DNA from: an uncultured Myxococcaceae bacterium
Lineage (GTDB): Bacteria > Myxococcota > UBA727 > JABDBI01
Length of the DNA: 64,000 nucleotides
Assembly (NCBI GenBank): GCA_964635635.1
Contig: CAZWPE010000001.1
Location: 107,774 to 171,773, forward strand
Reading direction: 5' to 3'
Part shown: positions 1-64,000 of the stretch, one piece after another
Layout of the letters: every line of letters starts with the position of its first letter
How positions within the stretch are numbered: the stretch's first letter is position 1
Notes under the pieces: model-generated
Told to the model about the DNA's origin: nothing
What the model saw: the letters and a program-made list of their open reading frames with translations, nothing else
Databases searched by the model: none
Program-made: the position numbers and the translations under genes

Positions 1-22
1 TATCGTCAATACGGTGGATTGA

Positions 23-2053
23 TTGCGTTTAAACTTTGCGCTAAGTTTTCACGCCGTGAAAGACTCTCTCAATGAAAAAGCCTATCGATTGATGTTAACT
101 TCCCGCGAGCTGGATAAGAAAATGCTTATTCTGCTGCGCCAGGGTAAAAGCTTCTTTCATATTGGTTGCATGGGTCATGAAGCTGTTCAGGCAGCAGCTT
201 CCCTAAGCTTAGACCCTAAACGAGATTATTTATTTCCCTACTATCGCGATCAAACTTTTGTTTTGGGTATGGGGATGACACCTGAAGAATGTTTGTTGGG
301 ATTCTTGGGCCGTGAAGGGGACCCGAGCTCTAATGGTCGCCAAATGCCTCAGCACTATGGACACCCCAAACTGAATATTCCGAGTAGTTCGTCATCGACG
401 GGAACGCAGTTTTTGCAGGCTGTGGGTTGTGCGTTTGCTTCCATGCGACTGGATAAGCCTAAAGACTTGGCAGTAACGGTTGTTTGTTCGGGTGATGGCA
501 CGACCAGTCAGGGAGATTTTCATGAGGCTTTAAGTTGGGCCTCGCGTGAAAAAGCGCCAGTGATATTTTTGGTTGAGAACAATGGCTACGCAATTAGTGT
601 TCCGATTGCAGACCAGCGTCCTGGGGCGCAAATTGCCGATATGCATGGAGCGTACCCAGGCTTGAGCTTTATGCGGGTTGATGGTTGCGATTTCGAAGCC
701 AGCCATGTTGTATTTCAAAAAGCTGTGGCCCATGCACGTACAGGAAAGGGACCTGTTTTAATTGATGCGAGTGTTGTGCGCTTGTTGCCACACAGTTCAT
801 CGGATGATGATAAAAAATATCGCCCAGCCAAAGATTTAGAGGCTGAAAAAAAACGTGATCCCTTACTTGTAAACAAGCATCTTGTTTCTGCAAAGCGTTT
901 GAAAGCTTTAGAACAAGAAGTGTTTGAAGAAGTTGACGCTGCGGCGGATAGAGCGCTGGCAGCACCGGTGCCTAAGAGTGAAGATGCCTTGAGTTATGTT
1001 TATTCTCAGGCTTGTCCGAAGACCTCACCCTCGGTCCCTCTCCACCCAGTGGAGAGGGAAGGGGGGGCAGAGACCGTCCTCGTCGACGCCATCAACCGTG
1101 CACTGGCCGAAGAGCTTGAACGTGCTCCAAAAGTGCTCGTTTTTGGTCAAGATGTCGCTGGTGGTAAAGGTGGCGTATTTACGGCTACTAGGGGTCTTAC
1201 AAAGCAATTTGGCGAAGACAGGTGTTTTAATGCGCCGCTGGCTGAGTCGAGTATTGTTGGTGTGGCAATTGGAATGGCTTTGCGCGGCTTTAAACCAGTA
1301 CCAGAGATTCAATTTGGCGATTATATTTGGACTGCCATGATGCAGATTCGAAATGAACTGAGTGTCATGCGTTACCGCTCAAATAACGCCTGGAAAGCAC
1401 CTGTTGTAATTCGAGTTCCTGTTGGTGGTTATATCCACGGTGGTCTTTGTCACTCCCAAAATATTGAAGCCACATTTTCGCACTTTCCAGGTCTCAAGAT
1501 TGCCTATCCGTGTACGGCACTGGATGCTTATGGGCTGCTCAAAGAAGCCATTCGAGGCGATGACCCAGTTTTGTTTTTAGAACATAAGGGCCTGTACAGA
1601 CAAAACTTTGCCAAGAGTGTGTTGCCTGCTGGAACAGATTGGACCTTGCCATTTGGGGTTGCAGCAGTTCGCCGTGCTGGCAAGGACATGACCATTGTAA
1701 CTTATGGGGCACTGGTTCAACGTTCTATCGAAGTCGCGCGTGAACTTGAGGGTGAAGTTGATATTGAAGTGATCGACTTACGTACGATTAGACCGTATGA
1801 TTTTGATTCGGTCGCTGAAAGCGTCAAAAAGACAGGCCGGGTATTGGTTTTACACGAAGATACGCGCTTTATGGGTTTTGGGGCTGAGATAGCCGCTGAA
1901 ATTTCTGAGAAATGCTTCCAATATTTGGATGCCCCCGTTACTAGGCTGGCTGGAAAAGAATCACCCATCCCATATGCAGGCAACTTAGAAGAACAAGTCT
2001 TGCCTCAGGCTTCTTGGATTCAGGATTCAGTTAGAACTTTAATGGCTTATTAG
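23..2053 (+). CDS. Fused E1 alpha/beta subunit of a TPP-dependent 2-oxoacid (pyruvate/branched-chain) dehydrogenase; true start uncertain (TTG 23, GTG 56 or ATG 92)
   Basis: N-terminal half matches the E1 alpha TPP-binding region (YRLMLTSRELDKK, GDG..ENNGYAIS); C-terminal half matches E1 beta (VLVFGQDVAGGKGGVF, PLAESSIVGVAIGMA). An in-frame stop sits immediately upstream at 20-22. Confidence 0.85.
   Translation: MRLNFALSFHAVKDSLNEKAYRLMLTSRELDKKMLILLRQGKSFFHIGCMGHEAVQAAASLSLDPKRDYLFPYYRDQTFVLGMGMTPEECLLGFLGREGDPSSNGRQMPQHYGHPKLNIPSSSSSTGTQFLQAVGCAFASMRLDKPKDLAVTVVCSGDGTTSQGDFHEALSWASREKAPVIFLVENNGYAISVPIADQRPGAQIADMHGAYPGLSFMRVDGCDFEASHVVFQKAVAHARTGKGPVLIDASVVRLLPHSSSDDDKKYRPAKDLEAEKKRDPLLVNKHLVSAKRLKALEQEVFEEVDAAADRALAAPVPKSEDALSYVYSQACPKTSPSVPLHPVEREGGAETVLVDAINRALAEELERAPKVLVFGQDVAGGKGGVFTATRGLTKQFGEDRCFNAPLAESSIVGVAIGMALRGFKPVPEIQFGDYIWTAMMQIRNELSVMRYRSNNAWKAPVVIRVPVGGYIHGGLCHSQNIEATFSHFPGLKIAYPCTALDAYGLLKEAIRGDDPVLFLEHKGLYRQNFAKSVLPAGTDWTLPFGVAAVRRAGKDMTIVTYGALVQRSIEVARELEGEVDIEVIDLRTIRPYDFDSVAESVKKTGRVLVLHEDTRFMGFGAEIAAEISEKCFQYLDAPVTRLAGKESPIPYAGNLEEQVLPQASWIQDSVRTLMAY
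1029..1072. repeat. Family-1 palindromic element copy (CCCTCTCCAC-cca-GTGGAGAGGG + G-run), in-frame inside the E1 alpha/beta linker
   Basis: Perfect 10-bp inverted repeat; near-identical to the copy at 29407-29428. Confidence 0.7.
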
Positions 2054-2073
2054 GGCGTCTGTTCTTTTGTTCC

Positions 2074-2097
2074 TGCGCCCCTATCCAGGGGCTTTAT
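2074..2097 (+). terminator. Putative rho-independent terminator after the E1 gene
   Basis: Hairpin gcccct-atcc-aggggc followed by tttatt. Confidence 0.45.
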
Positions 2098-2235
2098 TCG
2101 AGGAGGAATCCTGTTAACCCACCCCAACGCAATGCGCTTTGCGCCTTGCTATGGGTGGGCTGTGGCACCTTCGCCCCAAAGGGGCTTTCGAAATCCCAGA
2201 AAAACAAAGATAATCTTGCCTGCGACTAACCTTCT

Positions 2236-3429
2236 ATGGCTCAGGAGCTTTCTTGGAAGGATTCGTTTGTTCGCGACTATTATTTAAAGAACCGTCTATC
2301 TTTGGCGTTTTATTCGAACTGCACCTTTGCTTTTGCAGATGAGGCGGGCTGCCCGGACGCTTGCTCGCGGGCGGCAAAGCTGATCGCTGCCGTTCGCCGT
2401 CAAAGACCGCCGGTGATTACGAGCCGAATTCCCAAACTGGGACGTGATGATTTGCGACAGTCCAAGGGAGATTGGATCGTGGTGGCTTGTTTGGGGCAGT
2501 TCTATCTTTTAAAGCAGGGCGCCACTGAAAATACATTGCGTGCTTTGGTTCATGATGCGCGTTGTTCTGCTCCAGAGCCTGAAGTTGGCTGGTTAACCCT
2601 GCTCCCCAGAGATGCTTTCGCTGAAGTTTACCCGCTGCTCGGCAAGAATGTAGAGCTTATTCAAAATGCAGTTATTCTTGTGGCTCTTGATTTAGATGCG
2701 GCTCCCAAAAATGATAACGAGTTTGCTCATGCTTTAGCCAATGGGGGTTTGGGTAACCGATGGTTTGATTTGTCGCTGCAATTGATTGTCACTGGCAACG
2801 GTAGAGCAGGGGGGAATACGGAACACACTGTTTATGATTCTTTGCCAGCTGGTACTTATGTGAATTCACTGATGAGTGATGTTCCTGCCGCTAGCGAAGA
2901 CCAAGGGTATGAAAAAATTCGTTGGCCCAATGACCTTAAAATTAGCCAGGCCATTGCTGAGGCGAAAAATTTTGCAGAGGCAGAAGTTTCTAAGCGCGAA
3001 ATACATTGCGTTCGAACCAGGGCGTTTGAACGAGATGTTGATGTTCAAATGGCGATCCAGTTGGCAGCAAAAGAAATATTCGGAGCACCACAGGTCACCA
3101 GTGAAGCTCTTAGTATGGCGCATATGCCAGAGGGACGTTATGCAACCATATTTTTTGAGTCACCTGAAGATTTGCAAAATCACCGGCAAAGAATCAAATC
3201 AGCCAAACTAGGCGAACCAATTCAAGTATTACCATGTGAAATCGTCACTTCAAACGCAGGGCACCATGAACACATTCCACTCATAGGCTTCACAGATACT
3301 GACCCAAATATTGTTGGAATCTCATATATTATGAAGCCAACCGAGACAGTATTTCACATTAAAGCAGATGGAGTTCACAAAGAAAAAGCCCGGAAGTATG
3401 CTTACTTTTTGAACCAGCTGTTGAGGTAG
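2236..3429 (+). CDS. Choline/carnitine O-acyltransferase family protein (short form lacking about 150 N-terminal residues relative to eukaryotic CrAT)
   Basis: NRWFDLSLQLIVTGNGRAGGNTEHTVYDS matches the catalytic-His block NRW[FY]DKSxQ..EH of carnitine acyltransferases. Downstream blocks (DVQMAIQLA, TSEALSMAHMPEGR, IVGISY) align with the CrAT C-terminal half. Confidence 0.7.
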   Translation: MAQELSWKDSFVRDYYLKNRLSLAFYSNCTFAFADEAGCPDACSRAAKLIAAVRRQRPPVITSRIPKLGRDDLRQSKGDWIVVACLGQFYLLKQGATENTLRALVHDARCSAPEPEVGWLTLLPRDAFAEVYPLLGKNVELIQNAVILVALDLDAAPKNDNEFAHALANGGLGNRWFDLSLQLIVTGNGRAGGNTEHTVYDSLPAGTYVNSLMSDVPAASEDQGYEKIRWPNDLKISQAIAEAKNFAEAEVSKREIHCVRTRAFERDVDVQMAIQLAAKEIFGAPQVTSEALSMAHMPEGRYATIFFESPEDLQNHRQRIKSAKLGEPIQVLPCEIVTSNAGHHEHIPLIGFTDTDPNIVGISYIMKPTETVFHIKADGVHKEKARKYAYFLNQLLR

Positions 3430-4808
3430 TTATACAGTTGTTTGGAACTGTCAAACAACCATGCAGCACCTGGCATTTCTTCTCTCTCTAGAGAAATCTC
3501 TCTTTCAATGTCTTCAAGTTTACTTTGAATTGTTGGATCATTTGGGTGGAATTTCATTAGTAGATTGCGTGCCATGTCGACAGTCTTCCGTGATTCAGCA
3601 TCTAAATCTAAAAAACTCAAAAGAGTTTCTTTGACTTTTTCATCTCTAAAGAAATTAGCGGCTTCATTGCGCACATACTCAGACCTATCCTCTAGGCATT
3701 GAGCAATGGCTTGATGAATCTTGGGATCTTGAGGCTTGATGGCGGCTAAAGCCTGGATGGCGGCTTCTCTTGCTCTCGGATATTCATTGCTCAGGCATTG
3801 AGCAATGGCCTGATGAATGCCGGGAGCTTGAGGTTTGATAAAGGCTAAAGCCCGAACGGCGGCTTGCCTTGCCTCACGATTTTCACGCTGCAGCAATTGA
3901 ACAAGGAATTGATGAATCTCTTGATCTTGAAGTTTGATAGAGGTTAAAGCGTCAACGGCGGCTTGCCTTACAAACCAATTTTCATCCTCCAGGCATTGAG
4001 CAATGGCTTGACGAATCTTGGGAACTTGAGGCTTGATGGCGGCTAAAGCCTGGAGGGCGGCTTGCCTTACCTCCGCATATGGATTCTCCAGGTGTTGAGC
4101 GATGGCTTGATGAATCTTGGGATCTTGAGGGTTGATGGCTTTTAAAGCCTGAACGGCAGCTTGCCTTACACTCCAATCTTTATCCCTCAGGGATTCAACG
4201 ATGACTTGATGAATCTTGGGATCTTGAGGCTTAATCGCTTCGAAGGCACTGATGGTAGCTATGCGTATGTGTGGATTGAGATCATTCAAATACCGAGCCA
4301 TGACTTCAAGGATATCTGAATCGATTGGTTTAACCTTAGCTAATGTTTCTAGAACGTCAACTATGTCTCCTCCTGAAGAACGTTCCGATTGCAATACTTC
4401 TTTAACGAGAGTTATGACAGCAGTTTCGTTACCCTTTTCAGCTGCAGAGCACAATTCAGCAACAGCGTTATTTGGATTTTTGTTGAATAAGCGCTGCCAA
4501 GTGGCTTCTGAGTAGTGCTGAATCCCCTCTTGGAATCCTTTGGAGGTTTTAGCTTGAGTCAAGAGACTTTTTGAAGAGTCACCTGAAAATGCAGCGATAC
4601 GTGCAGTAAAAGCAGGATTTTTAAACAATTCGTTTTTAGGAGCCGCGATGGCTTCTTTCTTGGTTTCAGGTACACGCAAAGGGCTCAAAGCTGCTTCATC
4701 TCTGCTCTGTCGATATTGGTCAGGTAGTTGCTTATACTCATCGCCCTTGCGGTTTTGTTGCTGTTGGTTTTCTTGAACAGAAATTTTTCCAGTAATACCT
4801 ATCTTCAT
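3402..4808 (-). CDS. HEAT/PBS-lyase-like repeat protein
   Basis: About 6-7 tandem 33-aa units (PQDPKIHQAIAQCLE..VRQAAVQALAAIK) typical of HEAT-like repeats. Confidence 0.8.
   Translation of the reverse strand: MKIGITGKISVQENQQQQNRKGDEYKQLPDQYRQSRDEAALSPLRVPETKKEAIAAPKNELFKNPAFTARIAAFSGDSSKSLLTQAKTSKGFQEGIQHYSEATWQRLFNKNPNNAVAELCSAAEKGNETAVITLVKEVLQSERSSGGDIVDVLETLAKVKPIDSDILEVMARYLNDLNPHIRIATISAFEAIKPQDPKIHQVIVESLRDKDWSVRQAAVQALKAINPQDPKIHQAIAQHLENPYAEVRQAALQALAAIKPQVPKIRQAIAQCLEDENWFVRQAAVDALTSIKLQDQEIHQFLVQLLQRENREARQAAVRALAFIKPQAPGIHQAIAQCLSNEYPRAREAAIQALAAIKPQDPKIHQAIAQCLEDRSEYVRNEAANFFRDEKVKETLLSFLDLDAESRKTVDMARNLLMKFHPNDPTIQSKLEDIEREISLEREEMPGAAWLFDSSKQLYNYLNSWFKK
3690..4290 (-). repeat. 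Tandem 99-bp DNA repeats (about 6 copies) encoding the HEAT-like units
   Basis: Recurring caggcattgagcaatggcttgatgaatcttgggatcttgaggcttgatggcggctaaagcc.. with a period of about 99 bp. Confidence 0.75.
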
Positions 4809-4915
4809 ACTCTTATTATAGGATCAATTTTATATAACCAGCAATTTTTATGGTAAATTATGATTGCGTATAAATTAAGTGCTTACAGCATGGTTCGATT
4901 GGATTAAACCTTTGT

Positions 4916-4978
4916 TGTCATCCCGGGCCCTAGCCCGGGATCCAGAGAAACACTGGATTCCAGCTTTCGCTGGAATGA
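4916..4978. repeat. Compound palindromic element / probable terminator: outer inverted repeat ttgtcatcc..ggaatgacaa enclosing three inner hairpins
   Basis: Inner hairpins are cccgggccctagcccggg, tccagagaaacactgga and ccagctttcgctgg. The element lies immediately 3' of the minus-strand ankyrin gene. Confidence 0.5.
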
Positions 4979-4995
4979 CAAAATTGGCTCAAAAT

Positions 4996-6192
4996 TTATG
5001 AGCTGCGCTGTAGAGTGCTTCCAATGATTACAACAGGGCTTCCTTGTAGGAATTCAGTAAAATCCAGAAGCTTTGGCTCTGCCAGGTGTTTGAACTCAAA
5101 AATACACGTTTCTTCTGTTCCGAACCAATTTTCCTGATTTACCAACATAAGTTTGTAGTGGTTTTTTAGATTGCGAACTTCAACACGAAAGTGTTTTTCT
5201 TGGTGGACGATTTGAGTACCTAACACTGTTTTTAGCTTGTGTAGATTGTAGGCCAAACTCTTGGCGAAAATTTTAACTTGATTTGGGCGTTTGGCTTTAT
5301 TGAGTACAGGCGCAAAAGACATGTAGGGGTATGCGCTCGAATCAAAGCACTGAGAAAGACCTTTATAGTGAAGTCCTGATTCAGTTTCGAGTGGGGGTAA
5401 AAATCGCTTGATAATCTGCTTTTGGCGGTCTGTGAATTTTTCAAAGAGGTTTAAAACTTTCATATCATTGATGTGGTCACTCTTCAAATTTTTACACCCT
5501 TCGAAGATTTTTTTCGCAGTCATGCCATGTTTGTCTTTAAGGCAGACTAGAGCGGGTGTGATGAATGGATGCGTGAGAAATGCTTCTACCTTCTCTGAAC
5601 TGCGAATAAGAGAGGCAAGATGAAGTGCACTTTGTCCTTCATGATTGATAGCGTCAAAAATAGAAGCTGTCATGTTTGGATGATGAAGTATTTTGATGAT
5701 TTGATTTGCCGAGGCATGCAGCATGTTACGGTGTAAGATAGTTTGCCCAAATGAATCTCGCTTGAGCCAGACGTCTTTTGAAAATCCAAGTTCGTCAAGT
5801 GTTTCAATGTCAGAGCGATCTGCAACGATGTCCATTGCGGTTTGATTATTGCTGTCTTGGATACCAACCACATCTCCTGTGGCAAAAGGATGCTCAATGA
5901 GTGTTTTAAATATGGTGAGAGTAGGCAAAGCTGCTGCATAGTGAAGAACCGTTCGGTTATTGGTGTCTTTTTGGGCAAATGTTTTGGAATCAAAATGCAT
6001 CGAATCTAAAATCCGCTCCACAGGTTCAAGACGTCCTTTTGAGACAGCGATATGCAGGGGAGTTTGAAATGCGTCGTTCAACTGCGTGATTTCGTTCTTG
6101 TCAAAAGTTTCTTCATGCAGTGGTTCTGGCTCGACAATACGCCAGAAGTTAGTGGTTCGGTATCCGCAGCTTGGGAGTGGCGCTTGAAGCAT
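4996..6192 (-). CDS. Ankyrin-repeat protein with a C-terminal domain of unknown function
   Basis: Repeated ankyrin signatures TPLHIAV, TVLHYAA, TILHRNM and SALHLAS. Confidence 0.8.
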   Translation of the reverse strand: MLQAPLPSCGYRTTNFWRIVEPEPLHEETFDKNEITQLNDAFQTPLHIAVSKGRLEPVERILDSMHFDSKTFAQKDTNNRTVLHYAAALPTLTIFKTLIEHPFATGDVVGIQDSNNQTAMDIVADRSDIETLDELGFSKDVWLKRDSFGQTILHRNMLHASANQIIKILHHPNMTASIFDAINHEGQSALHLASLIRSSEKVEAFLTHPFITPALVCLKDKHGMTAKKIFEGCKNLKSDHINDMKVLNLFEKFTDRQKQIIKRFLPPLETESGLHYKGLSQCFDSSAYPYMSFAPVLNKAKRPNQVKIFAKSLAYNLHKLKTVLGTQIVHQEKHFRVEVRNLKNHYKLMLVNQENWFGTEETCIFEFKHLAEPKLLDFTEFLQGSPVVIIGSTLQRSS

Positions 6193-6215
6193 AGCTGCTT
6201 GATTATACGGTTAAC

Positions 6216-6425
6216 TTGGCTAATATGGACGTCATGAGTACTTACCTGACTGAAACGAAACGGGTCGAGATGAAAAAACGAACAGCTTTTTTAGGTGTGA
6301 GCGGAATTGGCTTGCTTTTAAGCCTATTCTCAAGCGCTTTTCTGGGTATCCCAGTTTTAGCGCTTGGTGTTTATTTGGGTGTTAAGTGGTTTCAGTACAG
6401 AGCTCAAAACGGGATGCGATTTTAA
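6216..6425 (+). CDS. Small two-TM membrane protein (hypothetical), stop overlapping the putA start (TAATG)
   Basis: Two hydrophobic helices (FLGVSGIGLLLSLFSSAFLGIPVLALGVYLGV). Translational-coupling geometry with putA. No clear Shine-Dalgarno; start codon uncertain. Confidence 0.35.
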   Translation: MANMDVMSTYLTETKRVEMKKRTAFLGVSGIGLLLSLFSSAFLGIPVLALGVYLGVKWFQYRAQNGMRF

Positions 6426-9364
6426 TGCTGCAAACTCAAATCGAAGCTTTTGGTCTTAAACTTTTTGAGGAAATGCGTGGTGAAAAACCAGGCATTTTTA
6501 ACAGCGACTACTGGCAAGGAAAATTGATGGACTGGGTCATGAAAGATCCCAGTTTTAAAATCGACATGTTTCGTTTTGTCGATGTTTTGCCTCAACTTGA
6601 AACTTCAGGCCAGATTGCTGCCCACGTTCGTGAGTACTTGCTGAAAGAAGGCCGTCAGCTCCCCGCAGTGATTAACGTAGCCCTTAAAGCGGCCGCCAGT
6701 GGTTTGACCGCTGGAATAGCTGCAACCAGCATTCGTAAAAATATCAGCGATATGGCTGAGCGATTTATTGTGGGGCGTGATGCCAAGAGTGCGCTGTCTG
6801 AACTGCAAGCTTTGCATAAACAAGGCATCGCTTTTACCGTCGATTTGCTCGGCGAGTATACCTTGAGTGATGCTGAGGCAGATGAGTACAAAAATCGCTA
6901 TCTAGATTTGATTGCCAATATTGCAGGTGAAGCTGCCAAGTGGAAACCGGATTCAGTCATCGACGCAGTCCCACGCGTGAATGTGTCTGTGAAGGTCAGT
7001 GCGCTTGACCCCCAAGTGAAGGCTGTTGACCCGAAAGGTTCGGTGGAACGTCTGAAACAACGCCTGAGACCTCTGTTTGAAATGGCCATGAAGAATGGCG
7101 TATTTTTGAACCTTGATCTTGAGCAGTGGGAAGTTCATGGCATTACTTATGACCTGTTTGAAGAACTTCTTTTGGAGCCAGAGTTTGCAAAATATCCCCA
7201 TTTTGGGATTGTGATTCAGGCTTATTTGAAAGACTCGCTGCGTGATGCAGAACGTCTTCTTGCTCTCGCCAAAAAACGAGGGACCCCAGTTGGTGTTCGT
7301 TTGGTTAAAGGCGCATACTGGGACTTCGAAGTCGTGAACGCGAAGCAAAAGGGTTTCGAATGCCCAGTGTTTACGCAAAAAGCTGACTCTGATGTGAACT
7401 ACGAGCGCATCAGCAAGTTTTTGTTGGATCACATTGAGCATTTTAGGCCAGCATTTGGAAGTCACAATCTGCGTTCCATTAGTCACGCGATTGTTTATGC
7501 GGATAGTAAAAAAATCCCAGCGACGGCTTATGAAATTCAGATGCTTTATGGAATGGCAGAGCCAGAACGTAAGATTTTACGTTCTCGTGGAAACCTGGTT
7601 CGTGTTTATGCCCCGATAGGAGAGTTGCTTCCGGGTATGGCGTATTTGGTTCGGCGTTTGCTTGAAAACACGTCGAACTCTGGATTTTTGAAGCTTTCAC
7701 ATCAAGATGATGTGGATCCGAAGTTACTTTTGGTTGAGCCTGTTTCTCTCCCTCTCCCCTTGAGGGAGAGGGCTGGGGTGAGGGGTGAGTTTGAAAACTG
7801 CCCTTGGCTAGACTTTACGCGTGAAGAATCTCGAACAGCTTTTGCCAAAGCCATTGAAGCCTGGAAGCCTAAATTTCCAGTCACAGTCCCAGTGGTTATT
7901 GCCGGTGAAAAACAGGTCGGTGAGTCCGTGTTTGAACGCGTGACTCCCAACGATGGGCAAACTTTAGTGGCTAAAGTAGAGCTGGCCAGCAAAGCACAGG
8001 CTGAAAAAGCGATTCAAATTGCCACGCGTGCTTACCCTGCATGGCGAGATGGAGCTTTGGCTGAACGTGTAGAACGTTTAAACAAACTGGCTGATATATT
8101 GGAACGCGACCGTTTTGAATTAGCTGCGCTCATGTCCCATGAAGTGGCTAAGCCGTGGATTGAAGCGGATGCAGATGTCGGCGAAGCGGTTGATTTCTGC
8201 CGCTATTATGCTCAGCAGGCGCTCACAACACTTGCGCCCAGAAAACAAGGCAGTCTTTGGGGCGAAGATAATATTTTAAGCTATGAGGGCAGGGGGCCAA
8301 CACTTGTGATTGCTCCTTGGAATTTTCCCTTGGCCATTTTGTGCGGCATGGCAGCAGCAGCTCTTGTTGCTGGTAACTCTGTGATCTTAAAACCAGCAGA
8401 AACATCCAGTTTAACAGCAAAGATGCTGTTCGACCGTATGCTCGAAGCAGGTATTCCGAGTGACGTTGTCCAGTTCTTGCCGGGCCGTGGTTCTGAAGTA
8501 GGGGCGTATTTAGTTGAGCATCCACAAATTGCGCAAATTGCATTTACGGGCAGCAAGGAAGTTGGCCTGCAAATTATCGAAAAAGCGGCGCGAGTTCAGC
8601 ATGGCCAAGCACAAGTTAAGCGTGTGGTCTGCGAAATGGGCGGTAAAAATGCGATTGTGATAGACGACGATGCAGACTTAGATGAAGCAGCATTAGGTGT
8701 TATCCACAGTGCGTTTGGTTATGCAGGTCAAAAGTGTTCGGCAGCTTCGCGAATCATTGTCCATGCCAATGTTTATGACAGGTTTAAAAACCGGTTGGTT
8801 GAAGCTTGCAAGAGTCTATGCATTGCGCCTGCCACGAAACCTGGCTGTGGTGTTCCTCCGGTGGTTGATGCCAAATCCCAAAATCGCTTGCTCACTGAGA
8901 TTGAGTTGGCTGCTCGTGAACACAAATTGCTAATAAGTATCCCCCCTTTGCAAAAGGGGGGTCAGGGGGGATTTTTTGTCCCTGTAACGCTATTTGAAGT
9001 CCAAAACTCAAAATGCCGATTGATGCAAACAGAACTCTTTGGTCCAGTAATTGCGATTGCCAAGGCCAAGGACTTTGAAGAAGCCATTCAAATCGCAAAC
9101 GATACTGAGTTTGCTTTGACGGGTGCTGTTTATTCACGCAGCCCTAAGAATCTTGAATATGCACGAAAGGCCTTTAAGGTTGGCAATCTGTATCTTAACC
9201 GTGGAAGTACGGGTGCCATGGTTCATCGACAGCCATTTGGTGGCTTCAAAATGAGCGGCATTGGAACCAAAGCGGGTGGGCCAGATTACTTGATGCACTT
9301 TGTGGACCCCAGAGTGACCACTGAGAATACTTTGAGGCGTGGATTTACGCCGGATTTGGAATGA
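6425..9364 (+). CDS. putA: Bifunctional proline dehydrogenase / delta-1-pyrroline-5-carboxylate dehydrogenase PutA (no N-terminal DNA-binding domain)
   Basis: N-terminal PRODH TIM-barrel motifs followed by an ALDH domain (VCEMGGKNA, catalytic QKCSAASR, EEFGP-like ELFGPV). Confidence 0.9.
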   Translation: MLQTQIEAFGLKLFEEMRGEKPGIFNSDYWQGKLMDWVMKDPSFKIDMFRFVDVLPQLETSGQIAAHVREYLLKEGRQLPAVINVALKAAASGLTAGIAATSIRKNISDMAERFIVGRDAKSALSELQALHKQGIAFTVDLLGEYTLSDAEADEYKNRYLDLIANIAGEAAKWKPDSVIDAVPRVNVSVKVSALDPQVKAVDPKGSVERLKQRLRPLFEMAMKNGVFLNLDLEQWEVHGITYDLFEELLLEPEFAKYPHFGIVIQAYLKDSLRDAERLLALAKKRGTPVGVRLVKGAYWDFEVVNAKQKGFECPVFTQKADSDVNYERISKFLLDHIEHFRPAFGSHNLRSISHAIVYADSKKIPATAYEIQMLYGMAEPERKILRSRGNLVRVYAPIGELLPGMAYLVRRLLENTSNSGFLKLSHQDDVDPKLLLVEPVSLPLPLRERAGVRGEFENCPWLDFTREESRTAFAKAIEAWKPKFPVTVPVVIAGEKQVGESVFERVTPNDGQTLVAKVELASKAQAEKAIQIATRAYPAWRDGALAERVERLNKLADILERDRFELAALMSHEVAKPWIEADADVGEAVDFCRYYAQQALTTLAPRKQGSLWGEDNILSYEGRGPTLVIAPWNFPLAILCGMAAAALVAGNSVILKPAETSSLTAKMLFDRMLEAGIPSDVVQFLPGRGSEVGAYLVEHPQIAQIAFTGSKEVGLQIIEKAARVQHGQAQVKRVVCEMGGKNAIVIDDDADLDEAALGVIHSAFGYAGQKCSAASRIIVHANVYDRFKNRLVEACKSLCIAPATKPGCGVPPVVDAKSQNRLLTEIELAAREHKLLISIPPLQKGGQGGFFVPVTLFEVQNSKCRLMQTELFGPVIAIAKAKDFEEAIQIANDTEFALTGAVYSRSPKNLEYARKAFKVGNLYLNRGSTGAMVHRQPFGGFKMSGIGTKAGGPDYLMHFVDPRVTTENTLRRGFTPDLE
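7746..7789. repeat. Family-1 palindromic element copy (CCCTCTCCCCTTGAGGGAGAGGGCTGGGGTGAGGGGT), in-frame in putA
   Basis: 38-bp stretch identical except for one base to 26520-26557. Confidence 0.75.
8937..8978. repeat. Family-2 palindromic element copy (ATCCCCCCTTTGCAAAAGGGGGGTCAGGGGGGATTTTTTG), in-frame in the putA ALDH domain
   Basis: About 41-bp motif shared with 44469-44507. Confidence 0.75.
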
Positions 9365-10332
9365 GCGAGTCCGAACACCTCACCCAGTTTCAGCCAAGGC
9401 TGAAACAGCCCTCTCCCCTGAAGCGGAGAGGGCAAGTCTTGGCTGGCCTTGTGGGTATTTCTCTGGTTGCATACATGGTGGGCCATATTGGTTTGGACCA
9501 AGTGCTTCATGCCCTAAGAGGCGCAGCTTATTATTTCCCTGCTATCTTATTGTGCGAGTTCTTTTTTTGGTTTTTTGGGACTCTTTCGCAGCGTGCACTC
9601 TATGGCGTTGATGCTAAAAAGATTCCGTGGGGCACGATTTGGCGTTCAGGTTTTACGGCTTACGCCATCATGGGTCTGATTCCAATGGGCCGTATTGTCG
9701 CGGAGTCAGCTCGGGCAGTAGCGTTTGCGCCTTATGTGGGCAAACCCAAGGCCGCTGTGGTAGCGGTTCAGGTTCAGATTTTGGCTTTGTGTGTGACGGC
9801 TTTAGTGGCTGGTGTATCTGGTTTATTTATTGTGACTCGTGCCTGGGGAAGCCCTGCTGCATGGCTTGCCATTGCCAATGCAGGCGGGGCATTGGTTTTG
9901 GCTGTTTTAGCAGCCATGGCAACCAAACACCTAAGATTGGGTCAAAAGCTGGGGTTCTTACTGCCCAGGATTCAGCTCTTTGGACAGGAGTTTGATGCCC
10001 ACTTTGCCGGTTCGGCAGTTTTGCCGCGTGCAGCCTTTGGTTATGAGTTGCTCTGCCGTTTAAGTCAGATTGTCCAAAATGGTTTGCTGGTCATGGCTGT
10101 AGGTGGGGCTTTGGGTATTTCGAATGCCTTTTGTTCTGAGGGCTTGCATCTGATTGGTGCGACTCTGGGTGATCTGGTTCCGGGCCAGTGGGGCGTAACT
10201 GAACTGGTTTATGGTGAAACAGGCTCTATTCTAGGTCTTGGAGACCAAGGAGCCTTAGGGATTGCCTTGCAGGCGCATTTGGCCCAGCTGTTTTGGGTGT
10301 TTGTGACTTTGTTAATGAAAGTGTTGTTGTAA
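9361..10332 (+). CDS. UPF0104 / lysylphosphatidylglycerol-synthase-TM-like integral membrane protein
   Basis: Multiple TM helices throughout. ATGA start overlap with the putA stop. Confidence 0.6.
   Translation: MSESEHLTQFQPRLKQPSPLKRRGQVLAGLVGISLVAYMVGHIGLDQVLHALRGAAYYFPAILLCEFFFWFFGTLSQRALYGVDAKKIPWGTIWRSGFTAYAIMGLIPMGRIVAESARAVAFAPYVGKPKAAVVAVQVQILALCVTALVAGVSGLFIVTRAWGSPAAWLAIANAGGALVLAVLAAMATKHLRLGQKLGFLLPRIQLFGQEFDAHFAGSAVLPRAAFGYELLCRLSQIVQNGLLVMAVGGALGISNAFCSEGLHLIGATLGDLVPGQWGVTELVYGETGSILGLGDQGALGIALQAHLAQLFWVFVTLLMKVLL
9388..9436. repeat. Family-1-like palindromic element (GCCCTCTCC-cctgaagc-GGAGAGGGC) plus adjacent hairpin tttcagccaaggctgaaa, in-frame at the N-terminus of the UPF0104 gene
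   Basis: Inverted repeats seen directly. Confidence 0.6.
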
Positions 10333-10397
10333 ATTTGAAAAACAAATAAGATTTATTTATTATATAAAAAGTTTCAGTGTCTGGTGAGGGGGATCCA

Positions 10398-12899
10398 ATG
10401 AGTCAAAGATTAGGTTTCAGTCCGGCTGAATTCAGAGAACAAGGTGACTACGAGCAAGAGGGTGAGAAACGTGTTTCGGGAAAGGATGCGGGTGTTGATG
10501 TTTATGAGGCGCCCTCTTTGCTGGAACAAGTTTCTAGAGGCTTAACTCCTCAAATTATAGAGAGTTATTTGAAAGAACCGGATGGAGAAGAAAAAACTAA
10601 GCTTCTACAAGCAATGGGCCAAAAAATAAAACCTGAGACATTGTCTAAACTGCCGCCAGAATCAGTGTCGAAACTTCATGAAATTTTTCAGAATAAGGGC
10701 AAACTCGAGGTAAGATGGGCGATCGAGGATGCGCAGTGGGAAAATGAAAAAATGTCGAGGTTTGTGATAGCCCCATACCGACGTAAACTCGATTTTGCAG
10801 ATTTAGAAGAGTATCTAAAAAAAGGAGCGAGTATTAACTTTCGACTGCCCGAAAATAATGCAAACGCAAACGACAACAGTGGCAATTTTCCGGGGATGAA
10901 CCTGATTCAGATGGCATTATCTCTAAATGATATGGATACTGTGAGTAAGCTATTTGCGAGAGGTGCTCAATTTACAGAAGAAGATGCTAATTATATGTAT
11001 CCCCAAGAATATTGGTTGGGCAATGTAAGTTTGGCCCATAGACTCTTGGAGTCTGGTTACACAGATGCTTTTATTTGGCTGATTGATCATGGGGCTAACC
11101 CTAATCAAATCATTTCAAAATATGGGGACCCTTTTGATGCATTGAGCCTAGCGCAAGCAGCTTTAAAAAAAGGCGATGTGATGGCATTTGAAAAACTCAT
11201 TGAAAAAGGTGCTGATATCAACCTGCCATTTCCCCGTACGAGTACAACAGGGGAATATGCGAATAAAACTCTTGCTCAGGTTGTCCTAGAGAGGGGGGAT
11301 ACAAACGCCCTTAGGCTTCTCCTGGAAAAAGGTGTTTCTCCTAACCAAACTTTTCCTTCTGCTTGGAATTCTGAGGCTACCTACAAAGGCATGACTCTTT
11401 TGCAGGTGGCTATGATACTAGGGCATACAGATATCGCTATGCTACTGCTCGATCATGGAGCCGATCCAGATCGAGTCTTCCCAGGGACCATTGATGAACA
11501 CCGTGATTATGCTGGCAGGACACCGATTCAGATTGCTCTGAGGCAGAACAATACGGGGCTGATTGAGAAACTCATCGAGCGTGGTGCATCAAGCAAGGGT
11601 TTAACGAGTCCGTTGACTTTTAAAGCGTTGCGTTTACCACGAGAAGATTTGGAATCGATTAAGCCATTAGAAAATGGCGATAGTATTGAACAAATTATCG
11701 AAAAATCAAAAGATAAAAAATGGATTCAAGAATTCTTTGGAGACCCAAAACCTGCCAACGAAGGAGACCAAAAACCTGTCATTGAATATGTGGACGACCA
11801 TCATTCGAAAAACGGACATACTCGCGAAGACATCATTAACGGTCTTCAGGTTTTTTTCGAAAGAATTCAGAAAAGAGAGGCTGTTCTGGGGACGCCTCCG
11901 TCAAATCAACTTAAAGAGTTAAATGCGTATTATGACAACATGTTCCATCGCTTGCAGCATATTTTTTCGTTCTTAGAACAGAAAGAGATTGCTCAAGATA
12001 TCAAACGGGCTGCTCTCGATATGATTTATGGGGGTTCTTTGGCTTGCGGTACGGCTTGGTTCAATGAGGTTAAGAGTGCCTATGAACTTCTTAAATCGCA
12101 GATTAAAGCACCCCAACAAAGTTCTGCCACAGCAGCAAGCGCTGCAGATGAAAGTTTTCAAAGTGAGTATGAGTCGATCATTGAGCAGCGCTTGTATGAA
12201 TTTAGAAGGCGTTGTTTTGAATCTGCTCTGCCCAACAACAATACGCACACCTATAACGCCTACATGCGCGAGCTGGGGGTTGAGTTTGGGGTGGCGGGAA
12301 AAAATTCAAGCTATGACGATCCAACCGTTGTTCCTATTTCAGAGTACGAAAAAGCTGTTTTCAGACACAAGGTCGAGTCTCTTTATGAGCCAAAACTTAT
12401 CATTGATTTTATATATAAAATTTCCAAAGATAAAACACAAATAGGTGAGGGGATTATCCCTGGTCTGCTTGCTGACTATGGACCTAAAGTAAGCCAAACT
12501 CAAGCTAATAGGTATTTTGTGTTGGAAAATAAGAAGGAAAAAGATGAGCTCAGTGGCGAAGAGTTGAGGGAATATGAGGAACTTACAAAAATTATCTCTC
12601 AGGAAGATGATTATACGGAGATGACGCTTGGAAAAGAATACGAGCCAACCCGAGAAGGCGTGGAATATTTGCTTAAAGCTTTAGGCATATTACGAATTAG
12701 AGACCTGAAAGGGATAAAGCTCGATCCATGGAGCCAATTCTTAATAAGACGTAAACAAAAGGAGCTCGAGTCAGCAGAGGAAGGCTCCGAAAGGCAAAGA
12801 GACCTAAAAGAATGGCTTTCAGAAGCTCAGGCTGAGCAAATTCAAGAAGTTAAGCAAACAAAGAAGGCTTCATCAGCCACAGCTGCCGCTAGTTCTTAA
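10398..12899 (+). CDS. Large ankyrin-repeat protein with an acidic, coiled-coil-rich C-terminus (effector-like); ORF opens at GTG 10377, ATG 10398 preferred
   Basis: At least five ankyrin units (GMNLIQMALSLND.., DALSLAQAALKKGD.., KTLAQVVLERGDTNALRLLLEKGVSPN, MTLLQVAMILGHTDIAMLLLDHGADPD, RTPIQIALRQNNTGLIEKLIERGA). GAGGGGGA lies upstream of the ATG. Confidence 0.75.
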   Translation: MSQRLGFSPAEFREQGDYEQEGEKRVSGKDAGVDVYEAPSLLEQVSRGLTPQIIESYLKEPDGEEKTKLLQAMGQKIKPETLSKLPPESVSKLHEIFQNKGKLEVRWAIEDAQWENEKMSRFVIAPYRRKLDFADLEEYLKKGASINFRLPENNANANDNSGNFPGMNLIQMALSLNDMDTVSKLFARGAQFTEEDANYMYPQEYWLGNVSLAHRLLESGYTDAFIWLIDHGANPNQIISKYGDPFDALSLAQAALKKGDVMAFEKLIEKGADINLPFPRTSTTGEYANKTLAQVVLERGDTNALRLLLEKGVSPNQTFPSAWNSEATYKGMTLLQVAMILGHTDIAMLLLDHGADPDRVFPGTIDEHRDYAGRTPIQIALRQNNTGLIEKLIERGASSKGLTSPLTFKALRLPREDLESIKPLENGDSIEQIIEKSKDKKWIQEFFGDPKPANEGDQKPVIEYVDDHHSKNGHTREDIINGLQVFFERIQKREAVLGTPPSNQLKELNAYYDNMFHRLQHIFSFLEQKEIAQDIKRAALDMIYGGSLACGTAWFNEVKSAYELLKSQIKAPQQSSATAASAADESFQSEYESIIEQRLYEFRRRCFESALPNNNTHTYNAYMRELGVEFGVAGKNSSYDDPTVVPISEYEKAVFRHKVESLYEPKLIIDFIYKISKDKTQIGEGIIPGLLADYGPKVSQTQANRYFVLENKKEKDELSGEELREYEELTKIISQEDDYTEMTLGKEYEPTREGVEYLLKALGILRIRDLKGIKLDPWSQFLIRRKQKELESAEEGSERQRDLKEWLSEAQAEQIQEVKQTKKASSATAAASS

Positions 12900-12988
12900 T
12901 GGAAATGGGTTGTTTTTGTGGCTTTGTTACTAAATCTGTTGTCTACCCGACCGCAAAGTGCTACGGTCCGGCCGCAATAGGAGTTTTT

Positions 12989-13207
12989 ATGGCAGTTTGC
13001 ACCCTTACCGGAAAATCTTGGATGAATGGCAACCGAGTGTCCCATTCAAACATCAAAACCAAACGTAAAGTCAGAGCAAACGTTCAATCGAAGCGTATCT
13101 TCGACGTTGAAACTGGCCGCATGGTTCGCGTCAAGCTTTCAACCCGCGCTCTTCGTACTTTGAACAAAAAGTCACTTTCCGCTTGTCTTGCTGAAATTTG
13201 CGCTTAG
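12989..13207 (+). CDS. rpmB: 50S ribosomal protein L28
   Basis: MAVCTLTGK..GNRVSHSNIKTKRKVRANVQ matches the L28 family. The ORF extends upstream to 12899 but an ATG with aggag RBS is at 12989. Confidence 0.85.
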   Translation: MAVCTLTGKSWMNGNRVSHSNIKTKRKVRANVQSKRIFDVETGRMVRVKLSTRALRTLNKKSLSACLAEICA

Positions 13208-13235
13208 ATTCTCCTCCTAACAAGGAGAATCTAAA
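13205..13235 (+). promoter_or_regulatory. CIRCE-like perfect inverted repeat TTAGATTCTCC-N9-GGAGAATCTAA spanning the rpmB stop to the groES ATG (contains the groES Shine-Dalgarno)
   Basis: 11-bp arms with a 9-bp spacer, the same architecture as the CIRCE/HrcA operator TTAGCACTC-N9-GAGTGCTAA, sharing TTAG..CTAA ends. The rpmB stop codon TAG lies inside the 5' arm. Confidence 0.5.
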
Positions 13236-13522
13236 TGAAGTTCAAGCCCTTAAATGATCGCGTCCTGGTAAAGCGCCTGGACGCTGACGAAAAAACCGCT
13301 GGCGGTCTTTTTATCCCCGATAATGCCAAAGAAAAACCCATGCAAGGCCTTGTGGTTGCTTGTGGGGAAGGCAAAGTTCTTGATAATGGCACAGTAAGAC
13401 CCCTCGATGTCAAAGCTGGCCAAACTGTATTCTTCCGAAAATATGCTGGAACTGAAGTCACCGTTGATGGCGTAGAGCACATGCTCATGCGTGAAGAAGA
13501 AATTTTAGCAATTCTTGAGTAA
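13235..13522 (+). CDS. groES: Co-chaperonin GroES
   Basis: [38 protein letters not shown]. Confidence 0.95.
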
Positions 13523-13525
13523 TAG

Positions 13526-15172
<1,647 letters not shown>

Positions 15173-15194
15173 AACAATACTGTGCGAAAATAAG

Positions 15195-15228
15195 GGATAT
15201 GAAATTATTTTTCATATCCTTTTTTTTG
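15195..15228 (+). terminator. Rho-independent terminator of groESL (ggatatgaaa..ttcatatcc + T8) overlapping the start codon of the next gene
   Basis: 9-bp stem, 6-nt loop, followed by tttttttt. The ATG at 15199 lies inside the 5' arm of the stem. Confidence 0.7.
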
Positions 15229-17316
15229 GAAATTTTTTCCGGGTGTTCAGGCAGTGGTAGTCTGCAAACAGCTTATTGGGTGTCGCCTGATGGAAATGAT
15301 GCATGGCCTGGAACCCAAGAACAACCACTTGCTACCCTGGACAAGGCCCAAGAAGCCATTCGTCTATTGCCAGTCAATGACAGAGTTGGAGTGACAGTAA
15401 CACTTCGAGCTGGACAATATAGACTTAAACAACCGCTCGTTTTTGAACCTCAGGATTCGGGCACTAAAAAGTCCAGTATTATTTACCAGGCTGCTCCAGG
15501 AGAAACGGCTGTCATTTCAGGTTCTATTGCTGCTCAGAATTGGTCTTTGGTGGATACAAAATTGAATATCTACCGTAGCTCTGTTGGGCAAGTTAAAACA
15601 CGCCAGTTATATGTGAATGGCCAACGTCGAGTAAGAGCTAAGACAGAGGATTACCCTCCCGGATTTTATCCTAATTTTAACACGGGCGGGATTCAGTTTA
15701 TCCCTACGACGACTCTGAATCCAAACTTATGGGGCAATGTTAAAAATATTGAAGCAGTGATTTTAACTCAATGGAAAATGATGCGGGTTCCACTGAGCAG
15801 CGTTAATCCTACATGCAGCGTATGTTCTCCACCTAAAAATGCCCCCACAACGATACCGGGGGTAATTAAAATGCAAGAACCAGCCTGGAACAATGCTAAT
15901 TTGCTGAGCGAACTCTGGAGTTTTTGGCAGGTGACTTGGTTTGAGAATGCGTACCAATTCTTAGATGAACCAGGAGAATGGTATTTGGATGAAAATGCAG
16001 GGGTGTTGTATTATATCCCAATGCCTGGCGAAGACATGAGTCAGGCTGAGGTTGAGCTGCCAATCTTAGAAAGTTTGCTTCAAGGCACTGTGTCGAATAT
16101 TCGATTTCAAGGTTTGACCTTTGCTTATGCTACTTGGCTTGGAGCTAGTAGTAATAATGGCTATGTCGCTGACCAGGCGGGGCAAATTTTGATTGGAAAG
16201 GGCTATCAGAAAAATGACATAGGGCATTTTCAAAATACTTTTGATACTCCGGCAAATATTAGTTTTAGTGCGTCTCAAAATATTGAGCTCAGAGGCAATA
16301 TTTTTAAGCATCTCGGGGCTGTTGGAGTTGCTTTTAGAGCTGGCAGTCAAAATAATATTATTCAAGACAATTTGTTTAAGGATATTTCTTCGTCTGCTAT
16401 CCAACTTGGAGGGGTGAGTGCAGAGGATGCTCACCCTGTGAATGCGCAGCAGATTGTTTTTAACAATTTGATTCATAATAATATGATTCGTGAAACGGGT
16501 CGTGAGTATTATGACTCGGCAGGGATTTTTGCCGGATTCACTCAAAATACAACGATTAGTAATAATACAATCGTCGATGTTTCCTGGTCTGGCATTTCAA
16601 TGGGTTGGGGTTGGGGGTTGCTTGACCCAGGTAGTTTTTTAGGACTTCCAGGTGCGACCCCAAACCCATGGGGGAGCTATACACAGCCAACACCGAATGC
16701 AAATAATCAAATCGTTAGGAATCGAATTGACAGTTTTCTGAATAAGGTTTGGGACGGTGGTGCAATTTATACAACTGGCCAACAGGGAAGTAGCGCACAA
16801 AATGGTTTGCTGATTCAAGGAAATGTAGCGACTTCACGCAATCCTGCCTTGGGCGGTAATACCTTCTATGATGACGGTGGGAGCCGTTATATTACCCTGA
16901 AGCAAAATGTTTCGCTTCATAATCCAACTGGAAAAATGTTTTTCGGTCCTTTGCCCAGTAGTCAGGATCCATTCTATCTAGCGGTTAGTCTTCCATGTCA
17001 GCCAAAATATGGAGCTTTGTGCCTGCTGCTGACATTTTTTCCTTATGATTTGGATATTATACCCTATGGAAGTGATATCGGTGGCTGTAGGACCTATGGC
17101 GATATCACTTACCAGGAAAATTATTTTTTAAATAAAGAATTTTTTGACATTTGTCCGTATACAGATTCGTCGGGAATCTCATACCCAACCAACTTGGCAT
17201 ATGTGAACAATGTATTGATATCAAAAACATCAGATGTTCCTCCCGAGTTGCTTGATGCAGCAGGAGTTCAAAGCACTCCTGCCACAATCCCGAGCGAAGA
17301 GTGGCTTAGACCCTAG
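15199..17316 (+). CDS. Right-handed parallel beta-helix repeat protein, probable lipoprotein/secreted (pectate-lyase-like fold)
   Basis: Weak lipobox IFSGC. Repeated N-N-x-I/V beta-helix rungs ([44 protein letters not shown]). Confidence 0.7.
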
Positions 17317-18809
17317 AAGAACCCAAGTGCATTTGATGAGTACGATACCAGCAAATTTTTGGTTTGTTGGTAGTGCTCGAGCATCATGCGATGTGTTTCA
17401 CGTCCAATGCCAGACTGCTTATAACCTCCAAAGGCAGCATGTGCAGGGTAGGCATGATAGCAGTTAGTCCATACGCGCCCGGCTTCAATGCCTCGGCCCA
17501 TTCTGAACGCACGGTTCATATCACGGGTCCAAACACCAGCCCCTAGGCCATAGGGAGTATCGTTTGCAATTTTCAAAGCCTCTTCTTCGGTCTTGAAGGT
17601 GGTGACAGAAAGCACGGGACCAAAGATTTCTTCTTGGAAAATACGCATTTGGTTGTGGCCTTTGAAGACTGTTGGCTTCACGTAAAACCCATTCGCTAAA
17701 TCGCCTGGAAGCACTGTTCTTTCGCCACCAGTGAGGCACTCAGCACCTTCTTTCTTGCCAATCTCGATATAGTTGAGGATTTTTTCAAGCTGTTCTGCAG
17801 ACGCTTGAGCACCCAGCATGGTGTTTGGATCCAGTGGATTGCCTTGTTTGATTGCAGCGACACGTTTGAGTGCACGTTCCATGAATTGACCGAAGATGGA
17901 CTCTTGAATCAAGGCGCGTGAAGGGCAGGTGCAGACCTCGCCTTGGTTCAGGGCAAACATCGTGAATCCTTCAAGAGCTTTGTCAAAGAATGCATCATCA
18001 GCATTCAAAATATCTTCAAAGAAAATATTGGGGCTTTTCCCACCGAGCTCGAGCGTGACTGGCGTCATATTTTGACTGGCGTATTGCATAATTAAACGCC
18101 CAGTGGAGCTTTCACCGGTGAATGCGATTTTGTTGATGCGCGAGCTGGAAGCCAAGGGCTTTCCAGCTTCAAGGCCAAAGCCGTTCACAATATTGAGCAC
18201 ACCGGCAGGCAGCAGATCTTGAATCAGCTCCATCATGACCAGTATTGAAGCAGGTGTTTGTTCGGCGGGTTTGAGTACCACGCAGTTGCCTGCTGCAAGC
18301 GCTGGGGCTATCTTCCAAGTGGCCATCAAGATTGGAAAATTCCAAGGGATAATCTGACCGACGACACCCAAAGGCTCTTTGAAGTGGTAGGCATAGGTTT
18401 CGTGGTCAATCTCTCCAATGCTACCTTCTTCAGAGCGGATGCAGCCTGCAAAGTATCTAAAATGATCAATCGCTAGTGGGATATCTGCTGCGCGGGTTTC
18501 TCGAATAGGTTTGCCATTGTCCCAAGTCTCAGCTGTTGCAAGCTTGTCCAAATTTGCTTCGAGCCGGTCGGCGATTTTGTTTAAAATAACGGCGCGTTCG
18601 GCCGGTGAAGTTTTGCCCCAAGATTTTTTAGCTGCATGGGCGGCGTCGAGAGCTAGATTGATATCTTCCTCGTTGGAGCGTGGAATTTCGCAAATGGCTT
18701 GGCCAGTCATGGGGGTAATGTTGGTGAAATAGGCGCTGGATTTGGGTTCGGTCCATTGGCCGCCAATGAAATTTCCATATCTCGATTTGAACGGATTATT
18801 CGTCGTCAT
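17313..18809 (-). CDS. NAD(P)-dependent aldehyde dehydrogenase (AldB / betaine-aldehyde dehydrogenase-like)
   Basis: ALDH glutamate and cysteine motifs ([17 protein letters not shown]) and EEIFGPV. Confidence 0.9.
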
Positions 18810-18834
18810 ATTTTTCTCCTATGACGAAAAATGT

Positions 18835-20547
18835 TCACTTCAGATCAAAGAAGTCAACGTAGTAGCCAGGTGCTTCTCCAGTATTCTTTCCAGGATTCGA
18901 ATAGCAAGTAAAGGTCGAGGTTTTATCGTCAAAAGGAAATGTGTAGGCTGTAGGACACGCCTGCTTCATGAATACCAACCAGGGTTGGATATTCGTTGCC
19001 CAAGTAGAATTAGTAGCACTGCAATTGCCTTGAGACGCAAGTACATTGGGCCAGGTGCTTAGATATGGATTGCCAGGAAATGTTGGGCAACCGCAATCGC
19101 ACGAAGTGCCGGATTGATAACACGAGTTAGGCGCAGTGCCTGTGCAGCCAAACATGTCTGAATAAGTGTAGGATGTTCCTGAGATGCTGCCGCACTGAAG
19201 TGGGGATATGTTTGATGTTCCAGGGTTTGTGCCGCATATCTGGTCAGCGCTCCAATAGGCAATAAACGTGCCACACACCTTGGCAACGGTTGAAATGCCA
19301 GTGTTTTGCGCAAGACCGCAGAGTTGTCCGCTAGCGCAATCTGAGTCTTTGCTGCATGAGCAGTATTGATTACCTGCTCCAGTAGGTGAGCCGGAAATAC
19401 AGCTTTTGTTGATGGTAGGTAAAACTTGTCGCAGCAACGTGCTTTGATTTTTGGGGGTGATGCCTGGAATCGAAGGTGTAACACTCCAGCTACAGGCACG
19501 CAGTACACCTAAAGAGTCAGCTTGTGTGAGAGCGCCCGGCGTTGCGCAGAAATAAGGGTCAGTTTGACTCTTGGTTGTTGTGGTTGAGTCAGGTTCCATG
19601 GCAATGCCAATGTTCATGCCATTGATAATACTGACGTCATAATAATCGAGGTTTGGTTGAGGGGCTGTGAATGTGAATTCTGCCAAGCTTGCAGGAGGAA
19701 CTCCACCGGTTCCAGCGTTGCAGCTTCCATCTTGTGGAGCACAGGAGCCATTGTTTGGACAGTCTTCTGCATAAGTGTGACCAGATAGAGGGGTATATCC
19801 TGGGCCGCAGTTAGTTTGAGTGCAAGCTTGACCTGAAATCTGACATTTGAAACCACCTCCATTGTTAATGCATTGATCTCCGATGGTTGTACAAGTAGAA
19901 CATCCAGCGCTATTCGTGGAGCATTCACCTGAGGCACAGTTTTGGCCATTGGAGTCGCAACCAAAGCGTGCAAACAAATTTCCACTCCATTGAACCGAGC
20001 TTAGAGCGTTTGTTTGTCTACCGTGTTTTGAAGAGGCTCCTAAGGGAGCAGGAAAACAAAGTTTCAGTGATTGAGTTGGTGAGAGTTTAGGGGTGTTGGC
20101 GCCAACCATTCTGGGTTGCTTCCAGAAACACTGAAATCCATTGCCCGCTACTGTATTGGTTGCGCATACGCCCAGTGTTCCACAACTCTGTGATGCTGCG
20201 CTGCAGCCGCAGACACCCGTTGGCCCGACCGCATCAGAGCCGGTAATTATACAGTTGTTGCCCATGTTGGCACAGTCCGTATTTTTTCGGCAGAAAAATG
20301 AACCGCTGGTCAGACCTACCCATACAGTTTGCGATGAATTGTTGGTGACAATCATGGGCCTTTCGCCAGTAGAACAAAAATCAAGCACGGGCCGATTGTC
20401 TGGTGGATTGGGATTATTTGGATTATTGGGACCACTTGGGTTATTCGGCCCACTGGGATTGCTAGGCACATTTGGATCATTGCTCTTCGAGCAACCAAGC
20501 CCAACAAGAATCAAAACAACCCAAAACAAACGCATAAAAACCCCCAT
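18835..20547 (-). CDS. Large cysteine-rich lipoprotein with a thaumatin-like C-terminal domain
   Basis: Lipobox LVGLGC. Pro/Asn-rich linker. Thaumatin family signature blocks YDVSIINGMNIGIAMEP and CPTAYTFPFDDKTSTFTC (compare CPDAYSYPQDDxTSTFTC). Confidence 0.65.
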   Translation of the reverse strand: MGVFMRLFWVVLILVGLGCSKSNDPNVPSNPSGPNNPSGPNNPNNPNPPDNRPVLDFCSTGERPMIVTNNSSQTVWVGLTSGSFFCRKNTDCANMGNNCIITGSDAVGPTGVCGCSAASQSCGTLGVCATNTVAGNGFQCFWKQPRMVGANTPKLSPTQSLKLCFPAPLGASSKHGRQTNALSSVQWSGNLFARFGCDSNGQNCASGECSTNSAGCSTCTTIGDQCINNGGGFKCQISGQACTQTNCGPGYTPLSGHTYAEDCPNNGSCAPQDGSCNAGTGGVPPASLAEFTFTAPQPNLDYYDVSIINGMNIGIAMEPDSTTTTKSQTDPYFCATPGALTQADSLGVLRACSWSVTPSIPGITPKNQSTLLRQVLPTINKSCISGSPTGAGNQYCSCSKDSDCASGQLCGLAQNTGISTVAKVCGTFIAYWSADQICGTNPGTSNISPLQCGSISGTSYTYSDMFGCTGTAPNSCYQSGTSCDCGCPTFPGNPYLSTWPNVLASQGNCSATNSTWATNIQPWLVFMKQACPTAYTFPFDDKTSTFTCYSNPGKNTGEAPGYYVDFFDLK

Positions 20548-20586
20548 GCGTTTATTGTATCAAACTTGGAACAAATACATACTGTT

Positions 20587-21411
20587 TTACACGAAAAAGT
20601 CAGGCATGAGGTCTTTAGTGCCTGGCACACAGGCATATTGGTCAAAATCTTGAACGCCAACTTGTTTACGTAAGAAGTCTTCATCTATGAGCCACTGGCC
20701 GGTAATTTCGCCCCCAGGGGTTAAGAATAGTGCGTGGGCGGCATCGGCTACAATGTCTGGCTTGCGCGACTGTTTCATGCCGTCTTCACCCATCAGCATG
20801 TTGATGGCAGCAGTCCAAATAGCCGTGCGAGGCCATAGGGAGTTGACCGAGATTTTGCGCTCACGAAACTCTGCGGCCATGCCTAAGCTGCAAAAGCTCA
20901 TGCCGAACTTGGTAATGGCATAAGCAACGTTATTTTGTAGCCACTCTGGTTTAAAACTGACTGGAGGGGAAAGATTCAAGATGTGTGCGTTGGATGATTT
21001 TTCCAAATAGGGCAAACAAGCGCGTGAGCACAAGAAAGTGGCTCGGGTGTTGACGTTCATCATGAGGTCAAACGATTTAGGTGGTGTGGCATCTGTGGTG
21101 GTAAGTTTAATCGCTCCGGCATTATTGACCAAAATATCAATACCGCCAAAGTGCTCACCAGCTTGTTTGACACAAGATTCAATCTGGTCAGCATCTCGAA
21201 CGTCTAAAACAAGAGCCAATGCCTTGCCACCAGCGGCTTCCACTTCTTTTGCGACTGTGTGGATGGTTCCGGGCAACTTTGGGTTTTCTTCAGCTGTCTT
21301 AGCTGCGATTACGATGTTGGCCCCATCAGCAGCGCACTTGAGGGCAATGGCACGACCGATTCCGCGGCTGGCGCCAGTAATAAAAATCGTCTTGTTTTTG
21401 AGTGTCATCAT
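20587..21411 (-). CDS. SDR-family short-chain dehydrogenase/reductase
   Basis: TGASRGIGRAIA Rossmann motif; YxxxK-like region. The ORF extends to 21504 but the N-terminal extension looks non-coding. Confidence 0.85.
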   Translation of the reverse strand: MMTLKNKTIFITGASRGIGRAIALKCAADGANIVIAAKTAEENPKLPGTIHTVAKEVEAAGGKALALVLDVRDADQIESCVKQAGEHFGGIDILVNNAGAIKLTTTDATPPKSFDLMMNVNTRATFLCSRACLPYLEKSSNAHILNLSPPVSFKPEWLQNNVAYAITKFGMSFCSLGMAAEFRERKISVNSLWPRTAIWTAAINMLMGEDGMKQSRKPDIVADAAHALFLTPGGEITGQWLIDEDFLRKQVGVQDFDQYACVPGTKDLMPDFFV

Positions 21412-21477
21412 GTCGCCAAAATAAGTTTTTATAGATTCGCTTGCAAGCTGTTTCCTTGTCCGCCTAAGATCTGCCAA

Positions 21478-21753
21478 ATGGAAAGACAACAAACAGAACA
21501 TCACCTGTGGAAAAAAGCTGAAAGCCGAGCTGCTTTTAAGTTACACGTTTTAAGTTATGTGGCTGTGAATCTAGGGCTTTGGCTTCTTTGGTATTTAACA
21601 ACATCGGAACACCAGGTAATGGGTGCGTGGCCAATGTATATTAGTGCATTCTCAGCGCTTGGACTTTTAGTGGAATTTGCAGGTGCATTCTTAAATCTTA
21701 ATCAGCATGATATGGCACAAAAAGAGTTTGAGAAGCTGAAGCGTGGGCAATAA
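21478..21753 (+). CDS. Small hypothetical membrane protein (about 91 aa, two TM helices)
   Basis: MERQQTEHHLWKK.. followed by two hydrophobic segments. Weak evidence. Confidence 0.3.
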   Translation: MERQQTEHHLWKKAESRAAFKLHVLSYVAVNLGLWLLWYLTTSEHQVMGAWPMYISAFSALGLLVEFAGAFLNLNQHDMAQKEFEKLKRGQ

Positions 21754-21803
21754 TTGCCGCCTTGTAAAATCATTTGAACGGGGTACAACTGCTTTCAGAC
21801 CCC

Positions 21804-23234
21804 ATGATCAAAGATTTAACCGAAAAGACCTATGCCTATGGCTTCGTAACCGATATTGAATCGGATACACTTCCTCCTGGCTTGAACGAGGAAGTCGTTC
21901 GGTTTATTTCTGCTAAAAAAAATGAGCCTCAATGGCTTTTGGAATGGCGTCTTAAAGCCTATCGGCATTGGCTGACCCTTAAAGACGAACCCAAGTGGGC
22001 TCATATCAAATACCCGCCTATCGATTACCAACAGATTATTTATTACTCTGCGCCCAAGCCTAAAAAGCAGCTTAAGAGTCTGGATGAGCTAGACCCTGAG
22101 ATTCTAAAAACATATCAGAAGCTTGGAATCCCCATTCGTGAGCAAGAAAAGCTTGCCAACGTAGCGGTGGACGCTGTGTTTGACAGCGTCTCTGTTGCGA
22201 CGACTTTCAAAGATCGCTTAGCCAAAGCAGGCGTGATTTTCTGCTCGTTTTCAGAGGCAGTACGCGAACACCCTGAGTTGATTCAGAAATATCTAGGTTC
22301 TGTGGTGCCGGTGAGTGACAACTACTTTGCCACCCTGAACTCCGCCGTCTTTAGTGATGGTTCGTTTTGTTATGTTCCAAAGGGTGTTAGATGCCCTATG
22401 GAGCTTTCAACCTATTTTAGAATCAACTCGGCGAATACAGGCCAGTTTGAGCGAACGCTCATTGTTGCCGAAGAAGGCAGCTATGTGAGCTACTTGGAAG
22501 GCTGCACCGCGCCCATGCGTGATGAAAATCAACTGCACGCGGCTGTTGTGGAACTTGTGGCTTTAGACCGAGCTGAAATCAAATATTCAACCGTTCAAAA
22601 TTGGTACCCAGGCGACGAGAACGGAAAAGGTGGTATTTACAACTTTGTGACCAAGCGCGGCGCTTGTCGTGGGTACAAGTCCAAAATCTCTTGGACTCAG
22701 GTTGAAACGGGCTCGGCGATTACTTGGAAGTACCCAAGTGTTATTTTGCAAGGGGATGAGTCTGTGGGTGAGTTCTATTCAGTCGCTGTGACCAATCATT
22801 ACCAGCAAGCCGACACCGGTACGAAGATGATTCATATTGGCAAAAATACGAGCAGCACGATTATCTCCAAGGGTATTTCGGCGGGTAAAGCCCAGAACTC
22901 TTATCGTGGCTTGGTTCGTGTTCAAAAGGGTGCTGAAAAAGCCCGTAACTATTCACAGTGTGACTCGCTATTGTTTGGGGGAGACTGTGGTGCGCATACT
23001 TTCCCTTATATGGATGTTCGCAATCAGGGTGCACAGGTCGAACACGAGGCAACGACTTCAAAGATTAGCGATGACCAGCTGTTCTACTTAAAGCAGCGCG
23101 GCATTTCTGCAGAAGATGCGGTGAACATGATTGTGAATGGATTTTGTAAGAGCGTATTCCGAAAGCTTCCGATGGAGTTTGCGGTTGAAGCTCAGAAGTT
23201 ACTGAATATTAGTTTAGAAGGAGCTGTCGGTTAG
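21804..23234 (+). CDS. sufB: Fe-S cluster assembly protein SufB
   Basis: High similarity to SufB throughout ([16 protein letters not shown]-terminus). Confidence 0.9.
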
Positions 23235-23237
23235 CCA

Positions 23238-23978
23238 ATGCTCGATATTAAAGATTTACAAGTTCGTGTTGCTGATAAACCAATTTTGAAAGGCCTTTCT
23301 TTTCATGTGAAGCCTGGCGAAGTTCATGCGATTATGGGGCCTAATGGCTCTGGCAAAAGTACCCTTTCACAAGTTTTAGCTGGTCACCCTGCTTACGAAG
23401 TTACGGGGGGAAGTGTCCGGTTTAAAGGCGAAGACTTGCTTGCGATGTCTGCAGATGAGCGGGCTTTGAAGGGCTTGTTCTTAGCGTTTCAATATCCAGT
23501 TGAAATCCCGGGGGTGAACAACACTTACTTCTTGAAAGCCGCTTTGAATGCCAAACGCAAGTCACAGGGCTTGCCTGAAATTGATGCTGTTGATTTCCTG
23601 GGCCTGATTAAGAGCAAAATGGCAGCTCTCAAAATGGATGAAGCCTTTTTGCAGCGAAGTGTGAATGAGGGTTTTTCTGGCGGTGAAAAGAAGCGAAACG
23701 AAGCTCTTCAAATCGCGCTTTTAGAACCAGAGCTTGTGATTTTAGATGAGACGGATTCAGGTCTTGATATTGATGCACTTCGAATTGTTGCTGACTCCAT
23801 CAACTCTATGAGAAGTCCAAATCGTAGCTTTATTGTCGTGACGCATTATCAGCGTTTGCTTGACTATATTGTCCCAGATGCGGTTCATGTTTTACAAAAA
23901 GGCCAAATCGTTCGCAGTGGCCCCAAAGAATTAGCCCTTGAGCTGGAGCAGAGTGGATATGAATCTGCGAGTCATTAA
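23238..23978 (+). CDS. sufC: Fe-S cluster assembly ATPase SufC
   Basis: Walker A GPNGSGKSTL, ABC signature FSGGEKKR, Walker B ILDETDSGLD. Confidence 0.92.
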   Translation: MLDIKDLQVRVADKPILKGLSFHVKPGEVHAIMGPNGSGKSTLSQVLAGHPAYEVTGGSVRFKGEDLLAMSADERALKGLFLAFQYPVEIPGVNNTYFLKAALNAKRKSQGLPEIDAVDFLGLIKSKMAALKMDEAFLQRSVNEGFSGGEKKRNEALQIALLEPELVILDETDSGLDIDALRIVADSINSMRSPNRSFIVVTHYQRLLDYIVPDAVHVLQKGQIVRSGPKELALELEQSGYESASH

Positions 23979-24528
23979 GGCAGGCCAACATGTTGAAGTC
24001 ACCCAGGTGACCTTCGCAGACCAAGACACTGAGCAGCACTGGCGTATTGTATTTGAGGGCGAACATGCATCCTGCAAGTTGAACTTTTTAGATTTGGCCA
24101 AAGGTTCGGCCAAATTGACCACCCATGTTGAAGTGATTCACCAAGCGCCCAACTGCACAAGCACACAGCTTCATAAGGGTTTGTATGCAGATGAATCACA
24201 GGGTTTCTTGAAAGCGCATGTGGTTGTGCCACATGATGCGGTTGGCAGTGATGCCTCGCAGCTTCATAGAAGTTTACTATTGTCTCCGAATGCTCGGGTA
24301 AACGCAGAGCCGCATTTGGAGATTAATACCGATGAAGTGAAGGCCAAACATGGCGCGAGTATTGGTCAGCTGGATTCTGCGTCTTTGTTTTATCTACAGG
24401 CACGTGGGTTGTCTGAAGCTATGGCGAAACGGCTTTTAGTCGGTGCTTTTGCTGCCGAGGTGATTAATCAAATTAAAGATGAATCCGAGCGTACACGCTA
24501 TACAGACCAGGTGATGGCATGGATTTAA
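23959..24528 (+). CDS. sufD: Short SufD-like protein (about 190 aa, C-terminal beta-helix part only)
   Basis: Position between sufC and sufS; C-terminal SufB/D-family similarity (LFYLQARGLSEAMAKRLLV). Much shorter than canonical SufD. Confidence 0.6.
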   Translation: MNLRVIKAGQHVEVTQVTFADQDTEQHWRIVFEGEHASCKLNFLDLAKGSAKLTTHVEVIHQAPNCTSTQLHKGLYADESQGFLKAHVVVPHDAVGSDASQLHRSLLLSPNARVNAEPHLEINTDEVKAKHGASIGQLDSASLFYLQARGLSEAMAKRLLVGAFAAEVINQIKDESERTRYTDQVMAWI

Positions 24529-25739
24529 AGTCTCATTTCCCCGTTTTGAGTCAGCAAGTTCATGGAAAGCGATTGGTTTACCTGGACAGTGCTGCAACAG
24601 CGCTGAAGCCTTTGTCTGTGGTTGAGGCTGAACGTGCCTATGAACTTGAGTACTGCGCCAATATTCATCGGGGAGTTCATGCCTTAAGTGAGCGTGCTAC
24701 GGCTGCTTACGAGGGTACCCGAGATAGACTAAAGACTTGGCTCAATGCGAAATCTCGTAACGAAATAATATTCACGACGGGTACAACAGGTGGCGTAAAT
24801 CTAGTCGCCTATGCTTGGGGGCGCAAGTTTTTAAAAGCGGGTGATGAGATTTGGATTTCGAGTCTTGAGCACCACTCCAATATTGTTCCTTGGCAGGTGT
24901 TGTGTGAACAGCTGGGCTGTGTTTTGCGTGTAATCCCCTGGATTGCCACGTCGCCTACGGCTCCTCGCAATGACGATTCATTCGTTGCAATCCAGGGTTT
25001 AACGAGCAAAGCCAAGCTTTTGGCTGTGAGCTATGGCTCTAACGCGATAGGTAAGTTTAACCCCCTAAGCACTTGGATTTCACAAGCCAAAGCACAGGGT
25101 ATGACAGTTTTGGTTGATGCTGCGCAGGCTGCTCCTCATACGCGTTTAGATGTTCAGGCACTCGGGGCTGATTTTGTCGTCTTTTCAGGTCATAAAGTAT
25201 ATGGCCCAACCGGGACAGGGGTTTTGTGGGGTCGTGAAGAGATTCTAAACACGATGCAGCCTTACCAAACGGGCGGCGATATGATTGAGTCGGTTAGCTT
25301 TGAAAAGACGACTTATGCAAAGCTCCCTTCTAAGTTCGAGGCGGGGACCCCGAATATTTCAGGTGTGATTGGTCTTGGAGCAGCGATTGATTGGGTAGAG
25401 CAAACCGGCATGGATGCAATCGCACAGCATGAACGTGCATTGGCAGTCAAAACCTATGATGCACTGAGTGCGATTTCAGGTGTAACTCTGCACAGTCCAC
25501 GGGGTGAGTTGCCCATTGTTTCTTGGACCATGAAGGGCGTTCATCCGCATGATGTTGCCACAATTATGGACCAGGAAGGTATTGCGATTCGGGCAGGGCA
25601 TTTGTGTGCTCAACCGCTTCTGAAACTTTTGGGTGTCTCTGCACTGTCTCGTGCTTCGTTTGGGGTTTATAACACCGAAGCAGATATCGATGCATTGACT
25701 GCTGGCATTGCCCGGGCCAAACAGGTGTTTAGATGCTAG
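24519..25739 (+). CDS. sufS: Cysteine desulfurase SufS (class V aminotransferase)
   Basis: PLP-lysine region FSGHKVYGPTG; active-site Cys loop RAGHLCAQP. Confidence 0.9.
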   Translation: MDLKSHFPVLSQQVHGKRLVYLDSAATALKPLSVVEAERAYELEYCANIHRGVHALSERATAAYEGTRDRLKTWLNAKSRNEIIFTTGTTGGVNLVAYAWGRKFLKAGDEIWISSLEHHSNIVPWQVLCEQLGCVLRVIPWIATSPTAPRNDDSFVAIQGLTSKAKLLAVSYGSNAIGKFNPLSTWISQAKAQGMTVLVDAAQAAPHTRLDVQALGADFVVFSGHKVYGPTGTGVLWGREEILNTMQPYQTGGDMIESVSFEKTTYAKLPSKFEAGTPNISGVIGLGAAIDWVEQTGMDAIAQHERALAVKTYDALSAISGVTLHSPRGELPIVSWTMKGVHPHDVATIMDQEGIAIRAGHLCAQPLLKLLGVSALSRASFGVYNTEADIDALTAGIARAKQVFRC

Positions 25740-26164
25740 AAGACCTGTATCAAGAACTTATTTTGGATCATTATCAACATCCGCATCATTTTGGGGTACT
25801 TGAAAATCCAACCCATCATGCGCATGGTTCAAACCCGCTTTGTGGTGATGAGTTAGATGTCACGCTTTTGGTTGAAGATGGGCGTATCAAAGATATTGCA
25901 TTTAAAGGTGATGGTTGTGCGATTTCGAAAGCATCTGCTTCGATCATGACAGATGAGCTTGTAGGCAAGACGCTTGAAGAGACAAAAGTTTTATTTGACG
26001 ATTTTCATGAACTCTTAACGGCTGATGGCGATGGAAGTAGGTTGAACAAAGCCAAAGCATTTTCAGGCGTTCGAGAATTCCCGGCGCGAGTTAAATGCGC
26101 GACACTTGCTTGGCATACGTTCCAATCAGCATTGAATAACCAAAATTTGGCGACAACGGAGTAA
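25733..26164 (+). CDS. sufU: SufU / NifU-like sulfur-transfer scaffold
   Basis: NPLCGDE, GDGCAISKASAS and CATLAW cysteine motifs. Confidence 0.8.
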   Translation: MLEDLYQELILDHYQHPHHFGVLENPTHHAHGSNPLCGDELDVTLLVEDGRIKDIAFKGDGCAISKASASIMTDELVGKTLEETKVLFDDFHELLTADGDGSRLNKAKAFSGVREFPARVKCATLAWHTFQSALNNQNLATTE

Positions 26165-26171
26165 ATATTTT

Positions 26172-26747
26172 ATGCATATGTATGGCGGCGGCGTAAATGT
26201 AAAATTGTCCAGAGATGTGATGGGGATTCAAATCCCTGATGGTAATCCTGTGACCTTGGAACAAGGCCATGAAGTTTACATTATGCAAGTTCTGGGCGGC
26301 ATGTTTACGGTTGAAACAGAATGGGGTTATTTGGCTCGGGTAGACGGTAAAGATGCTGATGCTTTAGGACAAGAAATCCCGCCGGAACGCCAAAAGCCAG
26401 ATTGGTCAAAGTTTACGACACTTGAAGATGCTGCGTGGGCCCAGCTTAGAACTTGTTATGATCCTGAAATCCCAGTCAATATTGTTGAATTAGGGCTTAT
26501 CTATAAGCTACAGCTGGCTCCCTCTCCCCTTGAGGGAGAGGGCCGGGGTGAGGGGTCCGTGTTGCACGTCGATATGACTTTAACTGCACCCGGCTGTGGA
26601 ATGGGTGAGGTTTTGCGCAATGATATTGAAACCAAATTGCTGGATATCCCTGGGGTAAAGGCTGTGGTCATCGACCTGACCTTTGACCCGCCCTGGAACT
26701 CAGAAATGATGTCTGATGCAGCTAGATTGCAGCTGGGGATGATGTAA
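26172..26747 (+). CDS. SufT-like DUF59 (MIP18 family) protein with an about 90-aa N-terminal extension and an in-frame palindromic-element insert
   Basis: C-terminal TAPGCGMG and DUF59 blocks. Located at the end of the suf cluster. Confidence 0.65.
   Translation: MHMYGGGVNVKLSRDVMGIQIPDGNPVTLEQGHEVYIMQVLGGMFTVETEWGYLARVDGKDADALGQEIPPERQKPDWSKFTTLEDAAWAQLRTCYDPEIPVNIVELGLIYKLQLAPSPLEGEGRGEGSVLHVDMTLTAPGCGMGEVLRNDIETKLLDIPGVKAVVIDLTFDPPWNSEMMSDAARLQLGMM
26517..26558. repeat. Family-1 palindromic element copy, in-frame in the SufT-like gene (encodes SPLEGEGRGEGS)
   Basis: Near-identical to the putA copy at 7746-7789. Confidence 0.75.
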
Positions 26748-26750
26748 AAT

Positions 26751-28052
26751 TTAAATCCAACTCGCAATCTTGATTCCAAGCTGGCTGTAGGGTGGGTATC
26801 TTAGTGGCAAGTCGATGTTAGCACTTCGTTGGTAATAAGCCCTAGGATGGCTAAAACGTTCAAAGCCAAAACGCCCGTTGTAGGCACCGAACCCGCTGGA
26901 CCCAACTCCGCCGAATGGAAGTTCGGGTATGCCAACATAGGTCACAACTTCGTTGATGCATACTGCGCCTGAACGAGTAAATTCAGAGATCTTTTGCCTG
27001 TTTTTGGAATTCCGTGTGAATAAGTAAATAGCCAGTGGGTTGGGTCGGCTGTTAATCTGCTGAATGACGTCATCAAAATTTTGATACGGGATAATGGGTA
27101 AGATAGGTCCAAAAATCTCTTCCTGCATGAGTGCATGTTCTGAACCTGGATCCAATATGAGCGTGGGATCTACATAGCGTTCATTGGATTTAATATCGCC
27201 ACCGTGAATAATTTGGGTGTTTTCCAAAAGGCCTTTAAGACGGGTCAGATGAGCATCGTTGATGATCCGCCCGAAGTGTGGGCTTGTGCTTGGGTTATCA
27301 CCAAAAAACTCCTGAATGGTTTTTTTCATGAGTGAGATAATTTTTTCTTTCACGGATTCGTGGACAAACAAATGATCAGGGGCTACGCAAGTTTGGCCTG
27401 CATTCAGCATTTTACCCCAAATAATTCGGCGAGCAGCTGTTTTCAGGCAAGCATCTGGTTCCACAATGACGGGGCATTTACCGCCAAGCTCTAGAGTCAC
27501 AGGTGTGAGATTTTTGGCGGCTGCTTGCATCACGATACGGCCTACTCGAGTACTGCCAGTAAAAACGATATGGTCCCAGTGCTGCGTCAGTAAATGTTCT
27601 GCCTCAGCTACGCCACCTTGAGCCACGTGAATTTCTGCATAATTCGGCAATCGGTGAGCAAGAATATGGCTGCAAGCAGGAGCGAGCTCGGAGGGTTTGA
27701 GGGTTACCTGATTGCCAGAACCAATCGCGCTGGCAGCAGGCAGCAGGTTAAGCTGAATAGGGTAATTCCATGGGGCGATTACCAGGACTTTGCCTAAGGG
27801 CTCAAAGCTAATCCAGCTTTTGCCAGGTTGATGAATCAGCGGTGTCGAAACAAACTGCGGCGTAGTCCATGAATCAAGTTTCGAAAGAATATCTTTAATC
27901 TCGGCCTTCAGGGGGGCAAGTTCAACCGCTCGACTTTCAAATACTGGCTTGCCTAGATCTGCATGCAACGCCTCTATTATTTGTGCTTCACACTCAGTGA
28001 GGAAGCTCAGAAGACCACGAAGTTGCTTTTTTCGAAACATAATTTGAGTCAT
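26751..28052 (-). CDS. ALDH3-family (fatty) aldehyde dehydrogenase
   Basis: ELGGKCP, GQTCVAPD, EEIFGPILP. Confidence 0.85.
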   Translation of the reverse strand: MTQIMFRKKQLRGLLSFLTECEAQIIEALHADLGKPVFESRAVELAPLKAEIKDILSKLDSWTTPQFVSTPLIHQPGKSWISFEPLGKVLVIAPWNYPIQLNLLPAASAIGSGNQVTLKPSELAPACSHILAHRLPNYAEIHVAQGGVAEAEHLLTQHWDHIVFTGSTRVGRIVMQAAAKNLTPVTLELGGKCPVIVEPDACLKTAARRIIWGKMLNAGQTCVAPDHLFVHESVKEKIISLMKKTIQEFFGDNPSTSPHFGRIINDAHLTRLKGLLENTQIIHGGDIKSNERYVDPTLILDPGSEHALMQEEIFGPILPIIPYQNFDDVIQQINSRPNPLAIYLFTRNSKNRQKISEFTRSGAVCINEVVTYVGIPELPFGGVGSSGFGAYNGRFGFERFSHPRAYYQRSANIDLPLRYPPYSQLGIKIASWI

Positions 28053-28068
28053 GGCGATATGACTTTAT

Positions 28069-28371
28069 ATGAGGAAGAAAAAACTTTGGACATTATTCGT
28101 TATTCTTACAACTAGCGTTCAGCTGTCTGCAAATACAGGTGATGCATGTCAAAAAAATGCGGATTGTGGATTTGGAGCAGCCTGTGTGAAAGAGTTTCAA
28201 GGCGGGTATTGTGTGAAGTTCGATTGTTCCGCCCGCAATCCCTGCGATGAAGGTTCTAAATGTGTGGACCTTGAGGGCGAAAACTTCACCGTTTGTTTAA
28301 AAACCTGTACCCAACAATCGGATTGTAGAAGTGGCTACCGCTGCTACGAAGAAGGGGTGTGTTTGCTTTAG
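28069..28371 (+). CDS. Small secreted cysteine-rich protein (12 Cys in about 78 mature residues)
   Basis: N-terminal signal peptide (KKKLWTLFVILTTSVQLSA). An even number of cysteines in a knottin/EGF-like spacing. Confidence 0.5.
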   Translation: MRKKKLWTLFVILTTSVQLSANTGDACQKNADCGFGAACVKEFQGGYCVKFDCSARNPCDEGSKCVDLEGENFTVCLKTCTQQSDCRSGYRCYEEGVCLL

Positions 28372-28887
28372 CTACTTGTGCAGTAAAATTCTGTAGATGG
28401 GCAGTCCGTTTTCAAGGCACTTTTTCTCCCGGTGGGATCTGGCGCCAATTGGGTTGTCTTCACAGGGGATTCGCGTGAGTTTTGATTCAAGCAGCTCAGC
28501 ATAGATTTCAAACAGCTGGGGGACGTCTGATTGAAAGAAGAAGAAGGCCCCAGGCTTCATCATGGTGATGAGTTGATCTAAAAAAGCTTCATTTAAGACT
28601 CGGCGTTTGTGGTGTCTGCGTTTCCACCAAGGATCTGGGAAGTTTAGATGAACACCATCCAGCATATTAGGGCCAAACAACTTGGGGACTACTTCCCAGG
28701 CGTTTCCATGGATGGGGGTGACATTATAGATGCCTTCACGGATCATCTTCTTTTCTGCCTGGCGAACCCACTCAGCTTTCCATTCAACCCCAACAATTTG
28801 GCGGTTGGGGACCTGCGCGGCGCGCTCAAAGAGATAATGGGCACGGCCCATGCCGATTTCTAATTCGATGGGGGTATTTGCTAACAT
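28372..28887 (-). CDS. trmB: tRNA (guanine46-N7)-methyltransferase
   Basis: ELEIGMGRA, NFPDPWWKRRHHKRR. Confidence 0.85.
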   Translation of the reverse strand: MLANTPIELEIGMGRAHYLFERAAQVPNRQIVGVEWKAEWVRQAEKKMIREGIYNVTPIHGNAWEVVPKLFGPNMLDGVHLNFPDPWWKRRHHKRRVLNEAFLDQLITMMKPGAFFFFQSDVPQLFEIYAELLESKLTRIPCEDNPIGARSHREKKCLENGLPIYRILLHK

Positions 28888-28912
28888 TTAGGTCTCATGC
28901 CATAAAACACGC

Positions 28913-29374
28913 ATGAGCACTTTACAAGAACGGATCGGAAACGATTGGAAAGAAGCCATGAAAGCCAGGGATCCTAAGAAAGATATCTTGGCCCTCATGA
29001 AGACCGAAATTAAAAACAAAGCCATTAACACGCGCAGTGAAGGCGGCGGAAGCACGGATCTAAGCGACAGCGCAGCGATGGATGTTCTGGTCAAAATGGC
29101 TAAGCAACGCAAAGAATCCATCGAGTCCTTCAAGGCGGGTGGTCGTCAGGATTTGGCAGACAAAGAAGCATTTGAATTGGCAACGATTGAGGCCTATTTG
29201 CCTAAAGCATTGGGTGACGATGAGCTGGAGGCTTTGGTTCGTTCAGAAGCTGCTGCCATGGGTGCTGAAGGCATGAAAGACATGGGCCGCTTGATGAAAG
29301 CCGTATTAGCCAAGGCTGCTGGTGCTGCTGACGGTAACCGTGTTCAAGTATTTGTTAAAAAAGTATTAGGGTAA
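28913..29374 (+). CDS. yqeY: GatB/YqeY domain protein
   Basis: YqeY family N-terminus (MSTLQERIGNDWKEAMKARD) and C-terminal GatB_Yqey domain. Position immediately upstream of dnaG-rpoD. Confidence 0.8.
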   Translation: MSTLQERIGNDWKEAMKARDPKKDILALMKTEIKNKAINTRSEGGGSTDLSDSAAMDVLVKMAKQRKESIESFKAGGRQDLADKEAFELATIEAYLPKALGDDELEALVRSEAAAMGAEGMKDMGRLMKAVLAKAAGAADGNRVQVFVKKVLG

Positions 29375-29403
29375 TTTAAACCTACGCGAGGCAATGGCCC
29401 TCT

Positions 29404-29452
29404 CCACGAGTGGAGAGGGTGCTGAGCGTAGCGAAGCGGGTGAGGGATGAAA
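29404..29452. repeat. Family-1 palindromic element copy, intergenic upstream of dnaG
   Basis: CCCTCTCCAC-ga-GTGGAGAGGG followed by a ..GGGTGAGGG tail. Confidence 0.7.
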
Positions 29453-31060
29453 CTCGAAGACGCGATTCAGGAAATTAAACGTCGAACCGACTTGGCTCAG
29501 GTTATTGGCCAAACGGTTAAATTGACGCGGCATGGGTCCCACTATGTGGGCCTGTGTCCATTTCATTCTGAAAAATCGCCGTCTTTTAATGTCACACCGA
29601 GTAAAGGTTTTTTTAAGTGTTTTGGCTGCGGCGCTGGCGGGGACGTTTTTACCTTTTTGGAAAAAACAACTGGCCAGCTGTTTATGGACATTGTCAAACG
29701 CTTGGCTGCTGATTTGAATATTGAAATCGATCAAAGTTTTAAGCCGCGAGTTGCGCCCAAAGTTTTCGAACAAATTGCGGGTTCTCAAGCGGCTTACAAA
29801 CGTGGACTTACCGATGCTTCATGGGCGTACTTAACGAAAGAACGTAAATATACGCCGGAATTAATTGAACGCATGGGCCTTGGATTCGGCGGCGACCAGC
29901 CAGGTTTGTTTCAGGGACGTATTACGATTCCAATCAAAGACCACCGAGGTCAAGTCGTTGGTTTTGGGGGCCGATGGCTGGGTGAATGTCCGCCAGGTAA
30001 ACCAAAATATGTCAACAGCCAAGCCAGTGAGGCTTATGATAAAAGCCGTATTCTTTATGGTCTGTTCGATTCGCTACCGCTGATTAAGAAGCAAGATCGC
30101 GTGGTTTTAGTTGAAGGCTATTTTGATGTGATGGCGCTGTTGGCTGTCGGTGTTCCAGCCGTTGCGCCTTGTGGTACCAGCTTGACGGAGTCCCATGTCG
30201 AACTGATTCAAAAATACACCCAGAAAGTTGTCTTATGTTTTGATCAAGATGCTGCCGGTCAAAAGGCTCATGAAAAAGCCCTGATGCTTTTTTTATCTCA
30301 CGGATTTCAGGTTCAAACAGTTCAATTGGCAGAAAAAGATCCAGATTCTCTTTGGCAGCAAGGCAGGCAGAGGGAGCTGGAGGCCCTTTTTGAAAAGCCT
30401 GCAGATGCAATAGAGGCAAGAATCCATAAGGCATTGGCTGATAGTGTAGGGGGAGTTCAACAGCGCATCGCAGCTCTACAGGCGCTATTACCATTTTTAT
30501 CTGCCCACCCGAATCCATTGGTTAACCGGCAATATGTCAGGTTGGCGGCGAAGCTTTTAACTGAAGACGAAGCAATTTTGATGCAAGCCGTTGCGAAGGC
30601 TAAGCCTGGCAGCGTGGCTCGTCCCATAGCTTCTGAATCGGTTGTTGCAGAGCAAGTACGCTGGACGGACGCAGAGAAGCTTTTGCTTAAAAGCATGGTG
30701 GCTTACCCGGATCTTCTCAAAAGCTGGCCTGAGATTTTACAGATGCCTCTGAATCAAGAACTTAGTGCATTTGCTCTAGAGTTGGCATCAAAAGGCTCTG
30801 TACTCGAAGTTCCAGTGGCTCGGGACTCCGTTTTGATTAAACTGCTGATGCCTTTGTTGGCTTCACCCACTCCAATCGATCGCGCAGAAGCCAATGAAAT
30901 ATTCGAAGGATTTGTAGGGCAATTTGAAAAACAAAAACGACAAAACTGGCTTCAACAGCAACAAAATAGGCTCCAGGAGGCCACCAGGCAGGGCGATTTG
31001 GATGCCGTAAAAGAAGTTTTGAAAGAACAAAGCGGGGCTTTAAAAAAGGGCTGGGGTTGA
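29447..31060 (+). CDS. dnaG: DNA primase DnaG
   Basis: Zinc finger CPFHSEKSPSFNV..FKCFGCGAGGDVF; TOPRIM EGYFDV. Confidence 0.9.
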   Translation: MKLEDAIQEIKRRTDLAQVIGQTVKLTRHGSHYVGLCPFHSEKSPSFNVTPSKGFFKCFGCGAGGDVFTFLEKTTGQLFMDIVKRLAADLNIEIDQSFKPRVAPKVFEQIAGSQAAYKRGLTDASWAYLTKERKYTPELIERMGLGFGGDQPGLFQGRITIPIKDHRGQVVGFGGRWLGECPPGKPKYVNSQASEAYDKSRILYGLFDSLPLIKKQDRVVLVEGYFDVMALLAVGVPAVAPCGTSLTESHVELIQKYTQKVVLCFDQDAAGQKAHEKALMLFLSHGFQVQTVQLAEKDPDSLWQQGRQRELEALFEKPADAIEARIHKALADSVGGVQQRIAALQALLPFLSAHPNPLVNRQYVRLAAKLLTEDEAILMQAVAKAKPGSVARPIASESVVAEQVRWTDAEKLLLKSMVAYPDLLKSWPEILQMPLNQELSAFALELASKGSVLEVPVARDSVLIKLLMPLLASPTPIDRAEANEIFEGFVGQFEKQKRQNWLQQQQNRLQEATRQGDLDAVKEVLKEQSGALKKGWG

Positions 31061-31129
31061 AGACTTTGATAGATCAGATATGGAACGTTTTCGCGCGCGA
31101 AAACATCCAATGAGCTTGAAGGCTTTCTT

Positions 31130-33016
31130 ATGACACGTATGACTGATAAAAATCAATCTGAAATTGATCTGGACCTGGACCTTGATGATGCCGATTTGCA
31201 CGATGAGGACGCCGATCTAGACGCAGATGATTTTGACGTTCCGGTCGCCAAACCGAAAGCCCAAGCAGGCCCTAAGGCCCCTCCTAAACCACTTCACGAA
31301 CGTCGGGAAGTGATCCGTCTTGTAAACCGCGGTCGTGATCGCGGTTCTCTATCTATAGATGAGATTAATGATGCCTTGGCGCATGATATTGCCAAGATGG
31401 ACGAACTTGAAAATCTCGTCGCTATTTTGCTTGAAGCAGAAATAGAAATCACGGACGATGGCGGGAAGGTTCCAGAAGTTGCTGTTCGTGAAGAAACAGA
31501 AGAATTTGCAGCAGAAGCAGAATCTGAAACGGTTGAGGCCGGTGAGTTCGCCAAAGGTAGCGATCCTGTTAGACTGTATTTGCGCAAGATGGGTGCAGTC
31601 AACCTGCTGACCCGTGAAGGCGAAGTTGAAATTTCCAAACGCATCGAAGAAGGAGAGAACGAGGTTCTTGATGCTGTTTTGAAGACACCTATATGCTTGG
31701 TTGAAATTCTAGACTTGGGTGATCGCCTGAAAAAAGGCAAAATTCGCGTTAAAGAAATCGTTAAAGAGAATGAGCCTGGCGAAGACGGCCAGACCATTGA
31801 ATTCGATGAACCACGTATTACCGAGAGAGCCCTTAAGATAGTCTCTGAACTTGCGGTGCTGCGTAAAAAGCTAACGCCAGTGAACAGTAACCGAGTCGTT
31901 GAGCTTTTGAGAGAGCTTAAAATCAATAAGCGTCAAATTGATCGGGTTGTGCAGCGTATCAAGGTTTTGGTTCGCCGTGTCAATAAAGTTGAATTTGAAC
32001 TTTCAAATATTGAGCGCAGAATGAATCGCGCATCCCATGTGATTTTGGCAGAAATACGTGCCAGCCAAACCGATCCGGCGAAAATGCAAGCACTTGCTAA
32101 AAAATGGTTCCTTTCAGTGGATACCTTGCAAGAGTGGTATCGAACGATCGTGATGGGGGTTCATCGCATTAAGCGCGTTCAAGAAGAAGCATTGGTGGAT
32201 GTAGAGACGTTGAGGGAGGCCTATCGCTATATTCAGAAGGGTGAACGAAAGGCGAATCGTGCGAAAGAGCAATTGGTTGAGGCTAACTTGCGTCTGGTGG
32301 TTTCGATCGCCAAAAAATATACCAATCGTGGGCTGCAGTTCTTGGATTTAATCCAGGAAGGTAATATCGGTCTCATGAAGGCCGTAGACAAGTTTGAGTA
32401 TAAGCGTGGTTACAAGTTTTCAACCTATGCGACTTGGTGGATTCGTCAGGCCATTACCCGTGCGATTGCTGACCAGGCTAGAACCATTCGTATTCCCGTT
32501 CACATGATTGAAACCATTAACAAGTTGGTGCGAACCAGCCGTTATTTGATCCAAGAACTCGGTCGTGAACCTACCCCGGAAGAAATCGCTGAAAAGATGG
32601 AGATGCCCGTCGAAAAAGTCCGCAAGGTACTCAAGATTGCCAAAGAGCCTATTTCGCTTGAAACTCCCATTGGGGATGAAGATGATGGCGGAAGTTCGCT
32701 GGGTGACTTTATTGAAGACAAGTCAGCTGTAAATCCATCTAATGCAGTCATGCTCATGAATTTGAGTGAACAAACGCGCAAAGTTTTGGCGACTTTGACT
32801 CCGCGTGAAGAGAAAGTTTTGCGTATGCGCTTTGGAATTGGCGAGCGTTCAGACCACACTCTTGAAGAAGTGGGTCAGGATTTTGAAGTCACCCGTGAGC
32901 GTATTCGTCAGATTGAAGCTAAAGCTTTGCGTAAGCTCAGGCACCCCTCTCGTTCTAAGAAGCTGTTTGCTTTTTCGGACCCAACTGAAGTACAAATTCA
33001 GAAGAATCAGCAGTAA
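31130..33016 (+). CDS. rpoD: RNA polymerase sigma-70 factor RpoD
   Basis: Acidic region 1.1; conserved regions 2-4 ([64 protein letters not shown]). Confidence 0.95.
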
Positions 33017-33030
33017 AAAGGGAGTGGCCC

Positions 33031-34053
33031 ATGATTATTTTGTTTGGCGGTGAAAGCAAAGAACGCTTGGTGTCAGTTGCAACCGCCCAAAATATGAGCG
33101 CCGCTTTGTCTGAAGCTTTATGCTGGTTTTGGTCTCCAGATGATGCGGTTTATCAGGTTACGCGCGAAGAGCTTACAGCTCATCAAAATCCATTTCAAAC
33201 AGAGTTTAAGCCTACTGGGCAGCCGCTGGCTAAGCATATTCAAGATGCGCTTGATTTGCCTGTGGCCAAAGAACATGTCTTTGTTTTAGGAACCCATGGT
33301 GGCCGCGGCGAAGATGGCACCCTGCAAGGCTGGCTTGAAAAACGCGGCATTGCGCATACCGGGCCAGACTCGAAGGCTTGTCATGTTGCCATGGATAAAG
33401 CTGCGGCCAAAAAGGTTTTGGCGGAGCGTCATATTCGAGTTGTCGAAAGCTTTCTCGTGCACGCTAAAGATTTCCAAGGTGCCCGGGATGCTTTCCATAA
33501 AGCTTTGAAAACTTACCCGAAGCTGATTCTTAAGCCTAATTCAGAAGGCTCTAGCGTTGGGATCATGTTGGTGACTGAAGAGAACCGTGAAGCAGCACTG
33601 AAAGAGATTCATGAGCATCCAGGGCGCATGTATTTGCTGGAGCCCTTCATAGAGGGTATTGAGTTGACGGTTGGCGTTGTAGATGGTCCTGGAGGTCCTA
33701 GAGCGCTTGTCCCGACTGAAATGCGGGGGCAGGGTGGGCCTGCGGATTATAATGGAAAGTATTTAGGTCATGGATTGTCTGAGATAACCCCAGCAGAAGT
33801 CCCGGAAAATGTGACACAAGCTGCTCAACGTTTGGCTTTGGCTGCACATGAGTCTTTAGAATGTGAGGGTTATTCTAGAACGGACATGATGGTCGATGAA
33901 CAAGGCCCTGTTTTTCTGGAAACCAATACTTTGCCTGGTATGACGAAGGCATCGTTGATCCCTCAGGCTTTGGCTTATGAAGGGGTGAGTATTCGAACAT
34001 TTTTGCTAGGCCAAGTGGAGATTGCACGTGAAAGACTTAATCGACACGTATAA
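33031..34053 (+). CDS. ddl: D-alanine--D-alanine ligase
   Basis: ATP-grasp fold; HGGRGEDGTLQGWLE, ILKPNSEGSSVGI, MTKASL. Confidence 0.8.
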   Translation: MIILFGGESKERLVSVATAQNMSAALSEALCWFWSPDDAVYQVTREELTAHQNPFQTEFKPTGQPLAKHIQDALDLPVAKEHVFVLGTHGGRGEDGTLQGWLEKRGIAHTGPDSKACHVAMDKAAAKKVLAERHIRVVESFLVHAKDFQGARDAFHKALKTYPKLILKPNSEGSSVGIMLVTEENREAALKEIHEHPGRMYLLEPFIEGIELTVGVVDGPGGPRALVPTEMRGQGGPADYNGKYLGHGLSEITPAEVPENVTQAAQRLALAAHESLECEGYSRTDMMVDEQGPVFLETNTLPGMTKASLIPQALAYEGVSIRTFLLGQVEIARERLNRHV

Positions 34054-34060
34054 AGAAGTG

Positions 34061-34513
34061 ATGTCTTATTGGCCATCAGGCGTGGCAATATTAACTTCGT
34101 CACATGAAGGTCATGATTATGGAATGACGGTTAGCTCTTTTACGAGTGTCAGCCTGCATCCAGCCATGATTTCGGTCTGTGTGGATAAGCGTTCACAAAT
34201 GAGTTTTTTGCTTGAGAAGTCTAAGCATTTTGCCGTGAATTTACTTGCGGATACACAGGTAGATTTGGGAAAGGCTTTTGCTAGTCATGAGCTCAGCATG
34301 GCCCAACGTTTTGAACAAGCTGAATTTGCTAAGAGTGAAACGTTAAGTCCTGTACTGAAGCACTGTTTGGGCTGGTTAGATTGCCGTTTAAGCAGTCTTC
34401 ATGACACGGGTGATCACTTGATTTATGTTGGTGAAGTTGTGAAAGGTCACGCGTTTGGAGAAGGCTCACCCACGATTTTCTACCGCCGCGGGTGGCATGG
34501 GTTGGCAAGTTAG
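34061..34513 (+). CDS. Flavin reductase-like (FMN-binding split-barrel) domain protein
   Basis: WPSGVAILTSSHEGHDYGMTVSSFTSVSLHPAMISVCV matches the flavin reductase family. The ORF opens at 34022; the ATG after the ddl stop is preferred. Confidence 0.7.
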   Translation: MSYWPSGVAILTSSHEGHDYGMTVSSFTSVSLHPAMISVCVDKRSQMSFLLEKSKHFAVNLLADTQVDLGKAFASHELSMAQRFEQAEFAKSETLSPVLKHCLGWLDCRLSSLHDTGDHLIYVGEVVKGHAFGEGSPTIFYRRGWHGLAS

Positions 34514-34515
34514 AT

Positions 34516-35127
34516 TTACTGTGCGACCGTAATGCCCTCGAGCTGTTTATCCTCACGATACTTATCTGCAGCTTCTCGGCTTTCAAAGCCGTGGATTCGG
34601 ACTCTGAAGACACTGCCTTTGCCTGGTAAATTAGCTTGAACGAGTCGGGCTTGGTGTCCTTTTTTCTTGAGCCCCAGGACCATGGCTTCTGCCTTGATGC
34701 GGTCGGGCAGTGAGGCCACTTGAATCGCATATTTTGAACCTGTTCCGGAGGGCAGGGCATCTTTAATCGCAGTTTGTACAGAAGCAGGTGTTTCATTGCC
34801 CAGCACATTGGCCAGAGCTTTTGCCATACGGTCTGGGGAAGCTTTATTGTCAGAGGTGATGGGAGCAGGGGTGTTTGCTTCTGCTACCTTGGTAGTTTGC
34901 CCAGGCGTTTCTTCTGGGACTTCATGGATTTCATTCGCCGGCTTGCGCAATAGCTCACTGTAATAGCTGTACTTCAGCTGATCTTGAACAGCTTTGAGCT
35001 TCTCAATTTTTTGGGTTGGGGTCGGTTCTTTGAGTACGATTGCAGCAGGAGCAGTCAATCTGCCGATCACAAACATGAGACCAATTGCACTGCCAATTCC
35101 TAAGGTGATTAGAATATTTTTAGTCAT
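34516..35127 (-). CDS. SPOR-domain (peptidoglycan-binding) membrane protein
   Basis: N-terminal TM helix and C-terminal SPOR fold (YAIQVASLPDRIKAEAMVLGLKKKGHQARLV..FRVRIHGFESREAAD). Confidence 0.7.
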   Translation of the reverse strand: MTKNILITLGIGSAIGLMFVIGRLTAPAAIVLKEPTPTQKIEKLKAVQDQLKYSYYSELLRKPANEIHEVPEETPGQTTKVAEANTPAPITSDNKASPDRMAKALANVLGNETPASVQTAIKDALPSGTGSKYAIQVASLPDRIKAEAMVLGLKKKGHQARLVQANLPGKGSVFRVRIHGFESREAADKYREDKQLEGITVAQ

Positions 35128-36844
35128 GTTGCATTGACTCCGGTGCAGAAATTCCAAGCAATGTCAGAGCATTGTGTAGGACTTGCTTCATGGCAGTCAC
35201 AAGGCCCAATCTCGCCTGGGTAAGTTCTAAATTATCTGAGATGATTTTTTCGCTGTGGCGATATTTGGTAAAATAACCATGAAACTCAGCGATTAAGTCT
35301 TGTGCAAAGAAAAGCACACGATGAGGCTCCAGCGTTTTGGCTGAACTGGCGATTATGTCTGGGTATGCAGCCATCTTTTTGAGCATGTTACGCTCTTCAG
35401 GTAGGGTTAAGAGGCTGGACCCCGGCTTAAGGACCGGGGTGACAGAGTCGGCCTTTCTTAAAATGGTCGCCATACGGGCGTGACCATATTGCAAATAGAA
35501 CACAGGATTATCGCTGCTTTCTTTGAGCGCTAGATCCAAGTCAAACTCAAACTGAGTGCCAGCTGCACGCATGAGGAAAATAACCCGTGCTACATCAGGA
35601 CCCACGTCTTTCAAGAATTCGCGAAGTTCAATGATTTGGCCTGAACGCTTTGAAAATCGAACTTCAGCGCCATCTTTAAGCAGTTTGACAATTTGAACCA
35701 AGACAAACTCAAGCTTGTCATCATTTAAACCAAGCGCTCGCAAACAGGCACGCATCCTAGGGATATGCCCCCCATGGTCGGCACCCATGACGTTGATGAT
35801 TCTATCATAGCCGCGTTCAAACTTTTCTTTATGATATGCGATATCGGCCGTAAGGTAGACTGGAGTACCGTTTTTACGAAGAATGATTCTATCTTCTTCA
35901 TCGCCGAATTGGCTTGTTTTAAGGAAGGTCCCACCTTCTTGAGCATGCGCGTATTGAGCAGCCTTGCTTTCCTCGCGGCGAACTTTGTTTTCGGTGCCGT
36001 GAGCTTGCTGGGCCTCATAAAGCATTCCTCGTTCTTGATAAGCTTTGATAAGTTCTTCGATAGCGCCTTTATCGTGCAGTGATTGTTCCGAGTACCAGGA
36101 GTCGAAATTAATGTTGACTTCATGCAATGTTGACCGGATGTCTGCAAGATTTTCACGAATACCGATTTCAATACACCTGGGTAAGTAATCTTCGCGTGAA
36201 AGCCATTTATCACCATCTTCGGTCTTTAATGCTTCAGCGATTTTGATGATGTATTCGCCAGGATAGGCGTCTTTAGCAAGCTCAGATTTCTGCCCAAAGA
36301 GCTCACAATAACGAGCAAAAATACTTTTACCTAATGTGTGAACTTGGTTGCCAGCATCGTTAATATAGTACTCTTTTGTGACATCAAAGCCTGCTGCACC
36401 TAAAACTCGGGAGATAGCATCACCTAAAAATGCTGATCGTGCATGGCCAATGTGCAGGGGACCTGTTGGGTTTGTCGAAACGAATTCAACCAAAACGCGC
36501 TGATTGTTCGCAGCGTGTTTCCCGTAAGCTTCACCTTGTGAGATGATTTCTGGGATGATGGCTTCTAAGGCCTTATTTGAAACACGCAGATTGATGAATC
36601 CAGGCCCTGCAATTTCGGCTTTTTCAATCAGTCCTGCTGGGTCTTTGAGGTTATCAATAATTTTCTGAGCGACCTGCCGCGGAGGCTCACCCGCAAGTTT
36701 GGTGCTGACCATGGCAATGTTGGTGGCATAGTCCCCATGTTCAGGATTTTTGGGGAGCTCGACGGTGAAATTTGGAGTTCCAATGTTTGGCCAGAGAATA
36801 GCCAGAGTGTCTCCCAATACTTGTCGGATCGCAGATTCTATCAT
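35120..36844 (-). CDS. argS: Arginine--tRNA ligase
   Basis: Class I HIGH (PTGPLHIGHARS); anticodon-binding C-terminus. Confidence 0.9.
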   Translation of the reverse strand: MIESAIRQVLGDTLAILWPNIGTPNFTVELPKNPEHGDYATNIAMVSTKLAGEPPRQVAQKIIDNLKDPAGLIEKAEIAGPGFINLRVSNKALEAIIPEIISQGEAYGKHAANNQRVLVEFVSTNPTGPLHIGHARSAFLGDAISRVLGAAGFDVTKEYYINDAGNQVHTLGKSIFARYCELFGQKSELAKDAYPGEYIIKIAEALKTEDGDKWLSREDYLPRCIEIGIRENLADIRSTLHEVNINFDSWYSEQSLHDKGAIEELIKAYQERGMLYEAQQAHGTENKVRREESKAAQYAHAQEGGTFLKTSQFGDEEDRIILRKNGTPVYLTADIAYHKEKFERGYDRIINVMGADHGGHIPRMRACLRALGLNDDKLEFVLVQIVKLLKDGAEVRFSKRSGQIIELREFLKDVGPDVARVIFLMRAAGTQFEFDLDLALKESSDNPVFYLQYGHARMATILRKADSVTPVLKPGSSLLTLPEERNMLKKMAAYPDIIASSAKTLEPHRVLFFAQDLIAEFHGYFTKYRHSEKIISDNLELTQARLGLVTAMKQVLHNALTLLGISAPESMQHD

Positions 36845-36901
36845 ATCTGTCAGGACATACAGATTTGCTCTTAAAAACGCTAGTACTCTCGCAGGAGTTC
36901 T

Positions 36902-37966
36902 TTACGGATTCAGGCATTCAGTTAAAACAAAATTATTGCTGTAAATATAACAAACTGTCTGTTCCTGAACCAATTTGGGGGTTTGACTTCGAAGAAAATA
37001 ACTAGGTAAAAAATGATAAAATGCTGCTTTTATGTCAGCACCAGAAAAATCCAATTTCAAAGAAAAAACTGATGTAAGACCCTTTGGGGCAAATACTTTT
37101 CTGCCCGGAACTGCCTTAGCAAATGCTTGAGCGACGTTGGCCCACAGGGATAAGTTTTCCACAGACCCTGTTAGGCAGCTTTGGAGAATAATTGATGCGT
37201 TAGAATCAAGATAACGATCCAGCTCTAGTGGTTTTATGTCAAAATCTAATGATAAAACGTTGCTTGAACCCATCTGAATCCTAGTTGGTGCACCGTGACC
37301 AGCAATTATTAAACTTTTGATGGGAAGTTCGCATGAGTCATACAAATTTTTCAGTCCAATGCTCAAATCATTCCTCGAGTTCAGCCGTATAAAATAGACA
37401 GGATATGTGTCTCCGATTTCAGCAAGTAAGTAAGAAAGCTGTGTATTGAAAGCCCCATTCCAGTCTTCGTTTGACAACGCAATTGCAATAATACCTTTGT
37501 GTTGACTAGAACAACCCGTAATAAATTCTTTCGGAAATTTCTCTTGAGACTTCCAACTAAACCTAGCAAACATATCAAGTATGCTTGCTGTGCCCATGGT
37601 TAAACTAAGGACATTAATAGATTTTCTGGATACATAAGGTGTAAGCCAGGCATCAGGAAGTGGCCAGAGACTGGATAGACCGAATAACTGCGAAAAAACT
37701 GAGGGAAGTATTCCTGCAAGTGTGGTGATTGCTAAAGTGTAATGATAATCAAGATTATATCTAATGTTTTTCCAGGCACTATCATTCTCTAAATCTGGAT
37801 TAAATTTGAGAGATTCTATTGGTTGAGGCGATTTCCAAAGATTGTCATCAACAGCTTTTTGAACCTCAAGTTCAAAGGGAGTCTCGGGATTTAGATTCTC
37901 AGTTTGAGCTGTCCAGCAAACAAAAATCGCCAAAATAAAATATATATTTTTGATATTAAAATTCAT
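36902..37966 (-). CDS. Secreted hypothetical protein with a caspase/CHAT/C80-like His..Cys dyad (putative clan CD cysteine peptidase)
   Basis: Signal peptide. LIIAGHGAP followed about 42 residues later by IILQSCLTGS, the spacing and context typical of clan CD catalytic His/Cys. Confidence 0.5.
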   Translation of the reverse strand: MNFNIKNIYFILAIFVCWTAQTENLNPETPFELEVQKAVDDNLWKSPQPIESLKFNPDLENDSAWKNIRYNLDYHYTLAITTLAGILPSVFSQLFGLSSLWPLPDAWLTPYVSRKSINVLSLTMGTASILDMFARFSWKSQEKFPKEFITGCSSQHKGIIAIALSNEDWNGAFNTQLSYLLAEIGDTYPVYFIRLNSRNDLSIGLKNLYDSCELPIKSLIIAGHGAPTRIQMGSSNVLSLDFDIKPLELDRYLDSNASIILQSCLTGSVENLSLWANVAQAFAKAVPGRKVFAPKGLTSVFSLKLDFSGADIKAAFYHFLPSYFLRSQTPKLVQEQTVCYIYSNNFVLTECLNP

Positions 37967-38068
37967 TTGTTTGAATATATGTAAAAATAAAATTTTGTCA
38001 ACCCGGGGGGCCTTAAGGCAAAATTCTCACTCAAATAGTCAAATTTAGCACTCTTTATATCCAAAGAC

Positions 38069-38917
38069 ATGTTTTGGTGTTATGAAATCCGCGTGAAAGC
38101 TCATAATTTAGCCCATTGGCAAGGATTTGTGATTAGTGACCATTCTCATGACCGTACACGAAAGTTGATGCGGGGTATGATTAAGACAATCTGCGACTAT
38201 GATTTGGTGAAAGCTGGGGATCATATCATGGTTGCGGTTTCAGGTGGTAAAGACAGTTATACGCTGGCGGACTTCCTGTGGCAGGCTAAAAGGAAAGCAC
38301 CATTTGATTTTAACATGACTGTGGTCCATTTGGACCAAATGCAGCCGGGTTACGATGGAGAGCCTCTGCGAAAATGGTTGGAAGCCTCAGGGATTCCATT
38401 TGAGATTATTCAGCAGGACACGTACTCGATTGTCAAAGAAAAGACCAAAGAAGGTGGAACGTACTGTTCGCTGTGTTCGAGACTCAGACGAGGGATTCTC
38501 TATACGACTGCTGAACGACTCGGTTGTAATAAGATTGCTTTGGGACATCACCGAGATGATGCTCTGGAGACGCTGATGCTGAATCTGTTCTACGCAGGAA
38601 AACTCCAAGCCATGCCAGCGATTTACAAAACAGACGATGGGCGTTTTGATGTGATTAGGCCGCTGATTGAAAGTGCTGAGAAAGATATTGTGTGGCATTC
38701 AAAGAGAGCTGAATACCCTATTTTGCCTTGTAATCTTTGTGGTTCTCAAGAAGGTTTGAAGCGAGAAGCTATGTCAAAACTTTTGGAGCAGCTTGAGGGT
38801 GAGATTCCTGATGTCAGGCAGGTCATGCTGAACGCAATCAAAAATGTTCAGCCAAGTCACTTGCTCGATAAAACAGCGTTCTCCAAACGAACTAGGCTGG
38901 CTGTTTTGGAACAGTGA
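38069..38917 (+). CDS. ttcA: tRNA 2-thiocytidine(32) synthetase TtcA
   Basis: PP-loop SGGKDS; CSLCSRLRRG and CNLCGSQ Fe-S cysteines. Confidence 0.85.
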   Translation: MFWCYEIRVKAHNLAHWQGFVISDHSHDRTRKLMRGMIKTICDYDLVKAGDHIMVAVSGGKDSYTLADFLWQAKRKAPFDFNMTVVHLDQMQPGYDGEPLRKWLEASGIPFEIIQQDTYSIVKEKTKEGGTYCSLCSRLRRGILYTTAERLGCNKIALGHHRDDALETLMLNLFYAGKLQAMPAIYKTDDGRFDVIRPLIESAEKDIVWHSKRAEYPILPCNLCGSQEGLKREAMSKLLEQLEGEIPDVRQVMLNAIKNVQPSHLLDKTAFSKRTRLAVLEQ

Positions 38918-40547
38918 TGCTCATACCAGGTCTCGAAATCGAAAGGTCCTCTATGATGACATTTTCAGAACCTGCCAAACGCATGATGGCAGCGATGCAT
39001 TCGGTATCTGAAAAACGCTTCAAAGATCCTTTGAAGGGGTGAGTATTTCGGCCGAACCAGTAGGCGTCTCCAATCTCGGTTCTCAGTCCAGCAAGCTCAG
39101 GATGTTTATTTTCAAGGTCCTTCATCTGACCGCTATACCACCAACGTGTTAGCCAAGACTTATTGAGGAGTTGGCCGTATTGGTACGCAGCTTCAAAATC
39201 TTTGATGAGAGGTCCATTCCTGTCCAAATAGGCATAGAACGCTTCTTTAAAAGATGAGAGCTGAATCTTTCGAATTCCTGTGTGAGTTAACTGAATATCT
39301 GCATGAACTTCAGTCCCAAAGCTGTCCCAAAATGTTTGTTTGGCATCTTCTAATACAGATATGCGAAGAGCTTCAGTGAGCTCAAAAAAAACTGACGCGT
39401 GCGGGGTGTCCAGATTTAAATGACAAGAGGCCTCTTTGGAACGTTGATTTGGGCCTTCAAGAGATTTCCACTCCCAGGCGAGTTTTACTTTGGAAAACCA
39501 ATAAGATATGTATTCCCTGGTACTGTTGAAGCACTGATAGACTTGGGTTCCAATTTCGGTTCGTTTTTCGCTCTCGCTAATTCCAAAAAAACGCAGTTTC
39601 CAGTCTGCTAGTTCAAAGTTTGAACCAAATGAATAGCCAGATTTATTTTCAGTCCCACTTTTTCCAAGGCCGAGCTTGATTGCTTTGTCGGTTGAACACT
39701 TGAAAAAAATGTCTTCAAAAGCCTGTGCGTGTTCTGGATTTGATAAATCAAATTCAAATCGTGTGAATGCATTTGTGTGATTTTGTTTTCCTGCTTCAAA
39801 AATAAATAAGGCAGAACCAAACCACTTGAGCCAATCAAAATAGTTGAGAACTTGTCTTCCAATTCGCCCAAGAAAGGAAGTCGGTAAGCCATCATTCTCT
39901 TGTTTGTATCCAATGGAATTTTCGTTTTCATGATCGCGGATGAAGCTAACACTTACTTTGCCAGGCTCTGGAAGTTTTCGAGTTAGTAGGGTGAGAGCAG
40001 TTTTTTCCGAGTTTTGGAGTCCTAAGTAGCAACTTAACCTAAAAGCTCCTTTTACTTCGGCAGAGATTTCAAACTCCGAACCTGCTGGAAGTTCTGCCGC
40101 TAGAGCGGCTTTAATAGGTAATTGGAGAGCATTTCCGAGGGAGGCGCCTTTGGGTAAAGAACCGGATGGACAGAAATAGGGTTCATATCGGCGTATGTTG
40201 ACTTGTGTGTTAAACTTATATCCTCCTGAAATCGAGGCAAATGACCCAAGAGGTATTGAAGTTCCATTTAAGAGTGAAAGGTCTATTAGTCCTTTTGTTT
40301 CTAGCCAAAGCAGACCAGGTTCTCGGCTTCGAATAATTTTCTCGGACACCTTTATAGCTGCAGCAGAGTTCTCTGAGAGACTCCATTTATGGGAGCCAGT
40401 TTCATACAAAGACTGGAGGCCTGTGGCGCCAATTTGTTCGAGAATTTGGCTGATACCTATTGGGAGAGCAGTTCCTAGTTTTGAGCTTAAAATATCAAGG
40501 GTATTTGCGGTATAGGTTGGTAGAGTCCTTGCTCTTAGATCCAGCAT
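38892..40547 (-). CDS. Hypothetical protein (551 aa), no recognisable domain
   Basis: Long uninterrupted ORF with coding-like composition. aggagg upstream of the ATG at 40547. Confidence 0.55.
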   Translation of the reverse strand: MLDLRARTLPTYTANTLDILSSKLGTALPIGISQILEQIGATGLQSLYETGSHKWSLSENSAAAIKVSEKIIRSREPGLLWLETKGLIDLSLLNGTSIPLGSFASISGGYKFNTQVNIRRYEPYFCPSGSLPKGASLGNALQLPIKAALAAELPAGSEFEISAEVKGAFRLSCYLGLQNSEKTALTLLTRKLPEPGKVSVSFIRDHENENSIGYKQENDGLPTSFLGRIGRQVLNYFDWLKWFGSALFIFEAGKQNHTNAFTRFEFDLSNPEHAQAFEDIFFKCSTDKAIKLGLGKSGTENKSGYSFGSNFELADWKLRFFGISESEKRTEIGTQVYQCFNSTREYISYWFSKVKLAWEWKSLEGPNQRSKEASCHLNLDTPHASVFFELTEALRISVLEDAKQTFWDSFGTEVHADIQLTHTGIRKIQLSSFKEAFYAYLDRNGPLIKDFEAAYQYGQLLNKSWLTRWWYSGQMKDLENKHPELAGLRTEIGDAYWFGRNTHPFKGSLKRFSDTECIAAIMRLAGSENVIIEDLSISRPGMSITVPKQPA

Positions 40548-40640
40548 ATAGCTTATGTATTCAAGGAGTTAAATTTGGCGGCGCAACATATCCGTCATAC
40601 ATCCGATACTTTATGATAGAATAGCCTAGGAGGCGTTTGT

Positions 40641-41048
40641 ATGCCGATTTCAACAGTGGGTGGTGGAGCTCAGCAAGTTCAGCAGTTGCTGAAACAGGTT
40701 CAAAATCAGATCAAGCCATCTGCGCCAGGACAGCATAATTTTGCTCAGGTGTTGGGCAATAAGACGGGGGTAGAACAAGGCGGGGTTGCTCCTATTCAAA
40801 ATGCACAACTTACGAAGACTCAAAAAGTACCATCGGCCATTCAGTCTTTGTTCAATAACTGGTCTAAAGACTCGAATGCAATGCACAAAATTACCCAGAT
40901 GACGCTGAGTGGACAACAGTTTACACCGTCACAGCTCTTAGGCCTTCAGCAAGCTACCTATAAAGTCACGTTTGAACTTGAGACCATGAGTAAGTTGGTT
41001 GAACAAGCAAGTTCGGCGGTTAAAACAACCATGCAGACCCAGGTCTAG
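40641..41048 (+). CDS. Gln-rich small hypothetical protein; possible T3SS needle/inner-rod-like C-terminal helix
   Basis: taggagg RBS and -10-like tagaat upstream. C-terminus PSQLLGLQQATYKVTFELETMSKLVEQASSAVKTT loosely resembles SctF/SctI C-termini. Confidence 0.5.
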   Translation: MPISTVGGGAQQVQQLLKQVQNQIKPSAPGQHNFAQVLGNKTGVEQGGVAPIQNAQLTKTQKVPSAIQSLFNNWSKDSNAMHKITQMTLSGQQFTPSQLLGLQQATYKVTFELETMSKLVEQASSAVKTTMQTQV

Positions 41049-41072
41049 GCTTTGAATGATTAAACTGATAGA

Positions 41073-42317
41073 TTGCATTTGAGTATGGCATTTATATTTA
41101 TAGCGTGTGTTTTTCTTCTTGCATTTGTTTCTGCGGCTGAGACGGCATTGACATCGCTATCTGAAACAAAAACCCGTCAATTGATTGAAAGCGGGAAACG
41201 CCGATTTCAGATTCTTAAATTGTGGCATAAACACCCAAATCGCGTTTTGACGACCTTGTTGGTGGGTAATAACGTAGCGGGTGCTTTAGGTGCATCGATT
41301 GCAACTGTGATGGCTGAAGAGATGTTTGATAGTTTCGCCATTGGAATTGCTGCTGGTTTTACAACCTTGGTTATGCTGATTTTTGGTGAAGTGACGCCTA
41401 AAACTTTTGCCAGACACAATGCTGAAAGCTTGGCTCCGATTGTGATGACTATTTTGGTGCCTCTCTACTGGCTTTTTTCTCCTGTTGTATTCTTGGTGAC
41501 GGGTTTTGCGGGAGCGGCTGTTAAAGTCCTAGGGGGGAAGACCGGTAGTGAAGGCCCTTCTGCCACAGAAGAAGATATCGCTTACATGATTCGTCTGGGG
41601 CACCAAGAAGGTGTTTTAGCGACTCAAGAAGGCGAAATGCTTGAAAGCGTCATTGAGTTTAGGGACACCCTGGTGAAAGAGATCATGGTTCCTCGCACCC
41701 GTATATGCACTCTGGAAAAAAACGCAGGTTTTGAAGAAGTTAAACGTCAAGTTCTAGAACACGGACATTCAAGATGGCCTGTTTATAAAGAAAATGTTGA
41801 TAATATAGTTGGTATTTTTCACACCAAAGATCTCTTAAATCCTGAGTTAAAGCAGTGGACTTCGGCAATTCGAACCGCGCTTTTTGTTCCTGAAATGATG
41901 AAAATAGGGGAAGTCTTAAAAGAATTCAGACGCGGTAAGGCCCACTTGGCAGTTGTGGTTGATGAGTATGGTGGAACTGCAGGGATCATATCACTTGAAG
42001 ATGTTTTAGAAGAGATCGTTGGAGAGATTAAAGACGAATACGATGATGATGAAGATCGTTTATTCGCTAAATTGCCAGATGGAAGTTATGAGGCAAATGG
42101 TCTTGCTGGGATTGATGATTTAGGCGAAGAGCTAGGGCTGACTTTTCCAGATGAAGCCGATTATGAGACGCTGGCGGGATTTTTGATCGCGACCTATGGT
42201 AAAATGCCTACACGAGGAACCTATATTGATTTTCAGGATTGGCATTTTGTTGTTGACCGGGCTGATGAGAAAAAAATTGAGCGTGTGAAAATATGCCGCA
42301 TTTTGCCAGAATCTTAG
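41073..42317 (+). CDS. CNNM/TlyC-family hemolysin-like transporter (DUF21 + CBS pair + CorC_HlyC)
   Basis: Four-TM DUF21 N-terminus, tandem CBS domains and CorC_HlyC C-terminus. Confidence 0.85.
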   Translation: MHLSMAFIFIACVFLLAFVSAAETALTSLSETKTRQLIESGKRRFQILKLWHKHPNRVLTTLLVGNNVAGALGASIATVMAEEMFDSFAIGIAAGFTTLVMLIFGEVTPKTFARHNAESLAPIVMTILVPLYWLFSPVVFLVTGFAGAAVKVLGGKTGSEGPSATEEDIAYMIRLGHQEGVLATQEGEMLESVIEFRDTLVKEIMVPRTRICTLEKNAGFEEVKRQVLEHGHSRWPVYKENVDNIVGIFHTKDLLNPELKQWTSAIRTALFVPEMMKIGEVLKEFRRGKAHLAVVVDEYGGTAGIISLEDVLEEIVGEIKDEYDDDEDRLFAKLPDGSYEANGLAGIDDLGEELGLTFPDEADYETLAGFLIATYGKMPTRGTYIDFQDWHFVVDRADEKKIERVKICRILPES

Positions 42318-43471
42318 ACAGGGTGGATGAACCTGTTTGGCGACGAAGAATTTACAGCTTCCAGCGCGTATTCGAGCGTTTGTTGCCTTTGGGGGGGATG
42401 TCTGAAGGCAACTTTATTGAAGTCTTTCGAGATCAAGAAAAAATTTTAGAAGAGTTGCTGTCTTCTATTCATGGAGCCAAACACAGGGTCTGGCTTGAGA
42501 CCTATATCTATGAGCCAGATTCGGTTGGCCTCAAAGTTCGTGAAGCGCTGCAAGGAGCTGCTAGGCGTGGATGCCAGGTTATTTTGCTGTATGATCATTT
42601 CGGGTCATCAAGATTAAGTGCATCATTCCTAAAACCCCTTCTTGAGGCAGGGGTTCAGGTTTATGATTTTAATCCGATTTGGCCATGGCGTAAAAAGGGG
42701 CCTTTTTTATTTAGAGATCACAGAAAAATTTGTGTGATTGACGATGATTTAAGTTTTTGTGGAAGCATGAATATTGCTCTGAATCCTGGTAAGCGTTTTA
42801 GAGACACGGTGATGAAGATTCGTGGACCGGCCACCCATGATTTGGCAGAGTTGGTTCTGGATGCGCTTTATGAGACTACCGGAGAACGGATTGAAAATTT
42901 GCCGCCCAGCATAGGGTTTCAGAATGGGGTGGTCACCCAAGTTTTAAGTTCAAATCGCCTGAGAGGCCGTATGTCGATTCAAAAATCGATGCGTTTAACC
43001 CTGAAACGTGCTCAGGAGTACTGTTACTTTACGACGCCGTATTTTCTACCATCGGATCGCTTGAGAAAAGCAATGATAGAGGCAGTCCAGAGGGGGGTGG
43101 ATGTTCGGGTTCTGACAGCTGGTATTTCAGATGTTCCACTGATGCGATTTGCGAGTCACTATGTATATGGACAGTTTCTGAAAGCTGGCATTCGAATCTA
43201 TGAGCTTTATGATCAGACATTGCATGCTAAGACGGCCGCGATTGATGGAATCTATGCCTGGGTTGGGACGTATAATCTTGATCATTGGTCTGCCAGGCGA
43301 AATTTAGAAGTTAATGTGAGTGTGATTGATCGTCACTTGGCCCATGAACTTGAACAACATTTTGAAGTAGATTTAAAAAACTCACGTGAGATATCGTTGC
43401 CGGATTGGGAACAACGATCTTGGCTGAGAAGGTTGCTTAACTTTTTAGCGTATCAAATTATGAGGCTTTAG
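42293..43471 (+). CDS. Phospholipase D-family protein (cardiolipin synthase ClsB-like)
   Basis: Two HxK(x4)D motifs: DHRKICVIDD and LHAKTAAIDGIYAWVGTYNLD. Confidence 0.8.
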   Translation: MPHFARILDRVDEPVWRRRIYSFQRVFERLLPLGGMSEGNFIEVFRDQEKILEELLSSIHGAKHRVWLETYIYEPDSVGLKVREALQGAARRGCQVILLYDHFGSSRLSASFLKPLLEAGVQVYDFNPIWPWRKKGPFLFRDHRKICVIDDDLSFCGSMNIALNPGKRFRDTVMKIRGPATHDLAELVLDALYETTGERIENLPPSIGFQNGVVTQVLSSNRLRGRMSIQKSMRLTLKRAQEYCYFTTPYFLPSDRLRKAMIEAVQRGVDVRVLTAGISDVPLMRFASHYVYGQFLKAGIRIYELYDQTLHAKTAAIDGIYAWVGTYNLDHWSARRNLEVNVSVIDRHLAHELEQHFEVDLKNSREISLPDWEQRSWLRRLLNFLAYQIMRL

Positions 43472-43472
43472 C

Positions 43473-43841
43473 ATGCAAGCATGGTGGATGATTTTGACCG
43501 GAGTTTTGGCAGGGGTAAGTGCAGGGATTTTTGGAATTGGGGGTGGGGTTATTTTAATCCCGATTTTAGTACTCGCATTCAAGTATCCGCAAGTAGTAGC
43601 CAATGGAACTTCACTCGTTGCTCTGTTATTGCCTGTAGGGATTTTTGGGGTGTTGGAATACTACAAAGCCGGTAAAATCACAGGTGAAAACATCAAATGG
43701 GGCTTGTTTATTGCCCTAGGGATGTTTGTGGGAACTTATCTAGGTGCGCGCCTAGCCGTTTTTTTGCCGGTACGCGTCTTAACCAAGCTTTTTGCGGGCT
43801 TCTTGCTTTTGGTCTCGGTGCGTCTTTTTCTCTCACGGTAG
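43473..43841 (+). CDS. TSUP (TauE/SafE) family half-size membrane permease
   Basis: GIFGIGGGVILIPILV motif; four TM segments. Confidence 0.6.
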   Translation: MQAWWMILTGVLAGVSAGIFGIGGGVILIPILVLAFKYPQVVANGTSLVALLLPVGIFGVLEYYKAGKITGENIKWGLFIALGMFVGTYLGARLAVFLPVRVLTKLFAGFLLLVSVRLFLSR

Positions 43842-44062
43842 ATCGTAACAATGTGACCACGGGTGAGTACGTGCTGGGCTTTGAGTTTTGTCACCCAGTC
43901 GTTTTGCTCTAAGAGCTCGAGCGCGGACTCCAAAAATTTGATTTTAACAAGCTCATGAGCTTCGAGGGCAGCGTCAATCTCTTTGAGAATGCTATCTGTA
44001 ATTCCGTTTTTACCAACCAAAACAATTGGTTTTAAATGATGTGCCTGAGCTTTTAAATCCAC
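43736..44062 (-). CDS. yhbY: YhbY/CRS1 (CRM-domain) RNA-binding protein
   Basis: HHLKPIVLVGKNGITDSILKEIDAALEAHELVKIK matches YhbY. The 3' end overlaps the TSUP gene convergently. Confidence 0.7.
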   Translation of the reverse strand: MDLKAQAHHLKPIVLVGKNGITDSILKEIDAALEAHELVKIKFLESALELLEQNDWVTKLKAQHVLTRGHIVTIYRERKRRTETKSKKPAKSLVKTRTGKKTARRAPR

Positions 44063-44100
44063 ACTGTACGAATAGGATACTTTTTAGTAGCTTGCAATGT

Positions 44101-44847
44101 GTGAAAGTAGCTTTATGTCAGTTTAACCCGGTGGTTGGTGCGATTACTCAAAATGGAGCTCGCTTATTAGAGTTTGCGCACAAGGCTGGAAAGAATGGCG
44201 CGGATTTGATGTTGGCGCCTGAATTGGCGCTTTGTGGCTATCCACCTAAAGATTTAATGGGCAATTCTGATTTTCACGCTGCATGTAAGGCTCAACTTAC
44301 CCAGCTTGCCGAGCAAGCGCCGATCCCAACGATTATGGGTGCGCCTGACAGTTTATATAACGCAGCATTCTACTGCTTTGCAGGACAGCACCAAGTTGTG
44401 GCTCGCAAACAGCTGCTCCCTAATTATCAAGTTTTTGACGATAAACGCTATTTTAAGCCTGGCGGTTATATTCCCCCCTTTGAAACAGGGGGGCAGGGGG
44501 GATTTTCTGTGGGCATCACAATTTGCGAAGACGCTTGGAACGATGCTGAATTCTGGCCAAATCGGCGATATGATTTAGACCCAGTCAATGAACTGGTGAA
44601 CCGTGATAACCCAGACATATTGGTGACGCTTATGGCATCCCCATTTGAACCAGGTAAAGCAGCGATTCGCGATGCCATGTTTTCACATATGGCTAAGAGA
44701 TATTCCAAGCCTGTTTTGGTGGTTGGCCAAGTGGGTGCCAATGATGGGCTGATTTTTGAGGGTGGCTCTATGATGATTGATGCCCAGGGGGAGATTGTGC
44801 ACCGTGCTGCCGATTTTCAGGAGGATTTAGTCATATGCGAACTGTAG
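44101..44847 (+). CDS. Nitrilase/CN-hydrolase (glutaminase) domain protein of NAD synthetase, encoded separately; GTG start
   Basis: VKVALCQFNPVVGAI.. and GITICEDAW catalytic-Cys block. Carries a family-2 palindromic insert. The ORF opens at 44026, but the yhbY start on the other strand is at 44062. Confidence 0.7.
   Translation: MKVALCQFNPVVGAITQNGARLLEFAHKAGKNGADLMLAPELALCGYPPKDLMGNSDFHAACKAQLTQLAEQAPIPTIMGAPDSLYNAAFYCFAGQHQVVARKQLLPNYQVFDDKRYFKPGGYIPPFETGGQGGFSVGITICEDAWNDAEFWPNRRYDLDPVNELVNRDNPDILVTLMASPFEPGKAAIRDAMFSHMAKRYSKPVLVVGQVGANDGLIFEGGSMMIDAQGEIVHRAADFQEDLVICEL
44469..44507. repeat. Family-2 palindromic element copy, in-frame in the nadE nitrilase domain (encodes IPPFETGGQGGFS)
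   Basis: ATTCCCCCCTTTGAAACAGGGGGGCAGGGGGGATTTTCTG; compare 8937-8978. Confidence 0.75.
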
Positions 44848-45650
44848 CGCAGGCAATTGTTCTTGGAATTCGTGACTACGCCCAAAAACTAGGTGCTCCA
44901 GGGGTGTTAATTGGCTTGTCAGGCGGCATTGATTCGGCTGTAACAGCAGCTCTTGCCGTTCAAGCATTGGGAGCAGCGCGTGTGATTGGTGTTCGCATGC
45001 CAAGCAAGTTTAGCTCTGAACACTCTTTGGAAGATGCTGAACTTCTTGCAAATACGCTTGGCATCGAATTGCGTACGATCGATATTGAACCCGGTGTGCA
45101 GGCACTTCGAGAGATGCTTGACCTTCAAAAACCAGTCAGTGACCAAAATCTCCAATCTCGTGTGCGTGGACTGACATTGATGGGTCTTTCGAATGACACG
45201 GGTTACTTTGTGCTCTCAACAGGCAATAAAAGCGAACTCGCGATGGGTTACACAACCCTTTATGGTGATATGTGCGGCGCTTTAATGCCGATTGGTGATT
45301 TGTACAAAACACAAGTGTATGAGTTGGCCAGGTTGTTAGATGGAATCCCCGAACGAAGTATTACCAAGCCTCCAAGCGCAGAGCTGGCGCCGGGACAACT
45401 AGACCAAGACACGTTGCCGCCGTATGAGTTGCTTGATGTTGTGCTTGAGCGCTATCTCGAAAGCGATATGGCTGCGAGCAAGATTGCTGCTGAGACAGGT
45501 ATGTCCGTGAACGATATCGAGCGCATTGTTAAACAGGTGAATTCTTGTGAGTACAAACGTAAACAAGCACCGCCGATTTTAATGGTTTCAAAACGTGTGT
45601 TTGGGGAAGCTCGCCGGTGGCCGATTGTGGCCTGTTACCCAAAGCTTTAG
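44835..45650 (+). CDS. nadE: NAD+ synthetase (ATP pyrophosphatase domain)
   Basis: PP-loop GLSGGIDSAVTAALA. caggagga RBS 8 nt upstream. 13-nt overlap with the nitrilase ORF in a different frame. Confidence 0.85.
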   Translation: MRTVAQAIVLGIRDYAQKLGAPGVLIGLSGGIDSAVTAALAVQALGAARVIGVRMPSKFSSEHSLEDAELLANTLGIELRTIDIEPGVQALREMLDLQKPVSDQNLQSRVRGLTLMGLSNDTGYFVLSTGNKSELAMGYTTLYGDMCGALMPIGDLYKTQVYELARLLDGIPERSITKPPSAELAPGQLDQDTLPPYELLDVVLERYLESDMAASKIAAETGMSVNDIERIVKQVNSCEYKRKQAPPILMVSKRVFGEARRWPIVACYPKL

Positions 45651-45657
45651 CGCAGGA

Positions 45658-45747
45658 TGGCGGAGAGAGAGGGATTCGAACCCTCGATACGGTTTCCCGT
45701 ATACGCCCTTAGCAGGGGCGCGCCTTCAGCCTCTCGGCCATCTCTCC
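45658..45747 (-). tRNA. tRNA-Ser (anticodon GCU) with long variable arm and encoded CCA
   Basis: The reverse complement GGAGAGATGGCCGAGAGGCTGAAGGCGCGCCCCTGCTAAGGGCGTATACGGGAAACCGTATCGAGGGTTCGAATCCCTCTCTCTCCGCCA folds as a class II tRNA with anticodon loop CTGCTAA. Confidence 0.9.
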
Positions 45748-45815
45748 AAAAACACCTAAAGCTGTCATCAAGTATCGTTTTTAAGCTTGCTCGTCAAGTG
45801 AGAGTTGTCTAGAAT

Positions 45816-47579
45816 GTGCCAATGGCGATGACAAATCATTACAAAAGCAATCTCAGAGATATCTTTTTCAACTTGTTTGAGGTCTTGAAGATTCAGGATT
45901 TAGGACATGATGAAGCCATGGGGCGCGAAACCTTAGAAGCTTTTGAAGTCTTTTGTCGTGAAAAAATTGCGCCAAGCTTTCAAGAAGGTGATCATGTTCC
46001 GCTCAAGTTAGATGCTGACGGTAATGTCACGATCCCTGATGGCTATAAGAAGGCCATGAAAGCCTTTTACGATGGAGACTGGCATAAATTCGATGCCCCT
46101 GAGCATGTAGGTGGTTTTAACTTCCCAAAATCTCTTTACTGGTCGTTTTTCGAAATGCTTGTCGGTGCGAATCCGCCGATTGCTCTTTATACCTTCGGTT
46201 CGTGCGCTACAGAACTCATGGAAGCCATGGGCAGCGAATCTCAGAAAAAGCGTTTCAGTAAAAATATTATTGATCGCCACTGGGGTGCCAGTATGGTTTT
46301 GACCGAGCCGGATGCTGGAAGTGATGTAGGAGCAGGTCGTTCTAAAGCCAAACACATTAAGGATGACGTTTGGGAAATCGAAGGTGTCAAAAGATTCATC
46401 ACCAATGGTGATTACGATACTGCCGAAAATATTCTTCATCTGGTGCTTGCACGTCCAGAGGGCGCAGAAGCAGGGACTAAGGGCCTTTCATTATTTGTCG
46501 TGCCTAAATTTTGGGTAGATGAAGATGGAAAAATGGGTGAGCGCAATGGAGTTTATTGTACCAATCTTGAAAAGAAGATGGGCATCAAAGGCTCCGCAAC
46601 TTGTGAAATGACCTTTGGGGAGAAGAAGCCTGCGCGTGGTCTTTTGATGGGCAATGTACATGATGGTATTCGCCAAATGTTCAAGGTAATTGAGCGTGCG
46701 CGTATGGCGGTTGGCGTGAAGTCCATGTCAACGCTGTCGACCGCTTATTTGAATTCACTCGACTATGCGAAGTCACGTGTTCAAGGCCAAGATTTGACGC
46801 AGATTTTCAACAAAAATGCGCCTAAAGTGTCTATCATTCATCATCCAGATGTTCGCCGAATGCTGATGTTCCAAAAAAGCTATGCAGAAGGTATGCGAGC
46901 TTTGTGTATGTATTGTTCTTACATGCAGGATAAAGGCGATCATGTGATGCAAGATTTCTTGTTGCCACTTGTGAAGGGCTATAACACAGAGAAGTGTTAT
47001 CAGATTTTGTCAGACTCTTTGCAGGTATATGGTGGTTCTGGTTACCTGCAAGACTACCCGATTGAACAATATATTCGAGATCAAAAAATTGACACACTTT
47101 ACGAAGGAACAACTCATATCCAATCTCTGGATTTGATTTTCCGAAAGATTGCGAAGAATGGTGGAGCAACTCTCACGCAGCTGACGGACCAAATGCAAGA
47201 GATGCTTTCAAAGCGAACGGCAAAAGATCATTTTGCAGCAGAGTATGACCAACTTGAAAAAGCACTTCAGAATGCACAAGCAATTATGGGTCTGATGATG
47301 GGTAAAATGGCCGAATCCCTTTACTATGTGGGTCTGAATGGAAATCGCATCTTGAGCGGTATTGCAGAGTTGGTGATTGGTTGGTTGATGCTGAAGCAGG
47401 GCGAAATTGCTGCCGAGAGAATTGGTTCAGCCACAGGTACCGATAAAGCCTTCTATGAAGGCAAAATCGCAGCAGTTAGATTCTTTTGCAGAGATGCTTT
47501 GCCAAACTTAGCATTTACCAAGCGAATGATTGAGAAAGGCGACTTGAGTTTGATGGAGCTGAGTGAAGAGGCCTTCTAA
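45816..47579 (+). CDS. Long-form acyl-CoA dehydrogenase
   Basis: ACAD N, middle and C domains; GGSGYLQDYPIEQYIRDQKIDTLYEGT. Confidence 0.85.
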   Translation: MPMAMTNHYKSNLRDIFFNLFEVLKIQDLGHDEAMGRETLEAFEVFCREKIAPSFQEGDHVPLKLDADGNVTIPDGYKKAMKAFYDGDWHKFDAPEHVGGFNFPKSLYWSFFEMLVGANPPIALYTFGSCATELMEAMGSESQKKRFSKNIIDRHWGASMVLTEPDAGSDVGAGRSKAKHIKDDVWEIEGVKRFITNGDYDTAENILHLVLARPEGAEAGTKGLSLFVVPKFWVDEDGKMGERNGVYCTNLEKKMGIKGSATCEMTFGEKKPARGLLMGNVHDGIRQMFKVIERARMAVGVKSMSTLSTAYLNSLDYAKSRVQGQDLTQIFNKNAPKVSIIHHPDVRRMLMFQKSYAEGMRALCMYCSYMQDKGDHVMQDFLLPLVKGYNTEKCYQILSDSLQVYGGSGYLQDYPIEQYIRDQKIDTLYEGTTHIQSLDLIFRKIAKNGGATLTQLTDQMQEMLSKRTAKDHFAAEYDQLEKALQNAQAIMGLMMGKMAESLYYVGLNGNRILSGIAELVIGWLMLKQGEIAAERIGSATGTDKAFYEGKIAAVRFFCRDALPNLAFTKRMIEKGDLSLMELSEEAF

Positions 47580-47603
47580 GGTACCCATAGGGCGGGTGAG
47601 GGC

Positions 47604-48752
47604 TCAGTTCCCACAAGCCTTAAACCCATCTATGAAACCAATACGATTATTTTTTCGATCGAAATGGATGTATTGGTTTTCCATCACGGCTTGACCTAGA
47701 ATAACGAAATCGCTGCCTGTAGGTGCAAAACCGAATACGCAGAGGTTTTCTTGTGTGCTCTTCATGTAAGATTCTGGGCGAATGGTTAGTTGGAGACCAC
47801 CTTCAAAGGTGAGGATGATATTTGGAAGATTGGCGAGTCTCACACTGCTGCAAACGAGTTCTTTCTCGCCTGCCCAAAATTTTTCGTCTGTGGGTAGATT
47901 GCTATTTGCCGCTTGAATTTGTTTCACCATGGCTGAGTGCATAGCAGATGGGATCGCGCTTACAGTTGTTCCACTGTCTAGGATGGTGCAAGTTCTAGAA
48001 CTTTCAGCTTGAGCACATGGGGTTCCACCATTTGGGTACGGATATTCTGGGAAATCTCCAAGTTTGTTATCCGAATTCACGCTACCGAGATAAGCGGACG
48101 TCGCATTTAAAACATACCAACTTTTCTCTTTAACTGGAGTATAATTGGCGTTTGTAAAGCTACCTAGGGATGAGTTGGTGCCGCCAAAAATAATTTGGCT
48201 GTTACCATCGTGTGCAACGCCACATAAGAGTGTGCTGAATTCATTACTCATGCCAGTTGTGGTAGTTAGATCTGCAAAGAAAGTATGATCCTGATTACCT
48301 TGAGCGACACCCTCATAGGCAAGACCCATGATTTGAGGAGTACATGCACTGCCTGTGCATGACTGGATGCTTCCAATGTAGTAGTTTGGAATCCCTGCAC
48401 CGCAACTGAAATCAACAAAGCCGATGTAATTTTGAACGCTGATTGTTGTTTGACCGCCATAAAATATTGGAAAGGGTGAACCTGTGAGTTCTAGATTGTT
48501 GGTGTTAAATCCGCTGCTTGTATTATCAATGACTAAATTAGAGCTTCCTGTGTCTGCTACTAATTCCATTGTCTGGCCATTGACCACTAGTGAAATGTGA
48601 TATTCGAGCGTAGAGCCGACATTTTGTCTCAGTGCGCTTCTGTTTGTTACAAATACATGCTTGAGGCCGTAGGTTGGGTTACTGCAGGGTGGGTTTGACT
48701 TGCTGCAGGCTATAAACAAGATAATCGAAAAGAGTAAACTAGAAAGTTTCAT
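47604..48752 (-). CDS. Pepsin-like (family A1) aspartic protease lipoprotein
   Basis: Lipobox LFIACS. Two catalytic motifs VADTGSSNLVI (pepsin DTGSSNLWV) and ILDSGTTVSAIP (pepsin DTGTS). Confidence 0.75.
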   Translation of the reverse strand: MKLSSLLFSIILFIACSKSNPPCSNPTYGLKHVFVTNRSALRQNVGSTLEYHISLVVNGQTMELVADTGSSNLVIDNTSSGFNTNNLELTGSPFPIFYGGQTTISVQNYIGFVDFSCGAGIPNYYIGSIQSCTGSACTPQIMGLAYEGVAQGNQDHTFFADLTTTTGMSNEFSTLLCGVAHDGNSQIIFGGTNSSLGSFTNANYTPVKEKSWYVLNATSAYLGSVNSDNKLGDFPEYPYPNGGTPCAQAESSRTCTILDSGTTVSAIPSAMHSAMVKQIQAANSNLPTDEKFWAGEKELVCSSVRLANLPNIILTFEGGLQLTIRPESYMKSTQENLCVFGFAPTGSDFVILGQAVMENQYIHFDRKNNRIGFIDGFKACGN

Positions 48753-48780
48753 AGCCGAGATGCTATGAAATCTTGGCCAG

Positions 48781-49389
48781 TTAAAGCAATAAACTTTCTA
48801 GTATTAGTTGTGCGTTAACGTGTCTGCCTAGATCCTGAACTGCTTTGAACAACTTTTCTTTGAATTCAAGTGAAGCGTTCTGATTCCAAGCCTGAAAAAT
48901 CGGTTCTAAATCTGTTTTTGATTTGACCAAGCTTTCAATCAATTCCAAACGCTCAAGCCGGCTTTCTGGAATTTCGGGAGCTTTTTCTGCGTCTAATTGG
49001 CGAGATACAGAAGGGACATTAATCCGCTGACATCTTGAAACCAGCGTTGGCAAAATTGAGCGGGTACTAGGTGCAATCAAAATAAAGAATTGATTGCCGC
49101 GTGGTTCTTCAAGTGTCTTAAGCAAGGCATTGCTTGCTTGCTTATTGAGCAGCTCAGCCTGCGGGATAATCCAAGACAAGCTCGGTGATCCTGAGATTAA
49201 ATCTCGAATCTGATCAACTTTGAGTTCAGAGCCGTTCTCAGATTCTAGTTTTACAAATCGGACATTCATCTTGGAAAGAAGTTCCACTGCAAGACGTTCT
49301 TTCTCTGTTTGGTCGTCACCTACAAAAAGTAGTGCATGCGAAAGACGATTTTTTTTCATCGCAATTTCGAATTGGTGACATAGTTGCAT
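48781..49389 (-). CDS. holB: DNA polymerase III delta-prime subunit-like (no P-loop)
   Basis: LEEPRGNQFFILIAPSTRSILPTLVSRCQ matches the delta' sensor/arginine-finger region. The ORF extends to 49449. Confidence 0.65.
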   Translation of the reverse strand: MQLCHQFEIAMKKNRLSHALLFVGDDQTEKERLAVELLSKMNVRFVKLESENGSELKVDQIRDLISGSPSLSWIIPQAELLNKQASNALLKTLEEPRGNQFFILIAPSTRSILPTLVSRCQRINVPSVSRQLDAEKAPEIPESRLERLELIESLVKSKTDLEPIFQAWNQNASLEFKEKLFKAVQDLGRHVNAQLILESLLL

Positions 49390-49617
49390 AAATAGAAGTC
49401 CTCCCAAATAGGAAGAAACGCAATTACGCAATCTTTGTCCCATTTGCAAACCGGCTCAAGTCCCTGAAAATATTTTGATTTTAAAATATTAAAGAAATAT
49501 TTTGTTTTGTAAAGAAAATAATCTAGAACGCTCGACCCATCGTATGGGTTTAAGACAAGATAATAATAGATAAAAGGTTTTCGTTTGTGGAAACCCAGGT
49601 CTAAGGAGGATTTTACA

Positions 49618-50199
49618 ATGGCTGAAAAAGTCGTACGTGCAGGGATTGAGCGTAAAAAAGGGTGGCTTTACTATTTAGATAAGAACTTAAATGTATATAG
49701 AGTTAAAATGGTTCGCGGTGGCGAAAAGAAAGCAAAGGGTGAACGCCCAGAGCTGGTTCTTAAGACCGATATGAGAAGAGACCAGAACTATTTGTATTAC
49801 GTAGATAAGGCAGGGGACATTTCCCGTGTCAAGGCAAGCCGAGGAGGCACTGCCCGTAAAGGTAAAAAACGCCGCAGAACCGCTGCGCAAAGGAAAGCAA
49901 TGTTAGAGAAGAAGAAAGCTCTGAAGAAGAAGAAAGCTGAAGCTAAGAAGAAAAAAGCCGCTGCTAAGAAGAAGAAATCAGCAGCTTTGAAAGCTAAGAA
50001 GAAAGCTGCAGCAGCTAAGAAGAAAGTAGCTAAGAAGTCTAAGAAAGTTAAGGCTAAAAAAGCTGTTAAAAAGCCAAAAGCTAAGAAAGTAGTCAAAAAA
50101 GCTAAGGCTAAAAAAGCTGTCAAAAAGCCAGCTAAGAAAAAAGCCGCTCCTAAAAAGAGCCATGGCAAAAAGAAAGTAGCTAAGAAGAAAGCTGCTTAA
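49618..50199 (+). CDS. Histone H1-like Lys/Ala-rich protein with a duplicated N-terminal module
   Basis: taaggagga RBS 7 nt upstream. Two 35-aa repeats (GWLYYLDKNLNVYRVK.. / NYLYYVDKAGDISRVK..) followed by an about 100-aa AKKKK-type tail encoded by low-complexity tandem DNA. Confidence 0.7.
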   Translation: MAEKVVRAGIERKKGWLYYLDKNLNVYRVKMVRGGEKKAKGERPELVLKTDMRRDQNYLYYVDKAGDISRVKASRGGTARKGKKRRRTAAQRKAMLEKKKALKKKKAEAKKKKAAAKKKKSAALKAKKKAAAAKKKVAKKSKKVKAKKAVKKPKAKKVVKKAKAKKAVKKPAKKKAAPKKSHGKKKVAKKKAA

Positions 50200-50209
50200 T
50201 AGCGCTTTC

Positions 50210-50252
50210 CCTATAACCCTCTCCCTCTGGGAGAGGGCAGGGAGAGGGATAG
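50210..50252. repeat. Family-1-like GA/CT palindromic element, intergenic, immediately upstream of a terminator
   Basis: CCCTCTCCCTCTGGGAGAGGGCAGGGAGAGGG. Confidence 0.6.
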
Positions 50253-50253
50253 A

Positions 50254-50286
50254 CCCCCGGGGGATTATTACCCGGGGTTTTTATTT
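50254..50286 (+). terminator. Rho-independent terminator (ccccgggggattattacccggggttttt) after the histone-like gene
   Basis: GC stem plus T-run, preceded by a family-1 palindromic element. Confidence 0.65.
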
Positions 50287-50302
50287 GTGATAGGCTCAAA
50301 CA

Positions 50303-51082
50303 ATGGCCTTTTGGATATTTTTGTGGGGCGCCTGTATTGGTAGCTTCTTAAACGTTGTTATTCTGCGCCTGCAAAGCAGCGAACATAGCTTCTGGACTAA
50401 GCGGTCTTACTGTTTTCATTGCCATAAGACCATTCAATGGCATGACTTGGTTCCTATATTTTCTTGGATTTGGTTGCGTGGGCGGTGCAGATTTTGCCAC
50501 GCTCGAATTTCGCCAAGATATGCCCTCGTTGAGTTGTTAACAGGCTGTTTGGCGGCTGTTAGCTGGCTTTATGCGCCTGATTTGATGGGTATGGCTGATG
50601 TTTTTGTGTTTTGTGGCCTGCTTCTAGCAATAGGACTGATTGATTTAGATACCTGGCTTATTCCTGTTCCACTGTTGGTTATTTTGATAGCCGTTGGGCT
50701 TGGGTTTGGATTGTTGGAGGGAGAAGCTGAATTCCTTAATCGTTTATGTGGGTTAGTGCTGGGATTTGGTACTCTGGCGCTATTTTTATTGGTTTCGACT
50801 TGGGTTTTGCGTCGCTTAGGCAGGATTGGGCCTGGCGAGTATGCCATGGGTTGGGGGGACCCGGTCTTATTGGGTGGAATTGGCGCGGGTTTGGGTTGGT
50901 TTCCGCTATCGTTTGTAGTCACCTTAGCCAGCCTTCAGGCGGTTTTGCTATATGGATTCTTTTCGTGGGCAAGAAAGCCGCTGCCAGATGACACATGGGT
51001 TCCTCCGGAGCGTTCAATGCCATTTGGACCATTTTTAGCACTCACTGGAGTTGAATTGAGTCTGTATTATTTGTTATATTAA
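50303..51082 (+). CDS. pilD: Type IV prepilin leader peptidase (A24 family)
   Basis: GSFLNVVILR, zinc-binding CxxC..CxxC (CFHCHK..CRFCH), DUF1805/peptidase A24 TM core. Confidence 0.85.
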   Translation: MAFWIFLWGACIGSFLNVVILRLQSSEHSFWTKRSYCFHCHKTIQWHDLVPIFSWIWLRGRCRFCHARISPRYALVELLTGCLAAVSWLYAPDLMGMADVFVFCGLLLAIGLIDLDTWLIPVPLLVILIAVGLGFGLLEGEAEFLNRLCGLVLGFGTLALFLLVSTWVLRRLGRIGPGEYAMGWGDPVLLGGIGAGLGWFPLSFVVTLASLQAVLLYGFFSWARKPLPDDTWVPPERSMPFGPFLALTGVELSLYYLLY

Positions 51083-51087
51083 AATTA

Positions 51088-51510
51088 ATGAAAGTATTTA
51101 TACTGATTATTTTTAATTTTACAGTCATCTTTGCGTTTAGTTTGTTTTTTGAAAGAAGCAATCAGGGTGATTTATTTAGAAATCAACAGCAGGAAAAAGC
51201 GCTCTTAAAAAATCAGGAAGTCTGGTTTAGGGCTTCCGATTATATTGCGCGCAGAGATTTTTTGGCATTGCATTTAAGTGAATTGGGGCAGGAGATCGAA
51301 TCGAATCGGACTCGAATTTCAGATTTAGCGCGCTGGATTAATGAAACACCCAAAAATATTTCTCTTTATGAATTATCGATGGATGAAGATTCAATCGATG
51401 TATCTGGTTTGGCTAAATCAGAAAAAGCCTTGCAGTCTTATCTGCAAGATCGTGATTTAAAACTTCTCTCGGAGAAGGGAAAAGTCTTTAAAGCCTCGGG
51501 GGCACTATGA
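51088..51510 (+). CDS. PilN-like type IV pilus assembly protein
   Basis: N-terminal TM helix, coiled coil, and C-terminal ISLYELSMDEDSIDVSGLAKSEKALQSYLQ resembling the PilN periplasmic domain. Confidence 0.5.
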   Translation: MKVFILIIFNFTVIFAFSLFFERSNQGDLFRNQQQEKALLKNQEVWFRASDYIARRDFLALHLSELGQEIESNRTRISDLARWINETPKNISLYELSMDEDSIDVSGLAKSEKALQSYLQDRDLKLLSEKGKVFKASGAL

Positions 51511-52355
51511 GATCAGTGTTGAAGTCAATACTCGTTATTTTAGTGATTGTGGCTAGCTGGGTAGGTGCTTACGAGTTGGTTTTTAAAAATCAACTTGCTG
51601 AGAAAGCTCGGCTGGTTAAACAAATGCGAGAGCAAGCTTGCGTGGTTGATGAACTTAAAAAGCTCTCCCGTGAAGCTACTCCTGCGCGCTATGAGAGTAT
51701 TTTGAGTCCAGCTTTAGAAACATTGGTAGAAAAAGTTCCGGCTACTCCGGATGTTTCAGAATTGATTACAGAATTAACTGCGTTAAGCAAGAAAGCAAAA
51801 ATTAGTTTGGTGAGTTATGAAACAACTCAAAATCAGGAAAGTATTCTTGCGGAAATTCGAGTTGCAGGCGGAGTAAAGCAGGTATTTGAATTTTTGGCGG
51901 GTTTGTCTAATCTTGAACGTTTGGTTTTGGTTGAACGTTTCAACTATGAAAACCGTAGCGCTGAAATCTGGTTGAAAGCTCCGTGGGGCCAGTTCAATCT
52001 GGGTGAAGTTTTAGCGAGGCATATACCCTACCACTGTGGAGCTGCTGAACAGTTAAATTTTAGTTCAATTGAGATTCCGTGGCTTTCAGTGTTGAGTCAA
52101 AAAATTTCTCCAGTTACTCGAAACCCATTTTTGGAGCGTTCTCAACATATAACTGCACGCGGCCTACATTTAGTGGGCCTTGTGCAGCAACGCTCAGCTT
52201 GGTTGGCATTGGTTGAAGATGAACATGGTTTTGGTCAAGTGATTCGTGTTGGGGATAAGCTGTCTAATGGCTTTCAAGTGCTAGGAATCTCTCGGCAAGG
52301 TCTTTCACTGGCGAGTGGGAACATTCGGCAAACTATGACTTGGAGGAAACCATGA
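51507..52355 (+). CDS. PilO-like / PilP-like fusion protein
   Basis: TM helix plus PilO-like core (IRVAGGVKQVFEFLAGLSNLERLVLVERFNY). C-terminal PilP-like beta-domain (HLVGLVQQRSAWLALVEDEHGFGQVIRVGDKLSNGFQVLGI). Confidence 0.5.
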   Translation: MRSVLKSILVILVIVASWVGAYELVFKNQLAEKARLVKQMREQACVVDELKKLSREATPARYESILSPALETLVEKVPATPDVSELITELTALSKKAKISLVSYETTQNQESILAEIRVAGGVKQVFEFLAGLSNLERLVLVERFNYENRSAEIWLKAPWGQFNLGEVLARHIPYHCGAAEQLNFSSIEIPWLSVLSQKISPVTRNPFLERSQHITARGLHLVGLVQQRSAWLALVEDEHGFGQVIRVGDKLSNGFQVLGISRQGLSLASGNIRQTMTWRKP

Positions 52356-52687
52356 TGCGTTTATTTTTGACCATGTTTCTAATCTCGAGTTTAGGTTTTG
52401 CACAATCTATTGTTTTGGGGCCAAGGAGACATAAAGTTCCAAAAGGCCTGATTAAAAAGCCGATGATTGATCGGCGAAACCCAAAAATCGACTTTGTTGA
52501 GTTTAGGGAAGCGACCATGGGAAACGTGCTTTCATTAATTAAAAAATATGGCGGCATTAAAGGTCAGTATGAGATCGATATGTCCGCCGAGGTGAATTTA
52601 AGACTGGTGGATACGAATTGGTCCGCTTTGAGAAATACCGTTCTAGAAGAAGCAAGACCGCTTGAAAAATCAATGCGCTCGCGGTAG
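52340..52687 (+). pseudogene. Secretin N-terminal (STN/Secretin_N) domain-only ORF; likely truncated pilQ remnant
   Basis: Signal peptide plus IDFVEFREATMGNVLSLIKKYGGIKGQYEIDMSAEVNLRLVDTNWSALRNTVLEEA. Stop at 52687, efp begins at 52699, and no secretin C-domain follows. Confidence 0.45.
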
Positions 52688-52698
52688 TAACTGCCTTC

Positions 52699-53256
52699 AT
52701 GTACAGTACATCCGACTTTAAGAGGGGCCTTAGAATACTTTTTCAAAACGAGCCCTACCAGATTGTTGAATTTGAACACCACAAGCCAGGTAAGGGCGCT
52801 GCGATTGTTCGAACCAGGCTTAAAAATTTGCTTACAGGCCTTACAATAGACCCAACTTTCCGTTCGGGTGACAAAGTAGATGTGCCAGACCTTAACGACC
52901 AAGAAGTTAATTTCTTGTATGAGTCAGATGGCGTGTATCACTTCATGAATCCTGTTTCTTTTGAACAGTTTGAAGTGCCTACTAAAATTTTGGGTGAAAG
53001 TGCGCAGTTTTTGATTGAAGGCCTAACGGTCTCATTACTCTTTTATATGGGTCGCGCGGTTAATATTGAGCTGCCGAAGAACGTTGTGCTTGAGGTAACC
53101 TCATGCGACCCTGCTGTGCGCGGGGATACTGTCAGTGGTGCAATGAAGCCAGCAACTTTCCACACGGGTTTCAGGTGTCAGGTCCCATTGTTTGTCAATG
53201 AGGGTGACAAGATTAGGATTGATACCCGAACTGGTGAATATTTAGAGCGTGCCTAA
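52699..53256 (+). CDS. efp: Elongation factor P
   Basis: MYSTSDFKRGL..HHKPGKGAAIVRTRLKNL with the conserved K/R beta-hairpin. Confidence 0.9.
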   Translation: MYSTSDFKRGLRILFQNEPYQIVEFEHHKPGKGAAIVRTRLKNLLTGLTIDPTFRSGDKVDVPDLNDQEVNFLYESDGVYHFMNPVSFEQFEVPTKILGESAQFLIEGLTVSLLFYMGRAVNIELPKNVVLEVTSCDPAVRGDTVSGAMKPATFHTGFRCQVPLFVNEGDKIRIDTRTGEYLERA

Positions 53257-53448
53257 ATATCTATCACCACCACTTGATGCTCATGAGACTGTTCAGTCTC
53301 CCCAGTGTCGTCTGGTGACGGGTATTCTAAGTCTGACTCGTCTGGCGTTGGAAGCCTAACGCTTTCATCGTGTTTTTTTTCTCGTTCGCGTTTGCGTTCG
53401 TTTTCATCTTCAATCACCCAAGGGGGTGGAAGTCGGTTGGCCAATCTC

Positions 53449-54486
53449 ATGAGTTTAGAATATCAGGCTTTTCAGTTTGCGAAATCAAAACATGCCTCTG
53501 ATCTTGTGTCAGATATTCGTGAGTTGTGGGAGGCTTTGACTGTTGAGCGCTCAGAAGGCCTGGCTCAGTACTTTCGCAAGCCAGGTTTAAGACGCGCTTA
53601 TCTTGGTTACTATGTTCCAATGTATGCGATGAAAATCGCGGCTCTTTTGCGTGATTTGAATTTGCCGCTTAAAAAACCGAATGTACTGGATTTAGGCGCA
53701 GGACCTTTATCGGCTGTCTGGGGCGCCCAGATTGCATATGGCGAATTAGGCCAAGTTCTCGCGGTAGACCAAGATTTAGGACCTATGAAGGCAGGTCTTG
53801 AGTTGCTTGATGCAATTTCACCTGTGAAAAATATTCATTTGGCGCGTGCAAATCTCAAGGGTCCGCCGAATTTTTGGAAACCAAGGTTCAAGCCAGATTT
53901 AATTTTGATGGCTCATGTTCTAAATGAGTTTGGTTCTGGTGAGCGATATTTAGAAGATAAAAAGATGCTCTTGGTTCATGCGGTGAATCAATTGGCGCCG
54001 GACGGTATTATTGTGGTTATAGAGCCAGCCTCAAAGGTTCCGACCCGTGATTTAATGCTGCTCAGAGACTGGTTATATGAAAGTGGCCAAGTGGAAATTT
54101 TAGCGCCTTGCCCGCTCAATGTTGCACGCTGTCCTTTGTTGGTAGACAGAAACAACTGGTGTCATGCTGATCTGCCGTATCAGCGTCCTGAGGAATTGCG
54201 AGAAATCGATTCGAAAATTGGTTTTGAGCGAGAAGTTTTAAAATGCAGCTATCTAGTGATTGCTCGCCGTGGATTTAAGTACGAAAAAACGAATTGCCGA
54301 ATCGTGAGCGGTCATATGAACGCACGTGGAGTAGATAGACGCTATGCATGCATGCCAGAGGGTTTGATGACTCTTTCCCAAAATGTTCATGAAAAACCAG
54401 TCATATTGGCATCACTCAGGCGCGGCGAGTCGGTAAGCCCAGAATCCTGGCCCAAAAAGCTTGTAAATATTTCCAAAGAATCTTAA
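53449..54486 (+). CDS. Rsm22-family SAM-dependent methyltransferase
   Basis: VLDLGAGP SAM motif and C-terminal Cys cluster APCPLNVARCPLLVDRNNWCH. The upstream Ser-rich extension (53305-53448) is judged non-coding. Confidence 0.7.
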   Translation: MSLEYQAFQFAKSKHASDLVSDIRELWEALTVERSEGLAQYFRKPGLRRAYLGYYVPMYAMKIAALLRDLNLPLKKPNVLDLGAGPLSAVWGAQIAYGELGQVLAVDQDLGPMKAGLELLDAISPVKNIHLARANLKGPPNFWKPRFKPDLILMAHVLNEFGSGERYLEDKKMLLVHAVNQLAPDGIIVVIEPASKVPTRDLMLLRDWLYESGQVEILAPCPLNVARCPLLVDRNNWCHADLPYQRPEELREIDSKIGFEREVLKCSYLVIARRGFKYEKTNCRIVSGHMNARGVDRRYACMPEGLMTLSQNVHEKPVILASLRRGESVSPESWPKKLVNISKES

Positions 54487-54498
54487 GTTTTTTGCCAG

Positions 54499-55557
54499 AT
54501 GGCAGAGCAGGGCGAAGAGAAAACAGAAGAGGCGACTCCGCAGAAGTTGCGCAAGGCGCGTGAGAAAGGCCAAATCGCCAAGAGTCAAGATTTGGCATCA
54601 GCGTTTGTTTTCTTTTCTGCGTTGGGTGCTCTGGTTGTTTCACTGAGCTGGATGGTTCAGAAGATAAATGACCTTTTTATGCTCAGTGTCCAGTCAATGC
54701 ATGCAGAGCATATGGGCAAGGCAGTTTTAACTGTTGTCCGAGAAGGTGGCTGGACTTGGTTGCTCGTATCGATCCCAATCGTACTAGGTGCTTTTATTGG
54801 TGCGCTGGTGGGAAACTATTTGCAGGTTGGCTTTATGTTTACGCTGGAGCCACTGAAACCTCAGTTTAACAAAATTAACCCGATCAACGGTATTAAGCAG
54901 ATGTTTAGTGTCAAGCGTTTGGTCGAGCTTTTGAAGCAGATGGCCAAGTTTATCATGGTTTCTGCTGTGGTTTATTTAGTGCTCAAAGACGCAGTGTTTA
55001 ACTTAGTAAACATGCAAAGTCTGCAGCTGACCGAAGCGTTGCCAATTATTTATGCGATTATTAAGGATATTTTTCTTAAAGTTGCTGTGTTGTTTTTGAT
55101 TATTGCTGTGCTTGACTGGTTTTGGCAGCGGCATAGTTTTTTAAAAAGCATGCGGATGACCAAGTACGAAATCAAACAGGAATACAAAGAGTCAGAAGGG
55201 GACCCTCAGCTAAAATCAGAGCGAAAGCATTTGGCTCAAGAGCTCATTATGCATGGCAGCCAGCAAGCAGTGAAGAAAGCAGATGCCGTGGTAACCAATC
55301 CAGATCACTATGCCGTGGCGATTAAATATGACACGAAAGAACACGCAGCTCCAATTGTTGTCGCGAAGGGAATGAACAAGAATGCGGAGGCAATTAAAAA
55401 AATTGCAAATCAATATCGCGTTCCGATTATTAGAAATGTTAGTTTAGCCCAGGCACTTCATAAGCTTGACTTAGACGAAGAAATCCCAGAAGAGCTTTAT
55501 GATGCTGTCGCGGAAGTTTTGAACTTTGTTTACGAGTTGAGGAAGAAAAATGGCTGA
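54499..55557 (+). CDS. Type III secretion export-apparatus switch protein, SctU/YscU/FlhB family (autocleavage motif variant NPDH)
   Basis: Four TM helices plus cytoplasmic domain with VVTNPDHYAVAIKYD (canonical NPTH) and C-terminal PIIRNVSLAQALH. Confidence 0.85.
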   Translation: MAEQGEEKTEEATPQKLRKAREKGQIAKSQDLASAFVFFSALGALVVSLSWMVQKINDLFMLSVQSMHAEHMGKAVLTVVREGGWTWLLVSIPIVLGAFIGALVGNYLQVGFMFTLEPLKPQFNKINPINGIKQMFSVKRLVELLKQMAKFIMVSAVVYLVLKDAVFNLVNMQSLQLTEALPIIYAIIKDIFLKVAVLFLIIAVLDWFWQRHSFLKSMRMTKYEIKQEYKESEGDPQLKSERKHLAQELIMHGSQQAVKKADAVVTNPDHYAVAIKYDTKEHAAPIVVAKGMNKNAEAIKKIANQYRVPIIRNVSLAQALHKLDLDEEIPEELYDAVAEVLNFVYELRKKNG

Positions 55558-55912
55558 TAGAATTTCGGGCCCCTTGGCCAGTGGTGTTGGACTAGGAAGC
55601 GTATCGCCAGCTGATATCGAGTCGCTTAAACCAAAACCGGAGCAAGCTCAGCCCTCAGCTATTGCGCCATTGGCTACGCAAAACCAGTTGAAAGCAGCAG
55701 GTTCAGGCATGCGTGCCCTTGATTCTGGAAGACTTGAATCGCCAGGTAAGACTTTTATGTCAACCATGGCAACTCGTCACCATGTCGGACGCATACTGCA
55801 GAAACTGCCTCAGACAGAGGATAACTTTGGGAAGCTCGAGCCAATGGTGAAAATTCTCAAGTCCTATCATGCGTGGACCAACGATATCGTTAGAGTTTTG
55901 GGGAGAGTATGA
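55550..55912 (+). CDS. Hypothetical protein translationally coupled between sctU and the TPR chaperone gene
   Basis: ATGGCTGA overlap with the sctU stop and ATGA overlap with the downstream start. Confidence 0.5.
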   Translation: MADRISGPLASGVGLGSVSPADIESLKPKPEQAQPSAIAPLATQNQLKAAGSGMRALDSGRLESPGKTFMSTMATRHHVGRILQKLPQTEDNFGKLEPMVKILKSYHAWTNDIVRVLGRV

Positions 55913-56307
55913 ATACTGCTGTGCAATATACCCCGGAAGAACTTCAGTCGATTGCCCAAATCGCTTACTACATGATGATGCAGGGTAAGATGAAAGATGC
56001 CCAGACGTTGTATGAAGGGCTAGTGGCTTTAGACCCTTCACAAGAATATTATTTCAGAGCGTTGGGTGTTCTCGCTCAAAAAAATAAGGACAGCCAACTG
56101 GCGCTGCGTCATTTTGGTTATGCGATTCAATTGGCGCCTGGTAAACCTGAAGGGTATGTGAATCGCGCAGAGATTTATATTTTTCTAGGCCAACCGGAAG
56201 AAGCTGCTGCTGATCTCAAAGAGGCCTTGAATAAAATGAGTCGCCAGGACCAAATGTTATCTCAAAAGGCCTGGGCTCTCTATAGAAGCCTTAAAGCGGG
56301 TGTATAA
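55909..56307 (+). CDS. TPR protein resembling class II T3SS chaperones (SycD/LcrH/CesD family)
   Basis: 132 aa with three TPR-like units (AQIAYYMMMQGKMKDAQTLYEGLVALDP, YYFRALGVLAQKNKDSQLALRHFGYAIQLAP, GYVNRAEIYIFLGQPEEAAADLKEAL). Size and organisation match SycD-like chaperones. Confidence 0.55.
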   Translation: MNTAVQYTPEELQSIAQIAYYMMMQGKMKDAQTLYEGLVALDPSQEYYFRALGVLAQKNKDSQLALRHFGYAIQLAPGKPEGYVNRAEIYIFLGQPEEAAADLKEALNKMSRQDQMLSQKAWALYRSLKAGV

Positions 56308-56383
56308 CTTCGTCATTGCGAGGCACTTTAGTGCCGTGGCAATCCATAAATCCTGGACTGCTTCGCGATGCTCGCAGTGACGA

Positions 56384-57616
56384 TTAGATAGCTCTTAACA
56401 ACTCGGGCGCCTTTTGACGCATGATTGCTTCTTCATCAACAATCACACCCGAAACAGATTTATCGCTGGGTAGGTTGTACATCGTATCGAGCATGGCGGC
56501 TTCTAAAATGCCGCGAAGTCCTCGGGCGCCGGTTTTCTTGGCCAATGCCATTTTAGCTGCACGCGTCAGCGCATCAGGAGTGAATCTTAAAGACGCTCCA
56601 TCAAGCTCTAGCAAGCGAGCATATTGTTTGGTGAGGGCGTTCCGTGGTTCTGTCAACACGCGAACCAGGGCTTCTTCTGATAAGTCTTCAAGAGTTGCAA
56701 CTACGGGAAGACGACCAACAAATTCCGGGATAAGACCATATTTAAGCAAGTCATCAGGTTGAACCTGCTTTAAAATATCTTCGGGGGTTGAGGTGCTTCT
56801 GGTGAGAATCTTTGCTCCAAAACCGAGTGTTTTTTGACCGACGCGAGCTTCAATGATTTTCTCTAAGCCCACGAAAGCGCCACCGCAAATAAATAAAATT
56901 TGAGAGGTATCAACTTTGAGGAAATCTTGATTTGGGTGTTTACGACCACCTTTTGGGGGAACGTTGCATAAAGTTCCTTCAATCAATTTAAGCAAAGCTT
57001 GCTGAACACCTTCTCCTGAGACGTCCTTGCTGATGCTACGGCTTTCACTTTTACGAATGATTTTATCTATTTCATCGATATAAACAATTCCGCGCTGAGC
57101 GGCTGCCACATCCCCGCCTGCTGCTGCCAGTAGACTAGAAATCATAGTTTCAACATCTTCACCGACATAGCCTGCTTCGGTGAGAGAAGTGGCATCTGCC
57201 ATGGCAAATGGAACTTTCAGGATACGTGCAAGCGTTTGTACAAGCAGTGTTTTCCCTGACCCTGTGGGGCCGATGAGTAAAATATTGCTTTTGGAAAGCT
57301 CGACATCAGACATATCTGTGAGGTTGTTGATTCGTTTATAATGGTTATGAACGGCTACGGAGAGAATCTTTTTGGCTCGGTCTTGTCCAATGACATAATT
57401 ATCCAAGATTCCCTTAATGTCTGCGGGTCTCAGAAGCTGATCTTCTTCGTGTTCTGAGCGCTTTTGAGCTTCTCCAATAACGATGTCTTTGCAAAGGGTA
57501 ATACAGTCTTCACAAATATTAACCTCTGGACCAGCGACAAGCTTTTTAAGCTCACTCCCGGTCTTTTTGCAAAAAGAGCATAAAACGTTGGATTCTTGCC
57601 TGCGCCCAATAAACAT
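56384..57616 (-). CDS. clpX: ATP-dependent Clp protease ATP-binding subunit ClpX
   Basis: Zinc-binding CSFCKK..CEDC; Walker A GPTGSGKT; Walker [10 protein letters not shown]. Confidence 0.95.
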
Positions 57617-57620
57617 ATGA

Positions 57621-58211
57621 CTATGCCTCGTGTCTTGTAACAATTTTATCAACAATTCCGTATTCGATGGCTTCTTGAGCACCTAAATAGAAATCTCGAT
57701 CTGTATCTTTCTCAACCTGTTCAAATGGCTTGCCCGTGTGGCGCACAATGATCTCATTCAGGGTTCGCTTGGTCTTAATGATTTCACGTGCCTGGATTTC
57801 AATATCAGTTGCCTGACCTTGTGAGCCCCCGTGTGGCTGGTGAAGCATCACACGACTATTTGGCAGAATAAAACGTTTACCTTTGGCGCCAGAAGTTAGT
57901 AAAAAGGCTCCCATCGATGCTGCTTGTCCAACGCAGACAGTCGACACATCACAACGGACATACTGCATGGCATCATAGATTGCCAATCCACCGGAAACGA
58001 TTCCGCCTGGTGAGTTAATGTAAAGCGTGATGTCTTTGGTTGCATCTTCACTTTCTAGAAATAGCAGCTGAGCCACAATGGAATTAGAGACCTGGTCGTC
58101 GATGGCAGTGCCAAGAAAAATAATTCGATCTTTAAGAAGTCTAGACCAAATATCGTATGCTCTTTCGCCTCTAGGCGTTTGTTCGATGACGGTAGGTGGA
58201 AAGTAGCTCAT
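57621..58211 (-). CDS. clpP: ATP-dependent Clp protease proteolytic subunit ClpP
   Basis: Catalytic GQAASMGA (Ser), His and Asp context. Confidence 0.95.
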
Positions 58212-58786
58212 GGTTTTTCTCCGTAAAAAATAGGAATGCCGGTTGGGATCTCCAACTGACTGATTTCAGAATCAGGTATCTTATCTAGCTCTTTTAGCAG
58301 AGCTCTTAAAGAGTTACCATGGGCTACTATTAAGACAGTCTTTCCGGCCTTGAGTAGGGGCTCAATTTCCTTAAAATAGTAAGGAATTACACGTAGATAG
58401 GTGTCTTTGAGACTTTCGCCGCCCGGGGGGGCTATGTCATAGCTTCTGCGCCAAACATGGACTTGCTGGTTTCCATACTGCTGGGCAACCTCAGCCTTAT
58501 TGAGTCCTTGGAGATCTCCATAGTGCCGTTCATTAAGTGCCTGATTTTTGGTCATGGGGCAGTCTGCTTGTCCTGCTTCTTCAAGCGCGATTGTTGCTGT
58601 ATCAATTGCGCGTTTTAGTTCTGAACAAAACACATGATCAATTGAAACATTTTTCAACCGCTTTCCTGCTTTATGAGCTTCTTCAGCGCCGAGTGGACTC
58701 AAGTCTACATCAACCCATCCGGTGAATTTATTGTCCCTATTCCAAGTTGATTGTCCGTGACGAAGTAAAATAAGACGCCCTTGCAT
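58208..58786 (-). CDS. Histidine-phosphatase family phosphoglycerate mutase (dPGM-like)
   Basis: [12 protein letters not shown] catalytic-His motif. 4-nt overlap with the clpP start. Confidence 0.8.
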
Positions 58787-58852
58787 TGTTTTGTCCTAAT
58801 AAATATTCCAATGTGCGTCAACAAACCAAAAATTTTTTCTTGACTTAAAGAC

Positions 58853-59344
58853 TTGAGAAAGGCATCTATAACACATATGGCCCACGGGCAAGCTCCACGC
58901 TCAACTCATGCATATGAAAAGTACAAAGCAAACCTACATGCTTTGTTTGACGGTAAGAAACGTATTGAAGATTTTACTGCGCCACAAGTAAAGGTTGCTG
59001 TAAAGCCAACAAGACGGACCTCTGGCACACCTGTTTTTAGTTATGATATTTTTCTGGAAGCAATTAAGCGTTCAGTGACTCCAGATGAAGTAACGAGAAC
59101 AATTAATGCGTTAATTGATTCAGGGCATCAGATTCCCATGGATGAAGATATTTTATCAAAAGCCCTAATTCACCGTGATGAATCTGTTGTCTTGACGATG
59201 CTGACTAAACTGGGTGAACTTTTGAATAAGAATCCAGTCAAAAATGCAAGATTGTTAAAGACTCGATTGGAAAATCTTCTTTTGATCAGTGCAGCTTCTG
59301 AGGTGAAAGAGTTAGCCAATACTCTCATGCAAAAAATGTTATGA
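58853..59344 (+). CDS. Hypothetical protein, ATGA-coupled to dprA
   Basis: ORF with coding-like composition. Stop overlaps the dprA start. Confidence 0.4.
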   Translation: MRKASITHMAHGQAPRSTHAYEKYKANLHALFDGKKRIEDFTAPQVKVAVKPTRRTSGTPVFSYDIFLEAIKRSVTPDEVTRTINALIDSGHQIPMDEDILSKALIHRDESVVLTMLTKLGELLNKNPVKNARLLKTRLENLLLISAASEVKELANTLMQKML

Positions 59345-60210
59345 GTTTAGAGGTATTGGGGGCGCAGGGGGTTTTTGAGTTAGGTCGCTTAGCTCGAGCA
59401 CCCAGTGTTCCAAAGCTTGTTTATGTCCGTGGAAACCCTCAGTTACTTCGCACGAAACCAAGTGTGGCTATCGTAGGAACCCGAAAACCCAGCCAGACAG
59501 GATTAAAGCGCGCTTATGATTATGCACATGCATTGGCCTCTAAAGGCTGCTTAGTGATTTCTGGTGGCGCGATGGGTATAGACTACGCCGCACACCGAGG
59601 GGCTTTGGCTGCTGGAGGTGAAACTCTGGTTGTGCTGGGAGATCCTGTTTCGGAAACAGGCGATGAGCGACCTAAGCGTATTCGAGACTTAGAACCAGCA
59701 GAGAAAGTCACAACTTTGACGACCTATGGCCCGGGAACCAAAATAGGCAAAACACTTTTTGTTGCGCGCAATCAATATATTGCTGCATTAGCAGATGCAG
59801 TTATCATCATTGAAGGGACATTGAACTCAGGCACACTGCATACCGCAAGATATGCTCAAAAAATTGGCATACCTATTTGGGCAGTGCCGGGTGACCCGGA
59901 TAATCAGCTCGCAGAGGCTTCCAACTCACTTTTGGAAGCAGGCGACGCGCGGGCGCTGTATCGTTTGGATGCGCTACTTGAAAGTCTTGGGCTCGGAACT
60001 GTTCAGGAGGCCGTGTCTAGACAAGAGCCTAAAGACGCAGGACCACTTTACCCGCATTTTAAAGCCAACGCCGGTCGTGTGACGCTGGATTTGCTTTGTG
60101 AAGCCATGAAGGGTGAACCTGTCTCTTACATTCAAACCGAGCTGCTCCAGATGGAGCTTCTCGGACTTATTCAACGCGAAGGTGCTGAGTTTGTTCTGAC
60201 CAGCAAGTAG
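59341..60210 (+). CDS. dprA: DNA-processing protein DprA (Smf)
   Basis: Rossmann-like LVISGGAMGIDYAAHRGALAAGG; C-terminal winged-helix-like region. Confidence 0.8.
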   Translation: MSLEVLGAQGVFELGRLARAPSVPKLVYVRGNPQLLRTKPSVAIVGTRKPSQTGLKRAYDYAHALASKGCLVISGGAMGIDYAAHRGALAAGGETLVVLGDPVSETGDERPKRIRDLEPAEKVTTLTTYGPGTKIGKTLFVARNQYIAALADAVIIIEGTLNSGTLHTARYAQKIGIPIWAVPGDPDNQLAEASNSLLEAGDARALYRLDALLESLGLGTVQEAVSRQEPKDAGPLYPHFKANAGRVTLDLLCEAMKGEPVSYIQTELLQMELLGLIQREGAEFVLTSK

Positions 60211-63110
60211 ACTCTCGGAACGACCCATAAGGTCAAGAAAGTTCCAAATATCAAGCCTGAAACAAGCACAAGCCCGAGAGCTCTTCTGGCTTCGCTGCCC
60301 GCACCAGAAGCAAACATCAGAGGCAAAGCGCCTAAAACCATTGCAGCGGTCGTCATGATGATGGGCCTGAGGCGCATTTCGATAGCTTGTTGCATCGAGC
60401 CAGTCTTATTGGCGAAGTCGACTAATAAAATCCCGTGTTTCGATATGAGGCCTATGAGAGTTACCAATCCAACTTGTCCAAAAATATTAAGTTCATTTCC
60501 AGTAAGTTTGATGGCAAGCAAAGCTCCAAAAGCTGCGAGTGGCACGGTGACCAGAATAATCAACGGGTCTACAAAACTCTCAAATTGAATTGCTAAAACA
60601 CCATAAATGAAAATTAATGCGAGCAATAAAAGCACCAAGAAAGAATTCGAAGAATCAAGGAGCGATTTAGCCGCACCTAAGTATTCATAACTATAGCCAG
60701 AAGGCAGTTCTTTCTTGAGAATTTTATTGATGGCGTCGATTCCATCGCTCAACGTTTTTCCTGGAACGAGCTGAGCTGTAATGTTTGCAGAACGAAGCCT
60801 GTTGTAATGATGATAGCTTTTCGGCTGTGTATCAGGCTCAAATTCAACGAATGTGCTTAAGGGCATGCGTTCTTTCGAAGTGCTGAGCACATCTACTTCG
60901 TGCAAGTTGTCGGCTGTTTCAGCACCTTTTACCCATACTTCGTATTTGAGACCGTCTTTATAAAATTTGGATCCCGTGTCTTTATCAAGCATGACTCTGA
61001 GAGATCTCTCAACACTCGAGAGAGGTACTTCTAAGAGGGCCATTTTATGGGTATCAACATGAGCTTTAAGGCTTGGGAAATTGAATTTGAGGTCATTCGA
61101 AACGTCAGTGAGTACGCCTGAAGATGTCAAAGATTTTTGTAAAGTTTCCAAAACAGCATCAAGCTCTTTATAGCTGTGAGTTGTTTTGACAGCGATCGAG
61201 ATAGCAGCACCGGCAGAATCAGACTCGAACCCAGGAAGCCCTGTATTCCAATTCCAAACAAAGGTTGTGACAGAAGGGATTTTTTTGAGCTTTTCGCGAA
61301 TTTGATCTGCAAATTCAGTAGAGCGTGTATTTCGTTTTGAATAGTCGACCAATTCCAGACTAACTCCTGTGCGTCCTTTGTCATTGGCAGCAAGAAAACG
61401 ATTTTTAACGATGGGATTGCCCTTTACGATATTATCAACTTGCTCAATGTAAGGCATGAGTGTTGCAAGTGTGGCACCTGGTAGGGGCTCAATTTGAACT
61501 CCCATAAATCCACGGTCTTCAATTGGAACAACGCGTTTGGGAACATTTGTATACAGCAGCGCAGAGCCGAGCCCAATTGCACCCAGAAACAGTGCCATGT
61601 TTCGCCAATTGGTAGGTTTTAACTTAAATGAATAAGACGATTTTGGGTGATTAGTCCCTGTGGTCAACATTCTTGAACACATGAGAGGCGATAGGCTGAG
61701 TGCGACAAAACCTGAGATCAAAACAGCGGCAGCTAATGTAACACCAAACTGAATCAGGATTTGGCCAACAAGACCCCCGGTGAGCGCAACAGGAATAAAC
61801 ACGGCAACAAGTACCAGGGTCATCCCAACGATCGAAAATGCAATTTCACGAATCCCCGCAATAGAGGCATCAAATGCAGAAAGCCCTTTTTCAAGGTGCC
61901 TATAGATGTTTTCAACGACAACGATAGCGTCATCCACCACCAAGCCAACAGCAAGAACTAAAGCAAGCAGCGAGAAAGTATTAATGCTAAACCCAAAGGC
62001 CTTCACCAAGGCCAAGGAACCAATGAGCGAAATAGGAATAGCAATCATCGGAATGAGAGTTGCTTTCCAATTGCGAAGAAAGAGATAGACGACTGCTAGA
62101 ACGAGCAAGCAGGCTTCCAGAATTGTCCATGCCAATGATTTGAGAGAGCTTTCAACAAATGTAGCGCCATCGTAGACAATGTCGAGCTTTACACCCGCTG
62201 GCAGTGTGGCACGTAAAGAAGGAAGAAGCTCATGAGCTTGTTTGGATATTTCAAGCGGATTTCCATCTGAAGAACGAATTAAATCAATATAAACAGCTTC
62301 TTCATCATTGAGACGATTGAAAACTCGTGTGTCTTGTGAGAGTTCAATGTGAGCTAAATCTCCAAGAGTAACAATGACATCATCAATTTTAGTAACAGGT
62401 AAAGTAGCAAAATCTTCAGGATTTTCGGGTTCAAGTCTGAGGGAGATAGGAACTTCACCTTGAAACTTACCGACGCTTAGAGGGGCTTGAAGTGTTTTGA
62501 TGGCATCAAAGATTTGGGGTGTTCCAATTTGATGCGCGGCCATTTTAGCACGGTCCAGATTGATCTTCATCACATAGGGAACGCCTTGGAGTTCAACCCA
62601 AGAAACTCCTTGGATGCTTTTGAGTTGATTTAAAATATGTAATTTGGCGAAGTGTGTAAGCTCATCGATCTTAAAACCAGAGCCTGTGAGTGTCAAAAAC
62701 ATGACAGTTTCATTGTTTCGGCCTGTTTGCTCTACATAAGGCTCCAAAACTTCACGAGGTAATTCAGATTTAACCCAGGCGGCCCGATCTCGAACATCTA
62801 ACATAGCGTGTTCAATGGAAGTGCCGGGTCTAAAGGTAATCCATGTTTCTGAGAAGCCATTGCCAATCTCTGAACGAACGGAGTTGACACCAGAGATGCC
62901 AGCAACTTCATCTTCAAGGCGATACACAATCGTGTGCTCGATTGTGTCCATGCTTGCACCTGGGTAAATAAAAGCGACCTTAACTTTAGGAACGGAAATA
63001 CTGGGGTATTCCGCGACGCCCAAATGTTGATAGGCTACCAATCCCAAAACAATGAGAAATGCATTGAGAATAAGGGTTAAAACAGGACGTTTAATGAACA
63101 GTGTCATCAT
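60171..63110 (-). CDS. RND-family efflux transporter permease (AcrB/MMPL-like)
   Basis: Twelve-TM RND topology with two large periplasmic loops. The ORF opens at 63230, but M41 (MMTLFIKRPVLTLILN) is the typical RND N-terminus. Confidence 0.9.
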   Translation of the reverse strand: MMTLFIKRPVLTLILNAFLIVLGLVAYQHLGVAEYPSISVPKVKVAFIYPGASMDTIEHTIVYRLEDEVAGISGVNSVRSEIGNGFSETWITFRPGTSIEHAMLDVRDRAAWVKSELPREVLEPYVEQTGRNNETVMFLTLTGSGFKIDELTHFAKLHILNQLKSIQGVSWVELQGVPYVMKINLDRAKMAAHQIGTPQIFDAIKTLQAPLSVGKFQGEVPISLRLEPENPEDFATLPVTKIDDVIVTLGDLAHIELSQDTRVFNRLNDEEAVYIDLIRSSDGNPLEISKQAHELLPSLRATLPAGVKLDIVYDGATFVESSLKSLAWTILEACLLVLAVVYLFLRNWKATLIPMIAIPISLIGSLALVKAFGFSINTFSLLALVLAVGLVVDDAIVVVENIYRHLEKGLSAFDASIAGIREIAFSIVGMTLVLVAVFIPVALTGGLVGQILIQFGVTLAAAVLISGFVALSLSPLMCSRMLTTGTNHPKSSYSFKLKPTNWRNMALFLGAIGLGSALLYTNVPKRVVPIEDRGFMGVQIEPLPGATLATLMPYIEQVDNIVKGNPIVKNRFLAANDKGRTGVSLELVDYSKRNTRSTEFADQIREKLKKIPSVTTFVWNWNTGLPGFESDSAGAAISIAVKTTHSYKELDAVLETLQKSLTSSGVLTDVSNDLKFNFPSLKAHVDTHKMALLEVPLSSVERSLRVMLDKDTGSKFYKDGLKYEVWVKGAETADNLHEVDVLSTSKERMPLSTFVEFEPDTQPKSYHHYNRLRSANITAQLVPGKTLSDGIDAINKILKKELPSGYSYEYLGAAKSLLDSSNSFLVLLLLALIFIYGVLAIQFESFVDPLIILVTVPLAAFGALLAIKLTGNELNIFGQVGLVTLIGLISKHGILLVDFANKTGSMQQAIEMRLRPIIMTTAAMVLGALPLMFASGAGSEARRALGLVLVSGLIFGTFLTLWVVPRVYLLVRTNSAPSR

Positions 63111-64000
63111 GTGAAATTTTACTCTGTCCGCGGAGAATGATTGTATCGCCTGCGGAAAGGCCAGATAGAATCGCGATTTGCTTGTTTGAACGAGTGCCGG
63201 TTGTAACGGGTGTGAGCTTAGCTTTTCCATCTACGATTTTAAATACGTAGGATTTTTTATCGCGGATAAAGACAGATTCAGCGGGTACACTGATGGCGTC
63301 TTCTGAAAACTTGAGTTCTACCTGAATTTTAGAGCCAATCATGCAACCTTCGCATTTTTGCAGAGTTGCTTTGGCGTAGGCTTGATTGGTTTTTGGGTTG
63401 AGCCTGTTTTCAAGGGAGCTGAGTTTGGCTTCCTGTCCTTTTACCCAAACAGTTTGTCCCACTTTAAGGCGTTGCAGTAGATTTTCAGGTACTGAAAAAT
63501 AAACCAGGAGCTCGCTTGTATCATAGACAGCGATAACTGGATTTCCAGACTGAACTTGAGCTCCAGTCTCTAATCTAAATACACCGCATTCACCTGCAAA
63601 AGGTGCTTTGAACTGAGCGTCATGAAGTTTGTGTTCAAGATCATGGTAAGTTCGGTCTGTACTGGCTAGATCTGTTTGCGCATCTTCAAGATCTTTCAGG
63701 CTTAGATCACCTTGTTTATACAAAGTCTTAACGCGGGCGAGTCTGGAACGCTTGTTCTTAACGCTCACCCGAAGATCCGTGAGAGAAGTTTTGAGGCCCT
63801 CTGTATCCATTTCAGCAAGCACTTGCCCTTTTTTGACTTTGGCGCCTTCGCTGACAAAAACTTGGGTCAGGATCCCTGAAGAGGGGGCTGTTAAAACTGC
63901 CTCACGTTTTGCTTTTAGGGTCCCAATTAACGAGACCTGCTCTTTGAAAGGTTCAGCTTTAACGGTGTAAGTTTCGACTTTAATTGGGGCAGCCTGAACT
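63091..64000 (-). CDS. RND efflux periplasmic adaptor (membrane fusion protein), 5'-partial at the window edge
   Basis: Biotinyl-lipoyl, beta-barrel and MP domain blocks. The reading frame stays open to base 64000. Confidence 0.8.
   Translation of the reverse strand, partial: VQAAPIKVETYTVKAEPFKEQVSLIGTLKAKREAVLTAPSSGILTQVFVSEGAKVKKGQVLAEMDTEGLKTSLTDLRVSVKNKRSRLARVKTLYKQGDLSLKDLEDAQTDLASTDRTYHDLEHKLHDAQFKAPFAGECGVFRLETGAQVQSGNPVIAVYDTSELLVYFSVPENLLQRLKVGQTVWVKGQEAKLSSLENRLNPKTNQAYAKATLQKCEGCMIGSKIQVELKFSEDAISVPAESVFIRDKKSYVFKIVDGKAKLTPVTTGTRSNKQIAILSGLSAGDTIILRGQSKISHDDTVH

Follow-up and report, generated by a model that had tools for sequence, protein, structure and literature searches.

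A putative cysteine-rich lipoprotein with a single enlarged thaumatin domain as a new member of a long bacterial thaumatin family

The gene studied here, located in a 64-kb stretch of DNA that was analysed as a whole (the window), encodes a new member of an already known, uncharacterised bacterial family of long thaumatin proteins. The reading that we favour, with somewhat better than even confidence, is that of an envelope lipoprotein consisting of one enlarged thaumatin domain, which would present a tethered glycan-binding cleft and would be the product of a stand-alone gene. Thaumatin-like proteins are usually regarded as eukaryotic defence proteins, and this locus reveals a sizeable bacterial branch of them in which the disulfide framework is doubled and the binding cleft consistently altered. 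The features of the locus and of the predicted protein are collected in Table 1.

Table 1. Features of the thaumatin locus, with positions in the window and the basis of each assignment.
Feature	Position	Strand	Size or basis
Thaumatin-family lipoprotein ORF	18835..20547	(-)	570 aa; ORF list, Pfam PF00314, AlphaFold2, Foldseek
Predicted signal peptide and lipobox, residues 1-19 (...LILVGLGC)	20491..20547	(-)	lipobox pattern match
Pro/Asn-rich low-complexity tether, residues 20-57, SKSNDPNVPSNPSGPNNPSGPNNPNNPNPPDNRPVLDF	20377..20490	(-)	sequence
Single expanded thaumatin domain, residues 58-570	18838..20376	(-)	Foldseek, phmmer blocks
Family-wide Cys-rich insertion 1, ~residues 83-160, after the first thaumatin strands	20068..20301	(-)	family alignment
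Clade-specific Cys-rich insertion, ~residues 216-275, 8 extra Cys	19723..19902	(-)	between 4th and 5th canonical cysteines
Cleft strands LAEFTF...LDYYDVSIINGMN, residues 290-310 (E290, D301, D304, N309)	19618..19680	(-)	invariant columns, 32 family members
Enlarged disulfide-rich region, ~residues 353-526	18970..19491	(-)	14 Cys, mostly >90% conserved
SDR-family oxidoreductase, upstream neighbour	20587..21411	(-)	274 aa; Pfam adh_short E 2.6e-40
ExaC-type aldehyde dehydrogenase (ALDH), downstream neighbour	17313..18809	(-)	498 aa
Lipoprotein with GH141 insertion domain and right-handed beta-helix	15199..17316	(+)	Pfam GH141_M 37 bits, Beta_helix 28.6 bits

An earlier note on this DNA had described the product as a thaumatin-like cysteine-rich lipoprotein and had suggested a search with the Pfam profile PF00314. 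With 51.1 bits (E 1.7e-13, in three stretches) the match passed the gathering score of 27.4, and the description as a whole is borne out by the agreement of Pfam, phmmer, AlphaFold2 and Foldseek with the lipobox match. Thaumatin-like proteins of the PDB were matched by phmmer at E 1e-8, in blocks covering residues 184-216, 226-352 and 505-553, and by the family profile at E 1e-21. Foldseek comparison of the AlphaFold2 model (pLDDT 73.6, pTM 0.75, with 85 residues in low-confidence loops below pLDDT 50) with the PDB retrieved 26 matches at E<=1e-3, all of them thaumatin or thaumatin-like with probability 1.00, the alignments to thaumatin-like proteins of 200-240 residues extending over ~505 columns with TM-scores normalised to the target of 0.55-0.67. 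The Pfam, phmmer, profile and Foldseek scores lie far beyond those expected of chance similarity within a Cys-rich sequence, which the note itself had named as the explanation that would undo its reading. Both motifs quoted at that time can be located in the protein (YDVSIINGMNIGIAMEP, residues 303-319; CPTAYTFPFDDKTSTFTC, residues 531-548) and the thaumatin blocks are real, but the domain reaches well beyond the C-terminus to which it had been assigned, since phmmer, the family alignment and Foldseek extend it over residues ~58-570; the N-terminal strand PMIVTNNSSQTVWVG is similar to the first thaumatin strand. As modelled, the whole mature protein is predicted to be one thaumatin domain, enlarged ~2.5-fold (from ~200 to ~510 residues) by Cys-rich insertions. 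The strict PROSITE pattern PS00316, G-x-[GF]-x-C-x-T-[GA]-D-C-x(1,2)-[GQ]-x(2,3)-C, did not match the protein, where only a relaxed form was found (CASGECSTNSAGC at residue 204); this pattern is a weak criterion because none of 117 homologues matches it, a plant thaumatin-like protein included.

At the N-terminus, the lipobox VGLGC (residues 15-19) fits the PROSITE-type lipoprotein pattern, with Cys19 as the predicted lipidated residue and Ser at +2, and in nearly all of 32 aligned family members the N-terminus is likewise hydrophobic and closes with a Cys, the next residue being Gly or Ser. The true start of the ORF is probably the second ATG (20535, Met5), which would give a product of 566 aa, since homologues begin at Met5 and a GGGGG run lies just upstream of this codon. 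The Pro/Asn-rich linker mentioned in the earlier note does exist, with its location corrected to the residues directly following the lipobox; part of its coding sequence is an imperfect 18-bp tandem repeat in three copies (20407..20460), and residues 1-48 of the AlphaFold2 model have pLDDT <50. The protein would be exported through its Sec/lipobox signal, with a disordered Pro/Asn tether of ~38 residues preceding one thaumatin-fold domain. Lacking an Asp at +2, the lipoprotein may be expected to be sorted to the outer membrane, by a rule derived from E. coli that may not apply in this lineage.

The cysteine content, put earlier at about 40, amounts to 41 residues, i.e. the lipobox Cys19 and 40 in the mature protein, typical family members having 33 (1 + 32). 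The 40 mature cysteines are predicted to form ~20 disulfides, and folding would therefore need an oxidising periplasm. A canonical thaumatin has 16 conserved cysteines engaged in eight disulfides. Alignment placed six of the canonical cysteines in our protein (C197, C204, C209, C276, C531 and C548), those of domain II being unmapped by sequence, whilst the pair formed by the first and the last appears to be lost, with Ser at the first position and, by eye, no Cys in the C-terminal ...VDFFDLK. Insertion 1, with conserved cysteines at positions 86, 92, 113, 115, 122, 128 and 140, is missing from the plant thaumatin-like protein P0116. The clade-specific insertion occurs in the window protein and three others (P0002, P0003 and P0005), is shorter in P0001 and is lacking in most members; the cysteines at 216-269 are conserved in just 3-16% of the family, and hhalign against a plant thaumatin-like protein treats residues ~216-275 as an insert. 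The third region, ~353-526, modelled at pLDDT ~65-90, gave no sequence alignment to any canonical thaumatin-like protein with phmmer or hhalign, and it replaces and extends thaumatin domain II. The dN of the thaumatin gene is 0.19, versus 0.012-0.10 for the neighbouring genes, and its identity to the nearest relative is 90% over core residues 252-331 and 42-62% in the insertion regions; the fast evolution of the gene is concentrated in these insertions. Its Nei-Gojobori proportion of synonymous differences, 0.83, looks saturated when compared with 0.36-0.58 in the neighbours, and the difference at four-fold sites in conserved codons is modest (0.60 versus 0.35-0.54). We attribute the high synonymous difference to weaker codon constraint. 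Allelic replacement or recombination of the gene was also considered and was not upheld, given how modest the four-fold-site difference is.

Conservation within the family is highest in the strands that line the thaumatin cleft. Invariant columns in the alignment of 32 members include E290, D301, Y303, D304, S306, I308, N309, G310, D540 and D541, and hhalign with the plant SLAEFTL...DYYDVSLVDGFN sets N309 at a canonical Asp position. The canonical R-E-D-D-D motif reads here N190-E290-D304-N309-D541, three of the five residues that mark antifungal thaumatin-like proteins being kept (E290, D304 and D540/D541), with Asn replacing the canonical Arg (N190, nearly invariant) and one Asp (N309, invariant) throughout the close family. 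The position of N309 is Asn in LegT-type proteins too. Relative to plant thaumatin-like proteins, WSGR has become WSGN and VDGFN has become INGMN; across the bacterial matches, LegT included, IING is near-universal and WSGN predominant. With two of the five canonical cleft residues altered, the ligand may therefore be other than beta-1,3-glucan.

The long bacterial family comprises at least 402 clusters at 50% identity (E<=1e-30), from Deltaproteobacteria/Myxococcota-labelled, Binataceae, Burkholderiales, Halothiobacillus and Legionella genomes, and a search with two narrow peptide patterns found 117 confirmed loci among 185,579 species genomes. PF00314 is assigned to each of the 116 homologues for which Pfam annotation exists, and NCBI already labels members "thaumatin family protein". 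The statement that such proteins are rare in bacteria holds in that they are uncommon, but these numbers, the solved bacterial structure 7P22 and the NCBI names depict a well-populated group. Related proteins have the same thaumatin domain fused to Big_5, ASH, NPCBM-associated or PAN domains, a surface-type architecture. The long family is bacteria-specific and is also the source of the C-terminal domain of LegT. It is also conceivable, though on the unlikely side, that it constitutes a distinct functional class, defined by at least 32 core cysteines, an Asn/Asn cleft and usually a lipid anchor or an adhesin-type fusion, whose members would act as hyper-stable surface lectins of protist-associated or predatory bacteria (of Legionella via LegT) for eukaryotic cell-surface or cell-wall glycans. 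If so, the minimal single-domain protein described here would provide a handy entry to the function of LegT-type domains.

The ORF list reproduced the coordinates and gene layout first described, with the SDR, thaumatin and ALDH genes on the same strand separated by gaps of 39 and 25 bp; the ALDH gene lies outside the interval covered by the earlier note (18835-21411). Both neighbours are readily classified, the SDR scoring 409 bits with NCBIfam PRK08278 (cut-off 250) and the ALDH 928 bits with AcaldDHExaC (cut-off 900). The three genes had been proposed to form an operon, and part of this proposal stands: the gaps are short, a consensus scan found no terminator-like site in either of them, and co-transcription may thus occur here, an AGGAG ribosome-binding site preceding the ALDH start. 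As a functional unit, in which for instance the two dehydrogenases would oxidise a sugar or alcohol that the envelope protein had released or bound, the operon is very unlikely and is unsupported by the gene order of relatives. The nearest relative (L001; identities of 99% for GroEL, 95% for the SDR and 98% for SufB) does retain the SDR-thaumatin order, but beyond its thaumatin stop lie a hairpin and then groEL, whose 3' end converges on the thaumatin gene, which places ALDH outside the unit there; only in this genome is the groEL-thaumatin interval filled by the ALDH and the GH141/beta-helix lipoprotein. The window SDR, ALDH, beta-helix protein and SufB were used as tblastn queries against all fetched loci, and at those of 86 relatives there was neither an orthologue of the SDR or ALDH, save the SDR in the nearest relative, nor a counterpart of the GH141/beta-helix lipoprotein. 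The contexts of five homologues are unrelated, with homologues of 36-55% identity adjoining feoAB, acyl-CoA carboxylase genes, DUF4198 and others. When every gene lying up to 4 kb from 87 thaumatin loci was clustered, there was no recurrent partner gene and no carbohydrate-active, sugar-uptake or transport gene consistently linked to the family, the largest cluster being merely the N-terminal half of 850-aa long proteins. A metagenome scan with the SDR for an ancestral SDR-ALDH adjacency came upon no close relative (best identity 56%, with no ALDH or thaumatin gene nearby) and does not bear on the question. In addition, the operon would combine two cytoplasmic enzymes with an exported thaumatin protein; on our reading the SDR and ALDH are ordinary enzymes that adjoin the thaumatin gene by chance, the latter is a stand-alone gene, and the lesson for annotation is that a tidy three-gene cluster should not be taken for a pathway. 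The rest of the window held no thaumatin paralogue and no duplicated groEL or thaumatin 3' remnants, and an Rfam search of the whole window returned a single tRNA and nothing else. Recent horizontal acquisition of the gene from a plant, fungus or animal is hardly credible and was rejected. Studies of Legionella genomes do count thaumatin among the eukaryotic motifs (PMC4256840) and the gene adjoins a variable interval, but down to E 1e-29 it has none but bacterial proteins as best matches, with a sole plant match at 10% query coverage, its GC content (48.4%) is in line with that of its neighbours (45-49%), and its family has a signature of its own (WSGN, IING, 32 core Cys, lipobox and large insertions); the gene also occurs in a relative with 87% identity in GroEL, though at a different locus.

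Beta-1,3-glucan is a ligand of the thaumatin cleft, and endo-beta-1,3-glucanases are known among thaumatin-like proteins (PMC3048497, PMC13148976). By analogy with eukaryotic thaumatin-like proteins, to which overall identity is just ~11-18%, the most likely role of the lipoprotein would be to bind glycans as a disulfide-locked protein tethered to the outer membrane, which might also act as a weak glucanase. The tether would hold a rigid, protease-resistant glycan-binding cleft off the membrane, the ligand could be a polysaccharide, of the beta-glucan type or another, that stems from the environment or from eukaryotic prey or hosts, and hydrolytic activity would be weak at most. That the protein is instead a true enzyme, a membrane-tethered endo-beta-1,3-glucanase working in the catalytic thaumatin-like or GH64 manner against fungal, oomycete or algal walls or laminarin, we regard as unlikely. 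The cleft strands do carry the invariant Glu290, Asp304 and Asp540/541, and nematode thaumatin-like proteins are active, which has been credited to Arg, Glu and Asp residues of the cleft (PMC13106811); nonetheless, the substitution of the canonical Arg and one cleft Asp by Asn, the low activities reported for thaumatin-like proteins and the lack of sugar-uptake genes tied to the family argue against catalysis, as do the failure of Pfam to return a GH64 match at E<=1 and of the sequence-profile and Foldseek matches to include a GH64 structure. Quite unlikely, in turn, is a weapon against eukaryotes or a host-interaction factor which permeabilises or binds the membranes or receptors of fungi or protists, as is supposed of osmotin-type proteins and of LegT. 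Thaumatin-like proteins are widely antifungal (PMC3048497), the long domain is common to LegT (P0087; 86 bits over positions 429-759 of its NCBIfam profile), and eukaryote-like domains are unusually frequent in the window (two ankyrin proteins, a HEAT-repeat protein, a carnitine acyltransferase and a pepsin-like protease). However, the protein is lipid-anchored rather than freely secreted, the locus has no secretion-system linkage, the acidic cleft tied to antifungal activity is altered, and LegT itself is listed as a protein of unknown function (PMC4256840).

With the glycan-binding lipoprotein as the favoured reading, its closest counterparts in fold are the plant and fungal PR-5 proteins (osmotin, tobacco PR-5d, Mal d 2 / 3ZS3 and Pru av 2 / 2AHN), which belong to the same Pfam family, are likewise extracytoplasmic and disulfide-stabilised, and share the blocks WSG..A/GR..GC, PP..LAEF, DYYDVS..G.N and CP.AY.Y..DD.TS.FTC. 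They differ in having ~200 residues and 16 Cys instead of ~510 residues and 40 Cys, whereas the window protein has a bacterial lipobox anchor, an N-E-D-N-D cleft in place of REDDD, the first and last canonical Cys apparently gone and PS00316 unmatched. A structural match was also obtained with 7P22, the thaumatin-like protein of Amycolatopsis rifamycinica (E 5.8e-6, TM-score normalised to target 0.67), so that thaumatin-like proteins were already documented in bacteria; this protein is short, of canonical size (about 221-244 residues) and without the insertions, and we know of no lipoprotein anchor in it. The laminaripentaose-producing beta-1,3-glucanases of GH64 combine, according to a passage of PMC13106811 citing Wu et al. 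2009, a beta-sandwich core with a carboxylate-lined groove which binds beta-1,3-glucan, as in thaumatin. Their alpha/beta domain is absent from the window protein, and membership of GH64 was rejected as neither Pfam, Foldseek nor the family profile gave a sequence or structural match. Finally, LegT (lpg1328), a Dot/Icm substrate of Legionella pneumophila, has a C-terminal domain of the same long bacterial thaumatin type, with the WSGN, VINGFH, YWSADQVCG and CCGC blocks in common, and both genomes encode eukaryote-like proteins. The window protein is not a LegT, since it scored 86.4 bits against a cut-off of 1200 with the equivalog profile NF045527, of whose 776 positions 429-759 were matched; LegT is ~820 aa in length with a long N-terminal region, which the window protein, a lipoprotein, does not have. 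Given that the same type of domain occurs in this Legionella effector, its small lipoprotein version is tractable for biochemistry and structure.

The reading of the 570-aa product as a thaumatin-like lipoprotein, put forward in the earlier note, is borne out by Pfam PF00314 (51.1 bits; gathering score 27.4), phmmer and family-profile searches, the modelled fold and a lipobox. Both thaumatin motifs quoted there occur in the protein, and the estimate of about 40 cysteines agrees with the 41 counted, 40 of them in the mature chain (computed as ~57 kDa, pI ~5.1). In PDB, phmmer retrieved cherry, grape and apple thaumatin-like proteins with E-values down to 1e-8, and a profile from 32 family members reached thaumatin-like proteins at E 1e-21. 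The AlphaFold2 model built from the same family alignment (pLDDT 73.6, pTM 0.75) matched only thaumatin or thaumatin-like structures (26 at E<=1e-3, probability 1.00), among them the bacterial Amycolatopsis protein 7P22. The thaumatin blocks themselves therefore stand, but their confinement to the C-terminal end does not, since alignments cover the whole mature chain and the extent had been underestimated. Structural alignments span ~505 query columns against targets of 200-240 residues, phmmer blocks are spread over residues 184-216, 226-352 and 505-553, and the N-terminal strand PMIVTNNSSQTVWVG resembles the first thaumatin strand, both in the family alignment and in comparison with the plant protein. 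The entire mature protein is thus a single thaumatin domain, enlarged approximately 2.5-fold, rather than a C-terminal module behind unrelated sequence.

The enlargement is accommodated by three cysteine-rich regions (see table). The family-consensus motif C..D.DC(P/S)(T/S)...G.C...C is common to the two family-wide insertions, where the window protein carries CRKNTDCANMGNNC and CSKDSDCASGQLCG within residues 86-140 (~20128..20292) and 383-425 (~19273..19401); this hints at their derivation from a repeated Cys-rich module, to which Pfam and NCBIfam searches assigned no family. The first and last canonical thaumatin cysteines are apparently absent from the window protein, and a pattern scan with the strict PROSITE thaumatin signature matched neither it nor any compared homologue.

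Features of the thaumatin locus and of the encoded protein (nucleotide positions refer to the window)
Feature	Position	Strand	Basis
Six eukaryote-like genes	2236..3429(+), 3402..4808(-), 4996..6192(-), 10377..12899(+), 47604..48752(-), 53305..54486(+)		
Beta-helix lipoprotein (signal ...FSGCSGSG, GH141 insertion domain, right-handed beta-helix)	15199..17316	(+)	
Aldehyde dehydrogenase (ALDH), ExaC-type	17313..18809	(-)	ORF
Thaumatin-family lipoprotein, 570 aa	18835..20547	(-)	ORF
Short-chain-type oxidoreductase (SDR)	20587..21411	(-)	ORF
Family-wide Cys-rich insertion	residues ~83-160		alignment, Cys conservation
Clade-specific insertion, eight extra Cys	residues ~216-275		alignment, Cys conservation, hhalign
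Greatly enlarged disulfide-rich region	residues ~353-526		alignment, Cys conservation, hhalign

Antifungal thaumatin-like proteins of eukaryotes have in common an acidic cleft with the five residues R-E-D-D-D (PMC3048497, PMC13148976), whose counterparts were mapped by eye and with hhalign onto the plant homologue P0116. The plant WSGRIWGRTDC aligns to WSGNLFARFGC, placing N190 at the canonical Arg position; SLAEF is retained (E290); DYYDVSLVDGFN aligns to DYYDVSIINGMN, with D304 kept and the following Asp replaced by N309; and YSYAYDD aligns to YTFPFDD (D540/541). The 32-member alignment shows no variation at E290, D301, Y303, D304, S306, I308, N309, G310, D540 or D541 and almost none at N190. 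No part of the family is thus better conserved than the cleft strands, which points to a binding or catalytic site that has been retained. Across 117 matches, including the Legionella pneumophila effector LegT, IING is recurrent and WSGN predominant, WSGR together with VDGFN being found in the only plant match. By these alignments the site of the family differs systematically from that of eukaryotes: a positive and a negative charge have both given way to Asn.

The protein begins with MGVFMRLFWVVLILVGLGC, in which VGLGC matches the lipobox pattern. The ATG at 20535 is the likelier start, because family members begin at the Met5 position and a GGGGG run precedes this codon. Directly past Cys19, residues 20-57 form a Pro/Asn-rich tether, disordered in the model. 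An imperfect 18-bp x3 tandem repeat (20407..20460) encodes its (PSGPNN)n portion, and the tether of the nearest relative is very different in both length and sequence (residues 5-64 are 42% identical). Compared with that relative, dN reaches 0.19 for the thaumatin gene against 0.012-0.10 for five flanking genes; residues 252-331, the cleft core, are ~90% identical, the figure dropping to 42-62% for signal/tether and insertion regions, and the clade-specific insertion also varies in length. Such a pattern would be expected if the protein is exposed on the envelope while its functional core is under constraint. Allelic replacement of the gene is not claimed, a hint of excess synonymous divergence largely vanishing at four-fold sites. 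We infer that Sec would export the protein, that Cys19 would be lipidated and that oxidative folding would take place in the periplasm, Ser at +2 making the outer membrane the probable destination of the protein. The tether would there present a rigid, protease-resistant thaumatin domain, and the conserved cleft of this domain may bind polysaccharide, by homology a ligand of the beta-1,3-glucan type by default (PMC3048497, PMC13148976); the Asn/Asn substitution leaves room for another specificity and for either presence or absence of hydrolytic activity. In relatives the same domain is fused to Ig-like, ASH, NPCBM-associated or PAN modules, partners that fit a surface binding role.

The SDR, thaumatin and ALDH genes are co-directional with gaps of 39 bp and 25 bp and had been suggested to form an operon. 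As the gaps are short and a scan found no terminator-like site in either, read-through transcription across the three genes is possible, but comparison with related loci does not support their acting as a functional unit. The closest relative, GCA_964484075.1 (GroEL 99%, SufB 98% and SDR 95% identical, the thaumatin protein merely 72-75%), retains in its locus L001 the order Suf | SDR - thaumatin; however, the 88 nt that follow the thaumatin stop (6913..7000) hold a strong hairpin and the converging 3' end of groEL, so that both genes lie tail to tail with no ALDH downstream. In the window, the corresponding interval (15173..18834) is occupied by the beta-helix/GH141_M lipoprotein gene and the ALDH. 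The nearest relative thus lacks the ALDH adjacency, and it alone has the SDR adjacency in common with the window. A relative with 87% identical GroEL carries its thaumatin gene (51% identical) at a different locus. Elsewhere contexts are unrelated: two homologues adjoin feoA-feoB, one sits amid acyl-CoA carboxylase and HMG-CoA lyase genes and one (P0020) follows a DUF4198 gene. tblastn of the window SDR and ALDH against 86 loci found the L001 SDR as sole orthologous neighbour, and clustering of all neighbours within 4 kb of 87 thaumatin loci yielded no recurrent partner. In the two feoA-feoB cases, which are among the nearer homologues (46-51% identity; L002/L009 8113..10065, L005 6992..8951), these genes come after the thaumatin gene in the same orientation, at a distance of 33-38 bp, and the window gene is two genes from the suf operon; with the DUF4198 gene ahead of P0020, an iron/metal theme is possible, though without statistical support in the neighbour clustering.

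On the groEL contig of the closest relative (L087, junction region 9269..12501), groEL is followed by an AAA_14/DUF4143 gene and a groEL 3' remnant of 34 aa; then come the hairpin seen in L001, a thaumatin 3' remnant of 42 aa, a SET-domain gene and, at the contig end, a second groEL 3' remnant that would join L001. The groEL-thaumatin junction is thus an insertion hot spot, hit repeatedly in this relative, whose two inserted genes are both flanked by such remnants; no groEL or thaumatin remnants were found in the window interval. The beta-helix lipoprotein, possibly a polysaccharide hydrolase or lyase, is encoded by a gene that runs towards the ALDH, the two overlapping by 4 bp; tblastn revealed no counterpart near thaumatin genes of other loci. 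On the other side, an ORF divergent from the SDR (21259..21753 (+)), located between SDR and sufB and ending in a hydrophobic two-helix-like segment (…LGLWLLWYL…/…ISAFSALGLLVEFAGAF…), overlaps the long GTG-started SDR version, which supports the shorter start at 21411.

The source lineage is uncultivated, with a window GC content of 45%. Among labelled GroEL sequences, the closest (85-86% identical) are named "Myxococcaceae bacterium", that at 87% belongs to an assembly labelled "Myxococcales bacterium nzgw262", and others read "Deltaproteobacteria bacterium". Eukaryote-like domains are unusually concentrated in the window, which encodes a choline/carnitine O-acyltransferase, a HEAT-repeat protein, ankyrin-repeat proteins of 398 and 840 aa, a pepsin-like "eukaryotic aspartyl protease" (PF00026) and an Rsm22-like methyltransferase; with the thaumatin gene, this set recalls the gene repertoire of protist-associated bacteria such as Legionella. 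In view of several of these proteins and the SET-domain protein of the closest relative, the organism may, on circumstantial grounds, engage eukaryotic cells in the manner of Legionella, which would offer the thaumatin protein a natural target. The 840-aa ankyrin-repeat gene lies between an LPG-synthase-like gene and the groES/groEL region; the otherwise collinear closest relative lacks it, rpmB directly following the LPG-synthase gene.

A collection of 5.8 billion proteins contained no identical protein; the closest match (72% identical) was followed by ~45 full-length relatives at E<=1e-29. Among 1.84 billion cluster representatives, the profile retrieved 402 clusters at E<=1e-30, rising to 2111 at E<=1e-3, top matches mostly covering the entire enlarged domain as one stretch, and two narrow peptide patterns, on which this count rests, confirmed 117 loci in 185,579 species (one genome per species). 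Record labels comprise Deltaproteobacteria, Myxococcales, Polyangiaceae and Bdellovibrio, as well as Binataceae, Burkholderiales, Halothiobacillus, Legionella and Coxiellaceae, and several members already bear the NCBI name "thaumatin family protein". Bacterial thaumatin-like proteins, considered rare in the earlier note, are thus uncommon, but neither new nor very rare, and the window protein joins an already known, functionally uncharacterised family. In almost all members a hydrophobic N-terminus leads up to a Cys, and typical ones contain 33 cysteines (1 lipobox + 32). P0050, a 731-aa homologue from the dinoflagellate Effrenium voratum, combines an IINGFN cleft motif of the bacterial type with WSGK and a PAN domain, suggesting either that a eukaryote acquired the bacterial long form or that the assembly is contaminated. 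Besides documenting the family-wide N-E-D-N-D cleft and a predicted doubled disulfide framework, the window protein has its main value as a compact model of the LegT-type domain. The NCBIfam model of LegT, whose thaumatin domain is C-terminal, aligns over the C-terminal 330 residues with 86 bits, well short of the cut-off of 1200.

Follow-up and report, generated by a model that had tools for sequence, protein, structure and literature searches.

The analyzed window, a stretch of 64,000 nucleotides, carries one complete coding sequence at positions 47604..48752, consisting of 382 codons and a stop codon, whose predicted product is an A1 (pepsin-family) aspartic peptidase made as a lipoprotein precursor. 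This gene, like every other feature whose coordinates are given here, lies on the minus strand. The upstream neighbor is holB, encoding the delta' subunit of DNA polymerase III (48781..49449; PF13177), located 28 nt from the protease start, and the two genes are likely co-transcribed. The protease gene is convergent with an acyl-CoA dehydrogenase gene. The order holB–protease–acyl-CoA dehydrogenase was kept in three further genomes (four loci: L001, L002, L004 and L005), and the wider arrangement PilO–PilN–PilD/K-rich/holB–protease–ACAD was found at the same four loci. The protease evolves faster than its neighbors, with 36–39% identity to its orthologues versus 52–93% for the flanking genes. 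It was duplicated in one MAG (L003 and L004), where the L003 paralogue was located amid unrelated metabolic genes. No second copy was found elsewhere in the window. The holB and acyl-CoA dehydrogenase genes give no clue to the function of the protease.

The spacer after holB contains a perfect 9-bp hairpin, TTTCATAGC-N6-GCTATGAAA (48747..48770), the 3' arm of which holds the protease start codon. The minimum free energy at this start codon was −16.5 kcal/mol, compared with −7.7 ± 3.6 kcal/mol at other ORF starts. Hairpins of different sequence were present at the equivalent place in L001, L002 and L005. An intrinsic terminator was considered and rejected, since terminator-like hits occurred at chance level and the orthologues had no T-runs.

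A search of the window protein against Pfam gave a full-length match to PF00026 (E = 2.8e-26; 93.1 bits, cutoff 19.9) over residues 53–373 and profile positions 6–312 of 315. The motifs LVADTGSSNLVID, containing D67, and TILDSGTTVSAIPS, containing D259, were both present in the translation at checked coordinates. These results confirmed what the sequence-only reading had proposed, namely an A1 aspartic protease with both pepsin-type motifs and a lipobox. The best matches were to A1 proteins and not to retropepsins or unrelated families. The Pfam and NCBIfam retropepsin models covered just 22–39 residues at the first DTG and stayed below their thresholds, and a retropepsin-like identity was therefore rejected. 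NCBIfam had no model for the window protein, its sole match being sub-threshold and of the retropepsin type. Human-type memapsins were also recovered: BACE1/2 were phmmer matches of the window protein at E ~1e-16, and the profile built from its family matched BACE1/2 at E ~1e-58. The Pfam, phmmer and profile matches all lie far above chance level. When this profile was searched against PDB sequences, the best 60 matches were all BACE1/2. The AlphaFold2 model of the window protein had a pLDDT of 86.3 and a pTM of 0.85, and contained both a flap hairpin and a second lobe. In a Foldseek comparison with the PDB, the best 50 of 569 matches (E ≤ 1e-3) were all BACE-1, with TM scores of 0.70–0.71 over about 375 columns and both lobes. 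The gene truly encodes an A1 peptidase and is neither a contaminant nor a recent eukaryotic import, and the generic NCBI name "pepsin-like aspartyl protease" is appropriate for it.

Conservation was counted in 48 aligned family members. The N-lobe catalytic motif VADTGSSN (48537..48560) places D67 at pepsin D32 and S70 at pepsin S35, and D67 and G69 were invariant (48/48). The flap is a beta-hairpin of residues 88–114 (48411..48491), modeled as strands 88–97 and 103–114 with Tyr98-Gly99 at the tip. Tyr98-Gly99 aligned to pepsin Y75-G76, Tyr98 aligned also to BACE2 Y63, and the tyrosine was kept in 47 of the 48 proteins. The first psi-loop, IMG143 (48324..48332), has the hydrophobic-hydrophobic-Gly pattern of pepsin ILG122, with the glycine in all 48. 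The C-lobe catalytic motif ILDSGTTV (47961..47984) places D259 at pepsin D215 and T262 at pepsin T218; D259 and G261 were again found in 48/48. VAD67TGS and ILD259SGT thereby both fit the A1 pattern hydrophobic-hydrophobic-D-[TS]-G-[ST] on a single chain. The second psi-loop is ILG353 followed by Gln354 (47691..47702), where G353 corresponds to pepsin G302 (Gly 48/48) and Gln354 occupies the position of pepsin Asp303, with glutamine there in 44 of the 48 relatives. The landmarks matching pepsin D32, S35, Y75, G76, G122, D215, T218 and G302 were 98–100% conserved. The retention of both aspartates, the neighboring glycine and Ser/Thr, the flap tyrosine and the psi-loop glycines in 48 diverged relatives indicates selection on catalysis.

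By the standard A1 mechanism, the catalytic dyad of D67 and D259, held in position by the two psi-loops, would activate water, and the flap with Tyr98 would close on a substrate in extended form. The window protein is probably an active A1 endopeptidase, as predicted from its conserved sequence. A point against this reading is that most A1 enzymes need acidic pH, whereas in bacteria of groundwater or lakes a periplasmic or surface enzyme would meet near-neutral pH. Across the family, glutamine replaces Asp303 of pepsin, which is a hint, and no more than that, of a raised pH optimum.

The window protein begins with MKLSSLLFSIILFIAC, comprising a basic n-region (MK), a hydrophobic core of 12 residues and a lipobox. 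The predicted signal peptide, residues 1–15 (MKLSSLLFSIILFIA; 48708..48752), forms a helix at residues 2–14 in the model, and homologues align from M1. The lipobox LFIAC, residues 12–16 (48705..48719), matched a PS51257-type regular expression and predicts Cys16 as the lipidated N-terminus of the mature protein. The lipobox pattern applied was [LVI..][ASTVI][GAS]C inside about the first 35 residues, after n- and h-regions. The residue at −3 is Phe, which is non-canonical (Leu being canonical), yet is permitted by the PS51257-type pattern. Cysteine occupied the lipobox column in 44 of the 48 family members, and several of the exceptions look N-terminally incomplete. The precursor would be exported by Sec, Cys16 would receive a diacylglyceryl group, signal peptidase II would cut off residues 1–15, and the enzyme would stay tethered to the membrane. 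The Ser at +2 would direct the protein to the outer membrane by the E. coli sorting rule; the lipidation of Cys16 and the choice of membrane are both predicted from the N-terminal sequence. No lgt or lspA gene was found in the 64,000-nt window, and the rest of the genome may differ.

The N-terminal tether and first strand, residues 17–50 (48603..48704), include Cys23 and were modeled with strands at residues 27–29 and 31–35 and disorder at 39–46. The tether would be very short, with 6 residues between the lipid-bearing Cys16 and Cys23. A prosegment of the zymogen type is absent, as there are just 34 residues between Cys16 and the first core strand, and residues 32–50 align to the N-terminus of mature BACE1. 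Since this stretch is too short for a pepsinogen-type prosegment, the protein is probably made active. A zymogen prosegment is typical of eukaryotic A1 members and does not define the family. At the other end, the protein stops 9 residues past the last core strand (…RIGFIDGFKACGN) and has no C-terminal anchor.

Besides the lipobox cysteine, the window protein has 10 cysteines, all of which could be assigned to pairs, and four of these pairs come and go jointly across the family. Both C177 and C380 were present in 48/48 family members. For C23/C117, 42 members had both, 4 had neither and 2 had a single cysteine; the corresponding numbers for C301/C338 were 6, 40 and 2, respectively. C246/C255 occurred together in 2 members and were both missing in 46. 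This last pair is carried by a clade-specific insert, residues 234–255 (47988..48053), restricted to the window protein and P0002. In an oxidizing periplasm, five disulfides would form: C23–C117, C132–C137, C177–C380, C246–C255 and C301–C338. C132–C137 is a putative pair proposed from proximity only, and the connectivity as a whole is predicted from co-variation and from the alignment to BACE and pepsin. The disulfide pattern of BACE is Cys216–Cys420, Cys278–Cys443 and Cys330–Cys380. C177, in the motif LLCG, aligned to BACE1 Cys216 and to C147 of BACE2; the pepsin residue at this place is Ser156. The predicted partner of C177 is the C-terminal Cys380 (47613..47615), and one cysteine of the window protein lies near the position of BACE Cys420. 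C301 and C338 aligned to BACE1 Cys330 and Cys380, and C338 also to pepsin C282. Cys330–Cys380 is a disulfide pair in BACE1 (PMC9600878).

An exhaustive HMMER search gave 912 hits and recovered about 50–60 clusters (50% identity) of similar proteins of 350–430 amino acids, most of them with a lipobox. Word-index homology searches had given 2 hits with the single protein and 14 hits with a 25-sequence alignment, and the exhaustive search was needed to reveal the family. The members came from MAGs labeled Myxococcota or Deltaproteobacteria by NCBI and from one Rhodothermales MAG; organism names were obtained for 2 of 20 relatives by cluster look-up. NCBI has named some of the members "pepsin-like aspartyl protease". 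The loci were scanned with patterns from an 8-sequence alignment of the close clade, the 25-sequence alignment being too diverse, and patterns from a two-sequence alignment found no relatives in GTDB representative genomes. The latter patterns do fit the sequence of the window itself, so the genome of origin is absent from that set. A comparison of ClpX placed the window no more closely than among MAGs labeled Myxococcota or Deltaproteobacteria. The archaeal label on locus L006 was rejected as a sign of an archaeal A1 peptidase, as the same contig encodes YbeY, PhoH and lipobox proteins.

The literature bears out the statement that bacterial A1 homologues are reported in only a handful of species. 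In 2009, Rawlings and Bateman found bacterial pepsin homologues in seven genomes (PMC2761423), and two such enzymes, shewasins A and D, have been characterized. A review statement placing Akkermansia Amuc_1434 in 'family A1' (PMC13271334) was left out of account. The statement on the handful of species does not hold for sequence data, given the roughly 50–60 lipobox-bearing clusters at 50% identity. In the literature, we found no exported or lipoprotein bacterial A1 peptidase. The family is a sizeable lipoprotein clade of uncultivated bacteria that has so far been uncharacterized.

BACE1/2 were the best matches in both sequence and structure: BACE2 scored 214 bits against the family profile, compared with 170 bits for pepsin and 86 bits for shewasin D. 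BACE1/2 and the window protein share the DTGS and DSGTT motifs, the flap tyrosine and the lack of Trp at pepsin position 39. Both also have the cysteine of L-x-L-C-G (C177/Cys216) and a cysteine right after the C-terminal R-I-G-F strand, neither of which is present in pepsin, and both are membrane-tethered, as predicted in the case of the window protein. However, identity was 25%, and the window protein would be held by an N-terminal lipid on Cys16, whereas BACE has a C-terminal transmembrane helix. The window protein lacks the furin-cleaved propeptide and the third disulfide (Cys278–Cys443) of BACE, has an extra C23–C117 pair that would tie the N-terminal tether to the N-lobe, and belongs to a bacterial host. 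In a rough NJ tree, the bacterial clade did not nest within the BACE clade.

Pepsin aligned to the window protein with 25% identity over 338 amino acids (E = 3e-13), and the landmarks map one to one. Pepsin has a zymogen prosegment of about 45 residues and is soluble and secreted, whereas the window protein has no prosegment, is predicted to be lipid-anchored and carries Gln for Asp303. The clade of the window protein also lacks the pepsin loops C45–C50 and C206–C210, while members of the wider family have a CxxC loop at the place of C45–C50. Rickettsia APRc and Pseudomonas retropepsin-like enzymes also belong to clan AA and are likewise bacterial aspartic proteases that are exported or associated with membranes (PMC4140852, PMC12239564), but the bacterial retropepsin-like enzymes have a single lobe and must dimerize, in contrast to the two lobes of the window protein in a single chain.

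Shewasins are active and pepstatin-sensitive, have no signal peptide and, in the case of shewasin D, accumulate in the cytoplasm; they were likewise reported to be closest to BACE (PMC2761423, PMC4814920). As shewasins are proven to be active, genuine enzymes do exist among bacterial A1 proteins. Shewasins, the other bacterial pepsin homologues of Rawlings and Bateman and the window protein are alike in being bacterial, bilobal A1 proteins with no prosegment. The window protein has T262 at pepsin position 218, five predicted disulfides and a lipoprotein signal, whereas in shewasin D that position is Ala (A290) and the cysteines number three. Shewasin D matched the family profile in two pieces, and its BLASTP match to the window protein (E = 0.006) covered about 37 amino acids at the active site. 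These comparisons place the shewasins and the window protein in different clades. We are confident in reading the window protein as an aspartic endopeptidase of MEROPS family A1 that has two lobes, is exported and lipid-anchored, and belongs to a large bacterial lipoprotein clade that is nearer to the memapsins than to the known cytoplasmic bacterial pepsin homologues.

The most likely role would be to cleave proteins or peptides at the cell envelope; the catalytic activity, pH range and substrates of the window protein are inferred. The enzyme may also be surface-exposed and take part in host or prey interaction, as the sequence-only reading had suggested. The main alternative to broad degradation is a BACE-like sheddase or maturase with a narrow set of targets, one or a few proteins of the envelope or related to the pilus. 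Cys23 is 7 residues from the lipid-bearing Cys16, a spacing that would keep the active site near the membrane, as happens in BACE. In every orthologous locus, the gene is probably co-transcribed with holB, a housekeeping gene, which suggests constitutive, low-level expression, and type IV pilus genes are nearby. However, the closeness to the pilus genes may be chance, and no candidate substrate gene was consistently adjacent in the loci examined. Furthermore, the low identity of the protease relative to its neighbors and its duplication in one MAG are more typical of enzymes that face variable external substrates. A dedicated sheddase is possible, though the less likely reading, and we weakly favor broad degradative or nutritional proteolysis over specific shedding of the BACE kind.

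A catalytically dead binding protein or inhibitor with a pepsin fold, comparable within A1 to xylanase inhibitors of the TAXI type or to pregnancy-associated glycoproteins, is unlikely. Inactive A1 members are known (PMC2761423), and the Pfam model TAXi_C also matched the C-lobe of the window protein (E = 1.3e-11). What this model describes is the C-terminal lobe in proteins of the A1B type; its score was far below that of PF00026 (45 versus 93 bits). The near-complete conservation of the catalytic residues and their surroundings in the 48 relatives argues against loss of activity.

The sequence-only reading had also suggested that the gene could be horizontally acquired. A recent capture of a eukaryotic A1 gene, BACE-like or other, would agree with the overwhelmingly eukaryotic distribution of A1 peptidases (PMC2761423), with animal BACE1/2 as the best solved relatives and with other eukaryote-typical domains encoded in the window (ankyrin, HEAT, thaumatin and carnitine acyltransferase-like). 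Against it, three other genomes carry the gene at the same position, with holB on one side and the acyl-CoA dehydrogenase gene on the other, and the protein is most closely related to dozens of bacterial lipoproteins that stand apart from eukaryote-type sequences in a rough NJ tree. A bacterial lipobox is present and the eukaryotic prosegment is absent. In GC content (0.433), GC3 (0.397) and codon-usage distance, the gene deviated from the other genes of the window by less than 1 SD, and a compositional island was rejected. We consider a recent capture very improbable, and this part of the earlier suggestion was not borne out: the protease is inherited vertically and is no recent acquisition from a eukaryote. 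A transfer between domains in the distant past, in either direction, may have taken place. A cytoplasmic homologue of the shewasin type, with a signal peptide that is an artefact of start-codon choice, would fit the only characterized bacterial A1 enzymes, which have no signal peptide and include the cytoplasmic shewasin D (PMC4814920), but it is extremely unlikely in view of the homologues aligning from Met1 across the hydrophobic core to the conserved lipobox cysteine, the ten paired cysteines, the profile score far below that of BACE2, the short BLASTP match and the Thr in place of Ala at pepsin position 218.

Having set aside a recent capture, we regard the lipobox clade as possibly an old, widespread bacterial A1 lineage that could be the bacterial sister group, or even the source, of the memapsin-type or of all eukaryotic A1 peptidases. 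The shared disulfide position of the Cys216 type and the score of BACE above those of pepsin and shewasin D point in this direction. This proposal is speculative, and we think it rather doubtful. If it is true, the two-lobe duplication would have happened in bacteria, and the clade would provide a tractable bacterial model of a membrane-tethered BACE-like enzyme, maybe one working near neutral pH.

The practical weight of the finding for genome annotation is modest. The family represents a group distinct from the shewasins and much larger, whose members are predicted to be exported, lipid-anchored and disulfide-bonded, have no prosegment and are nearer in sequence to human beta-secretase than to the shewasins. 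It bears on the question of whether the bilobal pepsin fold had a bacterial or a eukaryotic origin. If active, its members would constitute a new envelope protease class in lineages labeled Myxococcota, and would serve as simple bacterial models for BACE-like enzymes tethered to a membrane and for A1 function without a zymogen, possibly near neutral pH.

A single ORF at 47604-48752 (-), with 382 codons plus a stop, encodes the protease, and the coordinates of its sub-features were confirmed by translation. Both pepsin-type catalytic motifs claimed in the sequence-only reading, LVADTGSSNLVID and TILDSGTTVSAIPS, were present in the translation. The N-terminus, MKLSSLLFSIILFIAC, contains a basic n-region and a 12-residue hydrophobic core followed by a lipobox-type LFIA|C; the lipobox, also part of that reading, agrees with the PROSITE PS51257-type pattern. 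A Pfam search returned PF00026 nearly at full length (residues 53-373, profile positions 6-312 of 315, E = 2.8e-26), a match that argues for the pepsin family far beyond chance. A retropepsin-like identity was rejected, as the single-lobe families PF13650, PF13975 and TIGR02281 covered only 22-39 residues at the first DTG and were sub-threshold. No model for the family was found in an NCBIfam search.

The structure was predicted with AlphaFold2 from the 25-sequence family alignment (A2), and the model was confident (mean pLDDT 86.3, pTM 0.85). The top 50 Foldseek hits in the PDB were all BACE-1 (TM 0.70-0.71) and the alignment extended over about 375 columns, so both lobes were matched. Landmarks were mapped by aligning the protein to the 48-member family profile with porcine pepsin (identical to PDB 3PEP), BACE2 (from the PDB-search alignment) and shewasin D (PMC4814920 supplement). 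D67 and D259 correspond to the N-lobe and C-lobe catalytic aspartates D32 and D215 of pepsin, S70 to the adjacent serine S35, and G143 and G353 to G122 and G302 of psi-loops 1 and 2. T262 and Q354, near the dyad, correspond to T218 and D303; position 218 is Ala in shewasin D. Y98-G99 (pepsin Y75-G76) forms the tip of the flap, a hairpin made of model strands 88-97 and 103-114. Both catalytic Asp, both dyad Gly and both psi-loop Gly were invariant among the 48 relatives, and the flap Tyr was kept in 47 of them. With pepsin-family and not retropepsin-like best hits, and with flap and second lobe both in the model, neither of the refuting outcomes named in the sequence-only reading was observed.

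Against the family profile, the window protein scored 325 bits, BACE2 214, pepsin 170 and shewasin D 86, the last in two pieces. Pairwise BLASTP aligned BACE2 over 359 aa (25% identity, E = 2e-20) and pepsin over 338 aa (25% identity, E = 3e-13), whereas shewasin D matched over only 37 aa at the first active-site motif (E = 0.006). Because of the low profile score and this short match, a shewasin-type identity was rejected. A literature search did not find a paper on a bacterial A1 enzyme that is exported or a lipoprotein.

The protein contains 11 cysteines, namely the lipobox Cys16 and ten others in five pairs, whose connectivity was predicted from co-variation and alignment. Four pairs co-varied across the 48-member family: C177/C380 (both cysteines in all 48, neither in 0, one only in 0), C23/C117 (42, 4 and 2, respectively), C301/C338 (6, 40 and 2) and C246/C255 (2, 46 and 0). 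C132/C137, without co-variation in this set, would be a short local pair judging from proximity only. C177 lies in an L-L-C-G motif and aligns with BACE1 Cys216 (full-length numbering by alignment offsets), where pepsin has Ser156. Haniu et al. in 2000 reportedly found BACE1 Cys216 paired with Cys420, directly after the C-terminal RIGF strand, and C380 stands at the corresponding place. C301 and C338 align with BACE1 Cys330 and Cys380, a known disulfide (PMC9600878), and C338 also aligns with pepsin C282. The paired set fits an oxidising extracytoplasmic location. In contrast, shewasins have neither signal peptide nor prosegment, and shewasin D, with three cysteines, accumulates in the cytoplasm (PMC2761423, PMC4814920). 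Many distant family members have a C-x-x-C loop (e.g. CPNC, CTNC, CSNC) at the pepsin C45-C50 disulfide site (A2 columns ~137-146, after DTGSSNL); in the window's own clade the loop is deleted and the C301/C338 pair is found instead, plus C246/C255 in the window protein and its relative P0002.

In alignment, residues 32-50 already match the start of mature BACE1, model strands lie at 27-29 and 31-35, and a disulfide to the N-lobe is predicted for Cys23. Only about 10 residues separate Cys16 from the folded domain, so a pepsinogen-type prosegment would not fit. The short spacing and the predicted Cys23 bond should keep the catalytic domain close to the membrane surface.

Bacterial homologues had been described as rare, a view that the family search did not support. 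A word-index search gave only 2 relatives. When 1.84 billion cluster representatives were searched exhaustively with HMMER, 912 passed E<=1e-3, of which 155 also passed E<=1e-10 and 29 passed E<=1e-30. A lipobox or near-lipobox was found in about 36 of the best 60 of these 912 representatives, and several others were apparently N-terminally incomplete; lipobox-group proteins among the best 60 were 350-430 aa long, typically with 7 cysteines. After the best 60, the representatives were mainly longer proteins with ordinary signal peptides, BACE-like sequences among them. A rough neighbour-joining tree (midpoint root, no support values) placed a short, mostly lipobox-bearing group apart from a eukaryote-type group including BACE2. 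Where named at NCBI, members are called "MAG: pepsin-like aspartyl protease [Myxococcota bacterium]". Genome hits were in MAGs labelled Deltaproteobacteria, Myxococcales, Myxococcaceae and Rhodothermales, and in one labelled Methanobacteriota archaeon. The contig of this last homologue (P0019 on L006, JABDBI010000007.1) has YbeY, PhoH, SdhA/SdhB and lipobox proteins; it is evidently bacterial, looks mis-binned or mislabelled, and was not counted as bearing an archaeal pepsin homologue.

The window genes include PutA, GroEL, the Suf operon, DnaG, RpoD, NadE, EF-P, FlhB, ClpXP, DprA and AcrB, a content that marks core chromosome. The nearest named ClpX relatives (66-75% identity) were in MAGs labelled Myxococcota, Deltaproteobacteria or Myxococcaceae, and no cultured organism was found among the best 120. 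When the window's neighbouring proteins were searched by tblastn against the fetched loci, the order PilO-PilN-PilD, K-rich protein, holB, protease and convergent acyl-CoA dehydrogenase was found in L001, L002, L004 and L005; L001 and L002 are apparently one population, which makes three other genomes with this order. The same genes also surround P0002, 39% identical to the window protein, on its metagenomic contig. Compared with the window copies, the K-rich protein was 85-93% identical, EF-P 74-76%, acyl-CoA dehydrogenase 71-74%, PilD 53-62%, holB 52-55% and the protease 36-39%. The shared order and the low identity of the protease show that its gene is old in the lineage and faster-evolving than its neighbours. 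Its composition was unremarkable, with GC of 0.433 (window mean 0.456 +/- 0.028), GC3 of 0.397 (0.420 +/- 0.043) and a codon-usage distance of 0.363 (0.302 +/- 0.064). The shared slot and ordinary composition speak against the recent horizontal acquisition suggested earlier and point to vertical inheritance; an ancient inter-domain transfer, whichever its direction, is conceivable.

MAG nzgw262 holds two A1 lipoprotein copies, the syntenic P0005 after holB (L004, 7932-9068) and the paralogue P0006 (L003, 7989-9092). The latter lies 6 nt upstream of astB (succinylarginine dihydrolase), beside a thioredoxin-reductase-like gene and two genes away from a DsbA-like thioredoxin gene. Other eukaryote-typical domains in the window are a carnitine/choline acyltransferase-like domain (PF00755, E = 8e-43), HEAT repeats, ankyrin repeats in two proteins and, in a 570-aa protein, a thaumatin domain (PF00314, E = 2e-13); the genes are at 2236-3429 (+), 3402-4808 (-), 4996-6192 (-), 10377-12899 (+) and 18835-20547 (-). 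The A1 protease is thus one among several eukaryote-like genes of the genome. tRNA-Ser(GCT), at 45658-45747 (-) between nadE and the acyl-CoA dehydrogenase gene, is about 1.9 kb from the protease, with no sign of an integration site or mobile element beside it.

A perfect 9-bp hairpin, TTTCATAGC-N6-GCTATGAAA at 48747-48770 (-), sequesters the protease start codon within the 28-nt spacer behind holB (MFE -16.5 kcal/mol vs -7.7 +/- 3.6 at other ORF starts). Hairpins of other sequence lie immediately 5' of the ATG in the orthologous loci L001 (~6060-6085), L002 (~3356-3381) and L005 (~5230-5255), those of L001 and L002 differing through compensatory changes; in L004 the spacer is only 16 nt and the structure weak. 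The hairpin may block the start of translation, or it may belong to the 3' end of holB. Shine-Dalgarno-like motifs were rare in the window (12 of 45 starts of ORFs of at least 180 aa, lenient pattern), so their absence before the protease gene is normal for this genome. Divergent to holB, a 204-aa protein at 49585-50199 (+) has about 100 N-terminal residues and then a Lys/Ala-rich, histone H1-like tail; it had no hit in a Pfam search, and its N-terminal domain (85-93% identical in the four syntenic loci) makes it the neighbourhood's most conserved gene. An Rsm22-like methyltransferase gene adjoins flhB (genes at 53305-54486 (+) and 54499-55557 (+)); the family takes its name from a mitochondrial ribosomal protein. 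Together, flhB and the type IV pilus genes pilD, pilN and pilO suggest a flagellated and piliated organism, which is unusual among MAGs labelled 'Myxococcales'.

According to what is established about lipoprotein biogenesis and A1 catalysis, the precursor would be exported by Sec, processed at Cys16 by Lgt, LspA and Lnt, and sorted to the outer membrane by Ser17 if the E. coli +2 rule holds. Five disulfides would form in a Dsb-dependent manner, D67 and D259 would activate water by general-base catalysis, and the Tyr98 flap would close on an extended substrate. In the profile alignment, Gln occupies the pepsin Asp303 position family-wide (Ala in BACE2), which would take away a charge near the dyad. 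Renin has Ala at this position, and its change to Asp gave a lower pH optimum (discussed in PMC2761423); a pH optimum above that of pepsin is plausible because of this effect and the Gln. BACE-like specific processing is a possible role, as the tether is short and the gene apparently forms an operon with holB. Envelope-associated degradative proteolysis seems somewhat more likely, given how fast the gene evolves and that it has a paralogue in one MAG. The PF00026 match, fold, conserved catalytic motifs and conserved signal peptide with lipobox-type pattern bear out the identification of a genuine bacterial A1 aspartic protease lipoprotein, a well-supported new member of a known enzyme family. 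Judged by sequence, its clade is sizeable and bacterial, and unlike the published bacterial pepsin homologues in predicted location, cysteine content and sequence affinity.

Follow-up and report, generated by a model that had tools for sequence, protein, structure and literature searches.

The C-terminal secretin domain of bacterial secretins forms the outer-membrane beta-barrel and gate. In a complete N0 fold, of about 75-80 residues, two helices pack with a three-stranded sheet on one side and a C-terminal beta hairpin on the other. In Neisseria meningitidis, the C-domain of PilP binds the N0 domain of the secretin PilQ edge-on via first strands, and the changes in chemical shift fall mainly on the beta1-beta2 hairpin on the PilP side and on the first strand and first helix on the N0 side (PMC3441751). 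Crystal structures of the GspC homology region (HR) with the N0 domain of GspD show an interface that beta1 and alpha1 of N0 form with HR strands one to three, where beta1 of HR pairs with beta1 of N0 (PMC3169554). Secretins can also be encoded in parts: RhcC1 corresponds to the N-terminal and RhcC2 to the C-terminal secretin part, and R. etli possesses only rhcC1 (PMC3574062).

In the 64-kb stretch of DNA analysed here, hereafter the window, the gene that follows the pilN- and pilOP-like genes encodes only a small secreted protein, which we call mini-N0. It belongs to a new, as yet unannotated family of free, truncated PilQ-N0 mini-proteins (see below). An earlier sequence-only reading of this DNA had described an open reading frame at 52340..52687 (+) of 115 aa that begins with a signal peptide, ends with tandem stops and is followed 12 nt later by efp. 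The frame exists as described, the predicted signal peptide is of the typical Sec type, and the tandem stops TAG TAA occupy positions 52685-52690. The length of 115 aa holds for the frame counted from the TTG at 52340, the earliest possible start. However, the ATG at 52352 is preferable as start, giving 111 aa, since GGAGGA lies 5 nt upstream of it, since it overlaps the TGA stop of the preceding 282-aa gene as ATGA, and since it is used by all public gene calls; the 111-aa product (P0001) is found verbatim in public collections. The gene efp does lie close behind, starting at 52699, with 11 nt and not 12 after the mini-N0 stop codon, and its product carries all three EF-P domains (Pfam EFP_N, EFP and Elong-fact-P_C). 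These 11 nt leave no room for a frameshifted secretin, and the C-terminal secretin domain is thus truly absent, as the sequence-only reading had proposed. The features of the locus are collected in Table 1.

Table 1. Position of mini-N0, its predicted parts and neighbouring genes in the window.
Feature	Coordinates	Strand	Remarks
Prepilin peptidase (PilD/GspO-type, peptidase A24)	50303..51082	+	A24_N_bact 1.6e-30, Peptidase_A24 3.9e-10
PilN-like bitopic protein, 140 aa	51088..51510	+	weak Pfam PilN match, E=6.5e-4, 20.1 bits (cutoff 22.8)
PilO~PilP fusion, 282 aa	51507..52355	+	TM helix, PilO domain, C-terminal PilP/GspC-HR-like beta domain (about 215-282)
mini-N0 protein gene	52352..52687	+	111 aa including signal peptide; ATGA overlap with upstream stop; TAG 52685-52687, then TAA
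Sec signal peptide (predicted)	52352..52402	+	residues 1-17; predicted cleavage between GFA and QS; hydrophobic core, small residues at -3/-1
Mature N-terminus QSIxL	52403..52417	+	residues 18-22; directly after predicted cleavage
N0-like core	52484..52654	+	residues 45-101: beta1 (FVEFREA), alpha1, loop, beta3 (VNLRLVDTNW), alpha2
SctU (T3SS)	54499..55557
SycD/LcrH-type chaperone (T3SS)	55909..56307

The same arrangement is found at related loci. The mini-N0 start codon overlaps the PilO~PilP stop as ATGA or TAATG in nine of nine loci, and the gap between the mini-N0 stop and efp measures 4-27 nt in the eight loci where efp comes next and the sequence continues past the stop. Read-through or a frameshift into a downstream secretin is ruled out by this proximity of efp. 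A promoter and terminator scan of positions 49300-54600 returned nothing decisive, and in particular no terminator on the + strand between the mini-N0 gene and efp. An independent Logan assembly of run SRR16481186 (L004, 8,703 bp) is 100% identical to window positions 51330-60032, which supports the reported sequence over 8.7 kb. As the same gene structure also recurs in eight more contigs from other samples, an assembly artefact is ruled out.

Homologues of the protein are few and uniformly short. Four close homologues of 104-111 aa came from a word-indexed search, a HMMER profile scan of 1.84 billion representatives returned eight proteins of 92-112 aa at E<=1e-3, and a profile search of a 5.8-billion collection gave 19 proteins of 90-114 aa, down to 26% identity. 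Altogether 21 homologues were found, all of them 90-114 aa long and 26-100% identical to mini-N0. No longer protein matched the mini-N0 profile in the 1.84-billion and 5.8-billion collections at E<=1e-3, a threshold that a PilQ match of about 30 bits would miss in libraries this large; thus, the family has no close relative among full-length secretins. A metagenome scan with the family alignment yielded no relative, and a scan of representative genomes identified one locus only (L008). Two relatives bear the NCBI labels 'Myxococcales bacterium nzgw262' (L008) and 'Myxococcota bacterium' (P0007, GCA_040384225.1).

A comparison of synteny in relatives, likewise recommended at the outset, showed that the order pilD / PilN-like / PilO~PilP / mini-N0 is kept in L001, L004, L005, L006, L008, L009 and L010. 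Wherever the contigs are long enough, the genes for a pepsin-like protease, HolB (holB), a Lys-rich protein, the prepilin peptidase (pilD), the PilN-like protein and PilO~PilP precede mini-N0, and efp, an Rsm22-like methyltransferase gene and sctU come after it. At one further locus (L002) an unrelated 285-aa gene is next after mini-N0, yet mini-N0 ends at the same place. Comparison of the window gene with its closest orthologues by the Nei-Gojobori method gave dN/dS values of 0.07-0.12, at dS above 1 or saturated.

These observations bear directly on the proposal, made by the sequence-only reading as one of its two options, that the pilus secretin is decaying and that only the 5' piece of pilQ is still open. 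In favour of such a pseudogene remnant, the frame occupies the pilQ position, contains nothing beyond helix alpha2 of N0 and has no Pfam or NCBIfam match. However, 21 of 21 homologues are short and share one structural end point at identities down to 26%, the low dN/dS is accompanied by saturated dS, and both synteny and translational coupling are conserved. Moreover, no secretin leftover follows the gene, neither in the 4-27 nt that separate it from efp in eight loci nor in L002 with its unrelated neighbour. Relaxed selection, variable truncation and disruption in relatives were all not found, and the homologues are not near-identical strains. We consider a pseudogene to be extremely improbable. 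Mini-N0 is instead a conserved, selected stand-alone secreted protein and not a decaying secretin, and its truncation is of long standing and stably maintained in an uncultured lineage labelled Myxococcota/Myxococcales by NCBI. This agrees with the other option of the sequence-only reading, a stand-alone N0-domain protein: its orthologues form a conserved independent family, an outcome that had been named beforehand as a refuting one.

The relationship of this family to PilQ emerges at the level of profiles. The window protein has no Pfam match (E<=1) and no NCBIfam match, the 19 family members gave no relevant Pfam match at E<=10 with the STN and Secretin_N models included, and a single-sequence phmmer search with mini-N0 found no match in the PDB. 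Family profiles were run against 177,635 PDB sequences. With a 12-sequence profile (E<=10), seven of the eight matches were PilQ N0 domains, the best at E=4e-5, and the exception was the weakest match. With a 19-sequence profile, all seven matches were PilQ N0, with E ranging from 4.9e-6 to 1e-2: Vibrio cholerae PilQ (6w6m, E=4.9e-6), Myxococcus xanthus PilQ (3jc8_Q, E=2.4e-4), Pseudomonas aeruginosa PilQ (6ve2 and 9x0w, E=4.6e-4), the isolated N0 domain of N. meningitidis (4ar0, E=1.6e-3), and the PilQ structures 4av2 and 9sh1 (E about 1e-2). The alignments to PilQ N0 of five species are in register over 51-66 residues; all cover the same stretch of N0 and end at profile position 93 of 97, which corresponds to the end of alpha2.

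One might still suspect an unrelated small periplasmic protein whose likeness to N0 arose by chance or through composition, as the silence of the Pfam STN and Secretin_N models and the Foldseek E values above 0.6 (see below) could indicate. This is very unlikely, since PilQ N0 domains from five species are nearly the sole PDB matches of two profiles, over 51-66 residues and with E down to 4.9e-6, and since the gene occupies precisely the pilQ position behind pilO-pilP. By the measure of these profile comparisons, the homology of mini-N0 to PilQ N0 is established. The secretin N-domain recognised by the sequence-only reading is therefore confirmed through the family profiles as far as its kinship goes, although Pfam remains silent and only a part of the domain is present. 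Mini-N0 carries only the first ~55 residues of N0 (beta1-alpha1-beta2/3-alpha2), and the window protein ends 10 residues past alpha2, so that nothing remains of the last N0 strands, of N1 or of the secretin barrel. Judged from the alignments, mini-N0 is about two thirds of N0 and not a complete domain. No residues are left for an N1-type ring-building domain, and no Pfam Secretin match (PF00263) was obtained for mini-N0; all 21 homologues likewise lack the secretin domain.

The AlphaFold2 (AF2) model computed with 19 sequences has a core (residues 45-101) with pLDDT 77-90, in which a strand (45-55), a helix (56-67), a second strand (80-89) and a second helix (90-101) follow each other; with four sequences the model was unusable (pLDDT 43). 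This predicted beta-alpha-beta-alpha arrangement, with its two strands and two helices, falls short of the complete N0 fold, just as the alignments end at alpha2. Foldseek searches of the PDB gave weak matches, with E all 0.67 or higher and an rmsd of about 2.5 A over 55-62 columns. The weak list consists mostly of N0/STN folds, namely PilQ N0 (4ar0, 3jc8_Q, 4av2), the N0 domains of GspD/XcpQ/LspD, InvG, a chain taken to be DotD, a PupR-type STN-like domain and phage baseplate hubs. The modelled fold is consistent with homology to PilQ N0, without being independent proof of it. Note also that a half-domain without the C-terminal N0 strands might fold unlike N0.

The anatomy of the family is simple. 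All members share the pattern of a Sec signal peptide, which in the window protein reads MMRLFLTMFLISSLGFA and is followed by QS; no lipobox Cys is present at the cleavage site, and mini-N0 is thus ruled out as a lipoprotein. The mature protein, free-standing and of ~90 residues, is predicted to begin with QSIxL, which is more highly conserved than any other segment of the family (mean top-residue frequency 0.85) and in which Q18, S19, I20 and L22 are invariant in 19 of 19 sequences. In the AF2 model this region is not confidently placed (pLDDT about 54-65). A variable, basic linker rich in Lys and Pro, of about 10-45 residues, connects it to the core of ~57 residues, which conforms to [FY][VI]EFR[DE]A-x-L-x-NVL-x-LI ... 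loop ... [DE]LSLRLENVSW-x-x-LLKII-x-x-Q-x-x-P. Within this core, beta1 is the most conserved element (0.73). Most members stop right after alpha2, ending in 'Q..P', and members of the window clade run on for about 10 more residues. In L001 the last five residues of mini-N0 are cut off by a stop codon, which indicates that the short C-terminal tail is dispensable and the core is not. A half-domain built from two strands and two helices would leave a hydrophobic face uncovered, which fits an obligate complex, and QSIxL might stand in for the missing N0 strands or be a second docking element.

The sequence-only reading had placed the gene immediately after pilN and pilOP, and both neighbours could be confirmed. 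The prepilin peptidase gene is the first of the conserved block and holds the same position in L001, L009 and L010. The PilN-like protein, whose weak PilN match recurs in L010, is encoded by a frame that begins 5 nt past the pilD stop, so that no N-terminal extension is possible. Its family alignment starts with 'MK' and continues with a hydrophobic stretch that corresponds to the transmembrane helix; starting directly with this helix, the protein has no cytoplasmic PilM-binding N-terminus. The next protein combines PilO with a PilP/GspC-HR-like domain. Pfam PilO matches eight of eight family members (best 2.4e-14), and the family profile finds M. xanthus PilO in the PDB at 4.2e-14. The C-terminal ~65 residues match PilP (3jc8_P, E=0.022, query residues 219-273) and GspC (7oio, E=0.12), and Pfam searches of this region returned T2SSC in five of eight members (1.4e-5), Y4YQ_C in seven (2.8e-5), and HofP and PilP in two each. 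The 282-aa family is most conserved at residues 221-250, where the PilP-like domain has its first strands. A profile search with the fusion found at least five proteins, with no relative in which a full-length pilQ follows the fusion among the matches listed.

Taken together, the conserved beta1 of mini-N0, the conserved first strands of the PilP-like domain, the strict adjacency of the two genes and their translational coupling make binding to the PilP-like domain, we infer, the likeliest function of the protein. By analogy with complete machines, mini-N0 beta1/alpha1 would most likely engage this domain as N0 does there. We thus regard mini-N0 as probably a functional periplasmic descendant of PilQ N0 that occupies the ancestral pilQ slot and binds the PilP-like domain encoded upstream. 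The protein would have originated from the N0 domain of the type IVa pilus secretin PilQ, in the pilQ slot of a pil(M)NOPQ operon, and would since have shed the AMIN region, the final N0 strands, N1 and all of the outer-membrane secretin domain. What was kept would be strand beta1 with helix alpha1, the element that docks edge-on to the beta1-beta2 hairpin of PilP or of GspC HR. After Sec export and cleavage of its signal peptide, mini-N0 would bind the PilP-like C-terminal domain of PilO~PilP, with translational coupling favouring matched amounts of the two partners, and would thereby complete or cap the periplasmic face of the PilN-PilO~PilP inner-membrane platform. This proposal leaves the invariant QSIxL motif unaccounted for.

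The same contact could in principle serve regulation. Mini-N0 would then be a decoy derived from a paralogue: its N0 fragment would compete for the PilP-like domain with the N0 of a full-length PilQ or GspD encoded elsewhere, and would so time the engagement of platform and secretin. A protein that is predicted to be soluble and periplasmic and that keeps just the PilP-contact elements would suit this task. However, coupling with the putative target suggests roughly equal production, which is a better fit to a structural partner, and a location in the ancestral pilQ slot is more readily expected of an orthologous remnant than of a paralogue; we therefore find a decoy improbable. Besides this regulatory role, the roles remaining downstream of the proposed PilP binding are those of a structural cap or partner of a platform undocked from PilQ and of an N0 acting in trans for a secretin without one; which of them applies would depend on the presence of a secretin gene elsewhere in the genome.

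The wider surroundings of the gene provide clues to the machine that it may serve. The conclusion that this locus encodes no canonical PilQ, already drawn by the sequence-only reading, extends to the whole 64-kb window, which encodes no secretin, PilM, pilus ATPase, platform protein or pilin. The same parts are absent from all flanks examined in relatives, and no secretin lies within about 20 kb (+/-10 kb) around three of them. No class III (prepilin) signal peptide was found by a regular-expression search of the window and of L001-L011, the single match lying inside a PilN-like gene. At the same time, the retention of a prepilin peptidase speaks for a pilin-based machine of some kind that is still at work in the lineage; the lineage is diderm, given the BamA gene in L009. 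The T3SS components of Table 1 lie in the same window, which also encodes the eukaryote-like proteins ankyrin, HEAT, thaumatin, pepsin-like protease and a carnitine acyltransferase-like protein; T3SS parts and eukaryote-like proteins together suggest a host-associated lifestyle for the lineage.

In this setting, mini-N0 could be one half of a split secretin, a separate N0 polypeptide acting in trans with a secretin that has no N0 of its own or that lacks the missing strands. The idea finds a parallel in the RhcC1/RhcC2 split of the rhizobial T3SS secretin (PMC3574062). In line with it, the prepilin peptidase next door implies that a pilin-based machine operates, which in a diderm needs an exit through the outer membrane, and the N0 fold of mini-N0 is incomplete, as if a partner supplied the remainder. 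However, no partner secretin is found in the 64-kb window or in the about 20 kb around three relatives, and RhcC1 is much larger than mini-N0. To our knowledge, split secretins have so far been known for T3SS only. A split secretin appears unlikely here. A broader proposal, which we put forward tentatively and regard as doubtful, is that the type IV pilus or type II-like machine of this lineage has its inner-membrane platform uncoupled from a canonical secretin. Mini-N0 would then either act in trans as the docking module of an N0-less outer-membrane channel, a split type IV pilus secretin, or cap the end of a periplasmic pseudopilus machine that works without a secretin in a diderm, with QSIxL as a second contact.

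Returning to mini-N0 as a probable partner of the PilP-like domain, the locus would represent a secretin reduced by evolution to its contact element and kept under strong selection beside a PilO~PilP fusion and a PilM-independent PilN. Should the proposed binding hold, mini-N0 is a natural minimal N0 fragment that defines what suffices for PilP binding, and it points to a split type IV pilus (T4P) secretin or to a secretin-independent role of the PilNOP platform. We also would like to point out a practical consequence: the family has no Pfam or NCBIfam model and all its members are annotated as 'hypothetical', so that surveys scoring pilQ as present or absent will mis-score these genomes.

Several known systems invite comparison with mini-N0. 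The lipoprotein DotD belongs to the outer-membrane core complex of the Legionella Dot/Icm type IVB system, where it serves as a structural subunit; it is a small envelope protein that consists essentially of an N0-like domain with the full fold. The Foldseek match to chain 7mud_Ad (E=2) is one that we take, from its chain label, to be DotD. In contrast to DotD, mini-N0 carries no lipobox Cys at position +1 and has a truncated fold, and the two proteins share no sequence similarity. The STN domains of TonB-dependent transducers and anti-sigma regulators, such as the C-terminal cell-surface signalling domain of PupR, belong to the same beta-alpha-beta fold class and appear among the weak Foldseek matches (6ovk, 4m0h). 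However, they have no sequence-level match to mini-N0, as Pfam STN is absent from it, and they act in iron signalling, whereas mini-N0 stands in a pilus-assembly context. RhcC1 (NolW), of about 230 aa, resembles mini-N0 in that an N-terminal secretin part forms a gene of its own, separate from RhcC2. However, RhcC1 comprises several N-domains and is much longer, the pair belongs to a T3SS and not to T4P, and no sequence relationship to mini-N0 was detected. The closest counterpart is PilQ itself. Its chain goes on into the last N0 strands and N1, which mini-N0 lacks together with AMIN and the barrel, and it has neither the QSIxL N-terminus nor the basic, proline-rich linker of mini-N0. The two are nevertheless alike over beta1-alpha1-beta2/3-alpha2, with the signature '..F.DA.L.NVL.LI ... 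L.LRL.NV.W..LL.II', their genes likewise come directly after pilO/pilP, and the conserved part is precisely that of the PilP-contact elements, beta1 and alpha1.

The PilN-like protein begins with MK followed directly by a hydrophobic stretch, so that a membrane helix is present from the outset, and the space upstream of it is too small to encode a cytoplasmic PilM-binding tail. The same helix-first N-terminus is found in all six aligned relatives, and no pilM lies within the block formed by pilD, the PilN-like gene, the PilO~PilP fusion gene and the gene for mini-N0 (the secreted protein derived from the PilQ N0 domain). At one homologous locus, L002 (JGI 3300045612), the mini-N0 gene is followed by an unrelated gene, which separates it from the next one and fills the slot held by efp in the other loci; its 285-aa product has an N-terminal membrane helix and an acidic, Gln-rich body.

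Features discussed, in window positions except for the L002 gene (own locus coordinates)
Feature	Position	Strand	Remark
Eukaryote-like protein cluster	2236-3429, 3402-4808, 4996-6192, 10377-12899, 18835-20547		
SufD-like gene	23938-24528	+	196 aa as listed
Family-less ORF	36902-37966	-	354 aa
Family-less ORF	38892-40547	-	551 aa
Family-less ORF	40641-41048	+	135 aa
TauE/SafE-matching ORF	43473-43841	+	122 aa
Pepsin-like aspartyl protease, eukaryotic-type	47604-48752	-	Pfam Asp 2.8e-26, TAXi_C 1.3e-11
Protein with H1-like tail	49585-50199	+	204 aa
PilN-like protein	51088-51510	+	
PilO~PilP fusion	51507-52355	+	
T3SS fragment	54499-56307	+	two genes 3' of efp
Family-less ORF	58853-59344	+	163 aa
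L002 gene in efp slot	1403-2260	+	285 aa

The 204-aa protein encoded 5' of pilD combines two N-terminal repeats (…YYLDK…V.RVK..RGG…) with a long, Lys/Ala-rich tail resembling histone H1; a Pfam search assigned it to no family, and its position is unchanged in three relatives (L008, L009 and L010). The pepsin-like protease, whose synteny is conserved in L009 and L010, carries a Cys within its signal sequence (…FIACSKS) and is therefore possibly a lipoprotein. Elsewhere the window encodes a cluster of eukaryote-like proteins, comprising a choline/carnitine acyltransferase-like protein, a HEAT-repeat protein, two ankyrin-repeat proteins and a thaumatin-domain protein. Their presence suggests that the organism lives inside cells or in association with a host.

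Four sizeable ORFs of the window matched no Pfam family at E<=1e-3. The lowest G+C content of the window (0.419) is reached at 36-40 kb and, equally, at 48-52 kb. The 122-aa ORF matches the TauE/SafE sulfite-exporter model only at positions 2-110 of 237; it encodes a transporter of half the usual size, or else the gene has been truncated. The SufD-like gene of the suf operon matches SUFBD_core positions 74-232 and overlaps the end of sufC by ~40 nt, so that its product may be a shortened SufD or its start may have been set wrongly.

The type III secretion (T3SS) fragment encodes SctU (Bac_export_2), a family-less 120-aa protein and a TPR chaperone of the SycD/LcrH type (TIGR02552, 5.5e-23), and it is kept in every relative whose contig reaches far enough. 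In seven of the eight family members of the PilO~PilP fusion, the PilP-like domain at the C-terminus (residues ~215-282) is matched by the Pfam model Y4YQ_C, at best with 2.8e-5. As PMC3574062 lists Y4yQ as the SctD component of the rhizobial T3SS, this match hints that the secretin-facing end of rhizobial SctD is PilP/GspC-HR-like.

Follow-up and report, generated by a model that had tools for sequence, protein, structure and literature searches.

In Yersinia, the YscX-YscY (SctX/SctY) pair is encoded just upstream of yscV, and the chlamydial sctU adjoins sctV. The non-flagellar type III secretion system (T3SS) of M. xanthus, known as T3SS* or "Myxo" T3SS (MXAN_2434-2464), comprises SctRSTUV and LcrH homologues (Abby & Rocha, 2012, PMC3459982; reviewed in PMC10433427). 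Its gene cluster contains several LcrH homologues and is devoid of needle, secretin, and translocon genes (PMC10433427). In structural work, FlhB/SctU is described to assemble onto the FliPQR/SctRST export gate (PMC7064499). A literature search for "orphan" SctU or FlhB in Myxococcota revealed nothing relevant.

Organization of the sctU locus

The window, i.e., the whole 64-kb stretch of DNA analysed here, contains three co-directional, overlapping open reading frames on the forward strand. The gene sctU (54499–55557, 352 aa) encodes a full-length export-apparatus switch protein of the SctU/FlhB family. Its stop is overlapped by the start of orfX (55550–55912, 120 aa), which encodes a basic protein of unassigned family (X), and the stop of orfX is in turn overlapped by the start of a gene for a SycD/LcrH-like three-TPR chaperone candidate (55909–56307, 132 aa). 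The overlaps, read directly from the sequence, comprise 8 nt (ATGGCTGA) and 4 nt (ATGA), in agreement with an earlier note on this DNA. On the 5' side, efp (52699–53256, forward strand) and a gene for an Rsm22-like methyltransferase (about 53449–54486, forward strand) were assigned by Pfam; the two form a conserved synteny anchor and have no part in the secretion function. Downstream of the TPR gene, clpX-clpP is oriented convergently, so that the methyltransferase gene and clpX are the neighbours which the note had named. The TPR gene and clpX, which converge, are separated by a stable stem-loop (56310–56383) with an RNA folding energy of -36.1 kcal/mol (z=-3.1 compared to shuffled sequences). 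This stem-loop is a candidate bidirectional terminator, which was missed by the consensus terminator scan because it has no T-run. The counts from the promoter and terminator scan were not above those of shuffled sequence.

The earlier note had also described the module as isolated from other apparatus genes, and this was borne out by Pfam and tblastn across the window. Pfam annotation of essentially all large open reading frames in the window revealed no other T3SS or flagellar genes, and FliP/Q/R, FlhA, FliM, and FliN gave zero tblastn matches in the 64 kb. Similarly, SctR, S, T, V, N, Q, J, and D were found neither in the window nor within ±10 kb of nine related orphan loci. Genes for the secretin SctC, the needle SctF, or a translocon were absent from the window and from the clustered loci examined (±10 kb visible).

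Family assignment and conservation of SctU

The sctU product matched Pfam Bac_export_2 (PF01312) with E=2e-117 over residues 6–344; the profile was covered end to end (1–335 of 335), including membrane and cytoplasmic domains, in line with the full-length SctU/FlhB homologue claimed previously. The protein passed the NCBIfam SctU model (TIGR01404) with a score of 376.5 (cut-off 358), as well as the FlhB model (TIGR00328) with 359 (cut-off 349), a difference of +17.5 bits in favour of SctU. The passing of the FlhB cut-off, the best full-length PDB matches, which are flagellar FlhB proteins (173–202 bits vs. 121 bits for SpaS), and the naming of the homologues as FlhB by JGI pipelines would fit a flhB gene left over from a lost flagellum. 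We regard this origin as very improbable. The SctU model consistently exceeded the FlhB model in the clade, by 13 to 34 bits in five orphan-clade relatives, whereas three true FlhBs reversed the preference, with the FlhB model ahead by 32–83 bits. Furthermore, a SycD-like TPR chaperone accompanies sctU, and the degree of conservation, which resembles that of EF-P, argues against a relic. A scan with SctU of a genome collection that does not include the source genome returned only four loci, which were distant and flagellar.

Identities of SctU to its orthologues were 76, 64, 61, 56, and 53%, with 85, 72, 73, 66, and 58% for EF-P at the same comparisons. Near-universal positions were defined as those conserved in at least 12 sequences of a set of 13, made up of clustered SctU and flagellar FlhB. 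SctU has retained 56 of these 59 positions, equal to the clustered members, and the retained residues fall in the N-terminal segment, the TM2-TM3 loop, the linker, and the C-domain. The protein is under strong purifying selection. As it is conserved almost like EF-P and has kept 56 of the 59 near-universal positions, SctU is probably functional.

The autocleavage motif reads NPDH (N267 P268 D269 H270; 55297–55308, forward strand) in place of NPTH, a variant to which the earlier note had drawn attention. The variant is real, but the analysis gave no support for treating it as a special feature. The homologues all share N, P, and H, and the third position varies freely across the clade: the 119 motif-bearing top homologues comprised NPAH (86), NPTH (21), NPVH (5), NPSH (4), NPNH (2), and NPDH (1). 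NPDH arises independently in locus L016. In HrcU, the exchange T266A only slightly affected cleavage (PMC3040844).

Relatives of the module and their gene order

By their labels, the closest homologues belong to Myxococcota, Myxococcaceae, or Deltaproteobacteria, and they stem from MAGs. The module lies in a Myxococcota-wide synteny (pilMNOPQ-efp-rsm22, then sctU), and the synteny with pilMNOPQ-aroQ-efp is likewise myxobacterial. The order efp-rsm22-sctU is held in loci L002, L004, L011, L013, L014, L020, L023, L027, L097, and L098, and the orphan module is kept and isolated in L002, L004, L014, L016, L097, and L098. The idea that sctU is functionally coupled to rsm22 or efp was rejected, because in L002, L011, and L013 they are separated by other genes.

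A metagenome scan identified more distant relatives that carry the sctU-X-TPR trio inside a complete export-apparatus operon. The trio lies within T3SS operons in L033, L042, L049, L065, L077, and L093, with SctRST and SctV genes beside the orthologues; additionally, an SctT homologue is located 5' of the trio in L043, L063, and L089, and SctV 3' of it in L048. The clustered order is sctL-N-O-P-Q-(FliO-like)-R-S-T-(reverse gene)-sctU-X-TPR-…-TPR2-sctV, where O is YscO-like (E=1e-26), P is FliK/HpaP, and an FHA/YscD-like protein is also encoded. X-TPR is found 0.2–3 kb upstream of an SctV homologue in L042, L048, L049, L065, L077, and L093. Genes for a flagellar rod, hook, or motor were not found in the clustered sct operons examined, and this sct-type context with YscO-, HpaP-, and YscD-like genes speaks further against a flagellar relic.

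The reverse-strand gene 5' of the orphan sctU in L011, L013, L020, and L023 is homologous to the gene intervening between sctT and sctU in L042, L049, and L065. In a neighbour-joining tree with flagellar FlhB as outgroup, the efp-linked orphans nest within the clustered SctUs (ingroup support 99–100%). The tree and the model scores agree that SctU leans to the non-flagellar side, and the protein is orthologous to the clustered SctU. Based on the model scores, the sct-type operon context, the shared flanking gene, and the tree, the reading as a flagellar relic was rejected. Because the reverse-strand gene is common to orphan and clustered forms and the orphan SctUs nest within the clustered ones, the module is best explained as a translocated sub-operon; as read from gene order and phylogeny, it originated from a Myxo-type apparatus operon. 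We consider it likely that sctU-X-TPR is a sub-operon of a myxobacterial-type non-flagellar T3SS, which was cut from the apparatus operon in an ancestral member of the Myxococcota lineage and now lies 3' of efp-rsm22, with SctU serving a gate encoded elsewhere.

A different fate of the same trio has to be considered. In a reduced, apparently host-associated lineage, the rest of the T3SS might have been lost and the trio kept for another job that involves no export, e.g., as a membrane-anchored regulatory or proteolytic switch. Consistent with this, neither the window nor the close relatives have any other apparatus gene near the module, and a second TPR gene, usually located before sctV, is present without sctV in L014 and L097. 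Moreover, the adjoining pilus cluster has been reduced, with a loss of pilQ, and such nearby gene decay makes a loss of the T3SS conceivable. However, the residues universal in gate-bound homologues have been kept as in clustered members, the structural account places FlhB/SctU on the gate (PMC7064499), and a gate-independent role of SctU or FlhB is not described in the literature searched. Scattered T3SS genes are also common in this group: other lineages (L032, L046, L074, and others) carry X-TPR, or TPR alone, at sites apart from sctU, and scattering is thus normal for this system. A stand-alone function is in our view rather unlikely.

The TPR protein and X

The best specific sequence model of the TPR protein was LcrH_SycD (TIGR02552; E=5.5e-23, 81.2 bits), with a score below the cut-off of 104.8. 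The SctY model gave E=1.7e-8 and a score of 34.9, and its cut-off of 70 was not reached. The AlphaFold model (pLDDT 94) consists of seven helices. SycD, PcrH, and AcrH, which are among the top 11 structural matches in the PDB, headed the Foldseek search with TM of 0.87–0.89 and rmsd of 1.2–1.7 Å, which supports the SycD/LcrH-like fold claimed in the earlier note. Two orthologues (P0162 and P0174) are named CesD/SycD/LcrH family chaperones by NCBI. The pI of the TPR protein is near neutral (6.6). No translocator-like gene that could encode a hydrophobic partner was found in any locus, X being the only conserved neighbour.

X, which the earlier note had listed as an unknown open reading frame, had no match in Pfam, NCBIfam, or the PDB, and no similarity to YscX or any recognised substrate was detected in these databases. 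A profile of 37 X sequences searched against PDB and Pfam yielded only designed helical bundles and noise. A word-indexed homologue search returned three close matches, and an exhaustive search of representatives added two more orthologues; P0187 was rejected as a spurious repeat protein. Positional orthologues, joined by transitive BLAST, are encoded after sctU in every related locus, and X constitutes a conserved family with P40 and R61 invariant in the alignment of 37 sequences (A3). The motif PxLxxP, by which class II chaperones are bound, was sought in X and found to be replaced by a conserved Φ-x-P-Φ motif. The protein has a pI of 9.9, is hydrophilic (GRAVY -0.28), and is without a membrane segment. 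Structure prediction, which the earlier note had suggested for this protein, was of low confidence: AlphaFold, run on a three-sequence alignment, reached an overall pLDDT of 55, with residues 1–64 mostly disordered and C-terminal helices at residues 65–85 and 93–118. The model suggests a substrate-like architecture of X, which is disordered in its N-terminal half and helical towards the C-terminus.

From the class II-like chaperone and the isolation of the module, the earlier note had arrived at translocators and a link to Chlamydiae. On this reading, the module would belong to a contact-dependent injectisome of the Chlamydiae-like type, whose loci are scattered, and the TPR protein would serve membrane translocators as a class II chaperone. 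The fold of the TPR protein is indeed closest to translocator chaperones, and Chlamydiales are known to have their T3SS genes in scattered loci (PMC3459982). Eukaryote-like proteins (ankyrin, HEAT, and eukaryotic-type aspartyl protease) are encoded in the window and in relatives, L004 adding an ATP/ADP translocase, and may point to a life with a eukaryotic host. Against these observations stand the Myxococcota labels of the relatives, the myxobacterial pilMNOPQ-efp-rsm22 synteny, and a clustered order that corresponds to the myxobacterial needle-less T3SS, with a FliO-like gene and without secretin, needle, or translocon genes in the loci examined. The protein X beside the chaperone is hydrophilic, and the translocon-less T3SS* of M. 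xanthus has LcrH homologues as well (PMC10433427), so that a class II-like chaperone does not imply translocators. The link to Chlamydiae-like injectisomes was not upheld, and we give it little credence.

Proposed role and implications

As part of a relocated sub-operon, SctU would still join an SctRST/SctV export gate, whose genes are assumed to lie at another place in the genome, and would act as an autocleaving substrate-specificity switch. X may be exported as an early substrate or may bind the gate as a regulator, and the TPR protein would hold X in its concave groove before export. Such a pairing would resemble that of YscY with YscX next to sctV, or that of SycD/PcrH with their substrates, and the invariant proline motif of X is a candidate TPR-binding site. 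The tight translational coupling may keep the three proteins in fixed proportion. The absence of further apparatus genes from the window and from the nine related orphan loci (±10 kb), the decay of the pilus cluster, the lack of likeness of X to YscX or any known substrate, and the scores of the TPR protein below both curated cut-offs count against this explanation.

A more far-reaching scenario, which we regard as unlikely, is that a low-G+C, apparently host-associated lineage of Myxococcota reduced or dispersed its ancestral needle-less T3SS. Either SctU-X-TPR alone would have been kept, with a function independent of the gate, or the myxobacterial T3SS for predation would have been re-tooled for a eukaryotic host, with X-TPR as a lineage-wide gate regulator. 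If a host-associated myxobacterium is confirmed, the fate of its T3SS would be informative on the repurposing of secretion systems.

On the preferred reading, a secretion gene that looked like an orphan comes, through rearrangement, from a T3SS family which is known and evolutionarily basal. The case calls for caution, as a single sctU with a TPR chaperone is insufficient to infer an injectisome or Chlamydiae. In addition, a conserved, hitherto unnamed pair of X and a SycD-like TPR protein accompanies sctU in many Myxococcota-like lineages. This pair is a candidate for a substrate or a regulator of the needle-less T3SS*, which is poorly understood.

Comparison with known systems

The module shares with YscX-YscY a small protein (about 120–160 aa) followed by a small TPR chaperone, and in clustered relatives the pair likewise lies between sctU and sctV, the latter being absent from the window. 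The match to SctY is weak (E=1.7e-8), its score of 34.9 being far under the cut-off of 70. Unlike in the Yersinia pair, X has no YscX similarity and the TPR protein is structurally nearest to SycD/PcrH. With the class II chaperones SycD/LcrH, PcrH, AcrH, and IpgC, the TPR protein has in common its size and the three TPR units with a capping helix; TM values of 0.87–0.89 and LcrH_SycD as the best specific sequence model point in the same direction. It differs from them by a score under the family cut-off, the lack of an adjoining gene for a hydrophobic translocator, and a near-neutral pI (6.6). As in the scattered T3SS loci of Chlamydiales, apparatus genes are dispersed in an apparently host-associated bacterium, but the phylum and the T3SS family are different, and sctU is accompanied here by X and the TPR gene alone.

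The Myxo T3SS belongs to the same taxonomic neighbourhood and was compared through its published description. In contrast to that system, sctU-X-TPR stands physically apart from all other apparatus genes and follows efp-rsm22, and the organism, with about 45% G+C, looks host-associated rather than like a soil predator. The two are alike in the absence of secretin, needle, and translocon genes from the loci examined, in an SctU that is intermediate between flagellar and injectisome models, and in the ancestral operon, which comprises SctL, N, O, P, Q, R, S, T, U, and V together with LcrH-like TPR proteins.

Organization and conservation of the module

The module comprises three forward-strand reading frames, sctU (54499-55557, 352 aa), X (55550-55912, 120 aa) and a TPR gene (55909-56307, 132 aa), all present exactly as the earlier note had described them, overlaps included. 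sctU and X share 8 nt (junction ATGGCTGA), X and the TPR gene 4 nt (ATGA), and both internal starts are closely preceded by purine-rich Shine-Dalgarno-like stretches. The first product covers the whole Pfam profile Bac_export_2 (E = 2e-117) and exceeds both NCBIfam cut-offs, that of SctU (TIGR01404, 376.5 versus 358) and that of FlhB (TIGR00328, 359 versus 349.25). The module is preceded by efp and an Rsm22-like methyltransferase gene and followed by clpX and clpP in convergent orientation, and the convergent spacer of 76 nt forms a predicted stable stem-loop (-36 kcal/mol, z = -3.1). The mechanical ORF of the methyltransferase (53305-54486) takes a GTG at 53305 as its start; on an identical Logan contig, the called gene encodes 345 aa, which puts the start near 53449, so that the first 48 codons are probably not translated. 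No other T3SS or flagellar gene was found in the 64-kb window by Pfam searches of essentially every large ORF, and FliP/Q/R, FlhA, FliM and FliN queries from a bona fide flagellar locus gave no match to the window DNA. The module is thus isolated, as had been claimed.

The order efp-rsm22-sctU-X-TPR was found again in five related metagenome loci, with SctU identities to the window of 76% (L002), 70% (L098), 64% (L004), 63% (L097), and 61% (L014). A more distant locus (L016, SctU 49%) keeps sctU-X-TPR in a different neighbourhood. No apparatus genes were found within ±10 kb of any of these modules. Two typical higher-G+C Myxococcota contigs (L011 and L013, 53-56% G+C) carry pilMNOPQ-…-aroQ-efp-rsm22, two reverse-strand genes and sctU-X. 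Across the compared loci, the identity of SctU (76/64/61/56/53%) is higher than that of Rsm22, PilD, and HolB in the same loci and is surpassed only by EF-P (85/72/73/66/58%). The TPR protein is conserved similarly to SctU (76/61/54/42%), and X evolves fast (31% identity to L002). In a comparison of 120 homologues, conservation of SctU is concentrated in the N-terminal segment, the TM2-TM3 loop, the linker and the C-domain. The window protein retains 56 of the 59 positions that are near-invariant in flagellar FlhBs and in clustered SctUs, those encoded inside export-apparatus operons, which is in the same range as bona fide members of these groups. Given an identity second only to EF-P and these retained positions, sctU is not a decaying gene, and the module is under purifying selection.

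The cleavage motif of the window SctU is NPDH (nt 55297-55308). Asn, Pro, and His are invariant in the 119 motif-bearing sequences among the 120 best homologues, and the third residue is A in 86, T in 21, V in 5, S in 4, N in 2, and D in 1. NPDH occurs independently in the distantly related orphan SctU of L016 (3853-4932), so that the Asp has at least two separate origins. In Xanthomonas HrcU, the exchange N264A abolishes cleavage, and T266A affects it only slightly (PMC3040844). The departure from NPTH singled out in the earlier note is real; judged by the variability among homologues and the slight effect in HrcU, the Asp is an unremarkable substitution at a site that tolerates change.

Origin of the module

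With the TPR alignment as query, a metagenome scan yielded 80 loci, which were screened locally for apparatus genes. sctU-X-TPR lies among export-apparatus genes in L033, L042, L049, L065, L077, and L093; a SctT homologue is found upstream of the trio in L043, L063, and L089, and a SctV homologue downstream in L048. According to Pfam, the clustered operon starts with an unknown gene, followed by SctL (FliH/T3SS_SCTL), SctN (T3SS ATPase C-terminal domain), SctO (YscO-like, E = 1e-26), SctP (FliK-C/HpaP), SctQ (FliM+FliN), a FliO-like gene, SctR, SctS, SctT, one or two reverse-strand genes, SctU, X, the TPR gene, in some loci a 430-aa protein, and finally a second TPR gene (TPR2) and SctV. FHA/YscD-like proteins are also encoded in L077 and L093. 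Neither a secretin nor any flagellar gene for rod, hook or motor was detected with Pfam in the clustered loci. The FliO-like gene lies just before sctR (L033 5410-5997, L049 3731-4300, L065 3334-3897; Pfam FliO, E = 1.9e-6). To our knowledge, FliO is regarded as flagellum-specific, and its occurrence in a clustered non-flagellar T3SS fits a basal position.

Orphan sctU in L011, L013, L020, and L023 is directly preceded by a reverse-strand gene that has its homologue between sctT and sctU in L042, L049, and L065. A bootstrapped neighbour-joining distance tree of 32 sequences, with reference injectisome families left out, was rooted on flagellar FlhB; the efp-linked orphan SctUs fell inside the clustered SctUs (ingroup support 99-100%, orphan monophyly only 54%). 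The shared gene and this nesting establish orthology between the orphan module and the sctU-X-TPR part of a single ancestral operon, which was broken twice, between sctT and the reverse-strand gene and after the TPR gene. Other loci carry X-TPR without sctU in the available flanks, 2.5-9 kb upstream (L032 2539-3571, L046 5135-6191, L074 9386-10369), or the TPR gene by itself (L021, L022, L029, L030, L039). Genes of this system have thus been scattered repeatedly and in differing ways, dispersal being common.

Could sctU be a flagellar relic? Comparison with the PDB by itself points to FlhB (173-202 bits; SpaS, the sole full-length injectisome entry there, scores 121). In the NCBIfam calibration, however, the SctU model outscored the FlhB model by 13-34 bits for the window protein and five relatives, whereas three genuine flagellar FlhBs (L007-L009) favoured the FlhB model by 32-83 bits. 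As no rod, hook or motor gene was seen in the clustered operons either, a flagellar relic is extremely improbable. The intermediate score profile matches the expectation for the "Myxo" systems, which Abby and Rocha put at the base of the non-flagellar T3SSs (PMC3459982). Descent of sctU-X-TPR from a Myxo-type non-flagellar T3SS operon is, on these sequence comparisons, very likely.

The TPR protein and protein X

The best specific model for the TPR protein is LcrH_SycD (E = 5.5e-23), with 81 bits under a cut-off of 104.8; SctY is a distant second (E = 1.7e-8). By sequence only, generic TPR proteins such as OGT outscore T3SS chaperones. In the AlphaFold model (23-sequence alignment, pLDDT 94), seven helices form three TPR units and a cap. 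The closest PDB structures are SycD, PcrH, and AcrH (TM 0.87-0.89, rmsd 1.2-1.7 Å, about 126 residues); Scc3 and IpgC are also among the matches, and generic TPR proteins rank lower (TM about 0.7-0.8). The SycD/LcrH-like character proposed earlier is thus solid for the predicted fold, but membership in the LcrH_SycD family is borderline, as the curated cut-off is missed.

Protein X had no match in Pfam, NCBIfam or the PDB, and its only relatives among 1.8 billion representative proteins are its own orthologues. In some 50 loci, a member of this family (about 120-160 aa) is encoded directly ahead of the TPR gene. In a 37-sequence alignment, the Pro of Φ-x-P-Φ and the Arg of LRL-x-x-P are invariant, and a C-terminal …IY-x-R-x-L-S-x-S-K-G is common to most members; about 40 residues in the middle of the protein have been lost in the window lineage. 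With a pI of 9.9, X is basic, and AlphaFold predicts mostly disorder for residues 1-64 and, with low to moderate confidence, two C-terminal helices. A role as ruler protein was rejected because the clustered operons carry a distinct SctP/FliK-like gene.

Organism and genomic surroundings

The closest SctU homologues (64-96% identity) belong to MAGs labelled Myxococcota, Myxococcaceae or Deltaproteobacteria by NCBI, and the assignment is based on such database labels and synteny. Nothing points to the Chlamydiae-like relationship hinted at in the earlier note, and a Chlamydia-like injectisome with translocators is improbable.

Eukaryote-like genes were identified with Pfam at 2236-3429 (+), 3402-4808 (-), 4996-6192 (-), 10377-12899 (+), 18835-20547 (-), and 47604-48752 (-): carnitine/choline acyltransferase-like, HEAT-repeat, two ankyrin-repeat, thaumatin-domain, and eukaryotic-type aspartyl protease genes, the last paired with holB also in L002, L004, and L098. 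A gene for an ATP/ADP translocase (Pfam TLC) directly follows the TPR gene in the relative whose SctU is 64% identical (L004 11923-13398; L006 2985-4460), and a 1948-aa Lcl_C-domain protein comes next. Intracellular bacteria that live as energy parasites typically have transporters of this family. Together with the window's G+C content of about 45%, these genes suggest a host-associated Myxococcota lineage.

Two further ORFs are possibly truncated genes, a 196-aa SufD-like ORF (23938-24528; only SufBD core positions 74-232) and a 122-aa TauE-like ORF (43473-43841; only profile positions 1-110 of 237); they could be pseudogenes or have mis-called starts. A LAM_C radical-SAM lysine-2,3-aminomutase-like gene a few kb from efp (L014 13071-14153, L097 14727-15809) could encode an EF-P modification enzyme, unrelated to the T3SS module.

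The type IV pilus cluster at 50303-52687 is eroded, with pilD, a weak PilN-like ORF, a 282-aa PilO-like ORF and a 115-aa ORF whose match is limited to a part of the PilQ of L014/L097, itself truncated and secretin-less; in L011 and L013, pilMNOPQ is intact at this position. As this erosion beside the module indicates that the lineage does lose envelope machines, the T3SS machine may likewise have been lost and sctU-X-TPR serve another role; L014 and L097 also possess TPR2 but not its usual follower sctV. We consider such a loss unlikely. Operon origin combined with a functioning machine encoded elsewhere in the genome is the probable reading.

Comparison with known systems

With a functioning machine, SctU would insert as autocleaving switch into a SctRST/SctV gate encoded elsewhere. 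X may be an early exported substrate or a gate regulator, held export-competent by the TPR protein, and the overlapping reading frames would enforce co-expression. In the YscX-YscY-YscV gene order, small YscX and then YscY lie ahead of YscV; X-TPR ahead of sctV resembles this arrangement, as well as class II chaperone-substrate pairs, by position and architecture only. X-TPR is a conserved pair, unnamed so far, brought to light here. Among known systems, the closest is the myxobacterial needle-less T3SS*/"Myxo" T3SS, which comprises SctRSTUV, SctN, L, Q, D, J, I, and several LcrH homologues and is devoid of secretin, needle, and translocon (PMC10433427; PMC3459982). The module belongs with this system and is not categorically new; its unusual feature is the physical detachment of sctU-X-TPR.
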